DNA from: Escherichia coli
GTDB lineage: Bacteria; Pseudomonadota; Gammaproteobacteria; Enterobacterales; Enterobacteriaceae
DNA length: 64,000 bases
Assembly: GCF_050920415.1 (NCBI RefSeq)
Contig: NZ_CP169309.1
Strand: one strand, 5' to 3'
Part shown: in pieces, positions 1 to 64,000 of the stretch
Layout of the letters: the number at the start of each line of letters is the position of its first letter
Numbering within the stretch: the stretch's first letter is position 1
The notes under the pieces: generated by a model
The model's input: the letters and a program-made list of their open reading frames with translations, nothing else
The model's database searches: none
Told to the model about the DNA's origin: nothing
Made by a program: the position numbers and the translations under genes

Positions 1-1424
1 AGCCATACAGTGATCAGCAGTTAACTGCTGGTGTCAGTGCAGCACTTGGTTTATCAACAATTCCAACCAACACCAAACGCTATACCGGTAATGCAGCATT
101 CGATGCGGCATCTCCTGAGGCGCAGGCAAGTTTTATGCGACAGGCGGATCAACTGCGTCGGCAGCAGCAGGCTGAATATAAAACGATGATTGACAGCCAG
201 GTTCGCGATGCGACAGCTGCGTATATGCGTGGCGTTGAATTTCCTAACCCACCTGGTGAGGCTGATTTTATTGCAGCTTATGGAGTCAGAGAAGGAAAAC
301 TGCGATATACCGAGTTCAGAAATACGCAAATCGCCGGACAGTATATAGGCTCTTTCCGCAACATGCCGACAAGCAGCATTACAGCATATGTTGAGCAATT
401 ACGCCCGGATACTGGTGAGACAGGGGAGGGTTATGCGGCACGAGCCGCTCTTTATGACAACGTTGTGTCGGCTGCAAGTCAGGTGATAAAGCAGCGACAG
501 GCTGATCCTGTACAGTTCTCTCTTGCCGCCGGACAGGCAAAGCCTATCGACATGAGCAATAAGGATAACTTTGGACAGAGCGTTGCCTTGCGTGCTGCTC
601 AGGTCAGTGACCTTGCTAAGTCATATGGCACTCCACTGACGTTCTTTTCCAAAGACGAGGCCAATCAGATCGGTGTTTTCTTTCGTGATGCGCCCGTTTC
701 CCAACAGGCAGCATATCTCGATACCATCAGGCAGAGCACTGGTGGTGGGCAGGTGTATATGTCAGCACTACAGCAGATCAGTGCCAACGCTCCATCTGCT
801 GCCGTTGCCGGGATACTGATGGATAAGCCAGGTGGTATTTTGGCAGAAAAAAACTGGTTTAATCCGGATGTTTCCGTGTCTCCTGAAACCGCTGCGCAGA
901 CAATTCTTGCTGGCGCGGCGGCTCGTAAAGGTACTGATGACGCGAAAGGTATTCCGATGCCTAAAGATGCTGATCTCCGCCTTGAGTTTTCTGACATGGT
1001 GAAGGATGCATTTGCTGGTGATGCTCAGGGGGCATCAATGGCATACGAGATCGCAAAGGACTATTACGCTGGTGTGATGGCGAAAAAAGGCGTGGTATCA
1101 GGCGAAATTGACAATGATATCTGGAAACAGGCTGTTAACGTAGCTACAGGTGGCGTGCATGACTATAACGGAATGGGGAATGTTCTTTTGCCGTGGGGAA
1201 TGTCTGCAGAGCAATTCGATAAGCAGGTTAATCAGGCTTGGAATGAACAAGTTGTTGGCACAGGGATAAAAACACCGCCTGGTCAGTATGGTTTGCAAAG
1301 TTACGGCGATAGTCAGTACCTGGTGAAACTTGGTACTGGTTATCTGCTAAAAGATGATGGTTCTCCCGTTGTTCTTGATCTGACACAGAAGCGTCAGAGA
1401 TTCTCCGGAGATATTCCGCAATGA
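1..1424 (+). CDS. Phage virion internal/ejection-type protein, 5' end outside window
   Basis: Frame 3 is open from base 3 to the stop at 1422-1424 (ORF track starts at the first in-window ATG, 135). Acidic Ala/Gly/Gln-rich product directly upstream of two more large same-strand ORFs and a tailspike; ATGA overlap with the next ORF. Function inferred from position only. Confidence 0.5.
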   Translation, partial: PYSDQQLTAGVSAALGLSTIPTNTKRYTGNAAFDAASPEAQASFMRQADQLRRQQQAEYKTMIDSQVRDATAAYMRGVEFPNPPGEADFIAAYGVREGKLRYTEFRNTQIAGQYIGSFRNMPTSSITAYVEQLRPDTGETGEGYAARAALYDNVVSAASQVIKQRQADPVQFSLAAGQAKPIDMSNKDNFGQSVALRAAQVSDLAKSYGTPLTFFSKDEANQIGVFFRDAPVSQQAAYLDTIRQSTGGGQVYMSALQQISANAPSAAVAGILMDKPGGILAEKNWFNPDVSVSPETAAQTILAGAAARKGTDDAKGIPMPKDADLRLEFSDMVKDAFAGDAQGASMAYEIAKDYYAGVMAKKGVVSGEIDNDIWKQAVNVATGGVHDYNGMGNVLLPWGMSAEQFDKQVNQAWNEQVVGTGIKTPPGQYGLQSYGDSQYLVKLGTGYLLKDDGSPVVLDLTQKRQRFSGDIPQ

Positions 1425-3223
1425 GTTACTTTGGCCTTAATCCAGTAAACCAGAATCAGCAGCTTGACGAAGCAGCATCAAATCCAGCTGGCTTTAACAG
1501 CGATGTTGGTTTTTTCGACAATGCTGTAGGAGCGGCATTGTCTGGTTTGTACTCCGGGCTGGTGGCAAAGCCAGATCAGTTGCTCTGGGCAGGGATGGAT
1601 AAAATCGTATCCCCGATTGCTCAGTTTGTTAACGAAAACACCTCGCTCAATGACACTTCAGTTTCATACATTGCCGAGCAGAGAAAACTAGCAGAGCAGC
1701 AGGTTAAGCGGCTGACGCCTGATGCCGCGACAACCGGAACCGCCGGGCAGGTTCTTTATGGGTTGTTCGATATGGGCGGGCAGGCTGTTATCGGTACAAC
1801 GCTCGGTGGTCCGGCCGGAGGTGCTGCGGCGGTAACTTCGCTACAGGGTTTTTCTGAGTTTGAACGGCTGACAGCACAGGGTGTTGATTTCAGGACGGCG
1901 CAGGAAGCGGGATTAGTGCAGGGTATTACTGCTGGTGCCGGAACAATGATCCCTATGAGCCTCGGGTTACGTGCTGGTGGTGCGCTGGCGGAAGGTGTGG
2001 CGGCTCAGCTTGCGCGGACGGGTGAAAGTTCAGTGCGACGCGCCGCAGCAACAGCAGTAAGTGCAACGCCAGATATTGCCTATGCCGCAGGTACAAATAT
2101 TGCGTTCGGTATGGCACAGCGTGGGCTTACTGCAAAAACGCTTCGTGATGGTGGCTATAGCGAAATGGCTAACCAGTATGATGTGTTGGATCGACAGGCA
2201 ATTGCTATTGATGCTGTTCTTGGGGTGGCGTTTGGTGGTGTCGGCAGATTTATTAACTCTCGCGGCGAGTCTACAAGCGCACCAAATTTTTCACCAGTTG
2301 ATATTGATGCTGCACTGGCGGCGAATGCCGCTCATCATGCTGAAATTGATATTGCGCCCGGCGTGCCGATCAACGTGCTTTCGCGCAATTCTCACATTCA
2401 GGCTCTGCGAAAAGCTATGTCTGATGTTAGCCAGGGGAGACCTGTAGACGTTGCCAGCATTGTTGAGTCTGCATCTTTCAGTGAAATTCCTGGGCGCAAG
2501 AGTCTGCTGTCTCAGGCAGTTAATGAGGCTCTGTCATCTGTAGATGATGGAGTAACGGCGCGCGCTATAGAAAATCGGTTGCTTGAAGAACAGGCCGCGC
2601 AGCTTTTGCCGCGTGGAGATAGACAGGTTTACCAGTCTGAAATCGCTAATAGCCAACGAATTATTGAAAATCTCACTGAACAGCGTGCACAAATTCTTGC
2701 AGAAGAGCCAACCGGTAGCGGTAAAGCTTTGTCTCGTGCTCGATCAGATAAACAGGCCAGACTTCGTGATATTGATCAACGAATCCGGCAGGCACAAGAA
2801 CGCCTGGAATTTTCCCGTAACGCGTTGGCACCGCACGAGCCTGGAGGTCAGTTTTTTGAAGCTCGAGCAGAACTGGCACGGCGACAGCAGGCAGAAAGTG
2901 AACTTAATGCTCAGGCTGTTTCATTCTATAAAACAGCAGAGGTCAGGACGCCAGACGAAGTAGCTCCTTTTGAGCCCGGTAAGATATTGCAACAGACAGA
3001 ACAAAAAATGATGGCAGATCCGGCAGGAGATATTGATCTGCGTATAGCTGAAGACTCGCTGCTTGAATCACCTGACATGATAATCACCGTGCTGGATGAT
3101 GATGGTAATCCACAATCGCGCAGTGCGCGTGAAGTACTGGATGAAGCTAACAGGGAAAGTGAGCAGGCAATACAGGATTCCAGCCTGTTTGATGTTGCTG
3201 TGGCGTGTTTCTTGAGAGGTTAA
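1421..3223 (+). CDS. Phage virion internal/ejection-type protein (600 aa)
   Basis: 600-aa ORF translationally coupled to the upstream ORF (ATGA overlap); Gly/Ala-rich segments and a coiled-coil-like Q/R/E-rich region. No catalytic motif recognised by eye. Confidence 0.5.
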   Translation: MSYFGLNPVNQNQQLDEAASNPAGFNSDVGFFDNAVGAALSGLYSGLVAKPDQLLWAGMDKIVSPIAQFVNENTSLNDTSVSYIAEQRKLAEQQVKRLTPDAATTGTAGQVLYGLFDMGGQAVIGTTLGGPAGGAAAVTSLQGFSEFERLTAQGVDFRTAQEAGLVQGITAGAGTMIPMSLGLRAGGALAEGVAAQLARTGESSVRRAAATAVSATPDIAYAAGTNIAFGMAQRGLTAKTLRDGGYSEMANQYDVLDRQAIAIDAVLGVAFGGVGRFINSRGESTSAPNFSPVDIDAALAANAAHHAEIDIAPGVPINVLSRNSHIQALRKAMSDVSQGRPVDVASIVESASFSEIPGRKSLLSQAVNEALSSVDDGVTARAIENRLLEEQAAQLLPRGDRQVYQSEIANSQRIIENLTEQRAQILAEEPTGSGKALSRARSDKQARLRDIDQRIRQAQERLEFSRNALAPHEPGGQFFEARAELARRQQAESELNAQAVSFYKTAEVRTPDEVAPFEPGKILQQTEQKMMADPAGDIDLRIAEDSLLESPDMIITVLDDDGNPQSRSAREVLDEANRESEQAIQDSSLFDVAVACFLRG

Positions 3224-3786
3224 ATTAAATGAGACAGGAATGTATACAAGCGGTCCAGCAGGCGGCGCAGCGCACGTTAACGGCGCGAGAAATACAGAAC
3301 ATTGAAGACCGCATTTATCGCAATATGCGCTCCATTGCTCGTGATGACCCTATGTCGTGGCGACAACTTTCCGAGTCAGAGCGGCTGTATCGTGCAGCAC
3401 AATTGGCATCTGAAGAATTACAGCGAGAAGCGGCATTAAAGAAACGTCGTGTGGCTCTCACTATAGCTGCACGTCAGAGATTGGATAAATTTATCAATAG
3501 CTATCAAGGGGCTGATGGGAAACTTGGCGCTCTTAACCGTACTATAGCTTTTAATGCAGACGGTAAATCTAATTTCCTCTCTGTTGAATCCAGAACAAAA
3601 GCCACCCGTGATTATGCATTGAGTCAATTGCAGGAGGCATTCGAAGCAGTTGATCCTCGCTTTTTTGGTCTGTTTGAAGATGAAGCGGGCGTACGTAGAC
3701 TGGCCCCCTGAATCTCCAGACAACCAGTATCACTTAAATAAGTGATAGTCTTAATACTAGTTTTTAGACTAGTCATTGGAGAACAG

Positions 3787-4152
3787 ATGATTGATGTCTT
3801 AGGGCCGGAGAAACGCAGACGGCGTACCACACAGGAAAAGATCGCAATTGTTCAGCAGAGCTTTGAACCGGGGATGACGGTCTCCCTCGTTGCCCGGCAA
3901 CATGGTGTAGCAGCCAGCCAGTTATTTCTCTGGCGTAAGCAATACCAGGAAGGAAGTCTTACTGCTGTCGCCGCCGGAGAACAGGTTGTTCCTGCCTCTG
4001 AACTTGCTGCCGCCATGAAGCAGATTAAAGAACTCCAGCGCCTGCTCGGCAAGAAAACGATGGAAAATGAACTCCTCAAAGAAGCCGTTGAATATGGACG
4101 GGCAAAAAAGTGGATAGCGCACGCGCCCTTATTGCCCGGGGATGGGGAGTAA
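3787..4152 (+). CDS. insC: IS2 transposase OrfA (InsC)
   Basis: Translation [41 protein letters not shown]... recognised as IS2 InsC; ORF track starts 15 codons upstream at an ATG within the left inverted repeat. Confidence 0.9.
4104..4110 (+). other. A6G slippery heptamer, putative -1 programmed frameshift site joining insC and insD
   Basis: AAAAAAG at the 3' end of insC inside the insC/insD overlap; IS3-family elements produce the OrfAB transposase by -1 frameshifting at such sites. Confidence 0.55.
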
Positions 4153-5015
4153 GCTTAGTCAGCCGTTGTCTCCGGGTGTCGCGTGCGCAGTTGCACGTCA
4201 TTCTCAGACGAACCGATGACTGGATGGATGGCCGCCGCAGTCGTCACACTGATGATACGGATGTGCTTCTCCGTATACACCATGTTATCGGAGAGCTGCC
4301 CACGTATGGTTATCGTCGGGTATGGGCGCTGCTTCGCAGACAGGCAGAACTTGATGGTATGCCTGCGATCAATGCCAAACGTGTTTACCGGATCATGCGC
4401 CAGAATGCGCTGTTGCTTGAGCGAAAACCTGCTGTACCGCCATCGAAACGGGCACATACAGGCAGAGTGGCCGTGAAAGAAAGCAATCAGCGATGGTGCT
4501 CTGACGGGTTCGAGTTCTGCTGTGATAACGGAGAGAGACTGCGTGTCACGTTCGCGCTGGACTGCTGTGATCGTGAGGCACTGCACTGGGCGGTGACTAC
4601 TGGCGGCTTCAACAGTGAAACAGTACAGGACGTCATGCTGGGAGCGGTGGAACGCCGCTTCGGCAACGATCTTCCGTCGTCTCCAGTGGAGTGGCTGACG
4701 GATAATGGTTCATGCTACCGGGCTAATGAAACACGCCAGTTCGCCCGGATGTTGGGACTTGAACCGAAGAACACGGCGGTGCGGAGTCCGGAGAGTAACG
4801 GAATAGCAGAGAGCTTCGTGAAAACGATAAAGCGTGACTACATCAGTATCATGCCCAAACCAGACGGGTTAACGGCAGCAAAGAACCTTGCAGAGGCGTT
4901 CGAGCATTATAACGAATGGCATCCGCATAGTGCGCTGGGTTATCGCTCGCCACGGGAATATCTGCGGCAGCGGGCTTGTAATGGGTTAAGTGATAACAGA
5001 TGTCTGGAAATATAG
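4110..5015 (+). CDS. insD: IS2 transposase OrfB (InsD), DDE integrase-like
   Basis: 301-aa ORF overlapping insC in the -1 frame; sequence ...[50 protein letters not shown]... recognised as IS2 InsD. Confidence 0.9.
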
Positions 5016-7048
5016 GGGCAAATCCAGTACGTGACCTGGTATATGAAATGCGGGGGCAAAATACTGGCAATGCTAAAGCAAGAAAAGGTGCTAAGGCGTG
5101 GAGAGAAGTTACAGAGCTGCTGCGCCGCCGGTTTAATGATGCTGGTGGGGACATTGGCTATCTCGAAAACTGGGGGATCCCTCAACATCATTCTATGGAA
5201 AAGGTTGGGGCGGTATCAAAGGATAAGTGGGTTAGCGATGTTATAGGTAAGCTGGATCGCAAATATTATATCCGAGCCGATGGACAACTGATGAACGATG
5301 CCGAGTTGTCTGCATTTCTTGGAGAGGCTTATAACACGATCGCTACTGGTGGGCTGAATAAGCTTACTGATACCGGAATGCGAATTTCCGGCGCACGTGC
5401 TAACCGTGGTAATGCATCACGACAGATACATTTCAAAGATGCAGATTCCTATCTGCAATATCAGCAACTTTATGGCGATCGCTCTCTATGGGAAATCATG
5501 GTCGGTCACCTGGAAGGTATCAGTAAAGATATTGCACTGGTGGAAACATATGGCCCAAACCCCGATCATGTTTTCCGCTCTCTTCTTGATCAGGTGAAGG
5601 CAGAAACGGCAACAGCTAACCCGAGTAAAACCGGTAAAGTCGAGCGGCTGGCGAACAACACAGAGAATCTGTACAACTTTATTTCCGGAAAGACACAGCC
5701 TGTAGCAAATCCGCACATCGCGCGATGGTCTGACAATATCCGCAACTGGCTGGTTGCCAGCAGACTCGGATCCGCGTTGCTGTCATCGTTCTCTGATCTT
5801 GGAACCATGTATCTGTCTGCGAAGGTGACCAACCTTCCAATGAACCAGTTATTCCGCAACCAGCTTGAAGCTATGGACCCAACGAACCGTACTGAGCTTG
5901 CGCGGGCGCGCCGCGCTGGTCTGGCGATGGAATCTCTACTTGGCAGCGTTAACCGCTGGGCGATGGATAATATGGGGCCGTCAGTGTCTCGTTGGGCTGC
6001 AACGGCGGTAATGCGTGCCAGTGGGCTTACAGCATGGTCAGATGCGCACAAGCGCGCCTATGGCGTAACCATGATGGGAAGCCTGGGAGAAGTAGTGTCA
6101 CGGACACCAGACCTTCGTAGCCTCGATGACTCTGATTTTCGTATCCTGAAAAGCAAAGGGATTACTGACACAGACTGGAGCGTATGGAAGCTGGCGCAAC
6201 AGGAGGACTGGGGGAACGGTAATAATACGATGCTGACACCGGAAAGCATTATGCGTATCCCTGATTCAGCAGTTAAACATCTTGGTGAGCCTGAACGCGT
6301 GAAATTTGAGGCAATGCGTAAACTGCTCGGTGCCGTAACTGAAGAAGTTGATATGGCTGTTATTACACCGGGAGCACGTGAGCAACTGATAACCGGTTCT
6401 GGTATTCAGCGTGGAACATGGAAAGGTGAATTAACGAGAAGTGTTTTCCTGTTTAAATCGTTCCCTATCTCGGTGGTTATGCGTCACTGGTCACGCGCTA
6501 TGGGTATGCCGTCTGCTGGTGGGCGTGCGGCATATATTGCGACGTTTATTGCCAGCACGACCATTCTTGGCGCTTTGTCTCAGCAACTTAACGACCTTGC
6601 GTCTGGTCGTAATCATCGCGAGATGACAGGAGAAGATGCTGCTAAATTTTGGCTTGGTGCTCTACTGAAAGGTGGTGGTCTTGGCCTTTACGGTGACTTT
6701 TTATTGTCAGATCACACTAGGTACGGAAGCGGCGCGCTGGCGTCGATGCTTGGCCCGGTAGCTGGTCTGGTTGATGACGTAGTGAAGATTGCTCAGGGCA
6801 TACCGTTAAATGCTGTGGAAGGGAAGAATGAGCAGACTGGTGGTGATCTGGTTAAGCTGGGGAAGGGGCTGATGCCAGGTGCGAATCTCTGGTACTTGAA
6901 GGCGGCTCTCGATCACATGATCTTTAACCAGATGCAGGAGTATTTTTCACCAGGCTATTTGCGTAAAATGGAGCAACGTTCGAAGAAAGAGTTTAACCAG
7001 ACATACTGGTGGCGACCACAGGATGTCACTCCGCAATAAGGATGAGAA

Positions 7049-7189
7049 ATGATTGCTTTTATTCTTGTTGTGTTTGCGCTTGTTGCACTTGGCGTTATGA
7101 ACCGTAAATGTATCATTGACGATGGCGAATTTGCTGTTGCAGTTATTTTGATATTATCTGGTGTAGCAGGATACATAGGCTTGTCATAA
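7049..7189 (+). CDS. Hypothetical small hydrophobic peptide (46 aa, two predicted hydrophobic segments)
   Basis: ATG at 7049 preceded by AAGGATGAG 4-10 nt upstream; translation MIAFILVVFALVALGVMNRKCIIDDGEFAVAVILILSGVAGYIGLS; stop TAA 7187-7189; followed by palindromes and a terminator. Too short for the ORF track. Confidence 0.35.
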   Translation: MIAFILVVFALVALGVMNRKCIIDDGEFAVAVILILSGVAGYIGLS

Positions 7190-7209
7190 CGTGAGTGTGA
7201 CATGTCACA

Positions 7210-7233
7210 GGCCGCTTTCGCGGCCTTTTCTTT
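7210..7233 (+). terminator. Rho-independent terminator (GGCCGC-TTTC-GCGGCC followed by TTTTCTTT)
   Basis: 6-bp GC stem with 4-nt loop followed by a T-run on the + strand; preceded by the perfect palindrome TGTGACATGTCACA (7196-7209). Overlaps the stop codon of the convergent minus-strand ORF. Confidence 0.5.
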
Positions 7234-7489
7234 ATGTGGTTTGTTTTCGTAGTTGTTCGGCACAATAGTCGAGATGTGTTTGCAGATCCTGCATAGACAT
7301 CTGTGAGCTGGTGACGTAGTTAATCAGTGCAGTCAGTTCGGCAAGTGGGCCATCGACATTAAATCCATCCTTATCGAGATCCCGGAGTAATTTCATCAAG
7401 TGCGATCCTTCCACCAGTGACCTGACGCCTCCCGGCGTGTGAATCCTTTCGGTAAATCCCTCTTCCAGTGGATAGTGATACTGCTGCAT
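7232..7489 (-). CDS. Hypothetical small acidic protein (85 aa from the ATG at 7489) behind a LexA box
   Basis: ORF track gives 7232..7507 from a TTG; a better start is the ATG at 7489 (MQQYHYPLEEGF...) with GGAGAAG 7 nt upstream. A strong LexA box lies about 20 nt upstream. No family recognised by eye. Confidence 0.5.
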   Translation of the reverse strand: MQQYHYPLEEGFTERIHTPGGVRSLVEGSHLMKLLRDLDKDGFNVDGPLAELTALINYVTSSQMSMQDLQTHLDYCAEQLRKQTT

Positions 7490-7508
7490 CTTATCTTCTC
7501 CATGCAAT

Positions 7509-7528
7509 AACTGTATGTTTATACAGTA
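7509..7528. promoter_or_regulatory. LexA (SOS) box AACTGTATGTTTATACAGTA
   Basis: CTGT-N8-ACAG with an AT-rich spacer, 17/20 match to the E. coli consensus TACTGTATATATATACAGTA; sits in the divergent region between the small minus-strand ORF and the tailspike gene. Confidence 0.6.
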
Positions 7529-7684
7529 TCAAATAATTTGTTTGCTATCCAGCACGTTTTGCGAATCACCTGAAAGGTAATATCTGCTCACATTAACACT
7601 CTTTCCATCCATATATGGTTTTTCAGGTAATAGAATAACCAGATATGCGGCGCAACGGGTGCTGCGACTATCTGGAGATTTAAC

Positions 7685-9940
7685 ATGACGGTCTCAACCG
7701 AAGTTGACCACAACGAATACACAGGCAATGGCGTTACGACTTCATTCCCTTATACCTTTAGGGTTTTCAAGGAATCTGATCTGGTAGTGCAGGTGGTTGA
7801 CCTTGACGAAAATATCGCTGTGCTGGCTCTGGATACTGATTACACTGTCACTGGGGCTGGTGGATATAACGGCGGTAATGTAATTCTGTCGAAGGCGTTA
7901 GCTAACGGTTACCAGATTTCTATATCACGAGAGCTCCCGGTTACGCAGGAAACTGATTTGCGTAATCAGGGGAAGTTCTTTGCAGAAGTGCATGAGGATG
8001 CTTTTGATAAGCTAACGATGCTGATCCAGCAGGTTCGAAGTTGGTTTAGCTTGGCGCTGCGCAAGCCGTCATTCGTGGCAAATTATTATAACGCGCTGAA
8101 CAACTATATTCGAAACCTGAAAGACCCGGTAAACCCGCAGGATGCATCCACAAAGAATTATGTGGACAGTACGGTTTTATCGAATATCGACCATACAATC
8201 CGTGTTCCTGATTCTTATATCGATCCGCTGCCACCTCTCGCTCAACTTGAAGGAAGCATAATCGGCATCGCCAACGGTAAGCCCGTTCCGTTCCCTGTGC
8301 CTTCAGGAACGGCGGCTGACGTATTCAACCAGTTGGCCAGCAGCGCTGACGGGAAAGGTGATGCGCTGATAACAGTGAAGCAGCCTTACCAGGGGGCAAT
8401 TTCTCTTTCGCAGCATATAAAAAATGCACAAGCCATTAGTGTTGTTGATTTTGGAGCGACAATTGATGGAACGCTTCACCCTTTAAGCGAGATATTTTCA
8501 ACACTATCAGCTGCTCAGATGGTATATCCATTTGTTTCATCTCTATCTCAATCTGTTGATTATGCTGCGCTTCAGTCCGCATGTAACACGGGAAAAACAG
8601 TGCTTATTCCAAAGGGAACTGGTTACTATAATTCAACTATTTTTCTGAAAAACTCCGTTAGGATTGTTGGAGAGGGAACTGATACAATAAATAGAGCGCA
8701 ATCATTTATGTCTATTGTTGGTAATATTTCAGCCTTTGCTTTAGATCAAGGTGATTCCCTATCGACAAAAATGATTCAGATTTTTATTGATGGTCTTTAT
8801 ATTTTCTATGATCCAGGAACCACACCAACGAATCCTGAAAATGATGGTGGGAAAATTGCATTTAATTTCTACTCGACAATTCCAAATTCAACAAGCTTGG
8901 AAATGTCTGAAATTAAAAACTGTACAGTTCATGGTGCATGGTCATGCTTTAATGATCAGACTGGCACATACTTGACAAAACTTACGAATGTGTGGGCCAG
9001 AAACTGCCATAATGGTTTTACAAAAGGAACTGGCACTACCATTCTGATGGAAAGATGTTATACATCTGGATGTATATCACCATATCAGTTTGGTTCTGTC
9101 TTTGCAGCTACAATGATTAACTGTGCCATGGATGGATCAAATATTTCGTTAAACGCAGGTTCGCTTGGTGGGGCTGGCGTTCATGTTCTTAACACACATA
9201 GTTTTAACATTATTGGTTTTGATGCGGAGGGTAACACCATCTCTACAGATGGTTATGGAGAGGCAGCACTATTCCATTTCGAAAATAGTAGTGGTGGCAT
9301 TTCTGGCCTGACTGCACATCAGAACAGCATGCGAAGTGTTGCGCCAAGTGATGCTGGTGTAGTTTCCTACATCAGGGCGTCAGGTAGCAGCGATGTTAAA
9401 ATTGAGTCATCAGAAGATGATTTATCTGACACCAACACAGTTGCATATACTGGGTCTGGGTATCCCATCATGCTACATGCAACTGACACAGCTAAAATAA
9501 GCGTCTTTAATAGCAGATTCAGGGCGACTACCACTGGTACCCCTGTCTTAAGTACGCTAAGTACTGGTGATGTATCATGGTATGACTGCCCTAAAAAAAC
9601 AGGACTTATCGTAGATGGTTATTCACAAATAACATCTAAGGAAGGATTGCAAACATCATGCTTCTATACCAGTAAAGGCTCTACTGCTGTTGCTGAAAAT
9701 ACTCCGACAACACTTTTCTCTCTACCAGATTCGCAAGGTACTTACATTATTAGCGTATGGGTGGCTGGAAGCGGAGAAAATTACGCATCTACACAACTGG
9801 CAATGTATGATGGAGATAAGCTAATTCTTGTTGCGTTAAAAATAGCAGCATTTCTTAGTTTTTCAGCAACAGGGAGAATTGTAACCATTACAAGCCAGGT
9901 GGCAGGCACTTTAAACTGGACTTACACTAAAATAGGTTGA
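7685..9940 (+). CDS. Phage tailspike / tail fibre (751 aa), probable O-polysaccharide-specific receptor-binding protein
   Basis: N-terminus MTVSTEVDHNEYTGNGVTTSFPYTFRVF... has the Y-x-G-x-G...F...F signature of podovirus tail-fibre/tailspike particle-binding domains; from memory it resembles epsilon15/phiV10-type tailspikes (unverified). The C-terminal two thirds are visibly AT-rich and Ser/Thr/Asn/Gly-rich, consistent with a beta-helical receptor-binding domain. Confidence 0.75.
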   Translation: MTVSTEVDHNEYTGNGVTTSFPYTFRVFKESDLVVQVVDLDENIAVLALDTDYTVTGAGGYNGGNVILSKALANGYQISISRELPVTQETDLRNQGKFFAEVHEDAFDKLTMLIQQVRSWFSLALRKPSFVANYYNALNNYIRNLKDPVNPQDASTKNYVDSTVLSNIDHTIRVPDSYIDPLPPLAQLEGSIIGIANGKPVPFPVPSGTAADVFNQLASSADGKGDALITVKQPYQGAISLSQHIKNAQAISVVDFGATIDGTLHPLSEIFSTLSAAQMVYPFVSSLSQSVDYAALQSACNTGKTVLIPKGTGYYNSTIFLKNSVRIVGEGTDTINRAQSFMSIVGNISAFALDQGDSLSTKMIQIFIDGLYIFYDPGTTPTNPENDGGKIAFNFYSTIPNSTSLEMSEIKNCTVHGAWSCFNDQTGTYLTKLTNVWARNCHNGFTKGTGTTILMERCYTSGCISPYQFGSVFAATMINCAMDGSNISLNAGSLGGAGVHVLNTHSFNIIGFDAEGNTISTDGYGEAALFHFENSSGGISGLTAHQNSMRSVAPSDAGVVSYIRASGSSDVKIESSEDDLSDTNTVAYTGSGYPIMLHATDTAKISVFNSRFRATTTGTPVLSTLSTGDVSWYDCPKKTGLIVDGYSQITSKEGLQTSCFYTSKGSTAVAENTPTTLFSLPDSQGTYIISVWVAGSGENYASTQLAMYDGDKLILVALKIAAFLSFSATGRIVTITSQVAGTLNWTYTKIG

Positions 9941-9975
9941 TGTTATGCGTGGGGAGCAATGCTCCCCATCATCAA

Positions 9976-11835
9976 TTAAAAAATAAATGGCTTGTCATTT
10001 TTTAATTTTTTCCCAAACTCCCTTGAGCCTTCTAGAGTGAAATGACTATTATCAAAGTAAAGATAATCACCTTTAGTAGAAAGGATGTCACAATTCATTG
10101 ACTTTCCGCACTGCTCGGCAAGCGTATCTATGTATTTATACGAATGCTGGTTGCTACCAAGATAGCCTTTTATCGTATTGTTAATTTCAACTCTACTATT
10201 GTCATAATACTTTTTAGAGTATTTATTTATCCCATCAACTGTGTTTACGCCAGATTTAAAAGCAGACTTAATTATTTCCATTGGCTGTGCCGTAAACTTC
10301 ATCTTAGGCCCAAATACAATAACTTCTCCTTTAGTCCTCTCCTGTATTTTGCCTATAGAGTAAAGCATCCCGAACAGATCGCCAACGCCATAATCATCAT
10401 GAAGGATTATAATGTTAGCTTCAGCTATGGCTGGAGATGAGATTACGTCATTGAATATTTTTTTGCACTTTTCTACATAGGGCATGTCGTTTGGTGTATA
10501 ACCAAAGTTTGAACATAAGTTTGTAGTTCTTATATAAGTTATATCACCCTTCATCCCATTTTCAGTAAGTGCATAAGTCAGATCTATGCCATGAGAATTA
10601 CCGATTATTACTATTTTTTTGTCACCTGTCTTCGGTACAGGGTGAGGCTTGTCTCCATCAACCCAATACCTGTTCATTTGTTCTTTTAGCTGTTCGGACG
10701 TCATTGTGGCAAACGAAAACCTTGATGGAATTCCAGATAGCAATAGTACAGCGAAGCACAAACCAACTACACCACCTACAGGTAGCACGATTGAAGTTAA
10801 TTCATTCAAGGACCTGCCGTTTTTAAATTTTGAAAGTGCCTTTCTTGAAGGGTTTTCAATTAAATAAAATGATGCGGCACCAATAAGAATTGATAAGGCA
10901 ACACCTGATACTGTATAAACCATATCATCCATCTTATTCATTGACATATATACAACTATGGGCCAGTGAACCAGATATACCGAGTATGAAATTTTCCCAA
11001 CCCATTGAGATAATGCATTATCAAGTAATAGGTTATCTTTACATCCAAGATAAATGACAAAGAAAGTAGAAACGACTGGTATTAAGGCAAGATACCCAGG
11101 CCACTTCATTAAGCTGTTAAGCAAGACTATCCCCGATACTGCAAAGGCTATGGCAATCCATCTAAATACAGCAGTGCGTTTTGAATTTTGTATAGTAGGA
11201 AGAAGGTAGGCAAGGCCGCCAGCCAGCATCTCCCAAGCTCTGCTTGACAGAAGATAAAATGCAGCGCCCTGATTATTATAAGAAAGATACACTGAGGCAG
11301 TAAATGATATAATTGCAAGGATGGCAACAACATACCTTATATGCTTAGCGCCCAATAGCTTTGCAATCACCATCATTATGATTGGATATACCATGTAAAA
11401 CTGCCACTCTACAGAAAGCGACCATGTATGAAGAAGCCATTTCTGCTTTGATGCAGTATCAAAATAATCAATGCTATGGTAATACTCAACGTTTGAGAAA
11501 AATAAAAGGCTACTTCTTACGTGTTGAGCCAGGTATTCATATTCAGAAGGTAAAAGAATGAAGTAACCAACTATCAGAACAGCAACTGAAACTACAGTTA
11601 AAGCAGGTATAATTCTTCTTGCCCTATCAAGATAAAATCCTAACAGTGAAAAGTTTCCATTAGATATCTTTGTGTAAATTATTCCAGTCATCAGATACCC
11701 TGATATAACAAAGAATATATCTACGCCTGAAAATCCACCAGAGAACCCTTTGACTCCGAAGTGATAAAGGACAACTGCCATAACAGCAATAGCCCTAAGC
11801 CCGCCTATATCTGTTCTGTATTTTAAAGAAGACAT
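9976..11835 (-). CDS. Membrane acyltransferase-3 family protein with C-terminal SGNH-like domain; probable O-antigen acetyltransferase (OafA/Oac-like)
   Basis: 619 aa; N-terminal R-x10-H motif (RTDIGGLRAIAVMAVVLYH) and about 10 hydrophobic helices typical of acyltransferase-3; C-terminal soluble domain with a GNSH block. Strongly AT-rich gene, convergent with the tailspike. Confidence 0.8.
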   Translation of the reverse strand: MSSLKYRTDIGGLRAIAVMAVVLYHFGVKGFSGGFSGVDIFFVISGYLMTGIIYTKISNGNFSLLGFYLDRARRIIPALTVVSVAVLIVGYFILLPSEYEYLAQHVRSSLLFFSNVEYYHSIDYFDTASKQKWLLHTWSLSVEWQFYMVYPIIMMVIAKLLGAKHIRYVVAILAIISFTASVYLSYNNQGAAFYLLSSRAWEMLAGGLAYLLPTIQNSKRTAVFRWIAIAFAVSGIVLLNSLMKWPGYLALIPVVSTFFVIYLGCKDNLLLDNALSQWVGKISYSVYLVHWPIVVYMSMNKMDDMVYTVSGVALSILIGAASFYLIENPSRKALSKFKNGRSLNELTSIVLPVGGVVGLCFAVLLLSGIPSRFSFATMTSEQLKEQMNRYWVDGDKPHPVPKTGDKKIVIIGNSHGIDLTYALTENGMKGDITYIRTTNLCSNFGYTPNDMPYVEKCKKIFNDVISSPAIAEANIIILHDDYGVGDLFGMLYSIGKIQERTKGEVIVFGPKMKFTAQPMEIIKSAFKSGVNTVDGINKYSKKYYDNSRVEINNTIKGYLGSNQHSYKYIDTLAEQCGKSMNCDILSTKGDYLYFDNSHFTLEGSREFGKKLKNDKPFIF

Positions 11836-11982
11836 AATCGCTATCGTTTTGAGTAAGATGCATTAATGATATCACCTTTAGGGTAATTTCGTTAAGAGTT
11901 ATCCGATCAAATTTAATCCACATATGGTTTATTGTGTATGATGAACTCACCAACTAAGGGGGTTCTTTATGCACAATAAACG

Positions 11983-12396
11983 GTGGTCACTATGGCGCAT
12001 GTGCTGACAACAGAGTCAGTAAATCAGGGGTTAAGCCTGACTGCACTGGCGTCCGTGTTCGTTGGTATACCGCCTGAGGTGGCTTTAGGTGCTCTTGCTG
12101 GTGCGGTAATTTTTGTTACCTCAGCGGTTGAGTATCCGATAAAGCGTAGGTTGCTCCTGGCGCTCCTAAGCTTCCTCTGCGGCGTTCTCTTCTATAAAGC
12201 GACAGCTTCCATTCTGATTGGCTTTGCCAGCCTGATACCAACGATTACGCAGGACTCTTTTGAGAAGGGCATTGTGTATTCCGCCGGGGCATTCGTGTCT
12301 GCAATCGTCGCTGTTCGCATTGGCATCTGGCTGTATCACCGTTCTGAAAATCCGCGCGACATGATCCCGGGGAGAAAAGACGATGACCAGTCCTGA
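11983..12396 (+). CDS. Putative holin (137 aa multi-span membrane protein)
   Basis: First gene of a + strand cluster ending in endolysin and Rz/Rz1; several hydrophobic helices and a charged C-terminus; two closely spaced in-frame Met codons (MVTMAHV). Holin call is positional. Confidence 0.5.
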   Translation: MVTMAHVLTTESVNQGLSLTALASVFVGIPPEVALGALAGAVIFVTSAVEYPIKRRLLLALLSFLCGVLFYKATASILIGFASLIPTITQDSFEKGIVYSAGAFVSAIVAVRIGIWLYHRSENPRDMIPGRKDDDQS

Positions 12397-12676
12397 TCTG
12401 CTTCTCATCCTTAACGCCGCTATCTGCGGTGGCATTGCAATCCGAGTGCTTCTGTTCCGCCGTGACGGGTCACGTCACCGCTGGTGGGGTGGGTGGCTCG
12501 CCTATCTGCTGATCGTCGTGGCAGCCAGCGTACCTATCCGGACTTTCTACGGGTACTACGTCAGCGCCGACTGGTCAGAAGTCATCATCAAAGCCGTGTT
12601 CCTGGCTGCGCTCATCAAGACAAAAGGGAACGTGGTGCAAATTTTCAAGATAACGAGGTCCCAGCATGGACATTAA
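12383..12676 (+). CDS. Putative second holin/antiholin-like membrane protein (97 aa)
   Basis: Overlaps the end of the previous ORF and the start of the endolysin gene; two or three hydrophobic segments; basic C-terminus. Confidence 0.45.
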   Translation: MTSPDLLLILNAAICGGIAIRVLLFRRDGSRHRWWGGWLAYLLIVVAASVPIRTFYGYYVSADWSEVIIKAVFLAALIKTKGNVVQIFKITRSQHGH

Positions 12677-13295
12677 CCAATTCCAGCGTGCAGCTGGCAT
12701 CAGTGAGGTGCTGGCCGCGCGCTGGTACCTGCATATCACCGCAGCCATGAAAGAGTTTGGCATCGAGCAACCGCTGCACCAGGCGATGTTTATCGCGCAG
12801 GTGGGGCATGAGTCTACTGGTTTCACCCGGCTGCAGGAAAACTTCAACTACAGCGTTGCAGGGCTCGCAGGATTCGTCCGCGCCGGGCGACTTACTCAGG
12901 GTCAGGCCAACGCGCTGGGCCGCCGTGCTGGCGAGCCATCGTTACCGCTGGAGCGCCAGCGCGCGATCGCCAATCTGGCGTACAGCAAACGCATGGGGAA
13001 CAATGCCCCTGGTGATGGCTGGAATTACCGTGGCCGCGGACTTATCCAGATTACCGGTTTGAATAACTATCGTGATTGCGGAAACGTCCTGAAAGTGGAC
13101 CTGCTGGAGAATCCTGAACTGTTGGCGCAGGACGAATATGCGGCTCGTAGCGCGGCGTGGTTCTTCGCCAGCAAAGGATGCATGAAGTATACCGGCGATA
13201 TTGCACGTGTAACTCTGATTATCAATGGTGGCCGGAACGGCATCGACGACCGGCGCGCGCGGTACATCACTGCCAGTAAGGTGCTGGCGGTATGA
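12666..13295 (+). CDS. Endolysin, glycoside hydrolase family 19 (chitinase-like lysozyme)
   Basis: 209 aa; motif FIAQVGHESTGF...NYRGRGLIQITG typical of GH19-type phage endolysins; position between holin-like genes and Rz. Confidence 0.85.
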   Translation: MDINQFQRAAGISEVLAARWYLHITAAMKEFGIEQPLHQAMFIAQVGHESTGFTRLQENFNYSVAGLAGFVRAGRLTQGQANALGRRAGEPSLPLERQRAIANLAYSKRMGNNAPGDGWNYRGRGLIQITGLNNYRDCGNVLKVDLLENPELLAQDEYAARSAAWFFASKGCMKYTGDIARVTLIINGGRNGIDDRRARYITASKVLAV

Positions 13296-13774
13296 TCTGG
13301 GCATTCGCAAAAGCATACTGGAAACAGTTGCTTATCGTGGTGATGCTTGCTGTTCTGGTCATATCGGGAATTGTTTCCTGGAATGTACACGGCAGTCGTC
13401 AGTACGATGCCGGGTATGCGCAGGCGAAGGAAGACCGCAAAGCTGAAGATGAGATAGTTCGTCAGCACTACGAACAGGAGAAATCGATCAATGAACGTGA
13501 AGCGCAGCAGAGGATCGACCAGGCGCGCAATGATGCTCTTGATGCTGCCGCTCGCGCTGGCCGGTTGCAGCAACAACTCTTTGCCATCCGTGAGCAGCTC
13601 AGGCAGTATAACGCCATTGTCGGCGCTGGGACGTCAGCCGCAGACACCGGAGTTTTGCTTGCCGACGTGCTCAGCAAATCTCTCGAGAGAAACAGACAAC
13701 TGGCAGAGTATGCTGACCGGGCAGCCGAAGCCGGAAGAGTCTGCGAAAAACAATACGACACCCTGACCAGATAG
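13292..13774 (+). CDS. Rz-like inner-membrane spanin (i-spanin)
   Basis: 160 aa; N-terminal transmembrane helix followed by coiled-coil-prone Q/R/E/A-rich periplasmic domain; ATGA overlap with the endolysin stop; contains an embedded +1 frame lipoprotein ORF. Confidence 0.75.
   Translation: MIWAFAKAYWKQLLIVVMLAVLVISGIVSWNVHGSRQYDAGYAQAKEDRKAEDEIVRQHYEQEKSINEREAQQRIDQARNDALDAAARAGRLQQQLFAIREQLRQYNAIVGAGTSAADTGVLLADVLSKSLERNRQLAEYADRAAEAGRVCEKQYDTLTR
13530..13766 (+). CDS. Rz1-like outer-membrane lipoprotein spanin (o-spanin), embedded in Rz
   Basis: +1 frame ORF wholly inside Rz; from ATG at 13530 the product MMLLMLPLALAGCS... has a signal peptide with lipobox LAGC and a Pro-rich mature part. 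ORF track starts it further upstream at 13491. Confidence 0.7.
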   Translation: MMLLMLPLALAGCSNNSLPSVSSSGSITPLSALGRQPQTPEFCLPTCSANLSRETDNWQSMLTGQPKPEESAKNNTTP

Positions 13775-13884
13775 CATGGCATTTTTCATGGTACTGATTT
13801 CCGGTGACGGTATATAAAACGGTACTAGAAAAATGAAGTTTTGGAAAAATGTTATCACTCAATTGGTTATGATTGTCGTAAATA

Positions 13885-13899
13885 ATTGAGTGGGAATGA
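13885..13899 (+). other. Putative prophage attR core / remnant of the guaA 3' end (ATT GAG TGG GAA TGA = IEWE-stop)
   Basis: 15-nt string encoding the C-terminal residues ...IEWE plus stop of GMP synthase as recalled for E. coli GuaA, in the orientation expected for guaA converging on yfgI; preceded in frame by a stop codon, so it is an isolated gene end, not a gene. Confidence 0.45.
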
Positions 13900-13924
13900 T
13901 TTGATCCCTGCACTATGAATTAGC

Positions 13925-13953
13925 AAAACCCTCTGTTACTACAGAGGGTTTTT
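13925..13953. terminator. Bidirectional rho-independent terminator (AAAA-CCCTCTGT-TACT-ACAGAGGG-TTTTT)
   Basis: Perfect 8-bp stem, 4-nt loop, flanked by A-run and T-run; lies between the guaA-end remnant and the convergent yfgI stop. Confidence 0.65.
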
Positions 13954-13991
13954 ATACTCACGAATCATAGGATTGAAGTTACTGACATCGC

Positions 13992-14531
13992 TTAGTTAAA
14001 CCAGCTGTCCGATTTGTTCTCTTCTGCTTTGCCCACGCTTTTCATCAGATCGCGACCGCCTTCAGTCATATTCCTGTTTGCGTCAGCTTCAGATTGCACC
14101 ACATCGGTTTGCGCAGCTTTGTGCTTCAGTTCCTGATCGATAAATTCGTTTTCTCGCTTAACGCGGGCTTCTTCTTTCGCCAGCGCCAGTTTTTGTTTCT
14201 GAATCTCTAAGCTGCGTAGCTCATCTTCATAACTTTGATCGCGTTTCTTGTCCGCAGTGGCTTCGGCGTCCAGTTTATCCTGACGAGCTTTCTTATTCGC
14301 CGCTGCCGTTGCCGCTCTTTTATTAGCCGCGGCCTGGGCGTTTGCGCGACGTTGCTTCTCTTGCTGGATTTCCCTGTTGCGCTCCGCGACCCATTCGTCA
14401 TGCTGCCTTTGCTCTTCATTTTTACCTTGCTGTTCCGCTTCTGCGACAGCAGAGAGTTGATCCTGCAATGATGAGGCGATAGCCGGATAGCTTAAGGAGG
14501 CTAAGATGGCGCAAAGAAAAACTTTCTTCAT
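13992..14531 (-). CDS. yfgI: YfgI, periplasmic protein (179 aa)
   Basis: Signal peptide MKKVFLCAILASLSYPAIA followed by a highly charged coiled-coil-like region; length and position match E. coli yfgI. Confidence 0.85.
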   Translation of the reverse strand: MKKVFLCAILASLSYPAIASSLQDQLSAVAEAEQQGKNEEQRQHDEWVAERNREIQQEKQRRANAQAAANKRAATAAANKKARQDKLDAEATADKKRDQSYEDELRSLEIQKQKLALAKEEARVKRENEFIDQELKHKAAQTDVVQSEADANRNMTEGGRDLMKSVGKAEENKSDSWFN

Positions 14532-14546
14532 GACTCCTCCTGATTA

Positions 14547-15065
14547 TTAGCTCTTTTCAGGACATTTGGTATTTGGCTGAATACGCGTTTCGTTATACGT
14601 CGTGGTAATAACAACGGCTAAACCTGTCGTAAACTGGCACTCTTTACCCACCTGGGTGGAGGTATACACTTTGGTGCCTTCCTTATACGTTAGAGAAACA
14701 CCTTCCACTAAGGTTTTATCATTCACCATAGAACCTGCTGCCGCGCCAACAGCTCCGCCGCCAACTGCACCTGCCGTCGTTCCGGAATTGCTGCCAGACC
14801 CCACGTTGTGGCCGATAACACCGCCAGCGACTGCACCAATAAGCGCGCCGAAGGCTTGTGCGTTTCGTTTATTTTGGGAGTTGTCTACGGCAACTTTTGC
14901 GGGAAGAATGGAAATAATATTAACGGTTTTAGTTTCTTGTTTGGTATTCAGTTGATCGGTTTGATAAACATCGGCGGCATGATCATCAGCATTTGACTGG
15001 CATCCTGCCAGAGTGAATGACGCTAACATTGCCACAGGCAGAAGACATTTTTTAAATTTCATCAC
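14547..15065 (-). CDS. yfgH: YfgH, outer-membrane lipoprotein with glycine-zipper region (172 aa)
   Basis: Lipobox LAGCQ; Gly-rich GxxxG repeats (GALIGAVAGGVIGHNVGSG...); matches E. coli yfgH. Confidence 0.85.
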   Translation of the reverse strand: MMKFKKCLLPVAMLASFTLAGCQSNADDHAADVYQTDQLNTKQETKTVNIISILPAKVAVDNSQNKRNAQAFGALIGAVAGGVIGHNVGSGSNSGTTAGAVGGGAVGAAAGSMVNDKTLVEGVSLTYKEGTKVYTSTQVGKECQFTTGLAVVITTTYNETRIQPNTKCPEKS

Positions 15066-15375
15066 TATTCCTTGTTATACACATTACGAAAAATAAGACA
15101 TTTAAGATCATCAAAAGAGGAAAGTAAATGTATTGCGTATAAAGGAATAGATTAAATTTATTAAAATTCATGTGGAAAATAATTTATAAAAATACATCAT
15201 TAAAACATATGTATTAATTTTATATTTATTTCGCAGCCAAACAGGATAAACATCAGTCAGGACAAAGACGTAAAATTTAAGATGAAAGAATATCTGCCGC
15301 TTTGATAATCCCAAAGAGCAAAAGCATCCGACAGCGAGGTGCCGTTATGTTCTGTGAAAGTGGAGAAGGTAACCG

Positions 15376-15567
15376 CTAACGTTGTACCGGTGATTCGACG
15401 GAGAGTGTGGATTGCTGAGCTTCTTTTTTGCTCTGATGGTGCTGCCATGCACCGACGGACGAGTAGATAAAACGGCCAAAGAAGAAGATAAAGCTGATGA
15501 GCAGTACGATACGGGTCATGCGACTGTTAAATCGGTGTCGTTTTCGCATACTGGTTGCCTGACTCAC
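15376..15567 (-). CDS. yfgG: YfgG, small membrane protein (63 aa)
   Basis: Translation MSQATSMRKRHRFNSRMTRIVLLISFIFFFGRFIYSSVGAWQHH... matches E. coli YfgG as recalled. Confidence 0.8.
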   Translation of the reverse strand: MSQATSMRKRHRFNSRMTRIVLLISFIFFFGRFIYSSVGAWQHHQSKKEAQQSTLSVESPVQR

Positions 15568-17042
15568 AAAAGGTTCCTTGAAGTATGTCCCACGCCGTGG
15601 ACGGTACTTACATTAAGGCACAACAGGACAAAATGGTCAATTCTTCGTTATGTAAAAAAGCGTCAGTGGATACATATTTTAATGTTATGGAAGTTAATTT
15701 AATTATTTACAATGATGATGTAATAATGATGAATTAACATGATAAACGTAATAATTCATTAATCAGGGTTATTTTGTTTGATATATATCAATTGGAACTT
15801 TCATATGACACTTAGAATCAATGCTCTCTATAGTGATGAATAATCATCATTCGAAGTCAGGTGGGATGCCTGTCTGAATACACCTCCTTCAGGATGTGGG
15901 GGATTCTGCTGAGCATCTATGAAACTGAATGCAACCTATATAAAAATACGTGATAAATGGTGGGGGCTTCCGCTGTTCCTGCCTTCTTTAATCTTGCCCA
16001 TTTTCGCCCATATTAATACTTTCGCGCATATTTCTTCCGGTGAGGTTTTTCTCTTTTACCTGCCTTTGGCACTGATGATCAGCATGATGATGTTTTTCAG
16101 CTGGGCGGCATTGCCAGGGATCGCCTTAGGGATTTTTGTTCGCAAATATGCAGAGCTGGGTATTTACGAAACGCTCTCATTAACAGCTAATTTTATTATC
16201 ATTATCATTCTCTGTTGGGGCGGTTACAGGGTCTTTACTCCCCGGCGTAACAACGTTTCACATGGTGATACCCGTTTAATTGCCCAGCGTATATTCTGGC
16301 AGATTGTATTTCCTGCAACGCTGTTTCTAATACTTTTCCAATTTGCTGCGTTTGTTGGATTACTGGCGAGCAGAGAAAATCTGGTCGGCGTCATGCCCTT
16401 TAACCTCGGGACCTTAATCAATTATCAGGCCTTGCTGGTAGGTAATCTGATTGGTGTCCCGCTGTGCTATTTCATCATTCGGGTGGTGCGAAATCCGTTT
16501 TATTTACGCAGCTATTATTCGCAATTAAAACAGCAAGTTGATGTCAAAGTCACCAAAAAAGAGTTCGCGCTCTGGCTACTGGCATTAGGTGCGTTGTTGT
16601 TGCTGTTATGCATGCCGTTAAATGAAAAAAGCACGATTTTCAGCACCAATTATACCTTGTCATTATTGCTACCCCTGATGATGTGGGGAGCCATGCGCTA
16701 TGGTTATAAGTTGATTTCGCTGCTCTGGGCGGTCGTGCTGATGATTAGCATCCACAGCTATCAAAATTACATTCCCATTTATCCTGGCTATACCACGCAA
16801 CTGACCATAACCTCCTCCAGTTATCTGGTATTCTCTTTTATTGTCAATTATATGGCTGTACTGGCAACCCGTCAGCGAGCGGTAGTCAGACGCATTCAGC
16901 GGCTTGCGTATGTGGACCCGGTGGTTCATCTGCCAAATGTTCGCGCCCTGAATCGCGCGTTGCGTGATGCCCCCTGGTCTGCGCTTTGTTATTTACGCAT
17001 TGAACCGCCCCGGGTTTCCTGGAGAGTGTTTTATCTGTGAAC

Positions 17043-17930
17043 TCAGGCTGCCAGATCATTGTTTCCGATGGAAGCATAATAAGCTTTTTCTGCTTCTGCC
17101 GGAGGAGTATGGCCCAGCCTTCCCAGCAATCGTCGATTGTTATACCAGTCCACCCACGTGAGTGTGGCCAGTTCCACTTCTGCACGGTTTTTCCAGCTCT
17201 TACGGTGTATTACCTCCGCTTTGTAAAGACCATTGATGCTCTCAGCCATCGCGTTGTCATACGAGTCGCCTGTACTCCCTGTTGATGCCAGCAGTTTTGC
17301 TTCTTTTAGTCGCTCCGTATAGGCCAGTGACACATACTGAGAGCCTTTATCGCTGTGATGGATGGTGCCAGACGGACGACGGGCCCACAACGCCTGCTCC
17401 AGCGCATCCAGCACGAATGTCGTTTCCATAGACGATGAGACCCGCCACCCCACGATGTATCCGGCAAACACATCAATGATGAACGCCACATAGACGAAGC
17501 CCTGCCATGTGCTGACGTAAGTAAAATCAGCCACCCACAGCTGGTCAGGACGTTCTGCCACGAACTGACGGTTTACGCGGTCACCTGTGGCAACGGTTTT
17601 CCGGCTGACGGTAGTGCGGACCTTTTTACCCCGGAGAACACCGGCAAGTCCCATAACCGCCATGAGGCGCGCCACTGTACATCTGGCCACCCTGATTCCT
17701 TCCCGTAACAACTGACGCCAGACTTTACGCACACCGTACACCTGATGATTTTCATCGTATACGCGCTGTATCTCTCTCTTCAGCCAGTCATCGCGCTGCG
17801 CACGGGCACTGCGTTTATCAGGATGATGCCGCTGCTGCTGACAATGGTAATACGTTGACGGGGCAATATGCAGTTCACTGCATACCGGTCCGACCCCGTA
17901 CTGCTCACGCAGCTTATCCAGCAGTGGCAT
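17043..17930 (-). CDS. IS3-family transposase OrfB (DDE integrase domain)
   Basis: 295 aa; ...HSDKGSQYVSLAYTERLKEAKLLASTGSTGDSYDNAMAESINGLYKAEVIHRKSW... typical IS3-family OrfB. Confidence 0.9.
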   Translation of the reverse strand: MPLLDKLREQYGVGPVCSELHIAPSTYYHCQQQRHHPDKRSARAQRDDWLKREIQRVYDENHQVYGVRKVWRQLLREGIRVARCTVARLMAVMGLAGVLRGKKVRTTVSRKTVATGDRVNRQFVAERPDQLWVADFTYVSTWQGFVYVAFIIDVFAGYIVGWRVSSSMETTFVLDALEQALWARRPSGTIHHSDKGSQYVSLAYTERLKEAKLLASTGSTGDSYDNAMAESINGLYKAEVIHRKSWKNRAEVELATLTWVDWYNNRRLLGRLGHTPPAEAEKAYYASIGNNDLAA

Positions 17931-18256
17931 TATTTTTTCCAGAGGCGGTCGAACTCCGCCTTCGCAAAATAAGCGGAAGCCTGGCGAAGGATATCGTTAC
18001 TGCGGCGCAGTTCACGATTTTCACGTTCCAGCTCTTTCAGACGCTGACGTTCAGCGGTGGTGAGCCCACCATCACCGCTCCCGGTATCCCTCTCATGCTG
18101 GCGAACCCAGACACGCAGAGTCTCTGGCGTACAGCCAATCTTTGGAGCAATGGAACAAATTGCCGCCCATTGTGAGTCATATTCGCCCTGACTTTCCAGA
18201 ACCATACGAACTGCGCGTTGACGGACTTCGGGGGAAAAACGAGTATTTTTAGTCAT
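17930..18256 (-). CDS. IS3-family transposase OrfA (helix-turn-helix, leucine zipper)
   Basis: 108 aa [57 protein letters not shown]...; ends in an A6 run (plus-strand T6 around 17933-17938) at the OrfA/OrfB junction, the likely frameshift window. Confidence 0.9.
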
Positions 18257-19480
18257 CCTGTTTACCTCTTTCTCAGGAAGTTTAGTCTCCAGGATTTCCG
18301 GGGCGGTTCACATCCCCGGCATGGAAATGCTGGTTAAGAACTATGGCATCATGCTACGGATTCAATACAAGCAAAAACTTTCTCACTGGCTGTCACCATT
18401 GCTGGAACCGGGTGAAGATGTTTATCAGCTTTCGGGTAACGATCTCGCGCTGCGACTGAATACAGAAGCGCACCAGGAGCGCATTACCGCACTGGATAGC
18501 CATCTCAAGCAATTTCGTTTCTTTTGGGATGGAATGCCGATGCAACCGCAGATTGGCGTCAGTTACTGCTATGTGCGCTCGCCAGTGAATCATATCTACT
18601 TACTGCTGGGAGAGCTAAATACGGTTGCTGAACTCTCCATCGTGACCAACGCCCCGGAAAATATGCAGCGTCGCGGGGCAATGTATTTGCAACGCGAATT
18701 GAAAGATAAAGTCGCGATGATGAATCGGCTACAGCAGGCGCTGGAACACAACCATTTTTTCCTGATGGCCCAGCCGATTACCGGTATGCGTGGTGATGTC
18801 TACCATGAGATCCTTCTGCGCATGAAAGGTGATAATGATGAACTGATCAGCCCCGACAGCTTCTTGCCGGTCGCGCACGAATTTGGTTTATCGTCGAGTA
18901 TCGACATGTGGGTCATTGAGCATACGCTGCAATTTATGGCTGAAAACAGAGCGAAGATGCCCGCTCACCGTTTTGCTATTAATCTGTCGCCAACCTCGGT
19001 ATGTCAGGCTCGTTTTCCATTTGAAGTCAGTCAGTTGCTGGCTAAATATCAAATTGAAGCGTGGCAACTTATTTTTGAAGTCACCGAAAGTAATGCTCTG
19101 ACCAATGTTAAGCAGGCGCAGATCACCTTGCAGCATCTTCAGGAATTAGGCTGCCAGATTGCGATTGATGATTTCGGAACCGGCTACGCCAGCTATGCAC
19201 GGCTTAAAAATGTGAATGCCGATCTGCTTAAAATTGACGGCAGTTTTATCCGCAATATTGTGTCAAATAGTCTGGATTATCAGATAGTGGCGTCGATTTG
19301 CCACCTGGCGCGAATGAAGAAAATGCTGGTAGTGGCAGAGTACGTTGAAAACGAAGAGATCCGCGAGGCGGTGCTCTCTTTGGGGATCGATTATATGCAG
19401 GGTTATCTTATTGGTAAGCCGCAACCGTTAATTGATACGCTGAATGAAATCGAACCCATTCGCGAAAGTGCCTGAATAAT

Positions 19481-19507
19481 GCGGGCCGACATTTCTTGTC
19501 GGCCCGC
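19481..19507. terminator. Bidirectional terminator hairpin between convergent pdeF and ppx (GCGGGCCGACA-TTTCT-TGTCGGCCCGC)
   Basis: 11-bp GC-rich perfect inverted repeat with 5-nt loop, 6 nt after the pdeF stop and just beyond the ppx stop. Confidence 0.55.
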
Positions 19508-19513
19508 AAAGCA

Positions 19514-23126
<3,613 letters not shown>

Positions 23127-23297
23127 TACCACTTTTACTCCGTTTTATTCACGGGACACTGCCTGGATATTATGGCGAGCAATATTGGCAGATGTCCAAC
23201 TATGCCAGAAAAGGGGGAAAAAAACTGCTGGAGCTTGCGATTTACAGGTGAATTGAAAAACGCCAGCGGCAGAGCTGGCGCTTTAACTACGGGGGCA

Positions 23298-23935
23298 TTA
23301 CTCGTCGGCAGCGTAGCCCTGCGGCGGCAGACGTTGACCATCCAGCCACGCGGCGTTTTCGTGCATTTTCAGACGACCATCGGCAAACCAGCTAATCACC
23401 AGTGGATAAATAGCGTGTTCCTGGGTTTGCACGCGGGCGGTGATGTCATCCTCCGTATCACCAGCAAATACCGGGACTTTCGCCTGTAAAATAACCGGGC
23501 CACCGTCCAGTTCATCGGTGACGAAATGCACCGATGTACCGTGCTCTTCATCGCCATTTTCCAGCGCCTGACGATGGGTGTGTAATCCGGGATATTTCGG
23601 CAGCAGAGAAGGGTGAATATTCAGCAAACGCCCGGCATAGTGGGAGACAAACGCCGGGCTGAGAATGCGCATAAAACCAGCCAGCACGACCACATCGGGT
23701 GCGTACATGTCGATTTCATGAATCAACTCCCGGTCATAGGCTTCACGACTGTCAAACGCGCTGGCGATGAGCGTATGGGTAGCAATACCCGCCTGGCGGG
23801 CGCGTTCAAGGCCGAACGCGTCGGCCTTATTGCTGAAAACTGCCCGTAGGGTGCCTTTAATTTTGTTGGCTTTGCAGGCGTCAATTATTGCCTGCAAATT
23901 ACTTCCGTTGCCGGAAATAAGCACCACAATATTCA

Positions 23936-23936
<1 letters not shown>
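23298..23936 (-). CDS. purN: Phosphoribosylglycinamide formyltransferase 1
   Basis: 212 aa MNIVVLISGNGSNLQAIIDACK...; overlaps the purM stop by 1 nt. Confidence 0.95.
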
Positions 23937-24991
<1,055 letters not shown>

Positions 24992-25036
24992 TTACTTGCG
25001 GTAGAAAAATAAAATTCGGCGCAATTCTAACAGGGA

Positions 25037-25052
25037 AAGCAAACGTTTGCGA
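25037..25052. promoter_or_regulatory. PurR operator (PUR box) AAGCAAACGTTTGCGA upstream of purMN
   Basis: Palindrome GCAAACGTTTGC matching the PurR box consensus, 64 nt upstream of the purM GTG. Confidence 0.7.
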
Positions 25053-25249
25053 GACTGCTTTACACAACCTTTTTGCACTTCATTTTCCCAAGCGCGCGGC
25101 GAAAGAATAGCTGCACCGTGGCAAAGGAGAGTTTTTGGATGGAATAATATTCTTTCATAACCACATGAATATAAAGTAACTTTATCTAAAACCGTTATCA
25201 TTTTGACTAAAGTCAACGAAAATAATATTGCCGCCTTGAAGAAAGGAGG

Positions 25250-25270
25250 TATAATCCGTCGATTTTTTTT
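25250..25270 (+). promoter_or_regulatory. upp promoter -10 (TATAAT) and T8 initiation tract (UTP-sensitive start-site selection / reiterative transcription)
   Basis: TATAAT at 25250-25255 followed by CCGTCGATTTTTTTTG; matches the arrangement described for the E. coli upp-uraA promoter. Confidence 0.55.
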
Positions 25271-25297
25271 GTGGCTGCCCCTCAAAGGAGAAAGAGT

Positions 25298-25924
25298 ATG
25301 AAGATCGTGGAAGTCAAACACCCACTCGTCAAACACAAGCTGGGACTGATGCGTGAGCAAGATATCAGCACCAAGCGCTTTCGCGAACTCGCTTCCGAAG
25401 TGGGTAGCCTGCTGACTTACGAAGCGACCGCCGACCTCGAAACGGAAAAAGTAACTATCGAAGGCTGGAACGGCCCGGTAGAAATCGACCAGATCAAAGG
25501 TAAGAAAATTACCGTTGTGCCAATTCTGCGTGCGGGTCTGGGGATGATGGACGGTGTGCTGGAAAACGTTCCGAGCGCGCGCATCAGCGTCGTCGGTATG
25601 TACCGTAATGAAGAAACGCTGGAGCCGGTACCGTACTTCCAGAAACTGGTTTCTAACATCGATGAGCGTATGGCGCTGATCGTTGACCCAATGCTGGCAA
25701 CCGGTGGTTCCGTTATCGCGACCATCGACCTGCTGAAAAAAGCGGGCTGCAGCAGCATCAAAGTTCTGGTGCTGGTAGCTGCGCCAGAAGGTATCGCAGC
25801 GCTGGAAAAAGCGCACCCGGACGTCGAACTGTATACTGCATCGATTGACCAGGGACTGAACGAGCACGGATACATTATTCCGGGCCTCGGCGATGCCGGT
25901 GACAAAATCTTTGGTACGAAATAA
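25298..25924 (+). CDS. upp: Uracil phosphoribosyltransferase
   Basis: 208 aa from ATG at 25298 ([20 protein letters not shown]...); GGAG RBS 8 nt upstream; ORF track is extended 9 codons. Confidence 0.95.
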
Positions 25925-25940
25925 AGAATAAAAATAATTA

Positions 25941-25969
25941 AAGCCGACTTTAAGAGTCGGCTTTTTTTT
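25941..25969 (+). terminator. Intrinsic terminator/attenuator between upp and uraA (AAGCCGACT-TTAAG-AGTCGGCTT + T8)
   Basis: 9-bp stem and 5-nt loop followed by TTTTTTTT, 17 nt after the upp stop. Confidence 0.6.
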
Positions 25970-26009
25970 GAGTAAAGCGCCTATAACACATAATACAGAG
26001 GATAATACT

Positions 26010-27299
26010 ATGACGCGCCGTGCTATCGGGGTGAGTGAAAGACCGCCACTTTTACAGACAATCCCGCTTAGTTTGCAACATTTGTTCGCCATGTTTGGTG
26101 CAACCGTCCTGGTGCCCGTCTTATTTCATATTAACCCGGCGACTGTACTGTTATTTAACGGTATAGGAACGCTGCTGTATCTCTTCATCTGTAAAGGGAA
26201 AATCCCGGCTTATCTTGGTTCCAGCTTTGCCTTTATTTCACCGGTATTGTTACTGTTGCCGTTAGGGTATGAAGTCGCGCTGGGCGGCTTTATTATGTGC
26301 GGCGTGCTGTTCTGCCTGGTTTCTTTTATCGTGAAGAAAGCGGGGACCGGCTGGCTGGACGTGCTGTTTCCACCTGCGGCAATGGGCGCAATCGTTGCCG
26401 TCATCGGTCTGGAGTTGGCGGGCGTAGCTGCCGGTATGGCAGGTTTACTCCCGGCTGAAGGGCAAACGCCAGACTCCAAAACCATCATCATCTCCATTAC
26501 CACGCTGGCAGTCACGGTTTTAGGTTCCGTGCTGTTTCGTGGTTTCCTGGCAATTATCCCGATTTTAATTGGTGTGCTGGTAGGGTATGCGCTCTCTTTC
26601 GCAATGGGGATTGTCGATACCACGCCGATTATTAACGCCCACTGGTTTGCGCTGCCAACTCTCTATACGCCGCGCTTCGAGTGGTTTGCCATTCTGACTA
26701 TTCTGCCAGCGGCGTTAGTGGTTATTGCCGAACACGTAGGGCACCTGGTAGTAACGGCTAATATCGTCAAAAAAGATCTGCTGCGCGATCCAGGTCTGCA
26801 CCGTTCGATGTTTGCTAACGGCTTGTCGACCGTGATCTCCGGCTTCTTTGGCTCCACGCCAAATACTACCTACGGGGAAAACATTGGCGTGATGGCGATC
26901 ACCCGTGTTTACAGTACCTGGGTTATCGGCGGGGCGGCGATTTTCGCTATCCTGCTTTCCTGCGTCGGTAAACTGGCTGCTGCTATCCAGATGATCCCAT
27001 TGCCGGTGATGGGCGGCGTTTCGCTGCTGCTTTATGGTGTTATCGGTGCTTCCGGTATTCGTGTTTTGATCGAATCGAAAGTGGATTACAACAAAGCACA
27101 GAACCTGATCCTGACTTCCGTGATTTTGATCATCGGTGTCAGTGGTGCCAAGGTAAACATTGGCGCGGCGGAGCTGAAAGGTATGGCGCTGGCGACCATC
27201 GTCGGTATCGGCTTAAGTTTGATCTTCAAACTGATTAGTGTGCTGCGCCCTGAAGAAGTGGTGCTGGACGCAGAAGACGCGGATATAACAGACAAATAA
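26010..27299 (+). CDS. uraA: Uracil:proton symporter (NCS2 family)
   Basis: 429 aa from ATG at 26010 ([36 protein letters not shown]...); ORF track is extended 14 codons. Confidence 0.95.
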
Positions 27300-27393
27300 T
27301 GTACCGACCGGGCAGTGTTGCTGCCCGGTTCAAACATCATGGGATTCTGTGGTAAACTTCTCGCGATTTTGTGAAATCCTGGTTGAGGTATCT

Positions 27394-28095
27394 CTGAACA
27401 CACCGGCACAGCTCTCTTTGCCACTTTATCTTCCTGACGACGAAACCTTTGCAAGTTTCTGGCCGGGGGATAACTCCTCTTTACTGGCCGCGCTGCAAAA
27501 CGTGCTGCGTCAGGAACATAGCGGTTACATCTATCTCTGGGCACGCGAAGGCGCGGGGCGCAGCCATCTGCTGCACGCGGCTTGCGCGGAATTGTCGCAG
27601 CGTGGCGATGCGGTGGGCTATGTCCCGCTGGATAAACGCACCTGGTTTGTTCCGGAAGTGCTCGACGGTATGGAGCATTTGTCGCTGGTCTGTATCGACA
27701 ACATTGAGTGTATTGCAGGCGATGAGTTGTGGGAGATGGCGATTTTCGATCTCTACAATCGAATTCTGGAATCGGGTAAAACACGGTTGTTAATCACCGG
27801 CGATCGTCCACCGCGGCAGTTGAATCTGGGATTACCGGATCTCGCGTCGCGACTCGACTGGGGGCAGATCTACAAATTGCAGCCTCTTTCTGATGAAGAT
27901 AAGTTGCAGGCGCTACAGTTACGCGCGCGTTTGCGTGGTTTTGAACTGCCGGAAGATGTGGGGCGTTTCTTGCTGAAGCGGCTCGACAGAGAGATGCGCA
28001 CGTTATTTATGACGTTGGATCAGTTGGATCGTGCGTCGATTACCGCGCAACGTAAGCTGACCATTCCGTTTGTGAAAGAGATTCTGAAACTGTAG
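27394..28095 (+). CDS. hda: DnaA-inactivating protein Hda (AAA+), probable CTG start
   Basis: 233 codons from CTG at 27394 ([21 protein letters not shown]...), in line with the CUG start reported for Hda; the ORF-track ATG at 27349 would add 15 residues. Confidence 0.85.
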
Positions 28096-28107
28096 ACAAG
28101 ACGTTTA

Positions 28108-28172
28108 TTGTCGGATGCGCACCCATAGTATTCGTCGGCCGGATAAGACGCGGCAAGCGTCGCATCCGGCAA
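28108..28172. repeat. REP/BIME-like palindromic repeat
   Basis: GCCGGATAAGACGCGGCAAGCGTCGCATCCGGC and an adjacent CGGATGCGC unit in the hda-yfgD intergenic region; typical enterobacterial REP sequence. Confidence 0.5.
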
Positions 28173-28200
28173 CGTGATTTAACTCGCGAAAGGGCGCATA

Positions 28201-28560
28201 TTAACCCACGATTTCCAGCACCTGCTCCGGTGGACGACCAATTCGCGCTTTGCCATTCGCGACCACAATCGGGCGCTCCATTAGCTTCGGATTATCCACC
28301 ATTGCCTGAATCAGCGCCTCTTCGCTAAGCGAACTGTCAGCCAGGTTCAGTTCTTTATAAAGATCCTCTTTCTGGCGCATCAATTCACGAGCGCTATTCA
28401 TTCCCAGCATTTTCAGCAAATCGCGCAGCGTTGCCGCATCGGCGGGTGTCTCAAGGTAGAGCACCACTTCTGGCTCCACGCCGTTTTCTTTCAGCAGGTT
28501 CAGCGTTTCCCGGCTCTTTGAACAGCGTGGGTTATGGTAGATTTTTACCTGTTTGGTCAT
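28201..28560 (-). CDS. yfgD: ArsC-family (Spx/ArsC-like) reductase
   Basis: 119 aa MTKQVKIYHNPRCSKSRETLNLLKENGVEPEVVLYLETP... with the CxxS/redox motif of the ArsC family. Confidence 0.9.
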   Translation of the reverse strand: MTKQVKIYHNPRCSKSRETLNLLKENGVEPEVVLYLETPADAATLRDLLKMLGMNSARELMRQKEDLYKELNLADSSLSEEALIQAMVDNPKLMERPIVVANGKARIGRPPEQVLEIVG

Positions 28561-28580
28561 TGTTCTTCCTTTAATGCGAA

Positions 28581-30044
28581 TTACATCTTGGTATAAGGCT
28601 TAAAGCGTTCTTGCAGCTGGCGCAACTGGTCGATGCGCGCATCGTAACGCGCTTGTTGCAGGCTGCCTAATTTCACCTGAGAACTGGCGCTACTCAACAA
28701 GGAAATGGCCTGATCGAGTCGCCCGGCGAGCGCATAACCTTCTGCTCGCGCAGCCAGTTCCTGATCGCGGTTATTTAGTGCGGCTTCCGCCTGTGCCAGT
28801 AAATCCCAGCCGTTGCTGTCATCTTTATTGTTAAAAGTGTAGCGATTCAGAATATTGGCCGCTTCCTGTGGTTGCCCCCCTTGCAGATAAGCGTTCGCCA
28901 GGTTGAGCTGCAACACCGGATTGGTGCGCAAATCGCGGGCATTTTTCAGGCGATTGATAGCGTCATTGGCTTTGTTTTGCCCAAGATCGATATCGGTAGC
29001 CAGATCGAGATACCATGCGTTGCCAGGTTCTGCCGCCAGTAACGGTTGCAGCGTTTTACGCGCTTCGTCGTATTTATTGGCTTCCATCGCCTGTAAAGCA
29101 CGACCATATTGCGCCGCTCGTTGCTGACGAACGTTTCCTTTCGCCCATTCATCCAGCAAATCACTGGTGAGCTGATTACGTCCGGAATTATACATCCCCA
29201 GTGTGCGCGCTTTCGCCAGATAGAAATCCTCCGACGACTGCACCACCATCGGGCGCATCTGATTAGCACGGTTGCGGGCATCTGCCAGACGACTTTCCGG
29301 CAATGGGTGAGTCAATAAAATTTCCGGCGGACGCGAGGAGTAACGCGCCTGATCGAGCAATTTTTCGAGGAAGGTCGGCATCGCCTGCGGATCGAATCCT
29401 GAGCGTTGCAGCACCTGAATACCAATGCGATCCGCTTCCTGTTCATTTTGCTGGGTGAAGCTGATCATCCCCTGGCGCGTTCCCGCCAGTGTACCGGTCA
29501 GCGCTGCCATCCCCGCCTGCGGACTGGCCATCGCCAGTAAAATAGAACCTAACGCGCCGACCCAGGTAAGCGGTGCGCTGCGCTGTTGATCTTCCATCGC
29601 TCGCGCCAGGTGACGTTGGGTGACGTGGGAGATTTCGTGCGCCATAACTGAAGCCAGTTGACTTTCGTTATCGGAATAACGGAACAGGGCAGAGTGCAAC
29701 ACCACGTTGCCGCCAAAGAAAGCAAAGGCGTTAATTTCGTCGTTATTGATCAAAAAGAAATGGAACGGCGTCTTAACCGAATTGGCATGCGAAACCAGAC
29801 GCATCCCCAGCGAATTAATGTACTGCGTTAACAACGGGTCATTAATTAACGGCGCACTGCCGCGTAATTGGCGGACATAATAGTCGCCCATCTGCATTTC
29901 CTGACCAATGGAAAGCGTGCTTCCTGCGGAGGTTCCCATATCCGGCAAGGTGTCTGCGCTATCGGCAAACGCCGGGGCTACCTGACCGATAGTCATAGCA
30001 GCAATGAGGGTAGCAACCAGGTTTTTTTTCAACTGCCTGAACAT
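28581..30044 (-). CDS. bepA: Periplasmic M48 metalloprotease/chaperone with TPR domain (BepA)
   Basis: 487 aa; signal peptide; HEISH zinc-binding motif ([12 protein letters not shown]); C-terminal TPR-like repeats. Confidence 0.95.
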
Positions 30045-30256
30045 AACCTCTGTCCTGTGTTTCTGGAGATAGTCATTTGACCGATACTGTGAAATATCGT
30101 TCCCACCGCGCCGCCTTTGAGTGTAACGGCGAAGATTAGCCCACTCAAATGACTTTTCAGTTTCCTGAATCCGTCATAAAAAGCGAAGTCTTTTTTGTGA
30201 CATTTCGATACAATTGCGGATCACAATCCCGCTCTTGAGGTTCAGGGAAGGTCTTT

Positions 30257-31318
30257 ATGCTCGAAATGTTGATGCAATGGTATCGCCGCCGTTTTAGTGA
30301 CCCGGAAGCGATTGCCTTGCTGGTTATTTTAGTTGCCGGATTTGGCATTATCTTTTTCTTTAGCGGCCTACTCGCACCGTTGCTGGTGGCGATTGTGCTG
30401 GCCTATTTACTGGAATGGCCAACCGTGCGGCTACAATCAATAGGCTGCTCCCGACGCTGGGCGACGTCGATTGTATTGGTCGTTTTCGTCGGTATTTTGC
30501 TGCTGATGGCGTTCGTGGTAATGCCTATCGCCTGGCAACAGGGCATCTACTTAATCCGCGATATGCCGGGGATGCTCAATAAGCTCTCTGATTTTGCCGC
30601 CACGTTGCCGCGCCGCTATCCGGCGTTAATGGATGCGGGGATTATTGATGCAATGGCCGAAAATATGCGCAGCCGGATGCTCACCATGGGCGATTCGGTG
30701 GTGAAAATTTCCCTCGCCTCGCTGGTCGGTTTGCTGACCATTGCCGTCTATCTGGTGCTGGTACCATTGATGGTCTTCTTCCTGCTGAAAGACAAAGAGC
30801 AGATGCTGAACGCCGTTCGCCGGGTGCTGCCGCGTAACCGTGGACTGGCAGGACAGGTGTGGAAGGAGATGAATCAACAAATCACCAACTATATCCGCGG
30901 CAAAGTGCTGGAGATGATCGTGGTGGGGATTGCCACCTGGCTGGGATTCTTACTCTTCGGGCTGAACTATTCGCTGCTGCTGGCGGTGCTGGTCGGCTTC
31001 TCGGTACTTATTCCGTACATTGGTGCATTTGTGGTGACCATTCCGGTGGTTGGCGTGGCGCTATTCCAGTTTGGTGCTGGCACGGAATTCTGGAGCTGCT
31101 TCGCGGTGTATCTGATCATTCAGGCGCTGGACGGCAACCTGTTAGTACCTGTGTTGTTCTCCGAAGCGGTTAACCTGCATCCGCTGGTCATTATTTTATC
31201 AGTAGTGATCTTCGGTGGTTTGTGGGGATTCTGGGGCGTATTCTTCGCCATTCCATTGGCGACGCTGATCAAAGCCGTGATTCACGCCTGGCCCGATGGG
31301 CAAATCGCGCAAGAATAA
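30257..31318 (+). CDS. perM: AI-2E family transporter PerM (YfgO)
   Basis: 353 aa polytopic membrane protein; matches E. coli perM position and length. Confidence 0.9.
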   Translation: MLEMLMQWYRRRFSDPEAIALLVILVAGFGIIFFFSGLLAPLLVAIVLAYLLEWPTVRLQSIGCSRRWATSIVLVVFVGILLLMAFVVMPIAWQQGIYLIRDMPGMLNKLSDFAATLPRRYPALMDAGIIDAMAENMRSRMLTMGDSVVKISLASLVGLLTIAVYLVLVPLMVFFLLKDKEQMLNAVRRVLPRNRGLAGQVWKEMNQQITNYIRGKVLEMIVVGIATWLGFLLFGLNYSLLLAVLVGFSVLIPYIGAFVVTIPVVGVALFQFGAGTEFWSCFAVYLIIQALDGNLLVPVLFSEAVNLHPLVIILSVVIFGGLWGFWGVFFAIPLATLIKAVIHAWPDGQIAQE

Positions 31319-31354
31319 TCTTCAGCCCGACGAACTGTTTCGCCGGGCTGATTT

Positions 31355-32203
31355 TTAGGGTTCCTGACGTAAATAAATCGCCCGATAACAAATACTCACC
31401 AACACTGCACCGCCGATAATATTACCCAGCATCACCGGGAGCAGATTGGCGGTAATAAAATGGCTGACCGTCAGTGCCGGAAAATTGTCTGCGCTACTGT
31501 GCGCCAGTTGCCAGAAGGAGGTAGGGGCGAAATGGCGAATGGCAATGGCGAACGGAATCACAAACAAATTGGCGATACAGTGCTCAAAGCCACTGGCGAC
31601 AAACAGGGTGATGGGCAAAATCATGGCGACGATTTTGTCGCATAATGAACGTCCGCAATAACTCATCCACAGCGCCAGACAAACCATCAGATTGCACATA
31701 ATGCCGAGGCTGACAGATTCAGTAAATGTATGATGCATTTTGCCCTCGGCGCAGTGTAAAACCGCGACTCCCCACATCGCGTTTTCACTCATCACCAGCC
31801 CGGAAAACCAGATTAACAAACTGAAACAGGCAATACCTGCCAGATTACCGCAGGCCACCAGAAGTGCATTAATCAGCCATGTTCGCCAGCTAATAATGCC
31901 CCGACTTTTTGCCATCACCGTCATTACCGACGAGGTGAACAGGCTGGTGCCGCAAACCGCCAGCAAAATAAAGCCGAGTGTAAAGCAAAGGCCACCCACC
32001 AGATGGGTTAATGCCTGTGAAGACGGGGCATCGGCGATAACGGTAAGGTAAAAAGTAAATCCGATCGTCATAAACACGCCTGCGGACATCGCCATTAAAA
32101 AGACCGACACTTTGCTGCGGGCAATTTTATGGGCGGCAATCCGTTCAGCGATTGCCGCTTTTCTGGCGCTCAACTGCAAGTCGAAAGAGAGTTTGTTTCT
32201 CAT
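31355..32203 (-). CDS. focB: Formate channel (FNT family)
   Basis: 282 aa; FNT-type multi-span protein directly downstream of the hyf operon. Confidence 0.9.
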   Translation of the reverse strand: MRNKLSFDLQLSARKAAIAERIAAHKIARSKVSVFLMAMSAGVFMTIGFTFYLTVIADAPSSQALTHLVGGLCFTLGFILLAVCGTSLFTSSVMTVMAKSRGIISWRTWLINALLVACGNLAGIACFSLLIWFSGLVMSENAMWGVAVLHCAEGKMHHTFTESVSLGIMCNLMVCLALWMSYCGRSLCDKIVAMILPITLFVASGFEHCIANLFVIPFAIAIRHFAPTSFWQLAHSSADNFPALTVSHFITANLLPVMLGNIIGGAVLVSICYRAIYLRQEP

Positions 32204-32224
32204 GCATACTCCTGCAAAAACAGA

Positions 32225-34237
32225 TTACAACACCTCGCGAACCGAGATCCCCAGCCGCTGCATTCGTGACAGCAGCGTGGTGCGCTTCATCCCTAATCGC
32301 GTCGCCGCGCCACGGGGCCCGGCAACAATGCCATTGGTTTCTCGCAATACCTGAACAATGCGCTTACGTTCTTCTTCGTCATTCTCTGGCGTCGTCGGGT
32401 GCAGTAACTGCGCCATTGAACTGCGAAGCGCTGAATCTTCATTTAGCGTCGGCAGTAAACGGCTTTGTCGGACATTAAGATGTAAATTCAGACTGTTACC
32501 GCGAGTCAGTAGTACCGCTCGCTCAATCACGTTTTCCAGCTCGCGCACGTTGCCCGGCCAGTCCCACGACATCAACTGGCGTAGCGCTTCTGTTGGAATG
32601 GCATCAATTGTGCGATTCATATGGCGAGCCATTTTTTGTGTAAAATGTTTTGCTAAAAGAGGGATATCTTCCGGACGGTCGCGTAGCGGCGGCAATTCCA
32701 GTGGAAAGACGTTCAGGCGATAAAAGAGATCGCTGCGAAACTGGCGATCTTCTACCATTTGCCACAAATCACGGTTGGTGGCGGCAATGACTCTGACATT
32801 CACCGGGATCGTTCTACTCCCACCGAGACGCTCAATTTCCCGCTCCTGTAATACGCGTAGCAGTTTGGGCTGAAGTTCTAACGGCAGATCGCCAATTTCA
32901 TCGAGAAATAACGTGCCGCCATCGGCAATTTCAAAACGACCACGATGAGTGTTAATCGCGCCAGTAAATGCCCCTTTGTCGTGACCGAATAACTCACTTT
33001 CCAGAAGACTGGCGGGGATGGCAGCGCAGTTGATTTTGACCAGCGGCTTGTCGCGTCGTGGGCTAAGTTGATGGATCGCTCTGGCGATCACCTCTTTGCC
33101 GGTTCCGGTTTCACCACAAATCAACACCGTACTGTCGCTCTTCGCCACAATATCTACCTGCTGGAGCAAATCTTCCATTGCCTGGCTTTGATAGATAATG
33201 TCACCGACGCCCAGATTCGAAAGGAGCTGCTCGCTAAGCTGGTGGTTTTCTTGCTGCAAGCTTTCCTGCAAATCGGTCATGCTACGCCAGGCATCGGCAT
33301 TGCCAACGGCAATAGCGATGCGATCGGCAATATGTTGTAGTAGCTGGCAGTTTTCCTCCCCAAAGAGAGTGGAAGAGGTATGCGCCAGCAACAATGCACC
33401 CGGTGTATGGTTGCCAAAGGTGAGCGGTATAAGGAGCGCAGATTCGCAGCCGTTAGATGCAAGTAAGTGTAATAACGGGTCGCGTTGCCAGAGAAACAGA
33501 TCGTCTGCACGGTGCGTCAAGGTCGGTTGTCGGGTTTGTAGCGTTTGTGTCAGCAATACACTTTCGCCAGGCATACAGCGTGGCAGACTCGCACAATGTG
33601 AGGCAGAAAGATCGCTGCACCACAGGCTGAACTTCTCGTTCTTTCGATGATCGCCCAGTACCATACTGACTGAAGCCAGACCGAAAAAATGATGGATCTC
33701 ACGAGCGACGTCAGCGATCAGATCGTCGAGATCAAGATGTGACAACACTGCATTAGTGATATCCACCAGTACCCGATGATGATCGCGATCTTTCTCCAGC
33801 AAACGCAGCGCCACCTGCTGTTCTTCATCATTGAGCCATGATTGCAGAACCGGAGTGATTATGTGTGCCAGCCAGTTAAACAGTGTGCAATCCTGGGGAG
33901 TAAAACGATTGCCGTGGGTGCGAATAAAGCGTAGCTCCGCCATTCCACTACTGCCGAGAAGGACGGCGTGGCGCGAATAATCGACCATCTCGCCCTGATA
34001 CTCTGTTGTTGCCGTCACATCGCTGCCATCATCATGGTAGCGGTAATAGAAGTTGCTTTTGAGAACATGCAGTTCAATAAGTTGTACCGGGCTGAACGGC
34101 GGCGGCAGCGGGATGAAGGCGCGTAATAAAGACGCCTTGCCGTGTTTCTGCGCTAACCGCTCCGCGAGCATTCCGTTTACCGCTTCAATTGTTATTCCTT
34201 GTGGCGGGGCAAACATCGCCTCGTCTGACATAGCCAT
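32225..34237 (-). CDS. hyfR: Sigma54-dependent transcriptional activator of the hyf operon (GAF + AAA+ + HTH)
   Basis: 670 aa; AAA+ sigma54-interaction motifs (GETGTGKE, GAFTGA) and C-terminal HTH. Confidence 0.9.
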   Translation of the reverse strand: MAMSDEAMFAPPQGITIEAVNGMLAERLAQKHGKASLLRAFIPLPPPFSPVQLIELHVLKSNFYYRYHDDGSDVTATTEYQGEMVDYSRHAVLLGSSGMAELRFIRTHGNRFTPQDCTLFNWLAHIITPVLQSWLNDEEQQVALRLLEKDRDHHRVLVDITNAVLSHLDLDDLIADVAREIHHFFGLASVSMVLGDHRKNEKFSLWCSDLSASHCASLPRCMPGESVLLTQTLQTRQPTLTHRADDLFLWQRDPLLHLLASNGCESALLIPLTFGNHTPGALLLAHTSSTLFGEENCQLLQHIADRIAIAVGNADAWRSMTDLQESLQQENHQLSEQLLSNLGVGDIIYQSQAMEDLLQQVDIVAKSDSTVLICGETGTGKEVIARAIHQLSPRRDKPLVKINCAAIPASLLESELFGHDKGAFTGAINTHRGRFEIADGGTLFLDEIGDLPLELQPKLLRVLQEREIERLGGSRTIPVNVRVIAATNRDLWQMVEDRQFRSDLFYRLNVFPLELPPLRDRPEDIPLLAKHFTQKMARHMNRTIDAIPTEALRQLMSWDWPGNVRELENVIERAVLLTRGNSLNLHLNVRQSRLLPTLNEDSALRSSMAQLLHPTTPENDEEERKRIVQVLRETNGIVAGPRGAATRLGMKRTTLLSRMQRLGISVREVL

Positions 34238-34266
34238 TAACAGTCCTTATTAATGAGAAATCCTTC

Positions 34267-34680
34267 TCACGCAATTTTTCTGGCCATCAGATAGATGGCC
34301 GGTTCCTGCACAATTTCATCCAACAGATGAATGAATTGAATGCTACGCGCCTGCCACACAGACGTCGCGTCATCTGCCAGTGGCGCGAATGCCCGGGTCA
34401 ACAGGGCGGTGTGGCTGGCGTCAATAACAATCTCACCAAAGGTCATCACCCCCAGCATCTTACGTCGGGCTTGCTCCTCTTCGACCTGTGCAAGCCAATC
34501 TTCGTATTCCGTCTGTGGGCAGCGGAAGGCGACATTCAGACAATCAATCACGCCAACGTGATGACCGATAGCCAACGAGTAATACATTACCTGGGAGCTG
34601 TGTTCCGGCATCTCGTCGCTACTGGCGATAAATTTTTTTCGCAGTGTCCAGAAAACAATTTCCCCGCACTCCTCAGCCAT
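34267..34680 (-). CDS. hyfJ: Hydrogenase-4 component J (HycH-like maturation factor)
   Basis: 137 aa; position and length match hyfJ. Confidence 0.85.
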
Positions 34681-35431
34681 GTAACCCCCGGAGAACGCGA
34701 AAGAGTTGCTGAACGATACTATTGAGACGCGGATCGTCGGCTTCGCGCAACCAGGTGTTAACCCGATTTCCTGTAGGATCGTCGCTTAAATGGCGCAGGA
34801 GCCGATCGCAAATTTCTCGCCCCTGACGATAGCCCGCCAGCCGCCTCGCTTCTCGCTCAATGGCGATACGCTGTGATGGCGGGATATGCGGCCACAGCGG
34901 TTGCATGGTCACCCCGGTGGGATCGCGATAATCCACCGCGTGAATCTTCTGTTGTAGCAAACCGAGCGCCACGGCGAAACCGTGAATGGTGGCGGCCGGT
35001 GTTGGCGGGCAGCCGGGGATCCAAACATCAATGGGGACAATGGTGTCGCTGCCGCCCCAGACGCTGTAGAGATCGTGGAAAATACCGCCGCCGACACCGC
35101 ACGCGCCGTAGGAAACACAGATTTTATGATCGGGGGCAGACTCATATGCCCGAAGTGCAGGCATACGCATCGCCCGGGTGACTGCGCCAGTAAATAACAA
35201 AATATCGGCGTGACGAGGTGATGAAACAACCTTAATGCCAAAGCGTTCTGCGTCGAACACTGGCGTGATGGCGGCAAAAATTTCGATTTCACAGGCGTTG
35301 CAGCCGCCACAATCCACGCGATAAACGTAGGCCGAACGACGGATATCCTGTAGCAAATGCTGCTTCATCTTTTGCGTTTGTTCGTCCAGCGTGATGGGCT
35401 GGCTGACATGTTGCGTAAGCACTGGACTCAT
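34673..35431 (-). CDS. hyfI: Hydrogenase-4 small subunit (NuoB-like, [4Fe-4S])
   Basis: 252 aa with conserved Cys ligands (…GGCNACEIE…, …WIPGCPP…). Confidence 0.9.
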
Positions 35432-35973
35432 AGCTGCTCCTTAGCCACCAGCGGTTCATCTGTGTCGTCGTTGATCAGCGTCGCGCGTTGTTTGCATTCC
35501 GGGCAGACGCTCGCTTGCGCCCACAACATTTCGCGGTTTTGTGGTGCATTTTGTTGCTGTGCCAACAGTTCTGCAGCCAGTGCGACGGTTTTTTGCGGGG
35601 CAAACGGGCGTTCGCAACGGCTGCAACGTTGTAGATGGAACTTCGCGCGGGTATAGAGATCGGCTTTATTGGTGACGGTCAGTTCAAAGTTATCAGTAAG
35701 CTGAATGGCTCTGGTCGGGCACACTTCTTCACAACGTCCGCAGTAAATACAACGCCCCAGATAGAGCTGCCAGGTGCGCGTATTTTGCTGGTCGTCGGTC
35801 TGGATAGTCAGCGCATTTGCCGGACAAGCACAGGCGCAGGCACCGCAGGCAATACATTGGCTGGGCATCAGGTCCGGTTTCCCGCGAAAGCCTGGGCTGA
35901 CCTCCAGTGGCGCGAAGGGATATTTCACCGTCGCGGTTCCGGCGCGCATAATAGTTTTCAGTAACTTCAGCAT
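35428..35973 (-). CDS. hyfH: Hydrogenase-4 ferredoxin-like subunit (2x[4Fe-4S])
   Basis: 181 aa with two CxxCxxCxxxCP motifs. Confidence 0.9.
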
Positions 35974-35982
35974 TTTCTGTCC

Positions 35983-37698
35983 TTACTTCAGCGGCGAACG
36001 GTTACGATCAATGCCGTAGCGTTCGATCTCTTTATACGGCACGGTTTTTGACTGGCGCTTGCGCACATCAACCAGCGTCACACGGTCGGTACAGGAGTAG
36101 CAGGGATCAAGGCTACCGATAATCAGCGGTGCGTCAGAAACGGTATTGCCGCGCAGCATGTAACGCAGCACTGGCCAGTTGGCGTAGGTGGCGGCACGAC
36201 AGCGCCAGCGGAACAATTTTTGGTTATCGCCGAGCATGCTCCAGTGCACGTCTTCACCGCGTGGCGCTTCAACAAAGCCCAGCGCGAATGCGTGAGGTTT
36301 ATAGCTAAAGCCTTCGGTCAGCAGTGGGGTATCCGGCATGTTGTCGAGGGCAAATTCCAGCATTGCCAGCGAATCAAACGTCTCTTTGACACGGACCATC
36401 ACGCGGGAGAAGACATCGCCGCCGGTAAAGGTAAACAGCGTTTTTGGAATATTGCCGTAGTCGGCGTAGGGGTGATCAAAGCGCAAATCACGGGCAAAAC
36501 CACTGCCACGGATCAGCGGCCCTACGGGGCTATAATCACGGGCGATTTGTCGGTCGAGAATGCCAATGCCCTGAGTGCGTTGTTCCATATTCGGCGTGGC
36601 AAGCAGCATCTCTACCAGCTCCGACACGTCGGCGCGCATCTCGCGCACCAGTTTCATCGTTTGCAGACGTTGCTCTTTGAGAATATCGCGGCGAACACCA
36701 CCAATCAGATTCAGACCGTAGGTTTTACGCGACCCGGTCAGCAATTCCGCCATCGTCATCGACTTTTCCCGCACGCGGAAAAATTGCATAAAACCGGTAT
36801 CAAAACCAACAAAATGGCAGGAGAGGCCAAGGTTGAGCAAATGACTATGCAGCCGTTCGACTTCCAGCAGAATCGAGCGAATAGTATGCGCTCGTTGCGG
36901 CACCTCAATCCCCAGTGCATTTTCAACCGAGTTGGTATAGGCCACACTGTGGGCAAAACCGCAAATCCCACACACGCGGTCCGACAAGAAGGTCACTTCG
37001 TTGTAGCCCATCCGCGTTTCTGCCAGTTTCTCCATGCCGCGATGGACATAAAACAGGCGGTAATCAGCATCGACAATATGCTCGCCATCCACAAACAAGC
37101 GGAAGTGACCTGGTTCATCGGAGGTGATATGCAGCGGGCCAACAGGGATCACCCGCGCATCGCTGTTGCCCTCGTTGATAAACGGATACGTTTCGGTATC
37201 AGTCGTCGGTTCAGGGCGCAGGCGATAATCCATCGCGTCTTTGCGCAGCGGATGCATATCTTCCGGCCAGTCATCGGGCAACACCAGGCGACGCTGATCC
37301 GGCAGGCCAACCGGAATCAGCCCGTACATATCGCGAATTTCTCGCTCGCCCCAGACCGCGGCAGGGACGCGCGGTGTGACTGACGGAAACTCCCGACTGT
37401 CGGCATCGACCAGTGCCTTCACCACGATCCAGCATTTTTCGGCCCCTTCCATTGAAAGGGCATAATAAACCGCGTAATGACCGTTAAGTGTCCGCTCGTC
37501 GTTGCCAAACAGGACCGGAAGCCAGCCATCATGTTGATAATAAAGATAATGTACAACGTCAGGCAGCAGATTTATTTTCACCGTAATGGTGACCTGTTCA
37601 GGCGTTTGTCGCTCTTCATCCAGCACCGCGCCGGGGAACTGCGTTTTCAGGGCGGCGAGAATCGCTTCGCCACGATTTGACGATGAATTAACGTTCAC
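35983..37698 (-). CDS. hyfG: Hydrogenase-4 large [NiFe] subunit, GTG start
   Basis: 571 aa from GTG at 37698 ([17 protein letters not shown]...) with GGAGA 9 nt upstream, overlapping the hyfF stop; Ni-binding CGICG and C-terminal DPCYSC motifs. ORF track is extended 15 codons. Confidence 0.9.
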
Positions 37699-39268
37699 TG
37701 TGTTTCTCCGAAACAGATGCGGTGCCTGAAGGCAAAAAATCATGCCAGGTGCTACGTTGTGCAGGCAGGTCGTGCGTCCCTGAGAGGACTATAGTGGAAG
37801 CGCCCGCCAGGATCCTGATGACAGGTTGTGGAATATGCGTTCCCATCGCCAGCATCATGACCAGCAGAATCACCATTGGCGAGGTGGTCAACCAGCCAAG
37901 TTCACCCCGGTTAACGGCCTGCGGCGGTTTCGCCATTAACACCCGCGCAGCCATCCGTACCAGGCCCGCCAGCACCAGCGTTAACAGCAATAACAGCAGG
38001 ACGATAATCAACAGGTGATTACGAGCCAGTCCGGCGGTAACGGTCATAAATTCGCTAAGAAAAATGTTGAAGGGCGGCATCCCGGCCAGCGCCAGCGCAC
38101 CGCCGCCAAACAGCACGGCGGTAAATGGCATGATTTTGAGCATTCCGCAGACGACGTTGAGATCGCGCGTGCCGTACTTGAGCAGTACATTGCCGGAACC
38201 GCAGAACAGCAGCGTTTTTGCCAGACTGTGGTTTAAGGTGTGCAGCAGCGCAGCAAAAATTCCCAGCGGCCCGCCAATGCCTAGCGCCACCGCGACCAGT
38301 CCCATGTTCTCCACGCTGGAGTACGCCAGCAGACGCTTAATGTCCCGCTGTACCAGAATGAAAAATGCCGCCACGGCAACCGACAACATGCCGAAGATGA
38401 GCAACAACCGGTTGGGGAAATCGCTGCCGATGGCCTGGCAAATAATGATGTAATAGCGAATCAGCACCAACAGCGCGCAGTTCAGCAATACGGCGGAGAG
38501 CAGGGCGCTGACCGGACTCGGCGCTTCACTGTGAGCATCCGGCAGCCAGGCGTGCATGGGAAATAGCCCGGTTTTGGTGCCAAAGCCAATTAGCACAAAC
38601 ACAAAGGCCAACAGCATTAATGTTGGGTCAAGCAAGGACGATTGCTTAAGAACCTCGCTCCAGAATATCGCCATTTCTGCCTGCGGCATAACGCTGGCGG
38701 CGTTGGCGTATACCAGCACGGTACCGAACAGACCAAAAGCGACACCAACAGTACAAATAATGATGTACTTCCATGCAGCTTCCAGAGATGAACGCTGACC
38801 GTAAATGCCTACCAGAAACGCCGAGCTTAAGGTGGTGGCTTCGATTGCCGCCCACATCACAATCAGGTTATTGCTGGTAACAACCAGCAGCATGGTGAAC
38901 AAAAACAGATGGAAGAAACCGTAGTAATCGCACAGCGTAACGGGTGAAAGCTCGCCGTGAGCCACTTCATGACGCATGTAGCCAATCGAGTAAACACCGG
39001 TGAGAAAGCCAATCACACCAAGAATGGCGAGGAACAAACCGCCCAGACCATCAATATGAAGCCACAGTCCGGCGGCGAATATTTCTTCCGCATCCGCGGC
39101 GGTTTTGACCACCCAGAGTGCCAGAATCAGCAGCAGCGTGATCCCTAAGCTATGTAATACTGTCACCGTGCGAGTCGCAGAGTGTCCCCGTTTCCGGCAG
39201 GCAAAACAGAGCAGCGAAAAAAGCAGCGGCGTGAGCAGGAGTAAAGCGAACATCACAGAATAACTCAT
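37688..39268 (-). CDS. hyfF: Hydrogenase-4 membrane subunit F (NuoN/Mrp antiporter-like)
   Basis: 526 aa polytopic protein. Confidence 0.9.
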
Positions 39269-39272
39269 CTCA

Positions 39273-39923
39273 TTATCCCTTCAGCGCGGTCAAGTTGTTC
39301 ACGTCCAGCGTGCCGTGGGTACGCCATATTTTTCTTGCCAGCAACACCATCACAACGACGGCGAAAATGGCATCGGTAGCGATACCAATTTCCACCAGTT
39401 CCGGTGCACGCCAGGCAAGAAGTGCCAGCACCAGATGGGAGCCGTTTTCCATCAGGCAGTAACCAAAAATTTGCCGCAGGATATTGCGCTGGCTGACAAT
39501 GCACAGCAGGCCAAGCAGAAAATGACCTAACGCCACCGCCAGCGCCGGTTTCAGCCCGGTAGCCATCGGTAGCTTCACGGGCTGAACGACAAATGCGCAA
39601 AGCAGGACAATTAATGCCGCGAGCAATGCCATCATTGCCGGACCGAATAACGCTTTTTCCGGGAGGTTCTGGGGAATATTTCGTGCAGCGTAAATCATGA
39701 TTAACGGTACCATCAGTACTTTGGTGATAAAGGCGCTGGCGGACCAGATCAGCAGTTGCTCTGCGGCGAACAGGCACGAGAGGGTGGCGAAAATAGACAC
39801 CAGCACCAGCGACTGGCAGGCGTAAAATCCGCATGACAGGCGATAGCTTTTGACACTAATCACAAACAGCGATGTCAGCATCATCAGTCCCGCCAGATTA
39901 TTTACGATCATAGAACCGGTCAT
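39273..39923 (-). CDS. hyfE: Hydrogenase-4 membrane subunit E
   Basis: 216 aa polytopic protein. Confidence 0.9.
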
Positions 39924-39934
39924 TCATCATCTCC

Positions 39935-41374
39935 TTACTGCAACCAGGTCGCGGCGAATACGCTGGAAATCAGCGACATCACAATCAGTACAATCAACAC
40001 CAGGCGCATTGATCCTGGCAGCGGTGCGGCATCAGCGACGGCCTCGCTCGGTTTGCCAGGCACAACGCGACCAAACCAGCGAATAAACCAGGCGAAACTG
40101 GCAATCGATTCAATCATCAGCAGAATCATGGCGGGCAGCAGGATCCAGTACTCCACTGACAACGAAAAACCGGCAGCAAACAGTGGGAATTTACTGAAGA
40201 AGCCGTTGAACGGCGGCACGCCAGTAATCGCCAGCGCGGCCACGCAGAAACCCACGCCTGGCAACGGCAGGGTGTGCAATACGCCACGCAGACGCGGCAA
40301 CAAGCGCGTGCCGCAGCTGTAACTCAGCGCACCGGCTACAAGGAAAAACAGGCTTTTAGCGAACGCGTGGTTGACGATGTAGGCGATGCTGCCCTCCAGT
40401 GCCAGCCGCGAGCCGAAGATGGAGAGCGACAAGCCGAAGAACATCCAGCCAAGTTGAGTGATGGTCGACCAGGCCAGCAACCGCTTCATATCCTGCTGCG
40501 GCAAATACATCAGGAAGCCGTAAAGAATGGTGACCAGTGCCATGACCATGCCAACGCCGCCAATCACATGCGGGATATTGCCGCCGTCGATAATGGCGCG
40601 GGCAAAAATGTAAACGCCCACTTTCACCATCGATGCGGCGTGGAGATAGGCGCTGATCGGTGTTGGCGCTTCCATTGCATCCGGTAGCCACGCTTGCATC
40701 GGTAGCTGGGCCGATTTCCCCCACGCGGCAAACAGGATGCCACCATAAACCAGATAGCGTGCGTCGCCGTGTAACTCGCTCATCGCGCTAAGCGCAAACG
40801 TTCCGGTCTGCAAAAACAGCGTGGCGGCGGCAAGATACAACCCCAGCGAACCGATATGAGTGATAAGTAACGCTTTTAGTGCTGAACGTTGCGCTTTATC
40901 GCTCTGGTAATAACTGATCAACGCCCAGGAGCAGCCGCCCGTAATTTCAAAAAACAACAACTGACCGAGCAGCGTCGAGGAGAGTACCAGTCCCGCCATC
41001 GCGCCGATAAAAACCAGCAAAAATGCGTAATAACGATTCGTGCCGTTATGCGGGTGTTCGCGATTTTTATCCGTCAGATAACCCGTGGAGTAGATCGTGA
41101 CCAGCAAACCGAGGAACACCACCACAAACAGAATCAGCGTACTCACGCGATCAATGATCAGGCCAAACAACGCCACATCCCCCACGTTGACCAACGTCAA
41201 CGTGACGGCAACTTTATCGGCCTGATAAAACGCGGAGATCAGCGACAACATGCACAGCGTGGTCAGCGCGGCGAACAAAATCCCCCATTCGGCGGCCCGA
41301 CGTTGTGGCGAAAACGAAACGACCAGTGCGCCGATAAAAGGCAGCAATAACGTCGTCAGAGCAAGATTTTCCAT
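39935..41374 (-). CDS. hyfD: Hydrogenase-4 membrane subunit D (NuoM-like)
   Basis: 479 aa polytopic antiporter-like protein. Confidence 0.9.
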   Translation of the reverse strand: MENLALTTLLLPFIGALVVSFSPQRRAAEWGILFAALTTLCMLSLISAFYQADKVAVTLTLVNVGDVALFGLIIDRVSTLILFVVVFLGLLVTIYSTGYLTDKNREHPHNGTNRYYAFLLVFIGAMAGLVLSSTLLGQLLFFEITGGCSWALISYYQSDKAQRSALKALLITHIGSLGLYLAAATLFLQTGTFALSAMSELHGDARYLVYGGILFAAWGKSAQLPMQAWLPDAMEAPTPISAYLHAASMVKVGVYIFARAIIDGGNIPHVIGGVGMVMALVTILYGFLMYLPQQDMKRLLAWSTITQLGWMFFGLSLSIFGSRLALEGSIAYIVNHAFAKSLFFLVAGALSYSCGTRLLPRLRGVLHTLPLPGVGFCVAALAITGVPPFNGFFSKFPLFAAGFSLSVEYWILLPAMILLMIESIASFAWFIRWFGRVVPGKPSEAVADAAPLPGSMRLVLIVLIVMSLISSVFAATWLQ

Positions 41375-41390
41375 ATTCCGTCAGTGCTCC

Positions 41391-42338
41391 TTACAGACCG
41401 GTTAACCAGAAGACCCAGGCAAGCGCAGCAAGGCTGAAGCCAAGCCAGGTCACATGGTGAATGAGTAAAAAACGCCCGCGTGCCAGCGTGTTTTCTGCGA
41501 TAGAGGCCAGAACAAAAATCAGCAAAACCTTGAGCAGCGTAACGACAAGTGAAGTCAGCAGGCAGGTGAGAGAAAGCTCTTGCGCGCGCCCAAAGGGCAG
41601 AAACAGGGCCACAAACAGTGCTGCCATCACGACCTGTTTCAGCCCCAGCCCCCATTTCGCCAACGCCAGCCCGGCACCGGAATATTCGGTCAGCGGGCCT
41701 TCCTGTAATTCCTGTTCTGCTTCAGCAACATCAAAGGGAATTTTTCCCATCTCAATGAAGCAGGCAAAACCACAGGCCAGTAACGCCAGTACGGTGGTTA
41801 GCGGCGAGTTCCAGCCCGTCGCCAGCGTCTTGCTGATCATCTCGATATGCGTGGAATCCGCTATCAGCGCCAATACCAGCAGTGAGAGAATGAGCATTGG
41901 TTCGACCAGAATGCCGAGCGTCAACTCGCGACTGGCACCGACACCCGCAAACGGACTTCCGGTATCCAGCCCGGAAAGAGCAAAGAAAAAACGAAACAGG
42001 GCAAGAAGATAGATAAGGGTGATCAGATCGCCGCCGCCCGCAAAAGGGGAAACAGTAATAAATAGTGGTAGGGCCATCGCCAGCACCAGCATGCTGCTGA
42101 TTAATACCCACGGCATCAGGCGGAACATCAGACCTGAAGATGTCGGCGCAACTTCCTGGCGTTTAAACAGTTTGTGGATATCGCGATAATCCTGCCAGAT
42201 CCCCGGTCCGCGACGGGAGTGCATACGCGCGCGTATCTGCCGGGAAATCCCCGTAAAAAGCGGGGTTAGCGCCAGCAGAATCACGGCCTGTGCTAACGCA
42301 AAAATGATCAGATATCCGTCGCAAAGAGTTTGTCTCAT
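41391..42338 (-). CDS. hyfC: Hydrogenase-4 membrane subunit C (NuoH-like)
   Basis: About 315 aa from MRQTLCDGYLIIFALAQ...; ORF track is extended 7 codons. Confidence 0.88.
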   Translation of the reverse strand: MRQTLCDGYLIIFALAQAVILLALTPLFTGISRQIRARMHSRRGPGIWQDYRDIHKLFKRQEVAPTSSGLMFRLMPWVLISSMLVLAMALPLFITVSPFAGGGDLITLIYLLALFRFFFALSGLDTGSPFAGVGASRELTLGILVEPMLILSLLVLALIADSTHIEMISKTLATGWNSPLTTVLALLACGFACFIEMGKIPFDVAEAEQELQEGPLTEYSGAGLALAKWGLGLKQVVMAALFVALFLPFGRAQELSLTCLLTSLVVTLLKVLLIFVLASIAENTLARGRFLLIHHVTWLGFSLAALAWVFWLTGL

Positions 42339-42348
42339 GGTGATTTCC

Positions 42349-44367
42349 TTAGACGGCAATAGCGATTAGCAGCACAACCAGTGCGGCGACCACATACAGG
42401 CAATAGAGACGAAAGTCGCCGCTTTGCAGATGCTGTATTTCTTTGGCCAGCCGTTGGGTGGCGCTCACGATGGGGCGGATCACCCGCTCATCCCAAAAGG
42501 GTTCTGTGCTCTGAGCCCTGGCGGTGATGTGCGCGAGACCTTTGTTCAGCCTCAGCGTAGGGTCGAGCTGTTGTCGTAGACGAAATAGCGCAGAAAAGAC
42601 CACACGCAGCGGCTGCATCACGCCATTGCCTGACGGGGCCATCGCATTTTCCCAGCCGTAGCCGCATGCCCAGGCATCTCCTGTGCGACGAAACGCTGCG
42701 CGGCGCGAACGACACCACAGCCAGTAAAGGCCAGGCAGCAAAGGCATCGCCAGTAGTAACAGCAACAGTAATGAGGGAGTGACCCGTGTATGAAACGTGC
42801 CGGGTACAAGTGCCATTCCGCTGGCGACAGTGACGGAAGGGGTATTGGTAAACGCATGGGCAATGTGCATTATCTTCGGTGCCAGCCAACTGGCACTAAG
42901 CGCAATGAATACGCAGAGTGCCGCGAGCAGTAGCATGGCGACGATCATCGTATTTGGCACTTCCTGTGCCTCTTCAGCGTGTGTACTGCGCGGCGCACCA
43001 CAGAAAGTAATGCCGTACATTTTGACGAAGCACATTACTGCCAGCCCACCAGTGACTGCCAGCATCACCATAGCAATAGGACCCGCAAGTTGTAGCGCTA
43101 CGGCTTCCACACGACTTAGTGAGAACAGCGACTGCCAGGTGTACCATTCGCTGATAAAACCATTCAGCGGAGGAATGGCTGATATCGCGAGGCAACCAAT
43201 CAGGCATGCTGCGGCTGTCCACGGCATCCGTTTTGCCAGTGCCCCCATTTTTTCCATGTCGTGGGTATGCAAACGCGAAATAATCGCACCCGCGCCGAGA
43301 AATAGCAGCCCTTTGAACAGCGCATGGTTGAGCAGATGAAACAGTGCGCCGAGCAGTCCAACCACGGTGAGCAGCGGGTCGTGCAGTGACAGACCGACCA
43401 TGGACACACCGACCGCCAGCAAAATAATGCCGACGTTTTCGACGGTACTCCAGGCCAGCAGCCGTTTGATATCCTGTTCCGCCAGCGCATACAGCACGCC
43501 CAGGAGCGCGGAGATTGCGCCGATCGCCATCACCAGAATGCCCCACCACAGCGGCAAACCCGTTTGCGCCAGCAGATCCATCGCCACTTTCAGGATGCCG
43601 AAAATACCGATTTTGACCATTACGCCAGACATCAACGCCGAAGCGTGCGATGGTGCGGCAGGGTGAGCGCGCGGCAACCAGCTGTGCAACGGCATCATCC
43701 CGGCTTTCGCGCCAAAACCGAAGAAGGCCAGCAGGAACACCGCCGACGCCAGCCCCGGAGAAAGTGAAAGCGTGCGGAAACTGGCAAAATCGAGGTTGCC
43801 GCTTTCGCGCCACATCAGCAAGAAGGCAATCATAATCAGCACCGATCCGGCGTGGGCGATAAAAAAGTAGAGCATGCCAGCGTTGATTGACGTTTTATCC
43901 TGCCTGGCAATGACCAGAAACCAGGAAGACAGCGACATCATTTCAAACAGCACGATGAACCAAAAAGCGTTGTCCATCACCAGCAGGGCAACCATCGATG
44001 CGATGAAAAGATTCATAAAGAAGCCCATCGCCGCCGCGCCTTTGCCCTCGTATTCGCGCATATAAGTCAATGAATAGAGCGAACAAACCACCACCAGCAA
44101 GGAGATAACCAGCACCATAAATGCCGAGAGGCTATCCATTCGCAGGGTTAAATCGGCAAAGTCAAAAGGCGTGGCAAAACGGGCGACTAAAGTTACGCCT
44201 GCATGTAATTGCGTAATTCCGCTGATGATGCCAATCGCGCCGCCCACCAGCGATGTGATGCCGGAAAGCTTAATAGCCAGTCTGTCCAGACCGAGTAAAA
44301 ACAGCGAAGCCAGACTGGCAAACAGATAGAGGATCAGCGACCAGGTTAATAATTGCAGGGCATCCAT
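42349..44367 (-). CDS. hyfB: Hydrogenase-4 membrane subunit B (NuoL-like)
   Basis: 672 aa polytopic antiporter-like protein; overlaps hyfA stop by 1 nt. Confidence 0.9.
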   Translation of the reverse strand: MDALQLLTWSLILYLFASLASLFLLGLDRLAIKLSGITSLVGGAIGIISGITQLHAGVTLVARFATPFDFADLTLRMDSLSAFMVLVISLLVVVCSLYSLTYMREYEGKGAAAMGFFMNLFIASMVALLVMDNAFWFIVLFEMMSLSSWFLVIARQDKTSINAGMLYFFIAHAGSVLIMIAFLLMWRESGNLDFASFRTLSLSPGLASAVFLLAFFGFGAKAGMMPLHSWLPRAHPAAPSHASALMSGVMVKIGIFGILKVAMDLLAQTGLPLWWGILVMAIGAISALLGVLYALAEQDIKRLLAWSTVENVGIILLAVGVSMVGLSLHDPLLTVVGLLGALFHLLNHALFKGLLFLGAGAIISRLHTHDMEKMGALAKRMPWTAAACLIGCLAISAIPPLNGFISEWYTWQSLFSLSRVEAVALQLAGPIAMVMLAVTGGLAVMCFVKMYGITFCGAPRSTHAEEAQEVPNTMIVAMLLLAALCVFIALSASWLAPKIMHIAHAFTNTPSVTVASGMALVPGTFHTRVTPSLLLLLLLAMPLLPGLYWLWCRSRRAAFRRTGDAWACGYGWENAMAPSGNGVMQPLRVVFSALFRLRQQLDPTLRLNKGLAHITARAQSTEPFWDERVIRPIVSATQRLAKEIQHLQSGDFRLYCLYVVAALVVLLIAIAV

Positions 44368-44984
44368 TAGCGTTGCTCCTGAGTGAGGGAAAGGGGATCC
44401 TCCCCGCCATTGGCAAACCAGCTTGCGGCAAGGCGCTGTTTTTCTTTCATCTGACGTTGCAGGCTATCGTCGGTGATCAGCCGTAACGCATGATTCGGGC
44501 AAGCGCGAACGCAGGCCGGACCTTCTGGCAAGAAATCACACAGGTCGCATTTCACCGCGACGCTCTGGACACCCGGTTCCCAGCGCAGCAAAGCATGTTG
44601 GGTCGGCGCGTTTTCTTCGCCGTCTTTGAGTGAGCCGTCAGCCTGAAAAACATATTGCGCAGGGGCATTCACCGGACGGCTTCCTGAAGCGCTGATTGCG
44701 CCAAATGGGCAGACCACGGCGCAAAGCTTGCAGCCAATACAGAGGCTTTCGTTGAGTTGGATCGCATCATCTCTCTGGGAGATGGCATTGACCGGGCAGA
44801 CCTGCAGGCAAGGGGCTTCCTCACAGTGATGACACACGACAGGGGCAGTGAGTGTTGACGTCTTCGCCAGGGCCAGGCGCGGGTGTTGCTGTAAACCTTG
44901 CGTTTTATGCACGTCCGAACAGGCAGCGAGACAGGTATTACATCCTGTACACCACAGTGGTTCGGCCACCACAAAGCGGTTCAT
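44367..44984 (-). CDS. hyfA: Hydrogenase-4 ferredoxin-type subunit A (4x[4Fe-4S])
   Basis: 205 aa from ATG at 44984 (MNRFVVAEPLWCTGCNTCLAAC...) with GGAG RBS; four Cys clusters. ORF track is extended 13 codons. Confidence 0.9.
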   Translation of the reverse strand: MNRFVVAEPLWCTGCNTCLAACSDVHKTQGLQQHPRLALAKTSTLTAPVVCHHCEEAPCLQVCPVNAISQRDDAIQLNESLCIGCKLCAVVCPFGAISASGSRPVNAPAQYVFQADGSLKDGEENAPTQHALLRWEPGVQSVAVKCDLCDFLPEGPACVRACPNHALRLITDDSLQRQMKEKQRLAASWFANGGEDPLSLTQEQR

Positions 44985-45025
44985 GTCGGCTCCTTGAAAA
45001 TGATATGAAACATTGCATTTCATAT

Positions 45026-45041
45026 TGCATAAAGGATGCCA
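45026..45041 (-). promoter_or_regulatory. Sigma54 (-24/-12) promoter of the hyf operon: TGGCAT-N5-ATGCA on the minus strand
   Basis: Minus-strand TGGCATCCTTTATGCA has GG and GC 10 nt apart as in the TGGCAC-N5-TTGCA consensus; about 42 nt upstream of hyfA; consistent with HyfR being a sigma54 activator. Confidence 0.6.
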
Positions 45042-45236
45042 GTCTGATTAATTTAATATATTCAATAAGTTATGTATTAACTGGATTCTGAACGGTACAA
45101 AAATGATGGTCATTAACGTTCAGCAATAAATGGATTCGACACCCGTGTCGCAGGGGAAAGCGAGAATGTGATCTTGATCACGAGAAGTGAGGTGTGCTGG
45201 CCGCAAGCGCAGCCAGCACTGAATGGAGCAAAGTAA

Positions 45237-45707
45237 TCAGGCGTGTTCTTTCAGCCAGTTCAGCACAACGTCGTGGTGATTGCTGGTTTTGAAATCGTCA
45301 AAGACATGTTCGATTTTGCCATCAGCGTCAATCAGGAAGCTGATGCGATGAATACCATCGTAGGTTTTGCCCATGAAGGACTTTTCACCCCAGACGCCGA
45401 ATTGTTCGCACACCTGGTGGTCCTCATCAGACAGGAGCGTAAAGTTAAGCAGCTCTTTTTCCGCAAAACGGGAGAGTTTTTCGGGTTTATCGGTGCTGAT
45501 ACCCAGCACATCAACGCCCGCTTTTTTCAATTCATCCATGTTATCGCGTAAGCCGCAGGCCTGTACGGTACAGCCGGGAGTCATGGCTTTTGGGTAAAAA
45601 TAAACCAGAACACGCTGTCCCTGGAAGTCGGTCAAATTAACTTGTTCTCCGTCTTGATCCGGCAAGCTAAATTTCGGTGCGATATCACCGGCTTTCAGTG
45701 GATTCAT
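45237..45707 (-). CDS. bcp: Thiol peroxidase Bcp (peroxiredoxin)
   Basis: 156 aa; MNPLKAGDIAPKFSLPDQDGEQVNLTDF... with the peroxiredoxin TPGCT motif. Confidence 0.95.
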   Translation of the reverse strand: MNPLKAGDIAPKFSLPDQDGEQVNLTDFQGQRVLVYFYPKAMTPGCTVQACGLRDNMDELKKAGVDVLGISTDKPEKLSRFAEKELLNFTLLSDEDHQVCEQFGVWGEKSFMGKTYDGIHRISFLIDADGKIEHVFDDFKTSNHHDVVLNWLKEHA

Positions 45708-46279
45708 TACTTAACTCCATCCTGTTCATCATGTGGGGAATAATTGACGACGTTTATACTGCCTTGTGCATTGAGTTCTGTACATAGGGCTTTAAACGCT
45801 TGCTCAATATTTGCTGCATCCGCAGAGGCGGGACTGTGGGCGGTTATCTGAATATGCAACTGTGCAGCCCGTTCATTTTCAGCAGGTTGCGTGCGCGACA
45901 CCAGCTCCGCAATGTTCATATGGTGCGCGTCGAAAAGTGCCGTGAAGCGTTCAATTAAATGCGGGGAGTCTGCCACATCGACCTGAACCCAGACAGATGC
46001 TGGCATTGGCGGACGCGGACGCGCCGTCGTGCGCTTCATCACGATTAAAAGATCCAGTTCGGCACCTTTCAACGGTAACGTTGATTCAATCAGAGTAATG
46101 GCATTCCATGAACCGGAAAGCAGCATGATAAACGTGAACTCTTCTCCCAGCATCGCCAGGCGACTGTCTTCAATATTACAGCCGCAACTACTGACATGAC
46201 GGGTGATGGTGTTCACAATTCCAGGGCGATCGGCACCCAACGCAGTGATCACCAGATAATGTTGCGATGACAGTGTCAA
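45707..46279 (-). CDS. gcvR: Glycine cleavage system transcriptional repressor, probable TTG start
   Basis: 190 aa from TTG at 46279 (TLSSQHYLVITALGADRPGIV...), AAGGAA 9 nt upstream; ORF track runs 22 codons further upstream from another TTG. Confidence 0.88.
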   Translation of the reverse strand: MTLSSQHYLVITALGADRPGIVNTITRHVSSCGCNIEDSRLAMLGEEFTFIMLLSGSWNAITLIESTLPLKGAELDLLIVMKRTTARPRPPMPASVWVQVDVADSPHLIERFTALFDAHHMNIAELVSRTQPAENERAAQLHIQITAHSPASADAANIEQAFKALCTELNAQGSINVVNYSPHDEQDGVK

Positions 46280-46424
46280 ACTGGTTATTCCTTTAAGGGG
46301 TGAGTTGTTCTTAAGGAAAGCATAAAAAAAACATGCATACAACAATCAGAACGGTTCTGTCTGCTTGCTTTTAATGCCTTACCAAACGTACCATTGAGAC
46401 ACTTGTTTGCACAGAGGATGGCCC

Positions 46425-47303
46425 ATGTTCACGGGAAGTATTGTCGCGATTGTTACTCCGATGGATGAAAAAGGTAATGTCTGTCGGGCTAGCTTGAAAA
46501 AACTGATTGATTATCATGTCGCCAGCGGTACTTCGGCGATCGTTTCTGTTGGCACCACTGGCGAGTCCGCTACCTTAAATCATGACGAACATGCTGATGT
46601 GGTGATGATGACGCTGGAGCTGGCTGACGGGCGCATTCCGGTAATTGCAGGGACCGGCGCTAACGCTACTGCGGAAGCCATTAGCCTGACGCAGCGCTTC
46701 AATGACAGTGGTATCGTCGGCTGTCTGACGGTAACCCCTTACTATAATCGTCCGTCGCAAGAAGGTTTGTATCAGCATTTCAAAGCCATCGCTGAACATA
46801 CTGACCTGCCACAAATTCTGTATAATGTGCCGTCCCGTACTGGTTGCGATCTGCTCCCGGAAACGGTGGGCCGTCTGGCGAAAGTAAAAAATATTATCGG
46901 AATCAAAGAGGCTACAGGGAACTTAACGCGTGTAAACCAGATCAAAGAGCTGGTTTCAGATGATTTTGTTCTGCTGAGCGGCGATGATGCGAGCGCGCTG
47001 GACTTCATGCAATTAGGCGGTCATGGGGTTATTTCCGTTACGGCTAACGTCGCAGCGCGTGATATGGCCCAGATGTGCAAACTGGCGGCAGAAGGGCATT
47101 TTGCCGAGGCACGCGTTATTAATCAGCGTCTGATGCCATTACACAACAAACTATTTGTCGAACCCAATCCAATCCCGGTGAAATGGGCATGTAAGGAATT
47201 GGGTCTTGTGGCGACCGATACGCTGCGCCTGCCAATGACTCCAATCACCGACAGTGGTCGTGAGACGGTCAGAGCGGCGCTTAAGCATGCCGGTTTGCTG
47301 TAA
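46425..47303 (+). CDS. dapA: 4-hydroxy-tetrahydrodipicolinate synthase
   Basis: 292 aa from ATG at 46425 ([19 protein letters not shown]...). Confidence 0.95.
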
Positions 47304-47319
47304 AGTTTAGGGAGATTTG

Positions 47320-48354
47320 ATGGCTTACTCTGTTCAAAAGTCGCGCCTGGCAAAGGTTGCGGGTGTTTCGCTTGTTTTATTACTCGCAGCCTGTAGTTCT
47401 GACTCACGCTATAAGCGTCAGGTCAGTGGTGATGAAGCCTACCTGGAAGCGGCACCGCTTGCGGAGCTTCATGCCCCGGCTGGAATGATTTTGCCGGTGA
47501 CCTCCGGTGATTATGCAATCCCGGTGACCAACGGTAGTGGTGCTGTCGGTAAGGCGCTGGACATTCGTCCACCAGCCCAGCCGCTGGCACTGGTTTCTGG
47601 CGCGCGTACCCAGTTCACGGGCGATACCGCTTCATTGCTGGTGGAAAATGGTCGTGGCAATACTCTGTGGCCGCAGGTGGTTAGCGTGCTGCAGGCGAAA
47701 AACTACACCATCACCCAACGTGATGATGCGGGTCAGACGCTGACCACCGATTGGGTACAATGGAACCGTCTGGACGAAGACGAGCAGTATCGTGGTCGTT
47801 ATCAAATCTCTGTTAAGCCGCAGGGTTATCAGCAGGCGGTTACGGTTAAACTGCTGAACCTGGAACAGGCGGGCAAACCGGTTGCAGACGCGGCTTCCAT
47901 GCAGCGTTACAGCACGGAGATGATGAACGTTATTTCCGCCGGTCTGGATAAATCTGCCACTGACGCCGCGAACGCTGCGCAAAATCGTGCCTCCACCACT
48001 ATGGACGTACAAAGTGCAGCTGATGACACCGGTTTACCGATGCTGGTCGTACGCGGGCCGTTCAATGTGGTTTGGCAACGTCTGCCAGCGGCGCTGGAAA
48101 AAGTGGGCATGAAAGTGACCGACAGCACCCGTTCGCAGGGCAACATGGCCGTAACTTACAAGCCGCTGTCTGACAGCGACTGGCAGGAACTGGGCGCGAG
48201 CGATCCAGGCCTGGCATCCGGTGACTATAAACTGCAGGTTGGCGATTTAGATAACCGCAGCAGCCTACAGTTCATCGATCCGAAAGGTCATACTCTGACT
48301 CAGAGTCAGAACGACGCGCTGGTAGCTGTCTTCCAGGCTGCGTTTAGCAAGTAA
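47320..48354 (+). CDS. bamC: Outer-membrane protein assembly factor BamC (lipoprotein)
   Basis: 344 aa from ATG at 47320; lipobox LLAACSS. Confidence 0.95.
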
Positions 48355-48362
48355 AAATACAG

Positions 48363-48387
48363 GGCTGGAGTCATCCGGCCCTTTTTT
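48363..48387 (+). terminator. Putative intrinsic terminator after bamC
   Basis: GGCTGGA-GTCA-TCCGGCC stem (one G-U pair) followed by CTTTTTT, 9 nt after the bamC stop. Confidence 0.5.
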
Positions 48388-48397
48388 CTGATATGAT

Positions 48398-48413
48398 ACG
48401 CAAACGTGTGCGT
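48398..48413. promoter_or_regulatory. PurR operator (PUR box) ACGCAAACGTGTGCGT upstream of purC
   Basis: 15/16 match to the palindromic PUR box consensus ACGCAAACGTTTGCGT; lies about 150 nt upstream of purC. Confidence 0.65.
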
Positions 48414-48457
48414 CGGCAGAAAAATGCGATTTTGGCGGTAATTCGCACGAAATTTGT

Positions 48458-48512
48458 TTGTCGGACGTAGGGCGGATAAGGCGTTCTTGCCGCATCCGAC
48501 AAAACATCCGGC
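48458..48512. repeat. REP-like palindromic repeat
   Basis: GTCGGACGTAGGGCGGATAAGGCGTTCTTGCCGCATCCGAC... imperfect palindrome of REP type between the PUR box and purC. Confidence 0.45.
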
Positions 48513-48566
48513 ACACCAGACAGCAAAAGATTTTAAAACGTTAATTCACACCCAGGAGTGATAAAG

Positions 48567-49280
48567 ATGCAAAAGCAAGCTGAGTTGTATCGTGGTAAAG
48601 CGAAAACCGTATACAGCACGGAAAACCCGGACCTGTTGGTGCTCGAATTCCGCAATGATACGTCAGCAGGGGATGGCGCGCGCATTGAGCAGTTTGATCG
48701 CAAAGGTATGGTGAACAACAAGTTCAACTACTTCATTATGAGCAAACTGGCTGAAGCGGGTATCCCGACTCAAATGGAGCGTCTGCTCTCCGATACCGAA
48801 TGTCTGGTGAAAAAGCTGGATATGGTGCCGGTTGAGTGTGTCGTGCGTAACCGTGCTGCTGGCTCTCTGGTGAAACGTCTTGGAATCGAAGAAGGTATTG
48901 AGCTGAACCCGCCGCTGTTCGATCTGTTCCTGAAAAACGACGCCATGCACGATCCGATGGTCAACGAATCTTACTGCGAAACCTTTGGCTGGGTGAGCAA
49001 AGAGAATCTGGCGCGTATGAAAGAGCTAACCTACAAAGCGAACGACGTGCTGAAAAAACTGTTCGATGATGCTGGTCTCATTCTGGTCGACTTCAAGCTG
49101 GAGTTTGGTCTGTACAAAGGCGAAGTGGTTCTGGGCGATGAGTTCTCCCCGGACGGCAGCCGCCTGTGGGACAAAGAAACGCTGGAGAAAATGGATAAAG
49201 ACCGTTTCCGCCAGAGCCTCGGTGGCCTGATCGAAGCCTATGAAGCCGTTGCCCGCCGCCTGGGTGTACAGCTGGACTGA
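48567..49280 (+). CDS. purC: SAICAR synthetase
   Basis: 237 aa from ATG at 48567 ([31 protein letters not shown]...). Confidence 0.95.
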
Positions 49281-49447
49281 TTTTTCTATTCATCATCTTG
49301 CCGTGCTGCTGGCACGGCAAGACAACCGCGCTCATAAGATGTGCATTGAACGCTCATTCCTCCGCCATTTCATTCCGCTTTCCTGTGGTAATCTTCCTCT
49401 GAACCACCTACGATCATTTCTATAATGAATATATTGTTGAGGTATCT

Positions 49448-50311
49448 ATGCGTTGGCAAGGGCGACGTGAAAGTGACAATGTTGAAGACAGGCGCAATAG
49501 CTCCGGTGGTCCGTCAATGGGCGGTCCCGGTTTCCGTCTGCCAAGCGGTAAAGGCGGGCTGATTTTACTGATAGTCGTGCTGGTTGCAGGCTACTATGGC
49601 GTTGATTTAACTGGGTTGATGACCGGACAGCCGGTTTCCCAACAGCAATCAACGCGGTCAATTAGCCCAAATGAAGACGAAGCCGCAAAATTCACCTCGG
49701 TGATTCTGGCAACCACCGAAGACACCTGGGGACAGCAGTTCGAGAAGATGGGTAAGACCTATCAGCAACCGAAGCTGGTCATGTACCGTGGAATGACGCG
49801 CACCGGCTGCGGGGCGGGCCAGTCCATTATGGGGCCGTTCTATTGCCCGGCGGATGGCACGGTTTATATCGATCTCTCCTTCTATGATGACATGAAAGAC
49901 AAACTTGGCGCGGATGGCGATTTTGCCCAGGGGTACGTTATCGCCCATGAAGTCGGTCATCATGTGCAGAAACTGTTAGGCATCGAGCCGAAAGTCCGTC
50001 AACTGCAACAAAACGCGACGCAGGCGGAAGTGAACCGCTTATCTGTACGTATGGAACTCCAGGCCGACTGTTTTGCCGGTGTCTGGGGGCATAGCATGCA
50101 GCAGCAAGGCGTTCTGGAAACCGGCGATCTGGAAGAAGCGCTGAACGCGGCGCAGGCCATCGGCGATGACCGTTTACAGCAGCAAAGTCAGGGGCGAGTC
50201 GTACCAGACAGTTTCACTCATGGCACTTCTCAGCAACGCTACAGCTGGTTTAAACGTGGTTTCGACAGCGGCGATCCGGCACAATGCAATACTTTTGGTA
50301 AAAGCATTTAA
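49448..50311 (+). CDS. ypfJ: Predicted zinc metallopeptidase-like membrane-anchored protein YpfJ
   Basis: 287 aa; N-terminal hydrophobic anchor; HExxH motif ([10 protein letters not shown]). Confidence 0.88.
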
Positions 50312-50325
50312 CTTTCGGGGCAGGG

Positions 50326-52341
50326 ATGGCTGAACTGACTGCGCTTCACCCATTAACAGCGCAAATGAAACGTGAAGGGATCCGCCGCTTGCTGGTGTTG
50401 AGCGGGGAAGAACGTTGGTGCTTTAACCTTGCGCTTAAGTTGAGTGATGCCTTACCTGGCGACTGGTTGTGGGTTTCGCCGCAGCCAGTCGCTGAAAACC
50501 ACTGTACTCCCTCGGCGCTACAAACTTTACTTGGACGCGAATTCCGGCATGCGATATTCGACGCCCGCCAGGGCTTTGATGCCGCTGCCTTTGCTGCACT
50601 TAGCGGAACGTTGAAAGCCGGAAGCTGGCTGGTGTTGTTACTCCCTGTATGGGAAGAGTGGGAAAACCAACCTGATGCCGACTCGCTGCGCTGGAGTGAT
50701 TGCCCTGACCCTATTGCGACGCCGCATTTTGTCCGGCACCTCAAACGCGTACTTACGGCGGATCACGATGCTATCCTCTGGCGGCAAAACCAGCAGTTCA
50801 CGTTGACGCATTTTATTCCCCGTACTGACTGGCAACCCGCGACCGGCGCACCACAACCAGAACAACAGCAACTCTTACAGCAGCTACTCACCATGCCGCC
50901 GGGTGTGTCAGCGGTAACTGCTGCGCGTGGGCGCGGTAAGTCGGCGCTGGCAGGGCAACTCATTTCTCGTATTGCGGGCAGTGCGATTGTCACCGCGCCT
51001 GCAAAAGCGGCAACGGATGTACTGGCACAATTTGCGGGCGAAAAGTTTCGCTTTATTGCGCCGGATGCCTTGTTAGCCAGCGATGAGCAAGCCGACTGGC
51101 TGGTGGTCGATGAAGCCGCAGCCATACCTGCGCCGTTGTTGCATCAACTGGTATCGCGTTTTCCTCGAACGTTGTTAACCACTACGGTACAGGGCTACGA
51201 AGGTACCGGACGTGGTTTTTTGCTGAAATTTTGTGCGCGTTTCCCGCATTTACACCGTTTCGAATTGCAACAGCCGATCCGCTGGGCGCAGGGATGCCCG
51301 CTGGAAAAAATGGTCAGCGAGGCACTGGTTTTTGACGATGAAAACTTCACCCATACACCACAAGGCAATATCGTCATTTCCGCTTTTGAACAGACCTTAT
51401 GGCGAAGCGATCCGGATACACCGTTAAAGGTATATCAGCTATTGTCTGGCGCGCACTACCGGACCTCGCCGCTGGATTTACGCCGCATGATGGATGCACC
51501 TGGGCAACATTTTTTCCAGGCGGCTTGTGAAAACGAGATCGCCGGGGCGCTGTGGCTGGTGGATGAGGGCGGATTATCTCAAGAACTCAGCCAGGCGGTA
51601 TGGGCAGGTTTTCGTCGCCCGCGCGGTAATCTGGTAGCCCAGTCGCTGGCGGCGCACGGCAGCAATCCACAGGCAGCGACATTGCGCGGACGGCGGGTCA
51701 GCAGGATAGCAGTTCATCCAGCTCGTCAGCGTGAAGGCATTGGGCAACAGCTTATTGCCCGTGCTTTAAATTATACGCATGACCTCGACTATCTTTCGGT
51801 GAGTTTTGGCTACACCGCGGAGTTATGGCGTTTCTGGCAACGCTGCGGTTTTGTGCTGGTGCGAATGGGTAATCATCGTGAAGCCAGCAGCGGTTGCTAT
51901 ACGGCGATGGCACTGTTACCGATGAGTGATGCGGGTAAACAGCTGGCTGAACGTGAGCATTACCGTTTACGTCGCGATGTGCATGCTCTCACGCAGTGGA
52001 ATGGCGAAACGCTCCCCGTCGATCCACGAAATGATGCCGTCCTTTCTAAGGACGACTGGCTTGAACTGGCCGGTTTTGCTTTTGCTCATCGTCCGCTATT
52101 AACGTCGTTAGGTTGCTTAACGCGTCTGCTACAAACCAGTGAACTGGCATTACCGGCGCTGCGTGGTCGTTTACAGAAAAACGCCATTGACGCGCAGTTA
52201 TGTACCACACTTAAACTTTCAGGCCGCAAGATGTTACTGGCCCGTCAGCGAGAGGAGGCCGCGCAGGCGCTGTTCGCACTTGATAATGTTCGCACTGAGC
52301 GTCTGCGCGATCGCATAACGCAATGGCAATTTTTTCACTGA
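50326..52341 (+). CDS. tmcA: tRNA(Met) cytidine acetyltransferase TmcA
   Basis: 671 aa; helicase-like P-loop (GRGKSAL) followed by a GNAT acetyltransferase domain. Confidence 0.9.
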   Translation: MAELTALHPLTAQMKREGIRRLLVLSGEERWCFNLALKLSDALPGDWLWVSPQPVAENHCTPSALQTLLGREFRHAIFDARQGFDAAAFAALSGTLKAGSWLVLLLPVWEEWENQPDADSLRWSDCPDPIATPHFVRHLKRVLTADHDAILWRQNQQFTLTHFIPRTDWQPATGAPQPEQQQLLQQLLTMPPGVSAVTAARGRGKSALAGQLISRIAGSAIVTAPAKAATDVLAQFAGEKFRFIAPDALLASDEQADWLVVDEAAAIPAPLLHQLVSRFPRTLLTTTVQGYEGTGRGFLLKFCARFPHLHRFELQQPIRWAQGCPLEKMVSEALVFDDENFTHTPQGNIVISAFEQTLWRSDPDTPLKVYQLLSGAHYRTSPLDLRRMMDAPGQHFFQAACENEIAGALWLVDEGGLSQELSQAVWAGFRRPRGNLVAQSLAAHGSNPQAATLRGRRVSRIAVHPARQREGIGQQLIARALNYTHDLDYLSVSFGYTAELWRFWQRCGFVLVRMGNHREASSGCYTAMALLPMSDAGKQLAEREHYRLRRDVHALTQWNGETLPVDPRNDAVLSKDDWLELAGFAFAHRPLLTSLGCLTRLLQTSELALPALRGRLQKNAIDAQLCTTLKLSGRKMLLARQREEAAQALFALDNVRTERLRDRITQWQFFH

Positions 52342-52414
52342 CTCCTTCAATTTTCTCCCATGGTCATTGTGAGTCAGCGGCGTAAAATTAATGACATCAG
52401 TTAAGGAGTTCGCC

Positions 52415-53116
52415 ATGAAACATGACCATTTTGTTGTTCAAAGCCCGGATAAACCTGCACAACAGTTGTTACTGCTTTTCCACGGTGTCGGGGATAACCC
52501 GGTAGCGATGGGTGAGATCGGCAGCTGGTTTGCGCCGCTGTTTCCTGATGCACTGGTGGTGAGCGTCGGTGGCGCGGAGCCGAGCGGTAATCCGGCGGGG
52601 CGTCAGTGGTTTTCGGTACAGGGTATTACGGAAGATAATCGCCAGGCGCGTGTGGATGCCATCATGCCGACGTTTATTGAGACGGTGCGCTACTGGCAGA
52701 AACAGAGCGGAGTAGGGGCTAACGCCACGGCGCTAATCGGTTTCTCACAAGGCGCGATTATGGCACTGGAGAGCATTAAAGCCGAACCGGGTCTTGCTTC
52801 GCGCGTCATTGCCTTTAACGGACGTTACGCCAGCTTGCCGGAAACCGCGTCTACAGCCACGACAATTCACCTGATTCATGGCGGTGAAGATCCGGTTATC
52901 GATCTGGCGCATGCGGTTGCGGCGCAGGAAGCGTTAATCAGTGCCGGTGGTGACGTGACGCTGGATATTGTGGAGGATTTAGGCCATGCAATCGACAATC
53001 GCAGTATGCAATTTGCCCTGGATCACTTGCGTTATACCATACCGAAACATTATTTCGACGAAGCGCTAAGTGGTGGCAAACCTGGCGATGATGATGTAAT
53101 TGAAATGATGCAATAA
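52415..53116 (+). CDS. ypfH: Alpha/beta-hydrolase esterase YpfH
   Basis: 232 aa from ATG at 52415 (MKHDHFVVQSPDKPAQQLLLLFHGVGDN...); GFSQGA nucleophile-elbow motif. Confidence 0.9.
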   Translation: MKHDHFVVQSPDKPAQQLLLLFHGVGDNPVAMGEIGSWFAPLFPDALVVSVGGAEPSGNPAGRQWFSVQGITEDNRQARVDAIMPTFIETVRYWQKQSGVGANATALIGFSQGAIMALESIKAEPGLASRVIAFNGRYASLPETASTATTIHLIHGGEDPVIDLAHAVAAQEALISAGGDVTLDIVEDLGHAIDNRSMQFALDHLRYTIPKHYFDEALSGGKPGDDDVIEMMQ

Positions 53117-53118
53117 TA

Positions 53119-53203
53119 GCCTGGTAGGCCTGATAAGACGCGTGAGCGTCGCATCAGGCATCGTTCACCATTGCCGGATGCGGCATTAACGCCTTATCCG
53201 GCC
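53119..53203. repeat. REP/BIME cluster (two inverted REP units)
   Basis: GCCTGATAAGACGCGTGAGCGTCGCATCAGGC and TGCCGGATGCGGCATTAACGCCTTATCCGGCC between convergent ypfH and ypfN. Confidence 0.55.
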
Positions 53204-53210
53204 ACTTAGC

Positions 53211-53411
53211 TTACTTCTTCGGTTGATCCTTTTTCGGCCAATCGTCGTCATCGTCCCACTTATCGTTGAAATCACGATGCGGGGGAAGCTCCGGCTTGTT
53301 GGCGAGAAATTTCTTATGGTCGACGCGCTTGAGATCTTTAATCACGTTCAGCAGGACGCCAACCAAAAAGACAATCACCAGAATCCACCAATATTTAGCC
53401 AGCCAGTCCAT
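53211..53411 (-). CDS. ypfN: Small membrane protein YpfN (UPF0370)
   Basis: 66 aa from ATG at 53411 ([31 protein letters not shown]...); ORF track is extended 8 codons. Confidence 0.85.
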
Positions 53412-53438
53412 GCTTATTTCCTCTTGCAGAACCACTCA

Positions 53439-54566
53439 TCAGGCGACGAGCTGTTCCATGATACGTTGATACATACGGGCAAGTAGCTGCAGGTCGGCAG
53501 CGTTCACACATTCATTAATTTTATGAATAGTGGCATTGACCGGCCCGAGTTCCACCACCTGCGCCCCCATGCGGGCAATAAAGCGCCCGTCAGACGTTCC
53601 GCCTGTGGTCAGTAGCTGCGGTTTAATTTCATTATAGTGCTCAACCGCGTTAACGACCGCATCCACCAGTTTGCCGCGCGCGGTCAAAAATGGCTGCCCG
53701 GAAAGCCACCAATCCACCGTATAACGCAGTTGATGTTTTTCAAGCAGGGCAAGCACCTGCGCTTTGATCATCTCATCCGTCAGTTCGGTGCTAAAGCGGA
53801 AGTTAAACTGCACAAACAGTTCACCCGGAATAACGTTGTTACTGCCCGTTCCCGCCTGAATATTGGCAATCTGCATACTGGTCGCCGGGAAAAATTCATT
53901 ACCCTGATCCCACTCGATAGCCACTAGCTCATTTAGGAAAGGTGCTGCGCGATGTACCGGGTTGTCAGCCAGATGCGGGTAGGCTACATGCCCCTGCACG
54001 CCATGAATGGTGAGGTTGCAGGTTAACGATCCGCGACGACCATTTTTCACCACGTCACCAACCACTTCGATGCTCGATGGTTCGCCGACCAGGCAGTAAT
54101 CGAGACGCTCATTACGCGCCATTAACGCTTCGACGACTTTTACCGTACCGTTGTGGGCACTGGCTTCTTCATCAGAAGTGATCAGGAATGCCAGTCGACC
54201 TGTATGGTTGGGATGTTGCGCGACAAAACGTTCTGCTGCTACCACCATCGCCGCCAGTGAGCCTTTCATATCTGCCGCGCCGCGCCCGAACAACATGCCG
54301 TCACGAATGGTTGGTTCAAACGGCGGATTAATCCAACGGTCTGCGTCGCCAGGCGGTACCACGTCGGTATGTCCGGCAAAGGCTAACGTTTCGCCCTGCC
54401 CACGCCACGCCCAAAAGTTTTGCGTATCGGCAAAGTCCATGCGTTCAACGGTAAAACCGATCGCCTGCAGACGTTCGATCATGATTGCCTGACATCCCGC
54501 ATCATCAGGGCTTAAGGATGGGCGGCGAATAAGCTGCTGGGTCAGCTCAATAACCGGGCACGACAT
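53439..54566 (-). CDS. dapE: Succinyl-diaminopimelate desuccinylase
   Basis: 375 aa M20 peptidase-family protein ([26 protein letters not shown]...). Confidence 0.95.
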
Positions 54567-54569
54567 AGA

Positions 54570-54944
<375 letters not shown>

Positions 54945-55306
54945 TTATGAGAATAAATACTCATTTAAGGGTGAAAACATTTTGCCTGCAAATCATTATC
55001 AAGAAATATAACATTATCGAAGTATTCAAATTAACAACTATTAAATAATATTAAACATTTTTAACGTAAGCATTAAGAATATTCATCTTGTTATCTGCCT
55101 GTATTTTAAACAGAATTAAACCAGTACTAGATTCCGTATGAATATCTCGAAATGTTGCTGTGTATCACATACAAATCATTGCTGCAGGACCATAGTATTT
55201 ACATAAAGTTTGTCCCCCGGAGGTAGTCATCGCAGCAATCGAGTAAATTAGCTTCACCACGGTATATTGTTTCCGTAGAATACCCATAATTATAAGAGAG
55301 GTTGTT

Positions 55307-55366
55307 ATGATTGAACGTGAACTGGGGAACTGGAAAGACTTTATCGAAGTTATGCTTCGTAAGTAA
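55307..55366 (+). CDS. ypfM: Small protein YpfM (19 aa)
   Basis: ATG ATT GAA CGT GAA CTG GGG AAC TGG AAA GAC TTT ATC GAA GTT ATG CTT CGT AAG TAA = MIERELGNWKDFIEVMLRK, preceded by AGAGAGG RBS; absent from the ORF track because of its length. Confidence 0.7.
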   Translation: MIERELGNWKDFIEVMLRK

Positions 55367-55426
55367 TTCCTGAGACAAAGTACAAACAGAAAGTACCTGC
55401 TGAACAGGTTCTTTATCGGAAAGTTG

Positions 55427-55458
55427 AAAAAGGCGACACATTGGTATGTCGCCTTTTT
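55427..55458. terminator. Bidirectional intrinsic terminator between ypfM and acrD
   Basis: AAAAA-GGCGACA-(loop)-TGTCGCC-TTTTT; A-run and T-run flank a 7-bp stem, so it can terminate both strands. Confidence 0.6.
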
Positions 55459-55464
55459 AATTGC

Positions 55465-58400
55465 TTATTCCGGGCGTGGCTTCAGCGGGAAGCGGCGGCG
55501 TACCAACACAAAGAACAGCGGCACGAAGTAAATAGCCAGAATCGTGGCCGAAATCATCCCGCCCATTACGCCAGTACCCACCGCATGCTGGCCACCGGAA
55601 CCGGCCCCTGTGCTGGTTGCCATTGGCAATACGCCGAAGATAAAGGCCAGAGAGGTCATCAGAATCGGACGTAAACGCTGACGGCAGGCGTGGAGCGTCG
55701 CTTCAAACAGGTCGTGGCCTTTTTGGTTCATCTCGTTAGCAAACTCGACGATAAGGATGGCGTTTTTCGCCGATAAACCAATCACCGTTAACAGGCCTAC
55801 CTGGAAGTAAACGTCGTTTTCCAGCCCGCGCAGCCATGTTGCCAGCAGCGCGCCGATAACGCCCAGCGGCACGACCAGCATCACCGAGAACGGCACCGAC
55901 CAGCTTTCATACAGCGCCGCCAGACACAGGAATACCACCAGCAATGAAATGGCATACAGCGCCGGAGCCTGCGCGCCGGAGAGTCGCTCCTGATACGACA
56001 TCGCCGTCCATTCCAAACCAAAGCCGCTTGGCAACTGCTTCACTAACGATTCCATAATATCCATTGCCGTACCGGTGCTGACCCCCGGCGCGGCTTCCCC
56101 GACAATCTCTACCGCTGAATAACCGTTATAGCGTTCCAGACGCGGCGAGCCTGTTTCCCAGCGTGAGGTCGCGAAAGCAGAGAAGGGGACCATGCCACCA
56201 TCTTTATTTCGTACATACCAGAGATTGATGTCATCTGGCAGCATGCGATATGGCGCAGCTGCCTGCACATAGACTTTCTTCACGCGACCGCGATCCATAA
56301 AGTCATTCACATAGCTCGAACCCCACGCGGTTTGCAGCGTGTCGTTAATATCGTCGATAGCAACGCCCAGCGCCTGAGCTTTACGCTGATCGATATCAAT
56401 CTGCAACTGCGGACTGTCGTCGAGGCCGTTATGGCGTACACGGGTTAACTCCGGATTTTCCGCCGCCAGAGCCAGCAACTGGTTACGTGCTGCCATCAGC
56501 GCATCGTGACCCGCACCAGCGTGGTCCTGCAACTCCATATCAAAACCCGCAGAACTGCCAAGGCCACTAATTGCTGGCGGGCTGCTGGCGATAACGCGAG
56601 CTTCTTTAATCTTATTAAATTCCTTCGTTGCACGTTCGATAATGGCAAACGAGGTGCCGGTCTTACTGTCGCGTTCGCTCCAGTCTTTCAGGCGGATAAA
56701 CATTCGCGCCACGTTTTGCCCGTTACCCCCAGGGCCAGAACCAACGGTGGCAAACACTGACATGATGTTGTCTTTTTCATGGGTGAAGTAATATTTCTCG
56801 ATTTGCTCAACGACTTTCAGGGTCTGTTGTTGGGTTGAACCGCTGGGCAACTGTACCGAGGTAGTAAACATGCCACGGTCTTCCAGCGGCAAGAACGACG
56901 TCGGCAAACGCAGGAACAGGAACACCATGCCGCCAAGCAGCAGGACATAAATCACAATCCAGCGCAGGCTACGGTGGAGAATTTTTGCTACCCCTTTTTC
57001 GTAGCGTTCGGCGTTGCGGTTAAACATCTGGTTAAACCAGGCAAAAAAGCCTTTTTGCCCGTGATGCTCACCTTTTTTCAGTGGCTTAAGTAGCGTGGCG
57101 CACAGAGCCGGAGTGAGGATCATCGCTACCAGTACTGACAGCACCATCGCCGCAACAATGGTAATAGAGAACTGGCGATAGATAGCTCCGGTGGTGCCGC
57201 CGAAGAAGGCCATTGGCACAAATACCGCCGACAGCACCATCGCAATCCCGACCAGTGCTCCCTGGATCTGCCCCATCGATTTACGTGTGGCTTCGCGAGG
57301 AGTGAGTCCTTCCTCACTCATAATACGTTCGACGTTTTCCACCACCACGATGGCGTCATCCACCAGCAGACCGATCGCCAGCACCATCGCGAACATGGTT
57401 AAGGTGTTGACGCTGTAACCGAAGGCGTAAAGTACGGAGAAGGTTCCCATCAACACCACCGGCACGGCGATAGTTGGTATCAGCGTGGCACGGAAGTTTT
57501 GCAAGAACAGATACATAACGAGGAAAACCAGGGCGATAGCTTCCAGCAGCGTTTTCACCACGTCTTCAATGGAGGCTTTAACAAATGAGGTGGTTTCATA
57601 TGCCACCTTGTATTCCAGTCCATGTGGGAAGTACTGCGCCAGTTCGTCGAGACGATTGAGTACCAGCTCCGCTGTTGCCATTTCGTTCGCGCCGGAGGCC
57701 AGTTTTACCCCCAGCCCGGAGGCTGGCTTACCGTTGAAGCGGCTGAGATAATCGTATTTCTCTGCCCCCATTTCGACGGTGGCGACATCGCCCAGCCTTA
57801 CTTCTGAGCCGTCCTGATTCACCCGTAAGGTGATATCGCGGAACTGTTCTGGTGTTTGCAGCAGTGACTGGGCGTTAATGGTGGCGTTGAGCGCCTGCTT
57901 ATCGACGGAAGGCGTACCACCAAGTTGCCCAACCGCAATCTGCGCGTTCTGTGACTCAATGGCATCAGTGACATCTTTAGCCGTCATCTGAAAACTGTTG
58001 AGTTTCGCCGGGTCCAGCCAGATACGCATTGAATATTGCGAACCATAGGCATCGATATCCCCGACGCCATTCACGCGGCTTAATGGGTCCTGAATATTAC
58101 TGGCAACGTAATCGGCAATATCCTGCTTATCCATCGAACCATCGGTAGAGACGAAGGCAATGGTAAGAATGTTGGTATCGCCGGTTTTACGCACCGTCAC
58201 GCCCTGATTTTGCACCGCCTGCGGCAACTTTCGCATGGCTGATTGCAGCTGGTTTTGTACTTGCTGCACTGCTTCGTCCGGATCGGTGCCCGCTTTAAAA
58301 CTTAAGGTGACAGATGCCTGACCGGTGCCACTGCTTTGAGACGACATATACATGATATTATCGAGGCCGGTCATATTTTGCTCGATAACCTGGGTCACGG

Positions 58401-58578
58401 TGTTTTCCAGCGTCTGAGCCGATGCGCCGGGGTAGTTAGCGGTTACTCGCACGTTAGGCGGTGCAAGATCCGGGTATTGTTCAACGGGCAATGAGAAAAT
58501 CGCCAGGGTTCCTGTCAGACACAACAGGATTGCCAGCACCCAGGCAAAAATGGGGCGATCAATAAAGAAATTCGCCAT
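55465..58578 (-). CDS. acrD: RND-family aminoglycoside/multidrug efflux pump
   Basis: 1037 aa; [41 protein letters not shown]... typical AcrB/AcrD N-terminus. Confidence 0.95.
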
Positions 58579-58646
58579 TAAAAGAGGACCTCGTGTTTCT
58601 GCGTATTGTTGTTGGCATGCCTTGCTTCACTGTAGCGGCAAGGTAC

Positions 58647-58666
58647 GGACCAATCGTGGAGAAAAA
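58647..58666 (-). promoter_or_regulatory. Putative BaeR binding site upstream of acrD (minus strand TTTTTCTCCACGATTGGTCC)
   Basis: Close match to the BaeR box consensus TTTTTCTCCATDATTGGC as recalled; 70-90 nt upstream of the acrD start. Confidence 0.5.
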
Positions 58667-58741
58667 AAGGAGTTAATGTAAATTATCATGCCCTTTTATA
58701 CTGAACCTTAAGTGCAAGTATTCTTTGGTAAGTAGGTGGCA

Positions 58742-60442
58742 TTACATTAGCTGGCTTTCCTCACCCTCCGCAGAGCGAAAGCTAATACTCACTAACGTGC
58801 CGCCACCGGAAGGTTGTGAAAAAGTCAGCGTTCCACCCAGTCGTTCCGCGCGTTCGCGCATAATATTCAGACCATAGTGACCTTCGGGTTCTTTCGGTTC
58901 TCCGATGCCAATCCCGTTATCACGGATATAGACTGTGTGATTGCCGTCCGGCGCGGTGACGCAACTAACGGCTATTTCGCTGGCGTTGGCGTGCTTCATC
59001 GCATTGAGTACCGCTTCGCGAATAATTTGCAACAAATGCACCTGCATTTGCGCATCCAGCGCCAGTGTTGGCAGACGGCAGTCGAGAGTCAGTTTTGCGC
59101 TGGTTTGATTTTGTAACGTATCCAGCATTTCCCGCAACGCGGAGGGAAGATCCGCTTGCTGCAGCGTCAGGCGGAACGTGGTCAACAGCTCGCGTAACTG
59201 TCGATAAGCATCATTCAATGCCTGGGAGAAATCGGCCATGATATTTTGTGCGGTGGCGTTATCTTCCGGTATCGAACGTTTAAGTAACGTCAACTGGATA
59301 CGTAAGTAAGAAAGCACCTGGGCCAGCGAATCATGTAATTCCCGTGCGATGGTGGCACGTTCTTCCATCAACAGTAACTGCTGAAAATGCTTCTGCGCCT
59401 GATTAAAGTACAAACCGCGCCCCAGCATCGACGAAACGCTGTTAAGCAGCGGTTCTGATGATGACACGTGGCTATTTTGCCAGTGCAGTTCGCCGTAAAC
59501 CGTCTCTTGCATCGTTACCGGTAAAATCTGCATCGGCAATTCGGGGTTTGGTTTCCCTTCACTAATCCGCCAGTTTTCACCGACATTCAACTCCAGATAT
59601 TCAGCCGCTTCATTGTCGCGAACAATCTGCAAAATATGGCGGAAACAATGCACATCTATCTGGCTGGTGTTCAGCGCCTGCGAACACTGATACAACACCT
59701 CCAGGCGACGCTTGGCCTCGTGGAGATCACGGGTTTTTTCTTCTACTGAAGCTTCCAGCGAACGATACAATTTATGCAGCTCGCTCGACATCTGGTTAAA
59801 GGTTTTGGCCAACAGTCCCAGCTCATTGGGCAGACTGGTATCCAGCGGCGGCGAATCGAACTGGCCGTGTTCAATACGCTGACTGGCGGTAACCAGCTGA
59901 TTCAGCGGGGCAACCACCTGATGGCGTATGCGGCGCAGAGTAAAAAAGACCAGCGTGAAAATACCGATGCCGCCAGCCAGGGAGATCGCCACCACCAGCA
60001 GCATTTTGCGTTCGGCGTAGTGCTGTAAAGCCAGCACGAACAGGTCTATCTGATTAACATAATTATTAATATTGGCCTGATACCACGGCAAATCGCCCTT
60101 GCTGAGCCGATTATTCATCTCCAGCCAGTTGGCATTCAGATGCGCATAGCGGGTTTTTACTGCCTCTGGCACATACCAGACGTTGAGATTGGTTAACACC
60201 GGTGAGTGCAGTGCCTGTTGGAACAGCTGGCGATGCGCATTGAGTTGTGGACTGCCGCTTTGCAAGTCGTAGCCCAGGCGGTAACTCTGCATACGCAACG
60301 ATCCGGCAATATTGATAGCCTCAGCGTCGCGCAAACTGCTCGCCAGAGTTAGCAGTGCGATACCCGTGGAAAGAATCGACAGCAGCACAATGTAAAAAAA
60401 GGCCCGGGCCAGACTGGCCGAGACGGGGCGTTTAACAATCAC
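58742..60442 (-). CDS. narQ: Nitrate/nitrite sensor histidine kinase
   Basis: 566 aa from GTG at 60442 (IVKRPVSASLARAFFYIVLL...); HAMP and HisKA_3/HATPase regions; ORF track is extended 5 codons. Confidence 0.95.
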   Translation of the reverse strand: MIVKRPVSASLARAFFYIVLLSILSTGIALLTLASSLRDAEAINIAGSLRMQSYRLGYDLQSGSPQLNAHRQLFQQALHSPVLTNLNVWYVPEAVKTRYAHLNANWLEMNNRLSKGDLPWYQANINNYVNQIDLFVLALQHYAERKMLLVVAISLAGGIGIFTLVFFTLRRIRHQVVAPLNQLVTASQRIEHGQFDSPPLDTSLPNELGLLAKTFNQMSSELHKLYRSLEASVEEKTRDLHEAKRRLEVLYQCSQALNTSQIDVHCFRHILQIVRDNEAAEYLELNVGENWRISEGKPNPELPMQILPVTMQETVYGELHWQNSHVSSSEPLLNSVSSMLGRGLYFNQAQKHFQQLLLMEERATIARELHDSLAQVLSYLRIQLTLLKRSIPEDNATAQNIMADFSQALNDAYRQLRELLTTFRLTLQQADLPSALREMLDTLQNQTSAKLTLDCRLPTLALDAQMQVHLLQIIREAVLNAMKHANASEIAVSCVTAPDGNHTVYIRDNGIGIGEPKEPEGHYGLNIMRERAERLGGTLTFSQPSGGGTLVSISFRSAEGEESQLM

Positions 60443-60647
60443 ACGCGTCTTCTCCACATAAAATCATTAATGTTCCAGTTTGCTGAAATGCAATTTAATC
60501 AGTGATGGGATTATTTGATCTGCCACAGTTTATAGCGAAATAGTGACTTATTCTGGGCACATGAACATTGCCGATTCCCCTGTAAGTCGGGTAATAACAA
60601 CACTCATATAAAGAATAAGGTTTTTACAACCAAAAAAGAAGGTCGTT

Positions 60648-62627
60648 ATGAATCGTTTTATTATGGCCAACAGTCAGCAATGTCTGGGTTGTCATGCTTG
60701 TGAAATCGCCTGTGTCATGGCTCACAATGATGAGCAACATGTCCTGAGCCAACACCATTTTCATCCCCGAATTACGGTTATCAAACATCAGCAGCAACGT
60801 AGTGCGGTGACCTGTCACCATTGCGAAGATGCGCCCTGCGCCCGTAGTTGCCCTAATGGCGCGATCAGCCATGTTGATGACAGCATTCAGGTCAATCAGC
60901 AAAAGTGTATTGGCTGTAAATCCTGCGTGGTTGCTTGTCCATTTGGTACGATGCAAATCGTCCTGACACCCGTCGCGGCAGGCAAAGTTAAAGCCACGGC
61001 GCATAAATGCGACCTTTGTGCAGGTCGCGAAAGCGGTCCTGCCTGTGTCGAGAATTGTCCGGCGGACGCTCTGCAATTGGTCACTGACGCCGCACTCTCC
61101 GGCATAGCGAAATCTCGCCGCCTGCGCACCTCACGTCAGGAGCATCAACCGTGGCATGCCAGTACTGGGGCACCAGAAATGCCGGCGATGAGTAAAGTCG
61201 AGCAAATGCAGGCAACCCCCGCGCGAGGCGAGCCGGATAAACTGGCGATTGAAGCGCGCAAAACTGGTTTTGATGAAATTTATCTGCCATTTCGCGCCGA
61301 CCAGGCACAACGGGAAGCCTCGCGTTGCCTGAAGTGCGGCGAGCACAGCGTTTGTGAATGGACCTGCCCTCTGCATAACCACATTCCGCAGTGGATAGAG
61401 CTGGTGAAAGCCGGAAATATCGACGCCGCCGTCGAGCTTTCTCACCAGACCAACACCCTGCCAGAAATTACCGGACGTGTTTGCCCGCAAGACCGTCTGT
61501 GCGAAGGAGCCTGCACCATTCGCGATGAGCACGGAGCGGTAACTATCGGCAACATCGAACGCTACATTTCGGATCAGGCGTTGGCGAAAGGTTGGCGTCC
61601 TGACTTAAGCCATGTCATCAAAGTGGATAAGCGGGTGGCGATTATCGGTGCAGGTCCGGCAGGGCTAGCCTGTGCGGATGTTCTGATCCGCAATGGCGTG
61701 GAGGTGACGGTGTATGATCGCCATCCAGAAATCGGTGGCCTGCTCACCTTCGGCATTCCTTCTTTCAAACTGGATAAGTCCCTGCTGGCGCGTCGCCGGG
61801 AAATCTTCAGCGCGATGGGGATTCACTTCGAACTCAATTGTGAAGTGGGTAAAGATGTCACTTTGGATTCGCTTTTGGAACAATACGACGCGGTCTTCGT
61901 TGGCGTAGGCACTTACCGTTCCATGAAAGCGGGTTTACCTAATGAAGATGCGCCGGGCGTTTATGACGCGCTGCCATTCCTCATCGCCAACACTAAACAG
62001 GTGATGGGACTTGAAGAGTTACCTGAAGAGCCGTTTATCAATACCGCCGGACTCAATGTCGTGGTACTGGGCGGTGGCGACACCGCGATGGACTGTGTGC
62101 GTACCGCGCTGCGCCATGGCGCGAGTAATGTCACCTGTGCCTATCGTCGTGATGAAGCTAACATGCCTGGCTCGAAGAAGGAGGTGAAAAACGCCCGCGA
62201 AGAGGGGGCAAACTTCGAATTTAACGTCCAGCCGGTGGCGCTTGAGCTGAATGAGCAAGGTCATGTTTGCGGAATTCGTTTCCTGCGTACGCGTCTTGGC
62301 GAGCCGGATGCCCAGGGGCGTCGGCGTCCGGTGCCGGTGGAAGGCAGTGAGTTTGTGATGCCAGCCGATGCGGTGATCATGGCATTTGGTTTTAATCCTC
62401 ATGGTATGCCGTGGTTGGAGTCGCACGGTGTAACGGTGGATAAATGGGGCCGCATCGTAGCGGACGTTGAAAGCCAGTACCGTTACCAGACCACGAATCC
62501 GAAAATCTTCGCCGGTGGCGATGCCGTGCGTGGTGCGGATCTGGTGGTTACCGCAATGGCAGAAGGACGTCATGCGGCACAGGGGATCATTGACTGGCTG
62601 GGGGTAAAATCAGTCAAATCTCACTAA
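60648..62627 (+). CDS. aegA: Fe-S/FAD oxidoreductase AegA (ferredoxin domain + GltD-like domain)
   Basis: 659 aa; N-terminal 4Fe-4S cluster motifs (CLGCHACEIAC, CIGCKSCVVACP) and C-terminal NAD(P)/FAD-binding GAGPAG domain. Confidence 0.9.
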   Translation: MNRFIMANSQQCLGCHACEIACVMAHNDEQHVLSQHHFHPRITVIKHQQQRSAVTCHHCEDAPCARSCPNGAISHVDDSIQVNQQKCIGCKSCVVACPFGTMQIVLTPVAAGKVKATAHKCDLCAGRESGPACVENCPADALQLVTDAALSGIAKSRRLRTSRQEHQPWHASTGAPEMPAMSKVEQMQATPARGEPDKLAIEARKTGFDEIYLPFRADQAQREASRCLKCGEHSVCEWTCPLHNHIPQWIELVKAGNIDAAVELSHQTNTLPEITGRVCPQDRLCEGACTIRDEHGAVTIGNIERYISDQALAKGWRPDLSHVIKVDKRVAIIGAGPAGLACADVLIRNGVEVTVYDRHPEIGGLLTFGIPSFKLDKSLLARRREIFSAMGIHFELNCEVGKDVTLDSLLEQYDAVFVGVGTYRSMKAGLPNEDAPGVYDALPFLIANTKQVMGLEELPEEPFINTAGLNVVVLGGGDTAMDCVRTALRHGASNVTCAYRRDEANMPGSKKEVKNAREEGANFEFNVQPVALELNEQGHVCGIRFLRTRLGEPDAQGRRRPVPVEGSEFVMPADAVIMAFGFNPHGMPWLESHGVTVDKWGRIVADVESQYRYQTTNPKIFAGGDAVRGADLVVTAMAEGRHAAQGIIDWLGVKSVKSH

Positions 62628-62694
62628 TAGCCTGCGCAGACAAATCCGGCTTCCCAGCGTAAGATAATTGTTCATTTCGCGCAGTGGAGTCGGT

Positions 62695-63270
62695 ATGACG
62701 CAACAAATCACCCTCATCAAAGACAAAATTCTCTCCGATAACTATTTCACCCTGCACAACATAACTTACGATCTCACGCGAAAAGATGGCGAAGTTATCC
62801 GCCATAAACGTGAAGTTTACGATCGCGGTAATGGTGCGACGATCCTCCTGTACAACGCGAAGAAAAAGACCGTCGTTCTGATTCGTCAGTTCCGCGTCGC
62901 TACCTGGGTTAATGGCAATGACAGCGGGCAGCTGATTGAAACCTGCGCCGGGCTGCTGGATAACGACGAACCGGAAGTGTGTATTCGCAAAGAAGCGATT
63001 GAAGAGACGGGGTATGAAGTTGGCGAAGTCCGCAAATTATTTGAACTGTATATGTCGCCAGGCGGTGTGACTGAGCTAATCCACTTTTTTATCGCCGAAT
63101 ACAGTGACAGCCAGCGCGCTAATGCGGGCGGTGGTGTCGAAGATGAAGATATTGAAGTGCTCGAGCTGCCGTTCAGCCAGGCGCTGGAGATGATCAAAAG
63201 CGGCGAAATACGTGACGGTAAGACGGTGTTATTGCTTAACTATTTGCAAATGTCACATTTAATGGACTGA
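62695..63270 (+). CDS. nudK: GDP-mannose pyrophosphatase (Nudix hydrolase)
   Basis: 191 aa from ATG at 62695 ([27 protein letters not shown]...); Nudix box (...[23 protein letters not shown]...). Confidence 0.9.
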
Positions 63271-63395
63271 AAAATAACAATAATATTTCGTTGTTTATTA
63301 TTGGCTCAATCCGATAAATCCGATTGAGCCGCGCTACCTGCGCAACGAAGATACGACTTGTGCTGTTTGTTTGAACTTCTGGGGTCGTACCGTCC

Positions 63396-64000
63396 ATGCG
63401 CTATCGCATTTTTCTTCTCTTTTTTTTCGCTTTATTGCCGACGTCTTTGGTGTGGGCGGCACCAGCGCAACGGGCATTTTCCGACTGGCAGGTCACCTGT
63501 AATAATCAAAATTTCTGTGTGGCGCGCAATACGGGCAATCATAATGGACTGGTGATGACCCTGAGCCGCAGCGCCGGGGCGCATACCGATGCCGTTTTAC
63601 GTATTGAGCGCGGCGGGTTGAAGTCGCCGGATGCGTCGGAAGGGGAGATAGCGCCACGGCTGCTGTTAGATGGCGAGCCGTTGGCGTTGAGTGGTAACAC
63701 GTGGCGGATTTCACCATGGTTATTAGTAACCGATGATACGACAACCATCACCGCGTTTTTGCAGATGATTCAGGAAGGGAAAGCGATCACCTTACGCGAC
63801 GGCGATCAGACCATTTCACTGAGTGGCTTAAAAGCAGCGTTGTTGTTTATTGATGCCCAGCAAAAGCGCCTCGGCAGTGAAACCGCGTGGATCAAGAAAG
63901 GGGACGAACCGCCGCTCAGCGTACCGCCAGCGCCTGCGCTAAAAGAGGTCGCGGTAGTGAACCCGACGCCGACCCCACTTTCTCGTGAAGAACGTAACGA
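63396..64000 (+). CDS. ypfG: Periplasmic DUF1176 protein YpfG, 3' end outside window
   Basis: ATG at 63396; frame open to the window end; translation MRYRIFLLFFFALLPTSLVWAAPAQRAFSDWQVTCNNQNFCVARNTGN... (signal peptide). Not in the ORF track because no stop lies in the window. Confidence 0.85.
   Translation, partial: MRYRIFLLFFFALLPTSLVWAAPAQRAFSDWQVTCNNQNFCVARNTGNHNGLVMTLSRSAGAHTDAVLRIERGGLKSPDASEGEIAPRLLLDGEPLALSGNTWRISPWLLVTDDTTTITAFLQMIQEGKAITLRDGDQTISLSGLKAALLFIDAQQKRLGSETAWIKKGDEPPLSVPPAPALKEVAVVNPTPTPLSREERN

Follow-up and report, generated by a model that had tools for sequence, protein, structure and literature searches.

A conserved hairpin in the lysis-operon leader of an epsilon15-like prophage buries the initiation region of a short upstream reading frame

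The inverted repeat between a seroconversion acyltransferase gene and the lysis genes of an epsilon15-like prophage is best read as the base of a hairpin that acts in cis within the 5′ leader RNA of the lysis operon. We examined it within a 64,000-nucleotide stretch of Escherichia coli DNA (the window). Folding, conservation and homology to phage epsilon15 place the hairpin at 11927-11981 on the + strand, with the arms of the repeat forming pairs 2-10 at its base, and we consider it very likely that this is a functional hairpin of + strand RNA in the lysis leader. The time at which a phage kills its host, and whether it does so at all, depends on holin expression, whose post-transcriptional control is to our knowledge poorly documented outside the dual-start paradigm of phage lambda. 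The copy in the window joins an element that is already annotated in epsilon15 but uncharacterised; as far as we could find, the occluded upstream open reading frame (uORF) that it contains and the three leader designs that we compare here are undescribed in the literature.

The hairpin and its conservation

An epsilon15-like (Uetakevirus) prophage has its right end in the window. The tailspike gene (7685-9940, +) is followed by a divergently transcribed seroconversion moron that encodes an AT3 and SGNH O-antigen acyltransferase (9976-11835, −). The lysis cassette comes next: a gene for a putative holin of the Phage_holin_8 family that is homologous to epsilon15 gp23 (PF16931, E 8e-13; 11992-12396, +), a second holin gene (Phage_holin_3_7; 12383-12676, +), a GH19 endolysin gene (12666-13295, +) and a gene for a DUF2514 Rz-like spanin (13292-13774, +). 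The host genes yfgI and yfgH come after the cassette. The original prediction started the first lysis gene at 11983, a GTG that is only the mechanical first start codon; the gene most likely starts at ATG 11992, because annotated homologues are all 405 nt long from that ATG. The hairpin ends 10 nt before this ATG and 1 nt before a Shine-Dalgarno (SD)-like GGUGG.

Two perfect 9-bp arms 35 nt apart had been reported here, and we found them as part of a larger structure. The 9-mer TTTATTGTG (11928-11936, +) is the 5′ arm and its exact reverse complement CACAATAAA (11972-11980, +) is the 3′ arm. Perfect pairing covers 10 bp (GTTTATTGTG with CACAATAAAC), and inward complementarity extends the arms to 20 nt, 15 nt apart. 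The perfect 9-mer repeat alone is within chance and not remarkable: 35 perfect 9-bp inverted repeats with spacers of 3-40 nt occur in the 64-kb window, many of them overlapping seeds of terminator hairpins, compared with about 11 in dinucleotide shuffles. By contrast, the extended hairpin is far beyond chance. Structure prediction for the leader, which had been proposed as a check, gave a hairpin of 23 pairs for the RNA of 11927-11981 (20 Watson-Crick and 3 G.U, with one U.U mismatch, one bulged A and a 6-nt loop, AACUAA). Its folding energy is −27.8 kcal/mol (z −8.8), and none of 200 shuffles was as stable; with its 86-nt context the value is −33.5 kcal/mol (z −6.1). In 30 of 62 distinct relatives the bases at the centre of the 9-mer arms, 11932:11976, do not pair, and the ‘perfect’ arms are the minority state. 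A search of 11000-13000 against curated RNA families (Rfam 15, E ≤ 10) returned nothing relevant.

The earlier suggestion of a structured leader controlling late-gene read-through was borne out in its first part, as a strong and conserved lysis-sense hairpin, but not in its second. We rejected an intrinsic terminator or attenuator: the 3′ arm is followed by CGGUGGUCACUAUG and not by a U-tract, and no terminator-like site lies here or just downstream, within 11500-12300.

The two strands are not equal in their folding. Folding energy is −27.8 kcal/mol for the + strand RNA of the window but −15.7 kcal/mol for the − strand. Among variants of the element, the mean is −25.1 kcal/mol for the + strand and −12.2 kcal/mol for the − strand, and the + strand folds better in 50 of 50, by about 13 kcal/mol. 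The asymmetry arises because G.U pairs in the helix become A.C mismatches on the complement, and it points to selection on the lysis-sense RNA and against a symmetric DNA operator or cruciform. Single substitutions in leaders of the window’s design (type I) are mostly compatible with G.U pairing. Formal covariation within type I is statistically weak, because the sequence hardly varies. Although 92% of cells are paired, compared with 35-57% when the partners are slid, only three pairs have changed on both sides; the observed paired percentage, number of both-sides-changed cells and covariation score are each matched by 18-24 of 500 shuffles, and the number of both-sides-changed pairs by 250 of 500. 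Conservation of the sequence could stem from something besides pairing, and the structural case therefore leans on the strand asymmetry and on the diverged leaders of types II and III and of L167.

These diverged leaders precede the same holin gene. In the type III leader (phage ZX5) the base helix is kept as GUUUACUAU/AUAGUAAAC under an unrelated top, and two compensatory pairs distinguish it from the window, U-A to C-G and G-C to A-U. The type II leader (phiv142-3) has a different 5′ arm, which pairs in a new register with the homologous 3′ arm, and an SD (AGGAGG) and an AUG are again found there. L167, whose holin is 65% identical in amino acids, carries a U-A to A-U swap at the base. Type II, type III and L167 leaders all fold significantly (z −4.0 to −5.5).

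The element is also conserved in related prophages; a lack of such conservation had been named among the refuting observations. DNA similarity to epsilon15, phiV10, SPN1S, BUCT554 and other phages starts at about 11862-11870, just outside the acyltransferase gene. The lysis genes and flanks are about 75% identical to those phages; over the 80 nt that surround the hairpin, identity in 26 phage records is 82-98%, mostly 90-98%, with values of 82-85% confined to a few Klebsiella and E. coli phages. In epsilon15 the identity is 94.9% over 78 nt (24749-24826). An exact-loop search found the element in 76 IMG/VR contigs, and its 48 distinct variants share a single hairpin fold. As this set is biased by its search pattern, we assembled a second one anchored on the holin protein, in which the hairpin is present at 78 of 78 loci (65-100% amino-acid identity), some with variant loops. 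Overall, the element is near-invariant across about 100 related loci while its flanks diverge.

The buried ribosome-entry site and the upstream reading frame

We found that the hairpin encloses a complete initiation region. A very strong SD, UAAGGGGGU, lies at 11955-11963 (+), in the loop and upper 3′ arm; it can form nine contiguous pairs with the 3′ end of 16S rRNA. Klebsiella variants carry a perfect SD, UAAGGAGGU, and none of the 62 type I variants departs from the GG.GG of the buried SD or from the AUG. The AUG, situated in the 3′ arm 5-6 nt 3′ of the SD, opens a putative uORF of 12 codons (MHNKRWSLWRMC, then a stop codon at 12005-12007; 11969-12007, +) that overlaps the holin start out of frame. 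The 9-mer 3′ arm, 11972-11980, corresponds to codons 2-4 of this frame. In RNA that contains both arms, the uORF AUG has an unpaired probability of 0.001 and opening the initiation region costs about 25 kcal/mol; the mean unpaired probability of the buried SD is 0.25.

The uORF is un-annotated in all records, and all the type I and type II leaders that we examined have one, 6-14 codons long. Its peptide is not conserved. Its end always falls between −5 and +20 nt relative to the holin AUG and is reached through five stop positions, with AUGA overlaps in seven loci. Conserved holin codons 5-6 can account for the frequent stop at +13. We rejected a −1 frameshift from the uORF into the holin frame: a TAA lies in the holin frame at 11977-79 and there is no slippery site. 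A lambda-type dual start from GTG 11983 and ATG 11992 was also rejected. Val-Thr lies between the two codons and the intervening codons vary freely; in their place the type II leader has Glu-Asn, and the type III leader has no GTG.

The holin gene has a weak SD-like element of its own, GGUGG (11982-11986, +), which is invariant as GGTGG and is annotated as the ribosome-binding site in phage Tyrion. It lies outside the hairpin and is about 59% unpaired in an RNA that starts at 11924, with an unpaired probability of 0.03 in RNA from 11860. Leaders that carry the uORF have this weak GGUGG; the type III leader, which has no uORF, has a canonical holin SD, AGGAG, and its hairpin covers no ribosome-binding site. 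Phage BUCT711 has no leader, and its holin gene begins 7 nt after the tailspike gene. The device is therefore dispensable for lysis, given the type III leader without a uORF and the leaderless BUCT711.

The mechanism that we favour, though tentatively, is that the hairpin gates holin translation together with the uORF and RNase III. Transcription would start near 11924, a few nucleotides upstream, so that the hairpin would stand at the 5′ end of the message. The folded hairpin would shut the strong upstream ribosome entry site and crowd the holin ribosome-binding site, leaving holin translation very low. Cutting by RNase III, as the epsilon15 annotation proposes, or slow opening would free the uORF start. 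Ribosomes on the uORF would then pass over the holin start and terminate no more than about 20 nt from it, so that the holin AUG would be supplied by translational coupling. The net effect would be a post-transcriptional gate on the amount and timing of lysis-gene expression, and the 5′ end of the mRNA may also be stabilised. If such a gate operates, it would provide lysis timing and safety at the level of RNA, and it would give a function to the unexplained ‘RNaseIII’ site of epsilon15. A further-reaching version is a dedicated translational lock on lysis, in which a consensus-strength entry site and a coupled uORF are closed within a hairpin of about −28 kcal/mol and opened by RNase III or another late trigger. 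Such a lock would time lysis and protect the lysogen against leaky holin expression in a manner distinct from dual-start antiholins; we regard this version as rather unlikely.

Proposed RNase III processing and related leader structures

The record of epsilon15 (NC_004775.2) annotates a 63-nt feature at 24755-24817 as ‘protein_bind: RNaseIII, mRNA processing’, ending 6 nt before the holin ATG. The feature is homologous to the element in the window: the two share about 95% identity across the hairpin, the epsilon15 copy folds alike (−35.5 kcal/mol), and it too immediately precedes the gene for the gp23-like holin. The annotation is silent on the buried SD, the AUG and the uORF, and the upstream neighbours in epsilon15 are an O-antigen polymerase inhibitor and an O-antigen ligase-family gene, not an acyltransferase. 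The annotation appears to be a sequence-based prediction, and we know of no demonstration that RNase III cleaves this element.

RNase III accommodates about 22 bp of double-stranded RNA, and 5′ UTRs are over-represented among the sites of the enzyme in vivo (PMC6212723). With 23 pairs, one mismatch and one bulge, the hairpin has the length of about two helical turns (20-22 bp) that the enzyme calls for, and it is a plausible substrate because its modelled helix of 23 bp compares with the roughly 22 bp accommodated. The T7 R0.3, R1.1 and R18.5 sites and the lambda N-leader site are likewise hairpins of about two turns in leader or intercistronic positions beside a ribosome-binding site. Cutting at such phage hairpins can raise translation of the downstream gene. 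Unlike the T7 single-cut sites, the helix described here is near-perfect, lacks an asymmetric internal loop and holds a complete occluded uORF initiation region; it has no sequence similarity to the T7 or lambda hairpins.

It is possible, if doubtful, that the hairpin is a plain T7-type RNase III processing signal or an mRNA-stability element to which the buried SD, the AUG and the uORF are incidental. Apart from the epsilon15 annotation and the helix length, this explanation would suit the type III leader, which has a hairpin but no uORF, and the leaders of the tailspike gene and gp3, which also have hairpins just before their SDs. It would also suit the predicted transcription start, which leaves at most 3 unpaired nucleotides 5′ of the stem. 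A stem preceded by three or fewer unpaired nucleotides protects an mRNA from 5′-end-dependent decay, as in the ompA leader. However, a processing or stability signal would leave unaccounted for the invariant 9-nt SD with an AUG 5-6 nt further on in types I and II, the new 5′ arm with which type II pairs the same segment, and the weak holin SD that accompanies the uORF.

Gating of holin translation, as tentatively proposed above, has partial parallels in other leaders. In phage lambda S, an RNA stem-loop termed sdi also lies immediately upstream of the holin start. It sets ribosome initiation, and hence lysis timing, through a short stem and two in-frame starts with a charged residue between them. 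Unlike sdi, the occluded start described here opens a separate, out-of-frame uORF. An overlapping upstream ORF with a sequestered initiation region is also a trait of hok/mok/sok and tisB. Translation of these type I membrane toxins needs an upstream frame or standby site that is locked by 5′ structure and freed by RNA processing. Unlike hok/mok, the lysis leader has no 3′-end fold-back element, and the gene that it precedes is the first of a four-gene lysis operon rather than a toxin-antitoxin locus. A scan for an antisense RNA promoter opposite the leader found none; the sole − strand promoter-like site, at 11895-11866, lies to the hairpin’s left and would direct transcription away from it.

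Promoters, operators and gene context

That − strand site is the predicted leftward sigma-70 promoter of the acyltransferase gene (TTAACG-18-TATCAT with an upstream TG; 11866-11895, −), which was called by a consensus scan and lies in a conserved block. Within its spacer sits a 17-bp dyad, ATCACC-TTTAG-GGTAAT (ATCACCTTTAGGGTAAT; 11871-11887), that matches the repressor operator annotated in epsilon15. A second copy lies upstream of the tailspike gene, at 7565-7581. The epsilon15 record gives ATTACC-N5-GGTAAT as the repressor site in the immunity region, with more copies upstream of the terminase, gp3 and tailspike genes. The dyad at 11871-11887, 40 nt to the left of the hairpin, is the true operator-like site of this intergenic region.

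Directly 5′ of the hairpin is a second shared motif, CCACATATGG (11918-11927, +), with the family consensus CCAYATRTGG. It has two copies in the window, at 11918 and, upstream of the tailspike gene, at 7609, compared with 0.27 expected, and copies also precede late operons of epsilon15 and phiV10. The motif lies some 36-48 nt rightward of operator-type dyads. The late-operon leaders of these phages share the order motif, hairpin, SD. We rejected the motif as an RNA mini-hairpin or terminator in its own right; at 3-5 bp it is too weak.

Two placements of the lysis transcription start are possible, near 11924 or near 11949. The consensus promoter scan made no + strand call at the lysis leader. 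By eye, a candidate −10, TTTAAT, lies at 11912-11917 (+) and would place the start near A11924, and −10-like hexamers are likewise seen just before the motif in type II (TTGACA-17-AACCAT, in three upstream contexts) and in type III (TTGAGA-18-AATGAT). We infer that transcription starts within the motif, 0-3 nt before the hairpin, a placement that would put both arms into the RNA, as the hairpin requires, and that agrees with how the other late leaders are arranged. The paper on ZX5 gives promoters as predictions only and reports that repressor overexpression lowers holin and endolysin transcripts by more than 99.9%.

The start near 11949 would follow from a −10-like TATGAT within the 5′ arm (11937-11942, +), and it leads to another explanation, fold-back insulation. 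Here the promoter would lie inside the hairpin, its own transcripts would be without the 5′ arm and allow free translation of the uORF and the holin, only read-through RNA that contains both arms would be silenced, and the purpose would be to shield the lysogen from accidental holin expression, as is known for the transposase genes of IS10 and IS50. In those elements too, the 5′ arm lies upstream of the internal promoter and the 3′ arm covers the ribosome-binding site, a likeness that bears on this explanation only; unlike theirs, the internal promoter here is putative and is not conserved in type II and type III leaders. Of the 62 type I variants, 61 retain TATNAT, in which the one variable position is the one that matters least, and the folding of alternative transcripts is in keeping with insulation: the uORF AUG is 66% unpaired in a transcript from 11949 but 0.1% in longer ones, and in the longer read-through RNA from 11860 the holin SD is paired as well. 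TAATAG or TAATAA also occurs 9 nt after the CATATRTGG motif upstream of the tailspike and gp3 genes. However, the hexamer has no −35 and the consensus scan is silent there; TATNAT is absent from this position in type II, type III and L167; the type III hairpin, covering no ribosome-binding site, cannot insulate; and the gp3 hairpin of epsilon15 includes the motif itself, so the start there must be upstream of the motif. We consider insulation quite improbable.

At the level of DNA, the repeat had been proposed as a paired operator for a phage regulator, or it might form a cruciform, coordinating the divergent promoters and with them the seroconversion and lysis genes. Its divergent intergenic position and very high DNA conservation would suit such a role. 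In a palindromic operator the strands are equivalent, the half-sites are conserved and the site is reused in the phage, and none of this holds for the hairpin. The strands are unequal in the way that G.U pairing dictates, the centre of the 9-mer arms is mismatched in 30 of the 62 variants, and a search of the window for the 9-mer as a set of operators returned two matches (0.8 expected), the two arms themselves. Arms of 20 nt set 15 nt apart are also unlike the Uetakevirus repressor operator, ATTACC-N5-GGTAAT, to which the arms have no match.

Gene context speaks against coordination as well. The upstream neighbour of the hairpin may be an oac gene, gtrABC, an O-antigen ligase-family gene with a polymerase inhibitor, a co-directional gene, or only a tail-fibre gene farther up. 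In 41 of 69 distinct contexts the closest ORF on that side is divergent, and in the other 28 it is co-directional, as judged by crude calling of long ORFs. The hairpin is present whatever gene lies upstream; it is independent of the divergent neighbour and moves with the lysis cassette. A role as DNA operator is thus very improbable, and for annotation the warning is that the apparent operator at this locus is an RNA element, the repressor-type dyad lying 40 nt to its left. A functionless chance repeat has next to no probability: about 11 perfect 9-mer inverted repeats are expected per window, but the extended hairpin has a z of −8.8 and is near-invariant over about 100 loci.

The element is found in epsilon15-like prophages, which are common in E. 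coli, Salmonella, Klebsiella and Enterobacter. A scan of one genome per species found it in only two representative genomes, those of Klebsiella pneumoniae and Candidatus Erwinia dacicola, a count that says little about its range. Of 5426 complete E. coli genomes, 92 have a type I leader, 61 a type II leader and 72 a type III leader; the three designs together account for about 4%, ignoring genomes counted twice.

Repressor-type dyads and a shared motif upstream of late operons

Two 17-bp dyads in the window, ATCACCTTTAGGGTAAT at 11871–11887 upstream of the lysis genes and ATCACCTGAAAGGTAAT at 7565–7581 upstream of the tailspike gene, correspond to the ATTACC-N5-GGTAAT repressor-binding sites annotated in phage epsilon15. 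That phage carries 12 copies of the site, and the genes that have one upstream include those for the terminase, gp3, the tailspike and lysis. The match to annotated repressor sites, together with the position of copies ahead of late and lysis genes, suggests that the late and lysis operons are under direct control of the prophage repressor.

Before late operons, these dyads are followed by a palindromic motif, CCAYATRTGG(TTT), which begins 36–48 nt downstream of the dyad centre. It occurs at 7609–7618 and 11918–11927 in the window and at 2988, 19940 and 24751 in epsilon15, and in every case the order after the motif is a hairpin and then an SD. The motif is probably either the region where transcription starts in a late-promoter type that these operons share, or a site for an unknown regulator.

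The tailspike gene and its flanks

Directly past a short ORF (7050–7190), itself downstream of the gene at 5000–7039, the sequence AGGCCGC-TTTC-GCGGCCT (7209–7226), with TTTCTTT after it, makes a strong hairpin that resembles a terminator. The tailspike gene would therefore require its own promoter, and the epsilon15 tailspike gene likewise has a promoter of its own. The same hairpin is upstream of position 7232, the near edge of a small minus-strand gene (7232–7507). The 84-nt leader of the tailspike gene (fold of −23 kcal/mol, z −2.9) contains a hairpin, CCAGAUAUGCGGCGC...GUGCUGCGACUAUCUGG at 7639–7675, whose 3′ arm extends into the SD (CUGGAG) of the gene.

At the other end of the tailspike gene, its convergent junction with the 3′ end of the acyltransferase gene holds an AT-rich inverted repeat (AATTAAAAAAT..., 9974–10007). 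A leftward promoter is predicted for the acyltransferase gene, and its spacer contains the lysis-region dyad at 11871–11887, an odd placement, as that gene is expected to be expressed in lysogens.

Alternative leaders of the holin gene

The same holin gene is found behind three leader designs. Among 5,426 complete E. coli genomes, the type I leader, the hairpin found in the window, was present in 92, type II in 61 and type III in 72. In type II (phage phiv142-3, 1433–1490) the occluding arm is a different one; type III (phage ZX5, 1436–1490) has a strong SD and lacks the uORF, the short reading frame that overlaps the holin start out of frame in type I. A single phage, BUCT711, has no leader at all (1488–1494). 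Hafnia phage yong2, whose lysis cassette is distantly related (holin identity of 38%), carries a long leader hairpin after a terminator (1330–1428; −29.4 kcal/mol, z −3.7); its sequence is unrelated, and it may represent a convergent design.

Inverted repeats downstream of the lysis cassette

Where prophage meets host, in the gap separating the spanin gene from host yfgI, AAAACCCTCTGT-TACT-ACAGAGGGTTTT forms an inverted repeat with a T after it (13925–13950). By eye it looks like a bidirectional terminator; the terminator scan made no call there. In the presumed attR region, downstream of the cassette, CACTCAATT...AATTGAGTG (13856–13892) is a perfect inverted repeat of 9 bp, possibly a site for recombination or one related to IHF.

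Follow-up and report, generated by a model that had tools for sequence, protein, structure and literature searches.

The window, by which we mean the whole stretch of 64,000 nucleotides that was analyzed, covers the last 13.9 kb of a prophage and the E. coli chromosomal DNA to the right of it. Window positions 1-13774 encode Uetakevirus virion proteins, a tailspike, an O-antigen acetylase, holins, an endolysin and Rz/Rz1. On the basis of PHROG and Pfam matches and of synteny, this late region is collinear with phages phiV10 and epsilon15 and with the prophage of E. coli LS45 in its internal virion proteins, tailspike, O-antigen modification gene and lysis part, the last made up of two holins, a GH19 endolysin and Rz with an embedded Rz1. 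The DNA of Rz/Rz1 is about 85% identical to that of phiV10 p30/p30a. The main features of the phage portion are the following:

3696-5026: complete IS2 of 1331 bp (InsC/TnpA at 3742-4152, InsD/TnpB at 4110-5015) with the target duplication GTACG (3691-3695 and 5027-5031)
7685-9940, + strand: 751-aa tailspike (phrog_8649), of which only the N-terminal ~260 aa resemble other tail proteins
9976-11835, - strand: 619-aa O-antigen acetylase with Acyl_transf_3 and SGNH domains (phrog_6705), convergent with the tailspike gene
13292-13774, + strand: Rz-like spanin, the last gene of the prophage (phrog_312, phrog_11621; DUF2514 in related lysogens)
13491-13766, + strand: Rz1 lipoprotein ORF embedded in Rz, taken from the ORF list

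At the DNA level, the module of tailspike and acetylase was found in one of 5426 complete E. coli genomes (FT130, 97.5%), and the exact 619-aa acetylase protein occurred in 17 contigs of public assemblies. The tailspike and the 619-aa AT3-SGNH acetylase together could represent a new serotype-converting specificity. A 68-aa phage protein gave more than 44,000 collection blocks, with matches among unrelated lysogens.

To the right of Rz the phage genes give way to the host chromosome through a short non-coding segment, the features of which are:

13775-13884, + strand: non-coding P arm of attR, derived from the phage, between the Rz stop and the core
13804-13813, + strand: GTGACGGTAT, predicted arm-type integrase-binding site
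13853-13865, + strand: TATCACTCAATTG, predicted IHF-like site with one mismatch to WATCAANNNNTTR (pattern check)
13885-13901, + strand: 17-bp att core ATTGAGTGGGAATGATT, common to attP, attB, attL and attR
13902-13991, + strand: host B' flank, i.e. guaA-yfgI intergenic DNA, collinear with K-12 downstream of guaA
13925-13952, no strand assigned: native guaA/yfgI terminator hairpin AAAACCCTCTGT-TACT-ACAGAGGGTTTT, a perfect inverted repeat of 12 bp
13992-14531, - strand: yfgI, the host gene next to the right prophage end (stop at 13992), for which matching E. coli genomes give the annotation yfgI / DUF5384

Two further observations concern the host portion of the window. An ORF of 366 aa at 24992-26092 (- strand) was judged spurious, as it has no family match and is antisense to upp/uraA. 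At 53127-53203 (- strand), between an ORF end at 53116 and dapE (53439-54566), Rfam reports naRNA4 (RF02564, 89 bits, gathering level), a nucleoid-associated, REP-derived RNA and an ordinary feature of E. coli.

The attachment core and the limits of phage and host DNA

The 15-mer ATTGAGTGGGAATGA (ATT GAG TGG GAA TGA) is located on the + strand at 13885-13899, between the Rz stop (13774) and the convergent yfgI stop (13992). It is identical to the final 15 nt of guaA of E. coli K-12, four codons for IEWE and the stop; the 3' end of this gene reads GGC AAG CCG CCA GCT ACC ATT GAG TGG GAA TGA (...GKPPATIEWE*). Translation of 13855-13899 in the frame of the 15-mer yields SLNWL*LS*IIEWE*, with an in-frame TAA at 13879-13881 and a single ATA codon between this TAA and the ATT. 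In K-12, guaA and yfgI are convergent neighbors with a prophage-free gap of 92 bp. The exact match to K-12 and the ORF coordinates agree with the preliminary description, which had noticed a guaA end preceded by an in-frame stop codon between Rz and yfgI, in an interval that carries no prophage in K-12.

The shared motif was determined by extracting every copy with its flanks from K-12 attB, from attP of phiV10 and epsilon15, from both prophage ends of E. coli LS45 and FT130 and from the window, and by aligning the window to the five comparison sequences. It is a core of 17 bp that comprises the guaA codons I-E-W-E, the stop codon and two further nucleotides, and the comparison with attP of epsilon15 and phiV10 that had been recommended from the outset found it in both phages. 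To the left of the core, attB and attL continue with 'gccagctacc' (guaA coding sequence), whereas attP and attR continue with 'cgtaaata' (phage P arm); to the right, attB and attR share 'tgaccc/tgatccc...' (host), whereas attP and attL share 'aacagctaac...' (phage P' arm). The window has the phage flank on the left and the host flank on the right and is therefore, by definition, an attR; the flanks of attB, attP, attL and attR recombine exactly as a P-O-B' hybrid demands.

Homology searches place the limits at the same bases. Megablast homology to phages (phiV10, epsilon15, SPN1S, ZX5 and more than 30 others) extends from the holin genes to 13900-13902 and ends there, the last matching base for phiV10 and epsilon15 being 13901-13902, and homology to K-12 starts at 13885 and runs via the guaA terminator, yfgI, yfgH, yfgG, pdeF and ppx to ppk. 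Phage-only DNA thus reaches to 13884, the core occupies 13885-13901 and host-only DNA begins at 13902, and strand exchange would have occurred somewhere inside the core. These limits uphold the initial assignment of an attR to the guaA 3' end. They also refine the boundary first put at about 13884-13899, which was correct to within one base at its start but has to be replaced by the core, 13885-13901. We regard it as almost certain that 13775-13953 is the attR of a Uetakevirus prophage (epsilon15/phiV10-like, short-tailed, O-antigen-modifying) at guaA.

The shortness of the guaA fragment and the stop codon just upstream are the only points that would suit a chance match of the 15-mer, or what remained of guaA after its destruction by a host deletion or rearrangement, in the absence of site-specific integration. 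Against such an origin, the 17-mer occurs only once in the 64-kb window with a chance expectation of 0.02 even when two mismatches are allowed, it is bordered to the base by the attP arm on the left and by the attB flank on the right, and guaA is retained at full length at attL in related lysogens. De novo GMP synthesis depends on guaA, and it is established knowledge that its loss would turn the host into a guanine auxotroph. This origin is extremely improbable, and the att-site comparison refutes both the chance match and the guaA deletion. A tRNA or sRNA as the integration target was likewise ruled out: ARAGORN found no tRNA gene in 1-16000, and Rfam reported no family at gathering score at the site (sub-threshold chance matches to rli38, His_leader and mir-101).

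The P arm (13775-13884) is nearly identical to the left arm of phiV10 attP and, over the first 50 nt, to epsilon15, while its alignment with the K-12 guaA coding sequence revealed no similarity. The arm-type integrase sites and IHF sites in this arm are predicted from sequence patterns and from the annotation of related phages. The 10-mer GTGACGGTAT carries a protein_bind annotation for integrase in the epsilon15 GenBank record, and in phiV10 attP GGTGACGGTAT is present as a direct repeat in the P and P' arms, with one inverted copy near the start of int. At the position equivalent to 13853-13865, the epsilon15 record has an IHF annotation. An imperfect inverted repeat (13856-13872 / 13876-13892) includes the predicted IHF-like site and extends into the core.

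On the host side, the first bases after the core (13902-13908) vary: tgaccc in K-12 and FT130, tgatccc in the window and its near-identical relatives, ttgatccc in LS45 and ttaatccc in the host of TL-2011b. This polymorphism looks like variation among host lineages and not like a product of integration. The hairpin at 13925-13952 is also present in K-12 and has a folding energy of -17.9 kcal/mol as RNA (z = -3.9); in the window it is parted from guaA and located behind the lysis genes of the prophage. A simple consensus terminator scan of 13600-14100 made no call, the hairpin included, and the likely reason is that the T run of the hairpin, UUUUUAUA, is short and interrupted.

Related lysogens and the state of the prophage

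The left prophage end, attL, is located upstream of window base 1, and its structure can be read from related lysogens. In the complete E. coli genomes LS45 and FT130 the gene order is guaA-attL-int...Rz-attR-yfgI, where the second copy of the core ends an intact guaA and is followed, after 190 bp, by a gene for a P4-type tyrosine integrase. The LS45 region starts with guaB, the intact guaA (1578 bp), the core, a P' arm with a terminator, the integrase gene (locus 7060-8309, annotated as frameshifted) and early genes; structural genes, tail fiber, holins, endolysin, DUF2514/Rz, the core and yfgI make up the remainder. FT130 has an LS45-like layout with an intact integrase of 416 aa, 414 of which are identical to the phiV10 integrase, but is devoid of the region from replication to terminase, so that the portal gene directly follows genes of the early region. 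Related guaA prophages are often decayed, as in LS45 and FT130. In the source genome of the window, attL, guaA and int presumably lie ~26 kb upstream of the window start, and attL would be expected to consist of the guaA end GCCAGCTACC, the core, AACAGCTAAC (P' arm), the terminator copy and int.

A query spanning Rz-attR-yfgI was covered to at least 80% in 359 of the 5426 complete E. coli genomes (about 6-7%), with 98.7% as the best full-length match of the junction in this set. An identical attR beside yfgI is also carried by AP025751.1 and four further assemblies, all five being 99.9-100% identical to the window. A 28-kb Logan contig with the same prophage (SRR6039950_72) terminates on the last base of the core, equivalent to window position 13901. 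An end at this base is what a branching assembly graph would give if the sample contained attP (or attB) alongside attR, and it hints at excision in the strain concerned.

Two insertion sequences distinguish the window from its closest relatives. IS2 divides the gene for an 824-aa virion structural protein (phrog_684) into 3229-3711 and 5000-7039. The second element is located in the host DNA:

17001-18310: IS3-family element of 1310 bp with the target duplication CAT (16998-17000 and 18311-18313)
17859-17975, - strand: ALIL frameshift pseudoknot within this element (Rfam RF01497)

We take this element to be IS629, judging by its terminal sequences. It splits pdeF (yfgF) into ORFs at 15919-17040 and 18321-19475, and near-identical genomes have an uninterrupted pdeF. 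Near-identical assemblies (99.9-100%, e.g., AP025751.1) are free of both IS elements, and the IS-free allele of the 824-aa gene is present in AP025751.1 and in further assemblies with otherwise 99.99% identity. The IS2 insertion is therefore recent, and to judge from these alleles the prophage is probably a recent derivative made defective by IS2.

These disruptions raise the question of whether the site is the fossil end of a decayed and immobile prophage, with attR itself intact but attL or int lost or inactivated, so that the site no longer serves as a recombination substrate. Besides the split virion gene with its 5-bp target duplication (IS2, 3696-5026), the frameshifted int of LS45 and the missing replication and terminase region of FT130 point in this direction, and IS629 in nearby pdeF marks the genome as IS-active. 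On the other hand, the core is intact in 17 of 17 positions, the P arm is nearly identical to that of attP from the viable phage phiV10, and the existence of an IS-free version of the prophage at 99.99% identity elsewhere dates IS2 as recent. We consider a fossil end a real but on the whole doubtful possibility; it concerns only the present function of the site and is compatible with its origin as an attR.

Proposed integration and the terminator copy of the phage

From the arrangement of the four att sites, a P4-type tyrosine integrase would have recombined phage attP with bacterial attB, the exchange occurring within the shared 17-bp core, which covers the final four codons of guaA, the gene for GMP synthase, together with its stop. 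Integrases of the epsilon15 cluster are P4-like and belong to the IntSXT subgroup of tyrosine recombinases. Integration of this kind would duplicate the core. One copy, attL, would close an unchanged guaA and be followed by the P' arm, a copy of the terminator hairpin and int. The other copy would form attR, with the lysis cassette (holins, endolysin, Rz/Rz1) and the P arm before it and the original guaA terminator and yfgI after it. Since the core itself brings the end of the reading frame (four codons and stop), guaA keeps its sequence at attL. The 'IEWE-stop' fragment in the window is a phage-carried or duplicated core and not a decayed gene; as stop codons lie just upstream, there is no reason to expect its translation. 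The preliminary description had assumed that the phage supplies a replacement gene end at attL. A replacement is indeed supplied, but it is the guaA terminator; for the gene end itself the identical core, which holds the four codons and the stop, is sufficient.

The replacement can be recognized in the attP regions of phiV10 and epsilon15, both of which contain a near-copy of the guaA hairpin, AACCCTCTGTT-TT-TACAGAGGGTTTTT, annotated in both records as a rho-independent terminator. It constitutes a second block of host homology in attP, separate from the core. Compared with the host hairpin (13925-13952), the phage hairpin (phiV10 locus 5100-5123) has the same 10-bp stem and a different loop, and it begins 44 nt past the core, whereas the host hairpin begins 24 nt past it. 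Integration would move the native guaA terminator to attR, and the phage hairpin would then stand behind guaA and before the co-oriented int. In this position the phage copy would shield int from guaBA read-through. That the hairpin copy is a selected functional replacement, which keeps guaBA termination and insulates the co-oriented int in lysogens, is a speculative proposal that we rate as rather unlikely; if true, it would be a testable case of an element mimicking the 3' regulatory signal of its target.

For the annotation of the genome and for surveys of serotype conversion, the analysis fixes the right prophage boundary to the base and identifies the element as a guaA-integrating Uetakevirus with an O-antigen acetylase. 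The attachment site, the core sequence and the integrase family are already known from the literature, and no new biology is claimed for them.

Comparison with known elements

According to PMC8138268, epsilon15, CMGI-3 and related elements have integrases of one cluster, for which the 3' flank of guaA is the target, and a phiV10-like phage has been reported at guaA in EHEC O103:H25 (PMC3293862); the GenBank record of this phage, TL-2011b, includes the yfgI flank. The use of guaA by epsilon15 follows from PMC8138268 and from its attP sequence. For epsilon15-type phages in general, guaA as the attachment site, initially given as unverified, is supported by the attP sequences and by PMC9782041, PMC8138268 and PMC3293862. 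Since the guaA 3' flank is also used by non-phage elements (PMC8138268), the att site could in principle belong to a genomic island of the epsilon15-integrase cluster, like CMGI-3, that shares it. Such an origin deserves next to no credence for the window, where 1-13774 holds virion proteins, tailspike, O-antigen acetylase, holins, endolysin and Rz/Rz1 in an order collinear with phiV10, epsilon15 and the complete LS45 prophage; the gene content refutes a non-phage island.

The closest documented case is the Uetakevirus vB_EcoP_ZX5, integrated in E. coli YO1 (PMC9782041). Its attP/attB core, 'attgagtgggaatgatt', is found in the phage 190 bp 5' of the integrase gene and in the host at the guaA 3' end, and attB, attL and attR were amplified by PCR and sequenced. 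The Uetakevirus prophage of the window agrees with ZX5 in the identical 17-bp core and its placement at the guaA stop codon, and the ZX5 arrangement, with about 190 bp between attP and the P4-like integrase gene downstream of it and the lysis cassette on the opposite side, is the same as well. It differs from ZX5 in its tailspike, in the 619-aa AT3-SGNH acetylase module and in the IS2 insertion, and the DNA of the lysis regions is about 84.5% identical.

The type Uetakeviruses phiV10 (NC_007804) and epsilon15 (NC_004775) have the same core as the window. In all three the 50 nt that follow the Rz stop are identical and the predicted Int arm site GTGACGGTAT is the same, and both phages share the order tailspike, O-antigen modification gene, holins, endolysin, Rz/Rz1, attP and int. 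The tailspike body differs, and the identity of the lysis-region DNA is 80-85%. The cargo for serotype conversion differs, too: phiV10 has a 338-aa Oac, epsilon15 has genes for an O-antigen polymerase and an inhibitor, and the window has the 619-aa acetylase with Acyl_transf_3 and SGNH domains.

In a wider context, the site resembles lambda- and P4-type integration at the 3' ends of genes (e.g., tRNA genes) in its tyrosine integrase, its short identical core and the preservation of the host gene. As in these elements, the phage makes good the downstream sequence that integration displaces, here with a terminator hairpin. Unlike elements that target tRNA genes, it inserts at a housekeeping gene that codes for a protein, guaA, and only 15 coding nt of this gene are contained in the core.

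Follow-up and report, generated by a model that had tools for sequence, protein, structure and literature searches.

The pdeF (yfgF) gene in the window, a 64,000-nt stretch of Escherichia coli DNA, is interrupted in codon 361 by an IS629-type insertion sequence. An intact IS629 isoform has recently transposed into this codon, duplicating a CAT target, so that the full-length MASE1-GGDEF-EAL protein can no longer be made. Very probably, the outcome is plain inactivation, with the phosphodiesterase activity of PdeF lost, or nearly lost. IS629 is common in E. coli. Its disruption of genes is an ordinary outcome with good documentation (PMC9943667). An earlier annotation, hereafter the sequence-only reading, had recognized the split gene and had proposed that the severed EAL part could be expressed from the inserted element, a proposal that is weighed below against several other possible fates of the two fragments.

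The element is 1310 bp long (17001-18310, delimited by full-length identity and inverted repeats), with its transposase encoded on the minus strand, and is flanked by a 3-bp target-site duplication, CAT, at 16998-17000 on the left and at 18311-18313 on the right; the length and the CAT repeats had both been correctly described by the sequence-only reading. The junctions between pdeF and the element read GTTATTTACGCAT/TGAACCGCC and GGCGGTTCA/CATCCCCGGCATGG. The terminal inverted repeats, recognized by their match to each other (IRR, 17001-17025; IRL, 18286-18310), begin with TGAACCGCCCCGG and agree at 13/13 terminal positions and at 22/25 positions overall. The window contains exactly two occurrences of the terminus, for 0.08 expected by chance, which, therefore, represent a genuine transposition footprint, rather than a chance pattern.

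From the ORF list and the NCBIfam model NF033516 (IS3 family transposase), two overlapping reading frames were assigned on the minus strand: orfA (17930-18256, 108 aa), which matches the N-terminal part of the model, and orfB (17043-17930, 295 aa), the catalytic part of the DDE transposase, which scores 313.9 bits for a cutoff of 160. An ALIL pseudoknot, a stimulator of programmed -1 frameshifting, spans the orfA/orfB overlap on the same strand (17859-17975; Rfam RF01497, 120.9 bits for a gathering score of 50). In ISfinder practice, a copy is an isoform of a named element when the two share at least 95% nucleotide identity. Over all 1310 bp, the present copy is 97.2% identical to O157 Stx phage elements that carry the IS629 annotation (AJ304858 and AP012530, among other records with IS629 features). 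By its length, TG...CA repeats, short duplication, frameshifted orfA/orfB, DDE transposase, and identity of at least 95%, it thus qualifies, on sequence grounds, as an IS629 isoform; the IS629-like, IS3-family identification made previously is borne out by the transposase profile match and the 97.2% identity. Fully identical (100%) copies are known from a few E. coli of bovine and crow origin, and copies with 99.8% identity from strain MFDS1022581. The transposase reading frames are unbroken, and the intact copy is presumably active. Transposition in the IS3 family proceeds by copy-out/paste-in. The right flank resembles IRL (empirical p of about 0.04), which comes from a post hoc test, and a preference for IR-like targets is not claimed.

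Removal of the element together with one CAT, i.e., joining 15919-17000 to 18314-19475, yields an ORF of 2244 nt (747 codons) whose only stop is terminal, exactly as predicted by the sequence-only reading. The alignment with an intact pdeF that it had recommended as a check was also conclusive: the reconstructed gene and the annotated, intact pdeF of strain MFDS1022581 (WP_000772752.1) differ at 0 nucleotides (2244/2244 identical). An assembly artefact was rejected, because the target duplication is perfect and the wild-type sequence is restored exactly. Positions 13885-64000 of the window are 99.996-100% identical to the same strain, which, combined with the unaltered reconstructed gene, indicates a very recent insertion event. 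Gene order is collinear with that of the annotated MFDS1022581 genome (yfgI-yfgH-yfgG-pdeF-ppx-ppk1), with pdeF located between yfgG and ppx. Because ppx, downstream, is convergent with pdeF, no neighbouring gene should be affected.

Pfam recognizes MASE1 (residues 15-320) and EAL (498-730) in PdeF, with no GGDEF match, and the region lying between these two domains aligns with the GGDEF domains of RbdA, MorA, and DosP. The reconstructed translation contains the SGNDL site, listed as the A-site of PdeF (PMC11327459). The predicted architecture is, consequently, that of a MASE1 membrane anchor, followed by a degenerate GGDEF domain (SGNDL) and an EAL domain. Codon 361 is situated 41 residues beyond MASE1, inside the degenerate GGDEF domain. 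At this point, the PdeF segment ALCYLRI/PGMEMLVKNYG (the slash marking the cut) aligns with ALMFLDLDQFKLVNDTCGH of RbdA (PA0861, structure 5xgb), which places the cut where strand beta1 ends and helix alpha1 begins. The insertion had been described as separating MASE1 from the GGDEF-like/EAL part; it does not respect this domain border, and falls within the GGDEF-like domain, after beta1. Both resulting ORFs exist as described, one encoding 373 aa (15919-17040) and the other 384 aa (18321-19475).

The 3' remainder of pdeF (18314-19475, plus strand; ORF list, Pfam, and alignment) contains the 384-aa ORF, which runs from an ATG at 18321 to the native stop. This ATG is the native Met364. It follows the last base of the element by 10 nt and the CAT by 7 nt, the distance of 8 nt given previously being incorrect. 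The encoded fragment comprises a complete EAL domain and an N-terminally truncated GGDEF-like domain with the SGNDL site, from which alpha0 and beta1 of the fold are missing, according to the alignment with solved structures. According to the sequence-only reading, an outward promoter at the end of the element, or within it, could drive synthesis of this fragment as a soluble, unregulated phosphodiesterase, devoid of its membrane domain, and c-di-GMP signalling would be rewired, rather than PdeF being simply abolished. The ORF is indeed open, with the catalytic motifs of the EAL domain in place, and isolated EAL domains can be stable; those of related proteins crystallise (8pps, 4rni, 4hu3, 4lj3), which argues against a silent 3' fragment. 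So does the precedent of truncated c-di-GMP enzymes derived from pseudogenes, as Shigella pseudogenes that have stops upstream still direct the synthesis of active truncated proteins, initiated internally (PMC11327459).

Nevertheless, the geometry of the insertion is unfavourable to such a promoter. The outward promoter P3R of IS3 is located at IRR and shares the reading direction of the transposase (PMC8860574), and the -35 element of IS911 sits in IRR, co-directional with the transposase (PMC9330008). The EAL fragment adjoins IRL, the left, orfA-side end, and its coding strand is the opposite of the one that encodes the transposase. Neither the end that it adjoins nor its orientation, therefore, suits the outward promoters described for IS3-family elements. 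Likewise, no outward promoter in IS629 was reported in the accessible parts of the literature searched, including PMC9330008 and PMC8860574.

Promoter scans point in the same direction, keeping in mind that consensus-based scans miss non-canonical promoters. A strict scan of the plus strand between 16209 and 19233 gave no match, while a lenient one gave a single 8/12 match, TTGACG-17-GAGTAT, at 18218-18246. This weak candidate is the only promoter sequence that can be offered in favour of IS-driven expression, and matches of such quality arise about six times per kb by chance. Only poor matches were obtained at the IRR end.

Translation of the 384-aa ORF would also be hampered. Shine-Dalgarno pairing ahead of the ATG at 18321 was estimated at -2.2 kcal/mol, to be compared with medians of -1.5 for a null of random ATGs and -6.0 for 33 genuine starts in the window. 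Weak pairing alone is no predictor of silence, since that of the native pdeF start is also weak (-1.9 kcal/mol). In addition, the end of the element and the adjoining, IR-like pdeF sequence are predicted, from folding energy, to form an RNA hairpin on the plus strand (18283-18343; minimum free energy of -23.2 kcal/mol, z-score of -2.13), which would be present in any transcript begun within the element and in which the ATGs at 18321 and 18327 are both buried, the former in the 3' arm. With the promoter scans, the end and orientation of the element, the Shine-Dalgarno pairing, the hairpin, and the truncated GGDEF-like fold all unsupportive, expression of a membrane-free phosphodiesterase from an IS-derived promoter appears very improbable. 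More generally, finding an ORF beside an IS does not show that the element drives its expression, unless both the end that it adjoins and its orientation fit a known outward promoter of the element.

Small amounts of the EAL fragment could, in principle, be obtained in another way, by read-through from the FNR-dependent promoter of pdeF or from spurious antisense starts within the element, followed by initiation at Met364 or a later Met, leaving a residual, delocalised anaerobic activity. The native promoter is intact, the plus strand of the element contains only two weak terminator-like hairpins, and internal initiation has been demonstrated for Shigella dgc pseudogenes (PMC11327459). Nevertheless, the transcript would have to cross 1,280 nt of untranslated RNA between the 5' ORF and Met364, and would oppose the transposase gene. 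In this interval, 40% of the 78-nt windows are C-rich and G-poor, versus 12.5% across the whole window, a criterion of Rho action that is heuristic only. Rho-dependent polarity would, thus, be expected over these 1.28 kb of C-rich RNA separating the native promoter from the 3' fragment. The transcript would then meet the same weak Shine-Dalgarno sequence and sequestered start codon, and its product the same truncated GGDEF-like domain, which makes read-through an improbable source of such residual activity. Under plain inactivation, the 3' fragment, which has no identifiable promoter of its own and a poorly placed start codon, would most likely be silent or expressed in traces only.

The situation of the 5' fragment is different. 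The promoter motifs published for E. coli yfgF, an FNR box and a -10 element (PMC3718329), were located in the window, on the plus strand (15778-15818), as the FNR box TTGATATATATCAA at 15778-15791 and the -10 element TAGAAT at 15813-15818. The gene, therefore, appears to keep its FNR-dependent class II promoter, untouched by the insertion. The 5' fragment itself (15919-17040, plus strand; ORF list, Pfam, and reconstruction) encodes 373 aa, composed of 361 native codons and 12 codons provided by the element (EPPRVSWRVFYL), followed by a TGA stop. It holds the complete MASE1 domain, with the KKE motif at 213-215, and the start of the GGDEF-like domain. Because the FNR-dependent promoter and the start codon are kept, this fragment should still be transcribed under anaerobiosis and translated, and a MASE1-only membrane protein may still be made.

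Such a protein could be the relevant product of the allele, retaining under FNR control the modulation of the aspartate response that is independent of c-di-GMP, in which case the insertion would be a separation-of-function allele, and not a null. The whole of MASE1 and the KKE motif required for this effect are present, the effect of YfgF MASE1 is independent of EAL activity and c-di-GMP (PMC3718329), and stand-alone MASE1 proteins occur in nature. Nevertheless, the published effect was seen only under sustained aerobic expression from a plasmid, mainly in Salmonella, and with no MASE1-only construct (PMC3718329). The fragment also ends with 41 residues of a broken domain and 12 foreign residues, which makes degradation possible. 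A function of this kind is, consequently, conceivable, though rather unlikely. A natural domain fission can even be imagined, in which the anaerobic, FNR-driven MASE1 protein maintains the c-di-GMP-independent signalling of YfgF, and a soluble EAL phosphodiesterase, no longer under membrane control, is supplied by read-through or a cryptic promoter, the allele being perhaps reversible by IEE-promoted excision of IS629; this combination is very unlikely.

The survey for this insertion elsewhere, also recommended by the sequence-only reading, was run on 5,426 complete E. coli genomes, by megablast of the whole 3557-bp region. The codon-361 IS629 allele was found in none of them (0/5,426). Eight places showed coverage of at least 80%, none of which corresponds to the same allele: strain F2_81 carries an insertion sequence elsewhere in pdeF, strain PE164 carries one next to pdeF, and, at the remaining places, an IS3 transposase is listed with yfgH/yfgG among the genes upstream. 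In metagenome contigs, the exact 26-nt junction was not found (0 matches). For the 373-aa product, a Logan look-up returned no exact match, a weak negative, as short-read assemblies break at IS copies. The look-up of the 384-aa sequence returned one contig (ERR10854182), which was rejected as another occurrence of the insertion, being a W353* point mutant with no insertion sequence. The abstracts returned by a literature search contained nothing relevant on pdeF/yfgF pseudogenes, and PdeF is not mentioned in PMC10459773. From these sequence comparisons, the insertion is recent and private to one isolate.

These searches also bear on whether the loss of PdeF has been selected in this lineage, its inactivation being adaptive, rather than a neutral accident. 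The W353* mutation affects the same pdeF allele (Logan run ERR10854182), an IS3-family element is inserted near nt 1815 of the gene in F2_81, and pdeF has an internal stop in PE164. These independent lesions are only a handful for thousands of genomes with an intact pdeF. Moreover, the look-up behind W353* is limited to lesions a short distance upstream of Met364, and the nearness of this mutation to the IS site is, thus, an ascertainment effect. Selection for PdeF loss, therefore, seems doubtful.

Recent inactivation by IS629, the preferred reading, closely resembles the cases described in EHEC/STEC (PMC9943667), which involve the same element (97.2% identity, 1310 bp), again with frameshifted orfA/orfB and a short target duplication, and in which a chromosomal gene is left in two fragments that differ between close strains. 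The target differs, as codon 361 of pdeF was unseen in the 5,426 complete genomes, and, compared with the O157 copy, the present isoform is a rarer variant, 100% identical copies being limited to a few bovine/crow isolates. In F2_81 (NZ_CP043542.1), pdeF is split by an IS3-family element whose size is the same and whose transposase is likewise antisense to the gene, and the RefSeq annotation gives two partial pseudogene pieces. Nevertheless, the two insertions are independent: that of F2_81 lies at about nt 1815, within the EAL domain, in a pdeF allele that is about 96-98% identical.

In the degenerate diguanylate cyclase pseudogenes of Shigella flexneri (PMC11327459), the lesion is also upstream of the catalytic domain, with an in-frame Met just after it. 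However, these are point nonsense mutations, which leave the promoter and mRNA continuous and the catalytic domain whole, whereas, in the present gene, a 1.3-kb antisense element intervenes and the adjacent GGDEF-like domain is cut. The true analogue of the Shigella pseudogenes is the W353* allele of ERR10854182, not the one in the present window. IS3, through P3R, and IS911 and IS2, through a -35 element in IRR, activate adjacent genes by the mechanism on which the sequence-only reading relied (PMC8860574, PMC9330008). These documented elements read out of the right end. In the present case, the right end faces the 5' fragment in antisense, and the EAL fragment is at the left end.

Overall, the insertion is one more strain-specific IS629 knockout of a non-essential c-di-GMP phosphodiesterase, with little import beyond strain annotation, and could serve as a typing marker for the present isolate. 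Published work on YfgF includes no truncations addressing the function of MASE1 or EAL alone (PMC3718329). The IS629 allele and the W353* allele, in near-identical backgrounds, constitute a natural pair for testing MASE1-only and EAL-only function.

The c-di-GMP phosphodiesterase gene pdeF (yfgF) is split by a 1310-bp element (17001-18310), with its transposase on the minus strand and CAT immediately on either side (16998-17000 and 18311-18313). The inverted repeats at its ends begin TGAACCGCCCCGG and match at 13/13 positions there and at 22/25 overall; the 64-kb window holds exactly two copies of the 13-nt terminus, versus 0.08 expected by chance. The ORF listing of 15700-19700 gives two plus-strand pdeF ORFs, of 373 aa (15919-17040) and 384 aa (18321-19475), and two overlapping minus-strand IS ORFs, of 108 aa (18256-17930) and 295 aa (17930-17043). 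Joining 15919-17000 to 18314-19475 yields 2244 nt, that is, 747 codons with a single terminal stop. Across all 2244 positions, the joined sequence is identical to the uninterrupted pdeF annotated in E. coli MFDS1022581 (WP_000772752.1), and in both sequences the gene is flanked by yfgG and the convergent ppx. As the element, its CAT repeats, the reconstruction and both ORFs are all reproduced from the window, the sequence-only reading described the insertion correctly, apart from two details: the distance of an ATG from the IS end and the position of the cut relative to the protein domains.

Full-length comparison of the element with annotated IS629 features of O157 Stx phages gives 97.2% identity. 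Its orfB scores 313.9 bits, above the NCBIfam IS3-family equivalog cutoff of 160, and Rfam places an ALIL frameshift pseudoknot at 17859-17975 (minus strand). These features identify an intact IS629 isoform, as the IS629-like, IS3-family assignment had proposed. A few E. coli from cattle and crows carry copies with 100% identity, and 99.8% identical ones lie on the chromosome and a plasmid of MFDS1022581. The pdeF flank to the right of the insertion (18311-18333, CATCCCCGGCATGGAAATGCTGG) resembles the left, orfA-side inverted repeat (IRL) of IS629 itself (CCCCGG...AAATCCTGG), with p ~0.04 in a post hoc local-alignment test against all other window positions, which recalls the IS3-family preference for IR-like targets.

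Pfam assigns residues 15-320 of PdeF to the MASE1 membrane anchor and 498-730 to the EAL domain. The region between them carries SGNDL, which PMC11327459 gives as PdeF's degenerate A-site, and aligns with the GGDEF domains of RbdA (PA0861), MorA and DosP, GGDEF-EAL proteins of solved structure that served as alignment partners. The IS had been thought to separate MASE1 from the GGDEF-like/EAL part, but it enters after base 2 of codon 361, 41 residues past the Pfam MASE1 envelope, inside the GGDEF-like fold rather than between domains. Residues ...ALCYLRI and PGMEMLVKNYG... on either side of the cut align with ...ALMFLDLDQFKLVNDTCGH... of RbdA (5xgb); in the established GGDEF fold, strand beta1 ends and helix alpha1 begins at this point. 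In the MorA and DosP alignments, the homologous GGDEF-EAL module starts at about PdeF residue 308-322, so the 384-aa fragment would have a complete EAL domain behind a first domain devoid of alpha0 and core strand beta1. Its ATG (18321), the native Met364 codon and the first in-frame start 3' of the lesion, lies 10 nt past the last IS base, not 8 nt from the IS end.

An IS-derived outward promoter had been proposed to drive this fragment. With the transposase on the minus strand, the end touching the EAL fragment is IRL, and pdeF reads on the strand opposite the transposase. The outward-reading elements documented for the IS3 family (PMC8860574, PMC9330008) are located at the end opposite to IRL; in IS911 and its relatives, the right inverted repeat (IRR) carries an outward -35 whose partner, an inward -10 within IRL, is joined to it solely in the circle junction (PMC9330008). 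As IRR faces the 5' fragment, any activity there would give antisense RNA over the MASE1-coding part, not EAL sense RNA, and promoter matches at this end are poor too. A plus-strand consensus scan of the whole IS and of the sequence before 18321 found no promoter-like site; a lenient scan returned one 8/12 match (TTGACG-17-GAGTAT, 18218-18246), of a quality seen ~6 times per kb in the window. Separately, the MASE1-coding part of pdeF holds an overlapping minus-strand promoter-like pair (16840-16875; CTGACG-17-TATAAT, 10/12, and TTGCCA-16-GACAAT, 9/12), which is native sequence unrelated to the IS.

Anti-Shine-Dalgarno pairing before ATG 18321 amounts to -2.2 kcal/mol (medians: -6.0 for 33 annotated window starts versus -1.5 for all ATG triplets), although this is not decisive alone, since the native start of pdeF pairs weakly too (-1.9). 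Partial complementarity between the IS terminus and the pdeF flank gives a predicted hairpin (-23.2 kcal/mol, z -2.13) with both ATG 18321 and ATG 18327 in its 3' arm. In read-through from the native promoter, ribosomes halt at 17038-17040, leaving 1,280 nt untranslated. C-rich, G-poor 78-nt windows make up 40% of this interval versus 12.5% window-wide, which by this heuristic makes Rho-dependent termination likely there. The EAL fragment thus lies at the wrong IS end and on the wrong strand for the outward promoters documented in the family, and each scan or start-site test able to favour it failed; silence of the EAL fragment is not thereby proven.

The nearest precedent is offered by Shigella dgc pseudogenes, in which active truncated enzymes arise from internal starts despite upstream nonsense codons (PMC11327459). 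There, the mRNA runs unbroken through a whole catalytic domain, and the true analogue is not the IS allele but that of Logan run ERR10854182, the one record of the 384-aa product, on a contig without the IS. At 4912-7155 of this contig, the pdeF allele is the same except for one substitution, G1058A, which creates W353*; it was thus inactivated independently, 8 codons upstream of the IS site, and its background is near-identical. As the look-up recovers only lesions just upstream of Met364, the proximity of the two lesions reflects ascertainment and is no evidence for a hotspot.

Without the IS, window positions 13885-64000 are 99.996-100% identical to MFDS1022581 (2 mismatches in 45.7 kb), which dates the insertion after a very recent common ancestor. 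None of the complete E. coli genomes surveyed (0/5,426) carries this pdeF::IS629 allele, and the 26-nt junction has no match in metagenome contigs. There is no record of the chimeric 373-aa product either, a weak negative, as assemblies from short reads tend to be interrupted at IS copies. Among the matches of at least 80% coverage inspected, the IS lies elsewhere in pdeF (F2_81) or adjoins it (PE164); the remaining ones have an IS3 transposase among the upstream neighbours. F2_81 (NZ_CP043542.1) has an IS3-family insertion near pdeF nt 1815, inside the EAL domain, and PE164 (NZ_CP114128.1) combines a pdeF internal stop with an IS3-family element upstream of yfgG.

Positions 1-13899 form the right arm of an epsilon15/phiV10-like prophage with virion genes, a tailspike (7685-9940), an O-antigen acetylase (9976-11835, minus strand) and holin/endolysin/Rz genes (12383-13774). 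It adjoins the last 15 nt of guaA (ATTGAGTGGGAATGA, 13885-13899). In the otherwise near-identical MFDS1022581 and ERR10854182, guaA is directly followed by yfgI, making the prophage another recent difference. A second IS (region 3691-5031), an IS2 of 1331 bp (3696-5026; ends TAGACTGGCC...GGGGCAAATCCA, 5-bp duplication GTACG), interrupts a virion structural gene of the prophage (phrog_684), leaving fragments at 3229-3711 and 5000-7039. Rfam also detects naRNA4 (RF02564, nucleoid-associated noncoding RNA 4) at 53127-53203 on the minus strand (89 bits versus a gathering score of 59.5).

The published yfgF FNR box (TTGATATATATCAA, 15778-15791) and -10 element (TAGAAT, 15813-15818) are unbroken, as are the start codon, the entire MASE1 domain and the KKE motif (213-215), so a predicted 373-aa membrane protein, with 361 native residues and 12 encoded by the IS, should still be made. 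KKE is required for YfgF to affect the aspartate response independently of c-di-GMP, an effect that needed sustained plasmid expression and was studied with constructs that did not include MASE1 only (PMC3718329).

By inactivating genes, IS629 is a textbook cause of strain polymorphism in EHEC/STEC, and IEE-promoted excision can reverse such inactivation (PMC9943667; PMC9330008). The pdeF::IS629 insertion is real, recent and isolate-specific. A neomorphic soluble phosphodiesterase made from the EAL fragment is improbable and has no support in the sequence evidence. Most probably, PdeF has lost its phosphodiesterase activity, and a MASE1-only protein may be left over; pdeF::IS629 is a new allele, produced by a well-known kind of event, gene disruption by an IS.

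Follow-up and report, generated by a model that had tools for sequence, protein, structure and literature searches.

Does the intergenic region between the divergent genes purM and upp, in this Escherichia coli chromosome, hold the purine and pyrimidine control sites of K-12, or has it departed from them? The stretch of DNA that was analysed (64,000 nucleotides, referred to throughout as the window) was compared with K-12 MG1655, with a sample of 5,426 complete E. coli genomes, and with orthologous loci from other Enterobacterales, and we hold with high confidence that the region is the ordinary, already characterised purMN / upp-uraA control region of E. coli; no feature of the sequence speaks against this. 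The first-pass annotation of this DNA had described it as that divergent control region; the gene assignment was correct, all of the sequences quoted there were found at the positions given for them, and the comparison with the K-12 promoters, once run, aligned every named site without a mismatch. Everything in that finding is already known from K-12. The presence, position, K-12 identity and conservation of each site were observed directly, as set out below.

Positions 13885-64000 of the window are E. coli chromosome and run opposite to K-12 MG1655 (collinear with 2,630,972 to 2,582,173), at ~97% identity and with the same gene order, and strain MFDS1022581 was 100% identical to the window over every compared stretch. 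The end of a phiV10-like prophage occupies positions 1-13884, and pdeF is interrupted by a 1310-bp IS3-family element at 17001-18310.

The purM coding sequence (23936-24973, minus strand, from the open reading frame list, with a GTG start at 24973) is equal in length to K-12 purM, has one amino-acid difference from it, is labelled purM in MFDS1022581, and is followed by purN (23298-23936, minus strand). On the other side, upp (25298-25924, plus strand, ATG at 25298) encodes a uracil phosphoribosyltransferase of 208 amino acids that has no amino-acid difference from K-12 and occurs as the exact protein, with the Pfam domain UPRTase, in public genomes, and uraA (26010-27299, plus strand, labelled uraA in the annotation) encodes a uracil permease of 429 amino acids, likewise with no difference from K-12. 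The intergenic region flanked by the two divergent genes purM and upp is 324 bp long, and the purM and upp transcription starts lie ~244 bp apart. A search with Rfam at gathering thresholds gave no match in this intergenic region. A 366-codon open reading frame antisense to upp, running through the intergenic region, closes earlier in K-12 and was treated as a shadow ORF; its tail appears as a 69-aa hypothetical protein in one strain's annotation.

The purM promoter core lies on the minus strand at 25017-25029, with the -10 element TAGAAT running from 25029 to 25024 and a 44-nt leader, and its transcription start would, going by the literature, be the G at 25017. This start, and with it the placement of the PurR operator at -20 to -35, was derived from the FNR centre of Grainger et al. 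2007, which is -192.5 from the purM start. The operator itself (PUR box, 25037-25052, minus strand) reads TCGCAAACGTTTGCTT on the purM strand, contains GCAAACGTTTGC at 25039-25050, and is separated by 7 nt from the -10 TAGAAT downstream of it. It has one mismatch to ANGCAAACGTTTNCNT, a 16-bp imperfect palindrome with a central CG, as has the box at 48398-48413, and both are located at the promoter or upstream region of a purine gene (purM and purC, respectively), a placement in which the repressor, once bound, could hinder RNA polymerase. In K-12, the purM-purN and purC boxes are the exact motifs under PurR ChIP-chip peaks (PMC3159470, Table 1), and both peaks were strongly adenine-dependent (PMC3159470). 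PurR belongs to the LacI family of repressors, and its gene, purR, is located outside the window. The PurR operator that had been proposed on the purM side was recovered at 25037-25052, identical to K-12 and to the ChIP-chip motif.

Compared with the K-12 purMN promoter, the box TCGCAAACGTTTGCTT, the 7-nt gap to TAGAAT, the leader, and the start codon agree base for base, and no difference falls in this functional block, whereas from 25079 on the rare allele of the window differs at 20/110 positions. According to reviews, PurR represses purMN when it carries hypoxanthine or guanine, by blocking RNA polymerase there. By extension from this K-12 literature, PurR loaded with hypoxanthine or guanine would bind the 16-bp PUR box of purM here, and, bound over ~-20 to -35, would block RNA polymerase at the purM promoter.

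The purC operator (48398-48413, minus strand, ACGCACACGTTTGCGT) lies 153 nt upstream of the purC ATG at 48567 and directly past the bamC terminator, ACGCAAACGTGTGCGT being the sequence found at these positions. A second PUR box had been reported upstream of purC, and it was confirmed at this position as identical to K-12 and equal to the ChIP-chip motif. It shares with the K-12 purC operator both the sequence ACGCACACGTTTGCGT and the context downstream of the bamC terminator, and differs from the K-12 purC region by five substitutions in the leader past the box and by four within the REP-like palindrome between box and purC. PurR may block initiation at this box in the same way as at purM, if the K-12 literature carries over.

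For a matrix scan of the whole window, a PurR weight matrix was built from 25 ChIP motifs of Cho et al. 2011 (PMC3159470, Table 1), from which the three mapping to the window were excluded; the training sites score 11.5 to 24.8 bits. Highest in the 64 kb was the purC box at 18.4 bits, followed by a site inside uraA at 17.8 bits and then by the purM box at 16.6 bits, so that the scan that had been suggested as a check on the two operators placed them first and third. The fourth was 40792-40807 (14.0 bits), and the fifth (13.9 bits) was the third published PurR ChIP motif, CCGGAAGCGATTGCCT, at 30302-30317 on the plus strand, which lies in the yfgO/bepA intergenic region and is an exact match to Cho 2011 Table 1. 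These scores bear on whether the quoted motifs could be chance matches without regulatory meaning in this genome, since short palindromes do arise by chance, and a single match of at least 16.6 bits was found in 14.5% of shuffled 64-kb windows. However, such sites numbered 0.155 per shuffled window on average, and the three matches of at least 16.6 bits that the window holds were equalled in 0/1000 shuffles; the sites are also identical to experimentally bound K-12 sites at the expected promoters, and are conserved well beyond neutral expectation, both within E. coli and across genera. The chance reading was rejected on these four grounds (shuffles, K-12 identity, promoter placement, and conservation), and we give it a negligible probability.

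The upp sigma-70 promoter (25228-25255, plus strand) consists of the -35 element TTGCCG, a 16-bp spacer, and the -10 element TATAAT at 25250-25255; it matched 10/12 positions in a promoter scan and is identical to K-12. The -10 is followed by CCGTC, G, A, T8, and G, and the resulting sequence at 25250-25271, TATAATCCGTCGATTTTTTTTG, occurs once in the window and in 0/100 shuffles. The initially transcribed region (GATTTTTTTTG, 25261-25271, plus strand) comprises the starts G6 at 25261 and A7 at 25262 and the T8 tract at 25263-25270, and is also identical to K-12, with the T-run at its full 8 residues. One public K-12-like assembly has T7 at this run, possibly a homopolymer sequencing error. The K-12 upp promoter has the same arrangement TTGCCG-16-TATAAT-CCGTC-GATTTTTTTTG, as well as the same 37-nt leader and ribosome-binding site, and the one difference is a substitution at 25223, which falls between the -35 and the FNR box and 75 bp ahead of the ATG.

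With its -10 and a purine start ahead of a long T run, upp has the sequence features of the UTP-sensitive start-site class, to which codBA and pyrBI also belong. At upp, the alternative starts are reportedly G6 and A7, with UTP-sensitive selection between them coupled to reiterative transcription, and a long T.A tract is said, by the title of one study, to be required for regulation. Control of upp by UTP-stimulated start-site switching and non-productive reiterative initiation is described in PMC12709180, and papers on these subjects cite Tu & Turnbough 1997 and Cheng et al. 2001. The combination of TATAAT and T8 to which this mode of control had been attributed was found at 25250-25271 as in K-12, and the mechanism is as the literature describes it. 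For K-12 upp, AUUUn ladder transcripts at high UTP and a move to the G start at low UTP are described. If this strain behaves as K-12 does, RNA polymerase would begin the upp transcript at G 25261 or A 25262. At high UTP, the A start would be favoured, and the AUUU transcript would slip on the T8 tract and be released before upp; at low UTP, the G start would lead into normal elongation, and upp-uraA expression would rise under pyrimidine limitation.

A published FNR site that the first-pass annotation did not contain lies upstream of this promoter, as the FNR-type palindrome TTGACTAAAGTCAA at 25203-25216, centred at -51.5 relative to the G start of upp. It has 8/10 consensus positions of TTGAT-N4-ATCAA, and is identical to the K-12 FNR ChIP-chip motif. 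Grainger et al. 2007 (PMC1802558) list upp/purM as an FNR ChIP-chip target with the motif at -51.5/-192.5, and Liu et al. 2011 (PMC3266220), who reported plasmid titration effects that were gone once the FNR site was deleted, put the site at -61.5 (PMC3266220). Counting from G 25261 gives a centre of -51.5, in agreement with Grainger 2007 and not with Liu et al.

Conservation of these blocks was measured against K-12, against the 5,426 E. coli genomes, and across genera. Against K-12, no differences were found in 24974-25078, one in 25189-25297, and none in the upp-uraA spacer, whereas 7.8% of four-fold-degenerate sites differ when purM, purN, upp, and uraA are pooled; at a rate of 7.8%, the observed changes (0/105, 1/109, and 0/85) have probabilities of 2e-4, 1.5e-3, and 1e-3, respectively. 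Within the E. coli sample, 24974-25078 was matched at an identity of at least 99% in 5,424/5,424 matching genomes, and 25189-25297 at an identity of at least 99% in 4,516 genomes and of 95-99% in 908.

Across genera, the orthologous loci compared were those of Salmonella, Citrobacter koseri, Enterobacter, Klebsiella, Cronobacter, Jejubacter, Serratia, Yersinia, and Pantoea, together with the loci L028 and L029. The pattern TATAAT, 5 nt, GA, and T6-T9 was present in 12/12 Enterobacterales loci, the window counted among them. The FNR-type box, as TTGATnnnnNTCAA, was found equally far from the -10 in 10/11 other taxa, with a perfect consensus in L028 and Cronobacter; Pantoea is without it. On the purM side, the pattern TCGCAAACG(T/A)TTGC(T/C)T, 7 nt, and TAGAAT was kept wherever purM is the divergent neighbour (8 taxa), and a PUR box was found upstream of upp only in taxa with purM as the neighbour. 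In C. koseri, Enterobacter, Klebsiella, and L028, a gene for a family-1 glycosyl hydrolase replaces purM, and the upp promoter and FNR-type box remain. Because of these taxa with a glycosyl hydrolase gene as the neighbour, the upp promoter and FNR-type box were assigned to upp, and the PUR box to purM.

The same comparison bears on a second reading of the PUR box, in which this one site between the divergent genes serves both operons and PurR represses the upp promoter as well. The upp gene is reportedly among the predicted members of the PurR regulon. The same standing was predicted for uraA (Ravcheev et al. 2002), which was PurR-dependent in arrays, and the PurR ChIP-chip peak in K-12 (2,618,847-2,619,484 in an older K-12 numbering) extends across the entire intergenic region and over the 5' end of upp (PMC3159470). 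However, the box is 209-224 bp upstream of the upp start, distant from the upp -35 and -10, and the four taxa in which purM is replaced (C. koseri, Enterobacter, Klebsiella, and L028) have a best PurR score upstream of upp of no more than 12.0 bits, compared with at least 16.5 bits for every purM box, while their upp promoter is otherwise conserved. Control of both operons from the one box is on this evidence very improbable, and a PUR box serving purM, beside a upp promoter with its own FNR-type box, is the reading that was retained.

Between the two promoters lies a variable central spacer (25079-25188) at which the window carries a rare allele, with 20/110 differences from K-12, the densest cluster of mismatches to K-12 in the surrounding 9.8 kb. 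Over 25066-25150, this allele was matched at an identity of at least 95% in 12/5,426 genomes and at 80-90% in 5,403, with none between. A second divergent tract was found inside purM (~24380-24600) and is common to only 2-3 genomes, and the ~480 bp between the two tracts is ~1% divergent. A single neutral divergent haplotype extending over purM and the spacer was rejected on this pattern, the tracts being separate and short and differing in genome counts (2-3 compared with 12). The two-tract pattern looks like mosaic import of short tracts, and 25079-25188 was read as an unconstrained spacer with an imported or old allele.

A donor for the central allele was sought by a 21-mer scan of 100,044 species-representative genomes, which returned one dissimilar contig, a chance match; no paralogous copy of the central spacer was found in any E. 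coli genome, and the common allele was present in all of 10 additional public loci that encode this Upp protein. Two candidate features in the variable patch were rejected. A hairpin would depend on the K-12 pairing GTCTT...AAGAC, which is uncompensated in the allele of the window, and a 34-codon open reading frame is open in both the window and K-12 but differs at 11/34 residues, which indicates no selection at the protein level. In principle, inputs from upstream could be changed by the rare allele of the spacer, where no factor is known to bind. The core segment had been called unrearranged in the first-pass annotation, and this stands for gene order, with the insertion in pdeF, the prophage at 1-13884, and the rare mid-intergenic allele as departures from it.

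Downstream of upp, between its stop at 25924 and the uraA ATG at 26010, lies a hairpin resembling an intrinsic terminator (25940-25969, plus strand), consisting of AAAGCCGACTT-TAA-GAGTCGGCTTT followed by a T-run to 25969, with the stem GCCGACT/AGTCGGC extended by A/U pairs around the loop TAA. In a terminator scan, it has an 11-pair stem with 5 G-C pairs, a 3-nt loop, and a T-run, which are the features of an intrinsic terminator, and it folds with a minimum free energy of -16.7 kcal/mol (z = -2.9). The 85-nt upp-uraA spacer, hairpin included, has no differences from K-12. The 3' arm AGTCGGC and the T-run were found in 12/12 taxa, and the 5' arm GCCGACT in all but Pantoea (GCCGGCC, reported as a one-base change), while the loops vary.

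A hairpin attenuator had been claimed at this position; the hairpin is present at 25940-25969, but the label of attenuator over-reads what is a canonical intrinsic terminator, kept also in the Pantoea locus. Regulated attenuation would mean that read-through into uraA follows a signal, such as the UTP level acting on the U-tract, beyond a constitutive leak. The genes upp and uraA are reportedly a bicistronic operon, which places the hairpin inside a transcription unit. Its tail is a long T8, and its stem, near-invariant in 12 taxa, shows no covariation, a sign that more than simple pairing may be under constraint. In addition, uraA expression changed 17.6-fold with adenine and 2-fold when purR was deleted, and upp is unmentioned in the main text of that study (PMC3159470). 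Against attenuation, no competing antiterminator pairing or leader peptide was evident in a fold of the 85-nt spacer, Pantoea keeps the hairpin though no uraA is called downstream of its upp, and in Serratia and L029 the ~200 nt from hairpin to uraA leave room for a separate uraA promoter. Neither the sequence analysis nor the literature found gave evidence for regulated read-through at the hairpin, and an E. coli 3'-end mapping paper has no upp or uraA entry in the supplements examined. We regard a regulated attenuator as improbable. Since the hairpin is kept in the Pantoea locus without a uraA called downstream, it was taken to act as the upp terminator, most likely an intrinsic terminator with leak-through into uraA, and as such it probably lowers transcription into uraA.

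The second-ranked site of the matrix scan is a PurR-like box, ACGGCAACGATTGCGC, at 26386-26401 on the minus strand, within uraA at nt 377-392 (17.8 bits), and is considered a candidate only. It is 15/16 identical to the yieG ChIP motif, and has the same sequence in K-12 and in 10 more E. coli loci. In the 11 taxa compared, the 14-residue peptide encoded at the box is invariant in 11/11, and the box itself was kept exactly, at synonymous sites, only in E. coli, Salmonella, C. koseri, and L028, being absent in 7 taxa with the same peptide, including Klebsiella, Enterobacter, Cronobacter, Serratia, and Yersinia. When the uraA genes of E. coli and Salmonella are compared, their longest identical run (42 nt) is centred on the box, compared with a gene-wide difference at 42% of third positions. 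Windows of 16 nt invariant in the four taxa numbered 12/1275, the uraA box among them, and a match as strong as the box was found by chance in ~5% of shuffled windows.

Such a box could be a working PurR operator that acts as a roadblock, as at purB, and would place uracil uptake under PurR in E. coli, Salmonella, and Citrobacter without involvement of the upp promoter; going by sequence, we consider this possible but doubtful. As in the purB intragenic PurR operator, a strong PurR-type palindrome lies within a gene, a few hundred nt past its start codon, and the published PurR effect on uraA is likewise small (~2-fold). Cho et al. found uraA to be down 17.6-fold with adenine and 2-fold in a PurR-dependent manner, with no binding site assigned (PMC3159470), and uraA is a predicted PurR regulon member in other gamma-proteobacteria (Ravcheev et al. 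2002). In contrast to the purB operator, the uraA box is putative and was lost in Klebsiella, Enterobacter, Cronobacter, Serratia, and Yersinia; the K-12 PurR ChIP-chip study (PMC3159470) has no peak at it. If true, the proposal would extend a well-studied regulon by an operator inside a gene, and would explain the 2-fold array effect of PurR on uraA.

The footprint of the locus, both in E. coli and across the Enterobacterales, is one in which the promoter-proximal blocks and the upp terminator are conserved and the spacer between the promoters drifts freely. The chromosome in this part of the window is of the ordinary core kind. For this strain, binding of the proteins, the choice of start site, and reiterative transcription are expected from the K-12 literature on account of the shared sequence, and on that footing the strain would keep the textbook controls at purMN, purC, and upp-uraA, with PurR acting on the purine genes and UTP-sensitive reiterative transcription acting on the pyrimidine genes.

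Within the purM–upp intergenic region, the central spacer (25079–25188) differs from K-12 at 20 of 110 positions and is a rare allele: among 5,426 complete E. coli genomes, only 12 match it at 95% identity or more, and the remainder are at 80–90%. A second short hyper-divergent stretch, differing by about 10% from almost all E. coli, was found inside purM (24380–24600); when 24300–24600 was compared across E. coli genomes, identity was at least 99% in only two, 96.7% in one, and 90–95% in 5,422. PurM differs from its K-12 counterpart by just one residue, so the changes in this tract are nearly all synonymous. The purM tract looks like a short imported segment.

Further sequence differences in the region were observed in other E. 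coli. In one assembly (L020, GCA_003322745.1), which is otherwise 100% identical to K-12 over purM, upp, and uraA, the initially transcribed region of upp carries T7, versus T8 (25263–25270 in the window) in the others; the shorter run reflects either an error in sequencing the homopolymer or a genuine variant, for which weaker reiterative-transcription control would be expected. In strain Z0117EC0005 the FNR box is altered to TTGACTCAAATCAA, with both half-sites retained and one nearer to consensus, and in strain BY68 an 8-bp tandem duplication, TTTGCACG, lies immediately upstream of the PUR box region. Published positions of the FNR site (25203–25216 in the window) conflict: its upstream distance from the upp start is given as 61.5 nt by Liu et al. 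2011 (PMC3266220) and as 51.5 nt by Grainger et al. 2007 (PMC1802558). A direct count gave 51.5, agreeing with Grainger et al. and not with Liu et al. On the minus strand, a 366-codon open frame (24992–26092) runs antisense to upp and continues through the intergenic region. In strain E200086, RefSeq lists its tail as a hypothetical protein of 69 aa; the frame closes earlier in K-12, and it is probably a shadow ORF.

Beyond the operators at purM and purC, the PurR matrix matched a strong PurR-like box, ACGGCAACGATTGCGC, within uraA (26386–26401, nt 377–392 of the gene) at 17.8 bits, ranking second among matches across the window. The synonymous sites of this box are kept in E. coli, Salmonella, Citrobacter koseri, and a related taxon (L028), and are not kept in seven other taxa despite an identical peptide. 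Published PurR ChIP data report no peak at this box, and published arrays give a 2-fold PurR dependence of uraA (both PMC3159470). One more published PurR site, the window's third and absent from the first-pass annotation, is the ChIP-chip motif CCGGAAGCGATTGCCT in the yfgO/yfgC (bepA) intergenic region (30302–30317), unchanged from its published form (PMC3159470). The purC leader contains a REP-like palindrome (48455–48500), located after the PUR box and ahead of the purC start, with four substitutions relative to K-12, all in its central part. An Rfam match at 89 bits placed naRNA4 (CssrE), a family of REP-derived nucleoid-associated RNA, at 53127–53203 on the minus strand.

The first 13,884 nt (1–13884) contain no K-12-like core and show 94% identity over 64% of their length to Escherichia phage phiV10, an epsilon15-like phage; genes for a GH19 endolysin, a DUF2514 protein, an O-antigen acetyltransferase, and an IS3-family transposase were identified there. 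At 13885 this stretch adjoins the last 14 bp that remain of the 3' end of guaA, and strain MFDS1022581 has guaA, guaB, and xseA in its place. A separate IS3-family element of 1310 bp (17001–18310) interrupts pdeF, with terminal repeats starting TGAACCGCCCCGGG, a 3-bp target duplication (CAT), and a frameshift pseudoknot matching Rfam ALIL (17859–17975); it is missing in K-12 and in the otherwise identical MFDS1022581.

Across genera, the stem of the upp terminator (GCCGACT/AGTCGGC, 25943–25961) shows zero compensatory changes from Escherichia to Yersinia, its 3' arm being invariant in 12 of 12 taxa and its 5' arm differing by one base in Pantoea only, while the loop varies freely among orthologues. 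For the stem of a simple terminator, such sequence constraint is unusually rigid. In C. koseri, Enterobacter, Klebsiella, and the L028 taxon, the upp promoter, FNR-type box, and terminator are still present, and a family-1 glycosyl hydrolase gene replaces purM upstream of upp; the divergent purM/upp layout is therefore not universal in the Enterobacteriaceae.

Follow-up and report, generated by a model that had tools for sequence, protein, structure and literature searches.

The window, a 64-kb stretch of Escherichia coli DNA, very probably carries, from about 45041 down to 31322 on the (-) strand, an undamaged ancestral copy of the chromosomal hyf operon, hyfABCDEFGHIJ-hyfR-focB, with a sigma-54 promoter before hyfA. 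The locus is already known, a textbook operon whose sigma-54 promoter has been published, and nothing was found that contradicts this identification. Its 12 genes are collinear, all on the (-) strand, and match the hyf locus of K-12 MG1655 (b2481-b2492; hydrogenase-4/FHL-2) in content, in order, on which the PGAP and K-12 annotations agree, and in the flanking genes, bcp and yfgO. The gene coordinates (Table 1) were taken from the RefSeq record of an E. coli chromosome, NZ_CP169399.1, which matches the 13.2-kb region at 100% identity; a further 4280 E. coli chromosomes with hyfA-hyfR annotated match the region at 95-99%. DNA identity, protein comparison with K-12, NCBIfam and Pfam thus all agree with the initial annotation of a complete hydrogenase-4 locus with hyfR and focB. 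The interval given for it, 32225-45041, is too short, as 32225 is the hyfR stop codon and focB lies outside.

Table 1. Features of the hyf region in the window
Feature	Position	Strand	Evidence or remark
Terminator-like hairpin, 13-bp stem	31322..31351	(-)	Pattern scan only; directly after focB stop
focB, FNT-family formate channel, 282 aa	31355..32203	(-)	276/282 aa identical to K-12, no gaps
hyfR, sigma-54-dependent activator, 670 aa	32225..34237	(-)	661/670 identical to K-12
hyfJ, HycH-family maturation/assembly protein, 137 aa	34267..34680	(-)	NF011664, 208 bits vs cut-off 145
hyfI, hydrogenase small subunit, NuoB family, 252 aa	34673..35431	(-)	K-12 comparison, NCBIfam
hyfH, Fe-S subunit, NuoI/HycF family, 181 aa	35428..35973	(-)	NF006076, 359 bits vs cut-off 270
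hyfG, [NiFe] large (catalytic) subunit, GTG start, 571 aa	35983..37698	(-)	E = 1e-292 to HycE, PDB 7z0s_E
Shadow ORF, 387 codons, no gene	36220..37383	(+)	Codon-aligned antisense of hyfG codons 106-493
hyfG 48-bp segment without K-12 counterpart, codons 386-401	36496..36543	(-)	K-12 alignment
hyfF, antiporter-like membrane subunit, 526 aa	37688..39268	(-)	NF005041, 1175 bits vs cut-off 951
hyfE, FHL-2-specific membrane subunit, 216 aa	39273..39923	(-)	NF008556, 366 bits vs cut-off 136
hyfD, antiporter-like membrane subunit, 479 aa	39935..41374	(-)	NF005097, 808 bits vs cut-off 430
hyfC, NuoH/HycD-like membrane subunit, 315 aa	41391..42338	(-)	K-12 comparison, NCBIfam
hyfB, antiporter-like membrane subunit, 672 aa	42349..44367	(-)	NF005086, 973 bits vs cut-off 667
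Out-of-frame ORF, 279 codons, no gene	42974..43813	(-)	hyfB strand, +2 frame of hyfB
hyfA, ferredoxin-like 4Fe-4S subunit, 205 aa	44367..44984	(-)	K-12 comparison
Sigma-54 promoter, TGGCAT-CCTTT-ATGCA	45026..45041	(-)	16/16 bases = K-12; GG -24, GC -12
Candidate activator (HyfR/FhlA) site, inverted repeat CGACAC-GGG-TGTCG	45137..45150	(-)	Invariant vs K-12

Protein-by-protein comparison with K-12 revealed no internal stop and no frameshift in any of the 12 genes, in keeping with the earlier view that hyfA-J, hyfR and focB are intact. Eleven of the proteins are exactly of K-12 length, with amino-acid identities of 96-99%, the exception being HyfG, which is 16 residues longer because its gene has 48 bp more, a difference that involves no frameshift or stop codon. 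Given that nucleotide identity per gene is 96.6-98.1%, amino-acid conservation of this degree indicates that hyf has probably been under purifying selection. The genes had also been described as tightly packed with many 1-8 nt overlaps; overlaps do occur, but at just four of the 11 junctions (A/B, 1 nt; F/G, 11 nt; H/I, 4 nt; I/J, 8 nt), the other seven being gaps of 4-29 nt. The 11-nt overlap of hyfG with hyfF and the GTG start of hyfG are the same in K-12 MG1655, and this start agrees with that given in PMC7384014. For hyfC, the start is the ATG at 42338 rather than the TTG at 42359 of the ORF list. Translation of hyfA starts from the ATG at 44984, with AAGGAG just ahead of it at 44995-44990; the ATG at 45023 in the same list lies upstream of the predicted transcription start.

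HyfB, HyfD, HyfE, HyfF and HyfH have NCBIfam equivalog matches above the curated cut-offs, and HyfJ matches the HycH family. FocB is covered over its whole length by PF01226 (Form_Nir_trans; 215 bits, residues 20-273), and HyfR, a cognate-type AAA+ enhancer-binding activator encoded within the operon, contains the sigma-54 interaction AAA+ domain PF00158 (251 bits), a GAF domain (PF01590) and an AAA lid (PF25601); the Pfam domain search reported no HTH domain in HyfR at E <= 1e-5. In HyfG, the metal-ligand motifs RVCGICGF (CGIC 243-246, with C243 and C246) and DPCYSCTDR (DPCYSC 531-536, with C533 and C536) are present, and a C-terminal extension follows R539 at the cleavage motif (R539|VTLV) that PMC7384014 describes for HyfG. 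No Rfam family matched at gathering thresholds between 30000 and 46500. At the downstream end, focB and yfgO are convergent, and the 36-nt spacer between them holds a terminator-like hairpin, likely the end of the operon.

Within the 64 kb, TGGCAT-N5-ATGCA has a single occurrence, at 45041-45026 on the (-) strand, against 0.12 expected by chance. This element, TGGCATCCTTTATGCA, matches the K-12 hyfA sigma-54 site base for base, as does the 5' leader that follows, and its 3' end lies 41 nt from the hyfA ATG, so that the initial placement about 42 nt upstream of hyfA was right. The GG and GC doublets are 10 bp apart, fitting a TGGCA-N6-TTGCW-like -24/-12 pattern. The bcp-hyfA spacer differs from that of K-12 by six single bases, one of which, immediately before the TGGCA box, is C in the window and A in K-12. 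Scored with a sigma-54 matrix built from 186 promoters, the site reaches 12.0 bits and ranks eighth among 127,970 positions, the sole intergenic site in the top eight. A PSSM scan of the spacer gave 0.47 bits for the next best site and no rival within 700 nt upstream; the hyfA site is the only credible sigma-54 site there, and the suggested search for a better one upstream came back empty.

In 2002, Skibinski and co-workers reportedly mapped a start by primer extension 30 bp upstream of hyfA, and hyf expression is said to depend on sigma-54 and on FhlA/HyfR, with a transcript of its own possible for hyfR-focB. Such a separate transcript, together with the seven window positions that outscore the hyfA site on the matrix, would favor an operon driven from elsewhere, by another sigma-54 site or by a sigma-70 promoter further upstream. 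We consider this very unlikely, given that all seven positions lie within coding sequence, six of them in hyf genes, that the runner-up in the spacer scores so far below the hyfA site, and that a hairpin stands at the bcp end (45194-45219). Nor do the tables in the main text of the K-12 ChIP-seq study (PMC4591121) list a peak at any of the seven, for which reason the matches inside hyf genes were rejected as internal promoters.

[quoted passage not shown] By analogy with this base-identical site, sigma-54 probably occupies the promoter in the window, and transcription would begin about 31 nt before the hyfA ATG, at 45015, a position transferred from K-12. A sigma-54 promoter requires an AAA+ activator; for hyf, published K-12 work points to FhlA and/or HyfR, with formate, low pH and anaerobiosis as the signals. 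Matches to the FhlA palindrome of the literature, TGWC-N6-GWCA, number 65 in the window against 73 expected; upstream of hyfA there is just one match, with one mismatch, and none above chance. The sole candidate activator sites are two inverted repeats, the one in Table 1, which precedes the -24 box by about 100 nt, and another at 45172-45183.

From homology, the operon is proposed to encode a formate hydrogenlyase of the FHL-2 type with a group 4a [NiFe]-hydrogenase. HyfA, HyfH, HyfI and the catalytic HyfG would form the soluble arm, and HyfB, HyfC, HyfD, HyfE and HyfF a complex-I-like membrane arm of five subunits, while HyfJ would serve as assembly factor, HyfR as activator and FocB as formate channel. 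The soluble arm is homologous to that of E. coli FHL-1 (hydrogenase-3, encoded by hyc; cryo-EM structures 7Z0S and 7Z0T), HyfG of the window aligning with HycE over residues 7-571, including the segment ARD..VGP..R.SG. Both operons are sigma-54-dependent (hycA site, PMC4591121). Relative to hyc, hyf has three further membrane subunits, the antiporter-like HyfD and HyfF and the small HyfE, all present here in addition to HyfB and HyfC, and, unlike hyc, it has its own activator and formate channel while lacking genes for the HycI protease and the HycA repressor. Because the operon contains no fdhF, hyp or protease gene, formate dehydrogenase H, the Hyp maturation proteins and the HycI protease would have to be supplied from elsewhere in the genome. 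In Pectobacterium atrosepticum and Trabulsiella guamensis, the FHL-2 operons share the hyfA-J architecture but also encode the protease HyfK, with hyp and fdhF genes as neighbors in Pectobacterium (PMC7384014, PMC7654741). Activity has been demonstrated for the enzymes of these two operons and is putative for that of E. coli.

Two long ORFs within the operon had been set aside at first sight as false genes on the opposite strand. That they are not genes is confirmed; as to strand, the first view is right for the ORF antisense to hyfG, whereas the other lies on the strand of hyfB. Their length (387 and 279 codons) is what could suggest that either or both are real overlapping genes, an idea we regard as hardly credible. 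The first runs antisense to hyfG in the codon-aligned frame, and such a frame remains open where TTA, CTA and TCA codons are rare, as in hyfG (0, 0 and 5, respectively). Of the differences from K-12 across its span, 17 are synonymous and 4 non-synonymous when read in the hyfG frame, but the antisense frame gives 1 and 20. The second begins with GTG and has no independent support, and neither is annotated in any record examined. Both reading frames arise as a side effect of codon usage.

The one difference in length from K-12, in hyfG, is an in-frame deletion of 48 bp (16 codons) in K-12 MG1655, which reduces HyfG to 555 residues. The segment is bounded by a 10-bp direct repeat, GCCCGTGATT, and the exact endpoints of the deletion are therefore ambiguous within the repeat. 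The corresponding 16 residues (the VGPxxRxSG segment) are conserved ungapped in solved structures of HycE, archaeal MbhL and the 49-kDa subunit of complex I, 10 of the 16 being invariant across 34 homologues. The same segment is present in relatives of P. atrosepticum and T. guamensis (for example Pectobacterium betavasculorum, P0030), whose HyfG proteins are 570-580 aa long and 75-89% identical. It is K-12 that has lost the segment, and hyfG of the window is the ancestral, full-length form. The deletion is carried by about half of the hyf-carrying E. coli genomes, as estimated from an evenly spaced sample of matches to a 60-nt K-12 junction query, roughly half of which were in one piece and half in two; BLAST joined both halves of the query, so that coverage alone did not separate the alleles. 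No mention of the deletion was found in the searchable literature, but this did not cover Andrews 1997, Skibinski 2002, Self 2004 or Sargent 2016, so that it may have been noted earlier. AlphaFold2 models of both alleles, built from a 34-sequence alignment, have mean pLDDT values of 61.8 and 58.9, falling below 50 around the segment, and are too poor for a structural conclusion.

At the level of the species, hyf is ordinary and well known, though 'core', as it had been called, overstates its presence. Among 5426 complete E. coli genomes, 4291 carry at least 80% of the region and about 21% lack hyf, which is also missing from every B2 strain that Touchon et al. examined (PMC2617782). A further 412 weaker matches (80-90% identity), considered as divergent hyf loci, proved to be hyfR cross-matching glnG over 110 nt. 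Independent lesions occur among the sampled carriers, comprising frameshifts in hyfD, hyfB and focB, stops in hyfF and hyfI, and the 48-bp deletion in hyfG.

These absences and lesions, the lack of a protease gene and fdhF in the operon, and the failure of K-12 to show any hydrogenase-4 activity or Hyd-4-dependent H2 even with strong engineered promoters (PMC7654741) all fit a reading in which hyf, intact on paper, is physiologically silent or dispensable in this strain as in K-12, a cryptic operon heading to decay that would add nothing to hydrogen metabolism. Such a fate is a serious possibility, if not the one we favor. Against it, every one of the 12 reading frames is open in the window, as it is in three of a further eight natural isolates examined, O157:H7 among them, amino-acid identity to K-12 has kept pace with nucleotide identity, changes in the tested span of hyfG are mostly synonymous, and the FHL-2 systems of Pectobacterium and Trabulsiella are active (PMC7384014; bioRxiv 10.1101/563510). 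Moreover, it was in K-12, with its 16-codon deletion in hyfG, that all the negative activity data were obtained. The operon in the window is best regarded as potentially functional. More tentatively still, the deletion may inactivate or destabilize HyfG and be a main reason why K-12 has shown no unambiguous Hyd-4 activity, in which case strains with the undamaged allele, which O157:H7 and others share with the window, could make an active, possibly energy-conserving FHL-2.

While many other E. coli lineages have outright hyf pseudogenes, the window offers a clean ancestral copy, and the contrast between the two hyfG alleles provides a testable lead on the silence of hydrogenase-4 in K-12. Nearly all work on hydrogenase-4 has used a reference strain whose catalytic-subunit gene is short of 16 residues. 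If the deletion is disabling, the 25-year puzzle of a 'silent' hydrogenase-4 would be reduced to a simple allele-repair experiment, and claims about Hyd-4 physiology drawn from K-12 backgrounds would need re-reading.

The hydrogenase-4 (formate hydrogenlyase-2) locus described here is already known as such, and its identity is settled by comparison with other chromosomes. In a megablast search of 5426 complete E. coli genomes, window positions 32000-45200 matched NZ_CP169399.1 (strain MFDS1022581) at 100% and 4280 further chromosomes at 95-99%, every one of which is annotated hyfA to hyfR. The order bcp, hyfA-B-C-D-E-F-G-H-I-J, hyfR, focB and a convergent yfgO is the same in the PGAP annotation of NZ_CP169399.1 and in that of K-12 MG1655. 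Upon translation and global alignment to K-12, no internal stop was found, and 11 genes have the K-12 length with 96-99% amino-acid identity; therefore, the claim of the initial annotation that the genes are intact holds. That annotation correctly identified a known, ordinary locus, with small errors in coordinates and strand: the interval 32225-45041, said to include focB, starts at the hyfR stop codon and leaves focB outside, and of the many overlaps of 1-8 nt, only four junctions do overlap (by 1, 11, 4, and 8 nt), the remaining seven being gaps of 4-29 nt.

Coordinates of the hyf genes and associated sequence features in the window
Feature	Position	Strand	Source
hyfA	44367-44984	minus	PGAP annotation of identical record
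hyfB	42349-44367	minus	PGAP annotation of identical record
hyfC	41391-42338	minus	PGAP annotation of identical record
hyfD	39935-41374	minus	PGAP annotation of identical record
hyfE	39273-39923	minus	PGAP annotation of identical record
hyfF	37688-39268	minus	PGAP annotation of identical record
hyfG	35983-37698	minus	PGAP annotation of identical record
hyfG segment missing from K-12	36496-36543, codons 386-401; K-12 locus around 10642	minus	alignment
hyfH	35428-35973	minus	PGAP annotation of identical record
hyfI	34673-35431	minus	PGAP annotation of identical record
hyfJ	34267-34680	minus	PGAP annotation of identical record
hyfR	32225-34237	minus	PGAP annotation of identical record
focB	31355-32203	minus	PGAP annotation of identical record
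hairpin, 13-bp stem, 3' of focB	31351-31322	minus	
five sense-strand sigma-54 matrix hits inside hyf genes	33813-33798, 40553-40538, 32415-32400, 34971-34956, 38223-38208	minus	matrix

Family assignments agree with the gene names. HyfB, D, E, F, and H exceed the curated cut-offs of their NCBIfam equivalogs, HyfJ matches the HycH family, and HyfC, G, and I fall into the NuoH, NuoD, and NuoB families, respectively. HyfG aligns to HycE of the solved formate hydrogenlyase complex with E = 1e-292 and retains both cysteine pairs and the R/VTLV cleavage motif, which has been described for HyfG (PMC7384014). FocB carries an FNT domain, and HyfR carries GAF, sigma-54 interaction, and AAA-lid domains. 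No Rfam family matched across 30000-46500.

The initial annotation also cautioned against taking several long open reading frames on the opposite strand as genes, two of which it named. For the plus-strand ORF at 36220-37383, this was right. It lies in exact codon register with hyfG codons 106-493, an arrangement in which stops in the antisense frame can arise only from the complements of TTA, CTA, and TCA; since hyfG has no TTA, no CTA, and five TCA codons, an antisense run of 443 codons stays open. Read in the hyfG frame, the differences from K-12 across this ORF comprise 17 synonymous and 4 non-synonymous changes; read in the antisense frame, they comprise 1 and 20, which marks it as a shadow ORF. 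The other ORF, 42974-43813, shares the minus strand with hyfB, whose +2 frame it occupies, and is not on the opposite strand.

The sigma-54 promoter proposed upstream of hyfA is borne out. TGGCATCCTTTATGCA occurs once in the window (45041-45026, minus strand), 41 nt from the hyfA ATG. K-12 has the identical sequence all the way from the box to the ATG; the base directly 5' of TGGCA is A in K-12 and C in the window. [quoted passage not shown] 2015, PMC4591121); in addition, the strongest gSELEX peak of the RpoN holoenzyme with NtrC present is the bcp-hyfA spacer (Shimada et al. 2021, PMC8743547). If -12 is assigned to the C of this doublet (GC), the transcription start is predicted at 45015, and the upstream ATG at 45023, from which the ORF list begins a 218-aa 'hyfA', would thus lie outside the transcript. 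In a scan with the count matrix of 186 promoters printed in PMC7658346, a test that the initial annotation had proposed, the site scored 12.0 bits and ranked 8 of 127,970 positions, with no other intergenic position ranking as high; the runner-up in the bcp-hyfA spacer scored 0.47 bits, and the one within 700 nt upstream scored 5.1. Coding sequence contains all seven higher-scoring sites: six fall within hyf genes, and five have the sense orientation. The main-text tables of the K-12 ChIP-seq study list no peak at any of the seven, and for this reason the five sense-strand sites in hyf genes are probably compositional. One of these five lies ~200 nt upstream of focB.

With respect to HyfR and FhlA, one or both of which activate hyf by published K-12 work, a scan of the window for the FhlA palindrome gave matches at chance level, and a HyfR site was not located. 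Two inverted repeats on the minus strand, CGACAC-GGG-TGTCG (45137-45150) and TGATCAAGATCA (45172-45183), are invariant relative to K-12. At 100-140 nt upstream of the -24 box, they are possible candidates for HyfR/FhlA sites, although they do not match the published FhlA palindrome. Just 3' of the bcp stop, a hairpin with an 11-bp stem (GTGCTGGCCGC / GCAGCCAGCAC) occupies 45194-45219; it is likely the bcp terminator, shielding the hyfA promoter from read-through.

Between the hyf loci of the window and K-12, the length difference is exactly 48 bp and falls entirely in hyfG, which encodes the catalytic large subunit; residues 386-401 of the window HyfG have no counterpart in the 555-aa protein of K-12. 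At the DNA level, the in-frame deletion of 48 bp runs between copies of a 10-bp direct repeat, GCCCGTGATT, which is the pattern that slipped-strand deletion would leave. The segment is kept in all ~110 HyfG/HycE homologues from other genera and is missing only in E. coli-type sequences; an alignment of 34 sequences (74-89% identity) shows 10 of the 16 positions to be invariant; and HycE (ARDFSNVGPMVRASGH), Pyrococcus MbhL (AIEMGAVGPTARGSGI), and the 49-kDa/ND7 subunit of complex I (motif SGPILRGSGIDWDLR) all align to it ungapped. This retention, invariance, and ungapped alignment show clearly which way the change went: K-12 underwent the deletion, and the window has the ancestral, undamaged form. 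Predicted structures were low-confidence models and of no help.

The deletion is also frequent among hyf carriers. A 148-nt probe with the segment at its centre matched 4294 genomes, of which 2179 gave full-length coverage and ~2100 gave the two-piece match spanning 100 nt that marks the deletion, with which an evenly spaced sample was consistent; DH5-alpha has the deletion, as do many natural isolates. Identity between the K-12 allele and another deletion allele extends over 250 nt to either side, as is compatible with one origin.

At least 80% of the hyf region is present in 4291 of the 5426 complete genomes. A further 412 weaker matches were rejected, as they consist only of ~110 nt of hyfR matching glnG; therefore, hyf is absent from ~21% of complete E. 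coli genomes and is not strictly the core locus it had been called. Specific absence of hyfABCDEFGHIJ from phylogroup B2 was already listed by Touchon et al. 2009 (PMC2617782). The window allele differs by 2-3% from those of K-12, O157:H7, and the remaining sampled loci, and only 18 of 4710 matching genomes reach at least 99% identity to 32000-45200; so unusually divergent an allele suggests a strain from a less-sampled lineage.

Ten loci, including the window-identical record and K-12, were examined by PGAP flags and our own check. Four carry a full-length hyfG and are intact throughout (the window-identical record, UPEC69, TUM13936, and an O157:H7 strain), and the 48-bp deletion is the only hyf lesion in K-12. 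Frameshifts in hyfD and focB occur together in two loci, lesions of hyfB, D, F, and I in two, and the 48-bp deletion combined with hyfB and hyfD frameshifts in one. The lesions in five chromosomes (L003, L004, L008, L009, and L010) comprise -1 frameshifts or ~208-bp deletions in hyfD, -1 frameshifts in hyfB, stops or frameshifts in hyfF/hyfI, and frameshifts in focB, and decay is seen on both full-length and deleted hyfG backgrounds. In an evenly spaced ranking, 11 of 45 rows spanned the query without any indel, which suggests that the locus is as clean as in the window in ~1100-1200 genomes, about one carrier in four. This rough figure comes from sparse sampling of a collection with clinical bias, and it is blind to point nonsense mutations.

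E. coli formate hydrogenlyase-2 has been called a 'long-standing mystery' (Lindenstrauss and Pinske 2019, bioRxiv 10.1101/563510). With 15 K-12 strains, strong promoters, and HyfG-HycE tail swaps, Finney et al. 2020 obtained no hydrogenase-4 activity; their strains include ones with hyf under the T5 or hyc promoter and Hyd-1, -2, and -3 deleted. [quoted passage not shown] The searchable literature, a scope outside which the original papers of 1997, 2002, 2004, and 2016 fall, holds no mention of the 16-residue gap, which may have been noted before. The deletion might not be disabling in K-12, as H2 phenotypes have been ascribed to hyf in K-12 backgrounds by some physiological reports, as cited in PMC7654741, and all hyf genes except hyfG are still intact there. 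The K-12 hyfG deletion is a plausible and testable cause of the silent hydrogenase-4. The window copy matters as the ancestral, undamaged form, whose contrast with K-12 reveals this candidate cause of silence.

Follow-up and report, generated by a model that had tools for sequence, protein, structure and literature searches.

ypfM, a conserved 19-codon gene in the yffB-acrD spacer of Escherichia coli, and its predicted pairing with the small RNA ArcZ

The stretch of DNA analysed here (the window) comprises 64,000 nucleotides of contig NZ_CP169309.1 of Escherichia coli (RefSeq assembly GCF_050920415.1), and all coordinates are positions in it. The genes yffB (54570-54926, minus strand) and acrD (55465-58578, minus strand) bound a spacer at 54927-55464, which is 538 bp as already given in an earlier note on this DNA. 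On the plus strand the spacer carries an open reading frame of 19 codons plus TAA at 55307-55366, with the ATG at 55307 and the stop codon at 55364-55366. Its translation is MIERELGNWKDFIEVMLRK. This is the coding sequence of ypfM, recognised by its translation, the RefSeq annotation, an NCBIfam profile and dN/dS; yffB is its 5' neighbour and acrD its convergent neighbour. The earlier note had described the frame as present in the DNA and absent from the list of open reading frames, and both statements are correct: the exact ATG-TAA frame is there, and it is missing in the list because the ORF lister reports nothing below 20 amino acids. Eleven ORFs of at least 15 codons are found in the spacer and three of these have a Shine-Dalgarno-like motif; an ORF of 77 amino acids (55441-55674, plus strand) starts within the last 24 nt. 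As a bare ORF, a frame of 19 codons is no more than expected by chance. It is the conservation that sets ypfM far above chance.

A megablast search of the spacer against 5,426 complete RefSeq genomes of E. coli gave matches in 5,425 of them, and "ypfM: protein YpfM" was listed under the match. In a strain that is 100% identical over all 538 bp of the spacer, RefSeq annotates exactly this ORF as ypfM, and in K-12 MG1655 the same ORF is annotated as ypfM (b4606) with the RefSeq product name "uncharacterized protein". YpfM also matched the NCBIfam equivalog NF033843 (small_YpfM) with 59.2 bits (cut-off 33, E = 2.4e-16) over profile positions 1-19 of 19; for this search the peptide was padded with the in-frame Val codon upstream to meet the minimum length of 20 amino acids. 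The identical strain, K-12 and the equivalog thus agree on the name that the earlier note had given to the gene. A search of Pfam returned no family for YpfM. In E. coli that carries the identical sequence, top-down mass spectrometry detected intact YpfM, covered to 100% and with an N-formyl-Met, and DIA and PRM detected it in addition (PMC12529367). In at least one natural isolate, an IS1-associated deletion has taken out ypfM together with acrD and narQ, and the gene is dispensable there. In sum, ypfM is already known; it has been annotated in K-12 for years and is named automatically by the NCBI pipeline. There is nothing new in the gene itself and, with its long annotation and the peptide seen by mass spectrometry, the finding matters little as a discovery. 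It is rather a calibration case, in which a gene of 19 codons escapes any ORF list that has a length floor.

The comparison between species was anchored on the neighbouring protein YffB and covered loci from 80 species, one genome each; ypfM was not presupposed. In 70 of the 80 species, a YpfM-like ORF is located upstream of yffB in divergent orientation; in 67 of them its length is exactly 19 codons plus stop, which answers the proposal of the earlier note to look for conservation of the 19 codons. Length variants are YpfM of 20 amino acids in Yersinia and of 22 in Hafnia. Within the 80-species set, no YpfM-like ORF was found upstream of yffB in several Erwinia, in Lonsdalea, Photorhabdus and Serratia silvae and in some Yersinia. 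The C terminus of acrD is present in 69 loci and about 67 of those also carry ypfM; in Dickeya, ypfM adjoins yffB and acrD was not found within the ~2.2 kb of the locus downstream of ypfM.

Among 52 distinct coding sequences of 19 codons, 7, 5 and 15 columns are variable at codon positions 1, 2 and 3, respectively, and the summed entropies are 3.8, 3.9 and 12.0. Eleven of the 19 residues are invariant in this set, and the stop codon varies among species between TAA, TGA and TAG. On the yffB tree, Fitch parsimony counted 25 changes at first, 26 at second and 100 at third codon positions of ypfM. The dN/dS ratio (Nei-Gojobori) is 0.09 in the frame of ypfM. Of the five other frames, four have values of 1.6-2.1, and the fifth, an antisense frame whose wobble positions coincide with those of ypfM, has 0.28. 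Variation at third positions together with a dN/dS of 0.09 therefore speaks for selection on the peptide rather than on the RNA. By the measure of these alignments, the YpfM peptide is under strong purifying selection in the Enterobacteriaceae and some other Enterobacterales. The earlier note had held that the gene would be disproved by synonymous sites no better conserved than the flanking intergenic DNA. The ORF withstands this comparison, as the rate of synonymous change is about 2.4 times lower than in yffB and the adjacent 3'UTR cannot be aligned, but it is the wrong test for coding since neutral synonymous sites would be nothing unusual in a real gene; the proper test is dN/dS together with 3-periodicity, which the ORF passes.

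The only ORF that a list with such a floor shows at the ypfM locus is on the opposite strand. This frame of 80 amino acids (55199-55441, minus strand) overlaps ypfM in antisense, as the earlier note had pointed out, and the note's suspicion that it is spurious was borne out. No other ORF in the spacer is as long, and an AAGG precedes its ATG by 12 nt; on these grounds one could take this frame for the real gene and ypfM for its antisense shadow. Such a reading is almost certainly wrong. The dN/dS of the antisense ORF in its own frame is 1.71. Among 71 sequences, from 70 species and the window, 17 have an in-frame stop codon inside its overlap with ypfM, and the length that stays open varies between 8 and 120 codons. 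The loop of the acrD terminator hairpin contains the ATG of this ORF, Pfam gives no match for it, and RefSeq does not annotate it. Moreover, the wobble positions of ypfM are the first codon positions of the antisense ORF. The comparative data thus refute the antisense ORF as a gene; 3-periodic variation and dN/dS separate it cleanly from the frame of ypfM.

The ORF is embedded in what looks like a complete transcription unit. A promoter, P1 (55253-55281, plus strand), was recognised by a consensus scan, by its conservation and by its entry in a sigma-70 list: it has the -35 hexamer TTCACC at 55253-55258, a spacer of 17 nt and the -10 hexamer TAGAAT at 55276-55281. Across 71 sequences, the -10 element and the TTCA of the -35 element are conserved at 85-95%, TAGAAT itself at 90-95%, and the same pair of hexamers was listed for ypfM in sigma-70 genomic SELEX (Shimada 2014, PMC3946193). 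The transcription start would then be at about 55288. The ribosome-binding site claimed in the earlier note is evident as a Shine-Dalgarno sequence, GAGAGG, that reads from 55296 to 55301 on the plus strand, 5 nt upstream of the ATG; its AGAGG is kept at 90-100% across species. Right after the stop codon the picture changes. The 3'UTR (55367-55426, plus strand) is poorly conserved, with an identity to the window of only 17-43% and many gaps; it contains a weak local hairpin (55395-55409), and its fold is no better than that of shuffled sequences (z = 0.11).

The transcription unit of ypfM is followed by a predicted bidirectional intrinsic terminator at 55427-55463, common to ypfM on the plus and acrD on the minus strand, for which a terminator scan, folding and conservation speak. 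The stem arms are AAAAAGGCGACA and TGTCGCCTTTTT, and a T-run follows on each strand. Flanked by an A-run and a T-run, the G+C-rich hairpin (55427-55458) has a folding energy of -18.9 kcal/mol (z = -5.3) when read from the plus strand and of -18.4 kcal/mol (z = -6.3) from the minus strand, and UUUUU is found 3' of the stem on both strands. Folding with a 3' U-run in both directions lends structural support to the bidirectional terminator that the earlier note had placed downstream of ypfM. Conservation of the stem arms is 83-100%, with a variable loop between them; the terminator begins 6 nt after the stop codon of acrD. Altogether, the conservation profile has its peaks at the -35 element, the -10 element, the Shine-Dalgarno sequence, the ORF and the terminator stems, and collapses in the 3'UTR.

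According to this model, a transcript of ~175 nt with a leader of 19 nt would originate at the sigma-70 promoter TTCACC-17-TAGAAT, the strong Shine-Dalgarno sequence 5 nt before the ATG would drive translation of a cytoplasmic peptide of 19 residues, and transcription would end at the hairpin that would also terminate the convergent acrD. The best explanation of the data as a whole, in which we have high confidence, is that ypfM is an independently transcribed, monocistronic gene for a small protein of 19 residues.

The very short ORF with a terminator hairpin next to it, in the neighbourhood of stress-related genes, would also be compatible with a regulatory leader peptide or attenuator, or with a type I toxin, instead of a free-standing functional peptide. 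We regard this as very unlikely. A leader peptide requires a gene to regulate, but on the plus strand there is no structural gene downstream; past the terminator lies only the 3' end of the convergent acrD, in antisense. What is conserved is the amino acid sequence and not merely translation, as seen from the 11 invariant residues. Type I toxins are hydrophobic, unlike YpfM, which has four acidic and four basic residues among its 19 (charge +4/-4) and a mean hydrophobicity of -0.12. In addition, a search of Rfam gave no family match for an antisense RNA partner of ypfM. Leader peptide, attenuator and type I toxin were rejected on these grounds, and a free-standing small protein is the reading that we retain.

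The distal part of the ypfM mRNA also corresponds to a family of RNAs. RF01409 of Rfam (STnc250) matches the plus strand at 55346-55465, where the final seven ypfM codons, the 3'UTR and the terminator lie; the first model positions correspond to the codons for EVMLRK and the last ones to the terminator. The match extends over the full model (1-94) with E = 2e-6, and its score of 39.4 bits does not reach the gathering score, which is 42. This shortfall is due to the variable loop, which is 25 nt longer here (a stretch of 32 nt versus 7 in the model). STnc250 was described as the ypfM small mRNA by Sittka 2008 (PMC2515195). In Salmonella, this mRNA was enriched 4-fold in Hfq coimmunoprecipitation and was seen as a stable, short transcript with a band of ~220 nt in Northern blots (PMC2515195).

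The match to STnc250, the enrichment with Hfq in Salmonella and the short transcript with an intrinsic terminator and U-tail would all be in line with a non-coding, Hfq-binding sRNA as the conserved element, the 19-codon ORF being incidental. The coding signature makes this highly improbable: the substitutions are 3-periodic, the dN/dS of 0.09 is specific to the frame of ypfM, the length of the ORF and its stop are kept in 67 species even though the stop codon itself varies, and the Shine-Dalgarno sequence is conserved. The RNA outside the ORF and the terminator is not conserved. Furthermore, the intact peptide was found by mass spectrometry (PMC12529367), and those who named STnc250 reclassified the RNA as a small mRNA (PMC2515195). 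STnc250 as a non-coding sRNA is effectively refuted by the coding signature, the conserved ORF and the peptide; STnc250 is a small mRNA and the label "sRNA" in Rfam is misleading. Rfam matches to CsrC (~22 bits versus a gathering score of 61) comprise only the terminator hairpin and do not represent CsrC.

Synonymous change in ypfM is slow. At sites of matched degeneracy and on the same tree there were 4.9 changes per site in ypfM and 12.0 in yffB (Mann-Whitney p = 6e-5); for yffB a codon-threaded alignment was used. A conserved RNA structure was considered as the cause and rejected: RNAalifold on the leader plus ORF of 62 distinct sequences gave no consensus structure, and the minimum free energy of the sequence in the window equals that of its shuffles. 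The preferred codons GAA, AAA, AAC and CGT explain part of the constraint; the conserved GGG and CTT do not fit such a preference. Pairing with ArcZ may explain another part, although the advantage of the duplex is only modest.

A link between ypfM and the small RNA ArcZ is apparent from published interactomes. In a table derived from RIL-seq (PMC8175672 supplement, Bar 2021), ypfM (CDS) appears with one partner only, and the number of chimeric fragments is 2,829. The partner was assigned as ArcZ by matching the feature values (96 interactions, SIC 0.921), and the assignment was then confirmed by CLASH. Hfq CLASH contains 13 hybrids of arcZ and ypfM from the exponential and the transition phase, flagged as being found also in RIL-seq (PMC7213987 supplement). 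The ypfM fragment of these hybrids is TATGATTGAACGTGAACTGGGGAACTGG and corresponds to 55306-55333 of the window, that is codons 1-9.

The pairing site itself was predicted by a windowed scan with the ArcZ seed, since whole-molecule RNAduplex gave unrealistic solutions with long loops. The best duplex of the seed on the ypfM mRNA is at 55315-55330 (plus strand, codons 3-8) with -15.5 kcal/mol, an energy that is not significant taken alone because 17% of shuffled sequences do as well, and it lies inside the CLASH fragment. The ArcZ motif is UUCCCUGG; the predicted core of 9 bp pairs 55321-55329 (ACUGGGGAA) with UUCCCUGGU of ArcZ. The site is in the ribosome-binding window, and translational repression is thus the likely outcome of pairing. 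In this model, ArcZ would pair over codons 3-8 of the ypfM mRNA, which binds Hfq, and abundant ArcZ would lower the synthesis of YpfM.

It is tempting to speculate that the relation also works the other way round and that ypfM is a dual-function RNA or a sponge, which titrates ArcZ or is reciprocally controlled by it, perhaps along with SdsR, which has the same UUUCCCUGG motif; part of the conservation of the ORF would then be at the level of the RNA. Of the 28,271 chimeric fragments of ArcZ in exponential phase, 2,829 are with ypfM, in addition to the 13 CLASH hybrids, and one CLASH hybrid joins the same site of ypfM to SdsR sequence. The slow synonymous change, 2.4-fold relative to matched yffB sites and including the non-preferred GGG and CTT, points in the same direction. 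In 43 of 46 species the duplex with the ArcZ seed is stabler than the mean of synonymous recodings (on average -15.1 versus -12.4 kcal/mol), and most codon variants at Leu6 (CTG, CTA, TTA, TTG) retain the pairing. However, when each species is considered by itself, the duplex ranks by its energy no higher than the top ~17% of synonymous recodings, and the species do not count as independent cases. Synonymous change is slow across the whole ORF and not confined to the ArcZ site, and it fits in part the ordinary preference for GAA, AAA, AAC and CGT. Neither a conserved RNA structure in leader and ORF nor a conserved 3'UTR was found, and by its RIL-seq features ypfM resembles a target (SIC -0.69, sRNA score 0.009; PMC8175672 supplement). 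We therefore consider a sponge or dual-function RNA unlikely. An SgrS-like, trans-acting sRNA was rejected on the basis of the same two scores and because sequence conservation is confined to the ORF and the terminator and leader plus ORF have no conserved structure. The small-protein gene, as a presumable target of ArcZ, is the reading that we carry forward.

Upstream of P1, at 55152-55196 on the plus strand, a conserved motif and a -10-like element form a putative second promoter or regulator site. The motif, AAT(A/G)TTGC-N6-(G/A)TCACAT(A/T)A, lies between the divergent promoters, with TTGC at 55155-55158 and TCACA at 55165-55169. TCACA occurs in 60 of 60 extracted 22-mers, in some of them at other offsets, and TTGC in about 45-51 of the 60. 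About 21 nt past the motif follows the conserved -10-like element CATAGT (55191-55196), with the nATAnT variants TAATAAT, GATATT and CATATT. Judged from its geometry, the motif would fit a class II promoter of the CRP/FNR type, with the 14-mer at -41.5 and a transcription start near 55203. The band of ~220 nt in Salmonella is longer than the ~150 nt expected there from P1, so that a second start further upstream may exist; a promoter of the CRP/FNR type would give a longer transcript, closer to the size of this band.

These observations can be combined to a more far-reaching idea, namely that codons 1-9 of ypfM are a selected dock for the oxygen-responsive ArcZ, and possibly for SdsR, and that the gene has a second promoter of the CRP/FNR type (55155-55196). 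We offer it as a speculation with a small chance of being correct. If true, ypfM would be one of the main Hfq partners of ArcZ, be it as a decoy or as a target under tight control, the CRP/FNR-type site at -41.5 would tie the synthesis of YpfM to oxygen or carbon status, and docking would explain the ~2.4-fold slower synonymous change in ypfM. ArcZ pairing, slow synonymous change and the CRP/FNR-like motif could guide experiments on the role of YpfM.

As to the peptide, its amino acid sequence most likely folds into a short amphipathic helix. The helical hydrophobic moment of YpfM is 0.546, which places it in the top 2.5% among shuffled sequences of the same composition. In a helical arrangement, I2, L6, W9, F12, I13, M16 and L17 would make up a hydrophobic face; the invariant I2, W9, F12, I13, M16 and L17 would be on one side, and the most variable positions, 4, 8 and 15, on the other. 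This would lead to the assumption that the helix of YpfM docks on a larger protein partner, in the manner of other bacterial small proteins that have been characterised.

How does ypfM compare with known systems? Small proteins of enterobacteria with a defined partner include AcrZ, the partner of the AcrB efflux pump, which is a transmembrane helix of 49 amino acids. YpfM is likewise a small enterobacterial protein, and its gene adjoins the RND pump gene acrD in ~67 species. However, YpfM has only 19 amino acids, is charged and has no membrane-spanning segment. A role as an AcrZ-like pump partner was set aside in view of the missing membrane segment and of Dickeya, where ypfM adjoins yffB and acrD was not found downstream. 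At the level of the RNA, the ypfM mRNA shares with RNAs of the SgrS/SgrT type that it is short, Hfq-bound, ends at an intrinsic terminator and encodes a translated small protein; unlike SgrS/SgrT, it is target-like in its RIL-seq pair and has no conserved seed outside the ORF. STnc250, known as "Hfq binding RNA" from Salmonella, comes from the orthologous locus and is the same RNA as the ypfM mRNA of the window, from which the Rfam model differs by the ~25 nt that the 3'UTR of E. coli has in addition in the variable loop. The closest relative is ypfM of K-12. The arrangement, divergent from yffB and convergent with acrD, is the same in the window, in K-12 and in strain MFDS1022581. The spacer differs from that of K-12 at 21 of 538 positions, all of which are outside 55209-55389, a segment with the promoter, the leader, the ORF and the initial 23 nt of the 3'UTR in it. 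Between the promoter and this point of the 3'UTR the two genes are thus identical in nucleotides, sequence comparison gave identical YpfM, and the promoter hexamers, the terminator and the position relative to acrD and yffB are the same as well.

Synonymous third positions of ypfM (55307-55363) have a rate of change about 2.4-fold below that of matched sites in the divergent neighbour yffB on the same 60-species tree, with 4.9 parsimony changes per site in ypfM versus 12.0 in yffB (p = 6e-5). The conserved codons include the non-preferred GGG (Gly7) and CTT (Leu17), and no conserved RNA structure was found that would account for the slow synonymous change. Pairing with the sRNA ArcZ, together with codon bias, explains it only in part.

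The gene is not present everywhere. In two Erwinia, Erwinia endophytica and Erwinia sp. OLFS4, ypfM is absent and acrD and yffB are still adjacent. Yersinia nurmii and Y. artesiana carry a 20-aa form of the protein, MVD.EL.TWKEFI..MLRKA, and the form in Hafnia paralvei is divergent, has 22 aa and is preceded by a poor Shine-Dalgarno sequence. Within E. coli, about 20 of 5,426 genomes are without a near-full-length yffB-acrD spacer. One loss was seen in the human isolate strain 81 (NZ_CP088131.1; 3001-4200 of locus L084), in which the spacer is interrupted after 210 bp by IS1A; since aegA follows directly after the insertion element, ypfM, acrD and narQ have been deleted. The spacer of the window (54927-55464) has only about 96% identity to most E. 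coli, with matches of at least 99% in just 7 records and 87 records in the 90-95% band. Despite this divergence, a block of 181 nt (55209-55389) matches K-12 without a difference. The source of the window is a less common E. coli lineage.

Between the divergent promoters of yffB and ypfM lies a conserved motif, AAT(A/G)TTGC-N6-(G/A)TCACAT(A/T)A, which is followed by a -10-like element (55152-55196 together). All 60 extracted 22-mers contain TCACA, some of them at a different offset, and about 45-51 contain TTGC. The -10-like element, nATAnT, is conserved about 21 nt 3' of the TTGC/TCACA motif; it has the form CATAGT in the window (55191-55196), and TAATAAT, GATATT and CATATT are variants of it. 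Judged from the sequence, this spacing fits a candidate 14-mer of the CRP/FNR family whose centre would lie at -41.5 relative to the start, putatively near 55203, of a second ypfM promoter. Such a start would fit the Northern band of about 220 nt seen for the Salmonella transcript better than P1, the inferred sigma-70 promoter of ypfM at 55253-55281. On the minus strand, the yffB promoter hexamers TTCATA-16-TTTAAT (55115-55142) have the sequence reported in a sigma-70 SELEX study; their position gives yffB a leader of about 180 nt and leaves about 110 bp between the two divergent -35 elements.

A single CLASH hybrid joins ChiX to the 'ypfM 5'UTR' at 55123-55151 on the plus strand. This segment is antisense to the promoter region of yffB and lies 5' of the two candidate promoters of ypfM; a 'ypfM.5UTR' entry is also present in RIL-seq tables, with 140-157 chimeras. 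These reads may reflect plus-strand transcription from a start further upstream, or noise. At 55425-55463, weak Rfam matches to CsrC on both strands (about 22 bits, where the gathering score is 61) are confined to the terminator hairpin and are a generic terminator resemblance, not a CsrC gene.

A second sRNA may share the ArcZ site. SdsR and ArcZ have the motif UUUCCCUGG in common, and one CLASH hybrid connects SdsR sequence, labelled 'pphA 5UTR', to the ypfM site at 55321-55334 that is also the site of ArcZ. The duplex of SdsR with this site is predicted at -15.6 kcal/mol. In Salmonella, yffB is a validated SdsR target (PMC5137417).
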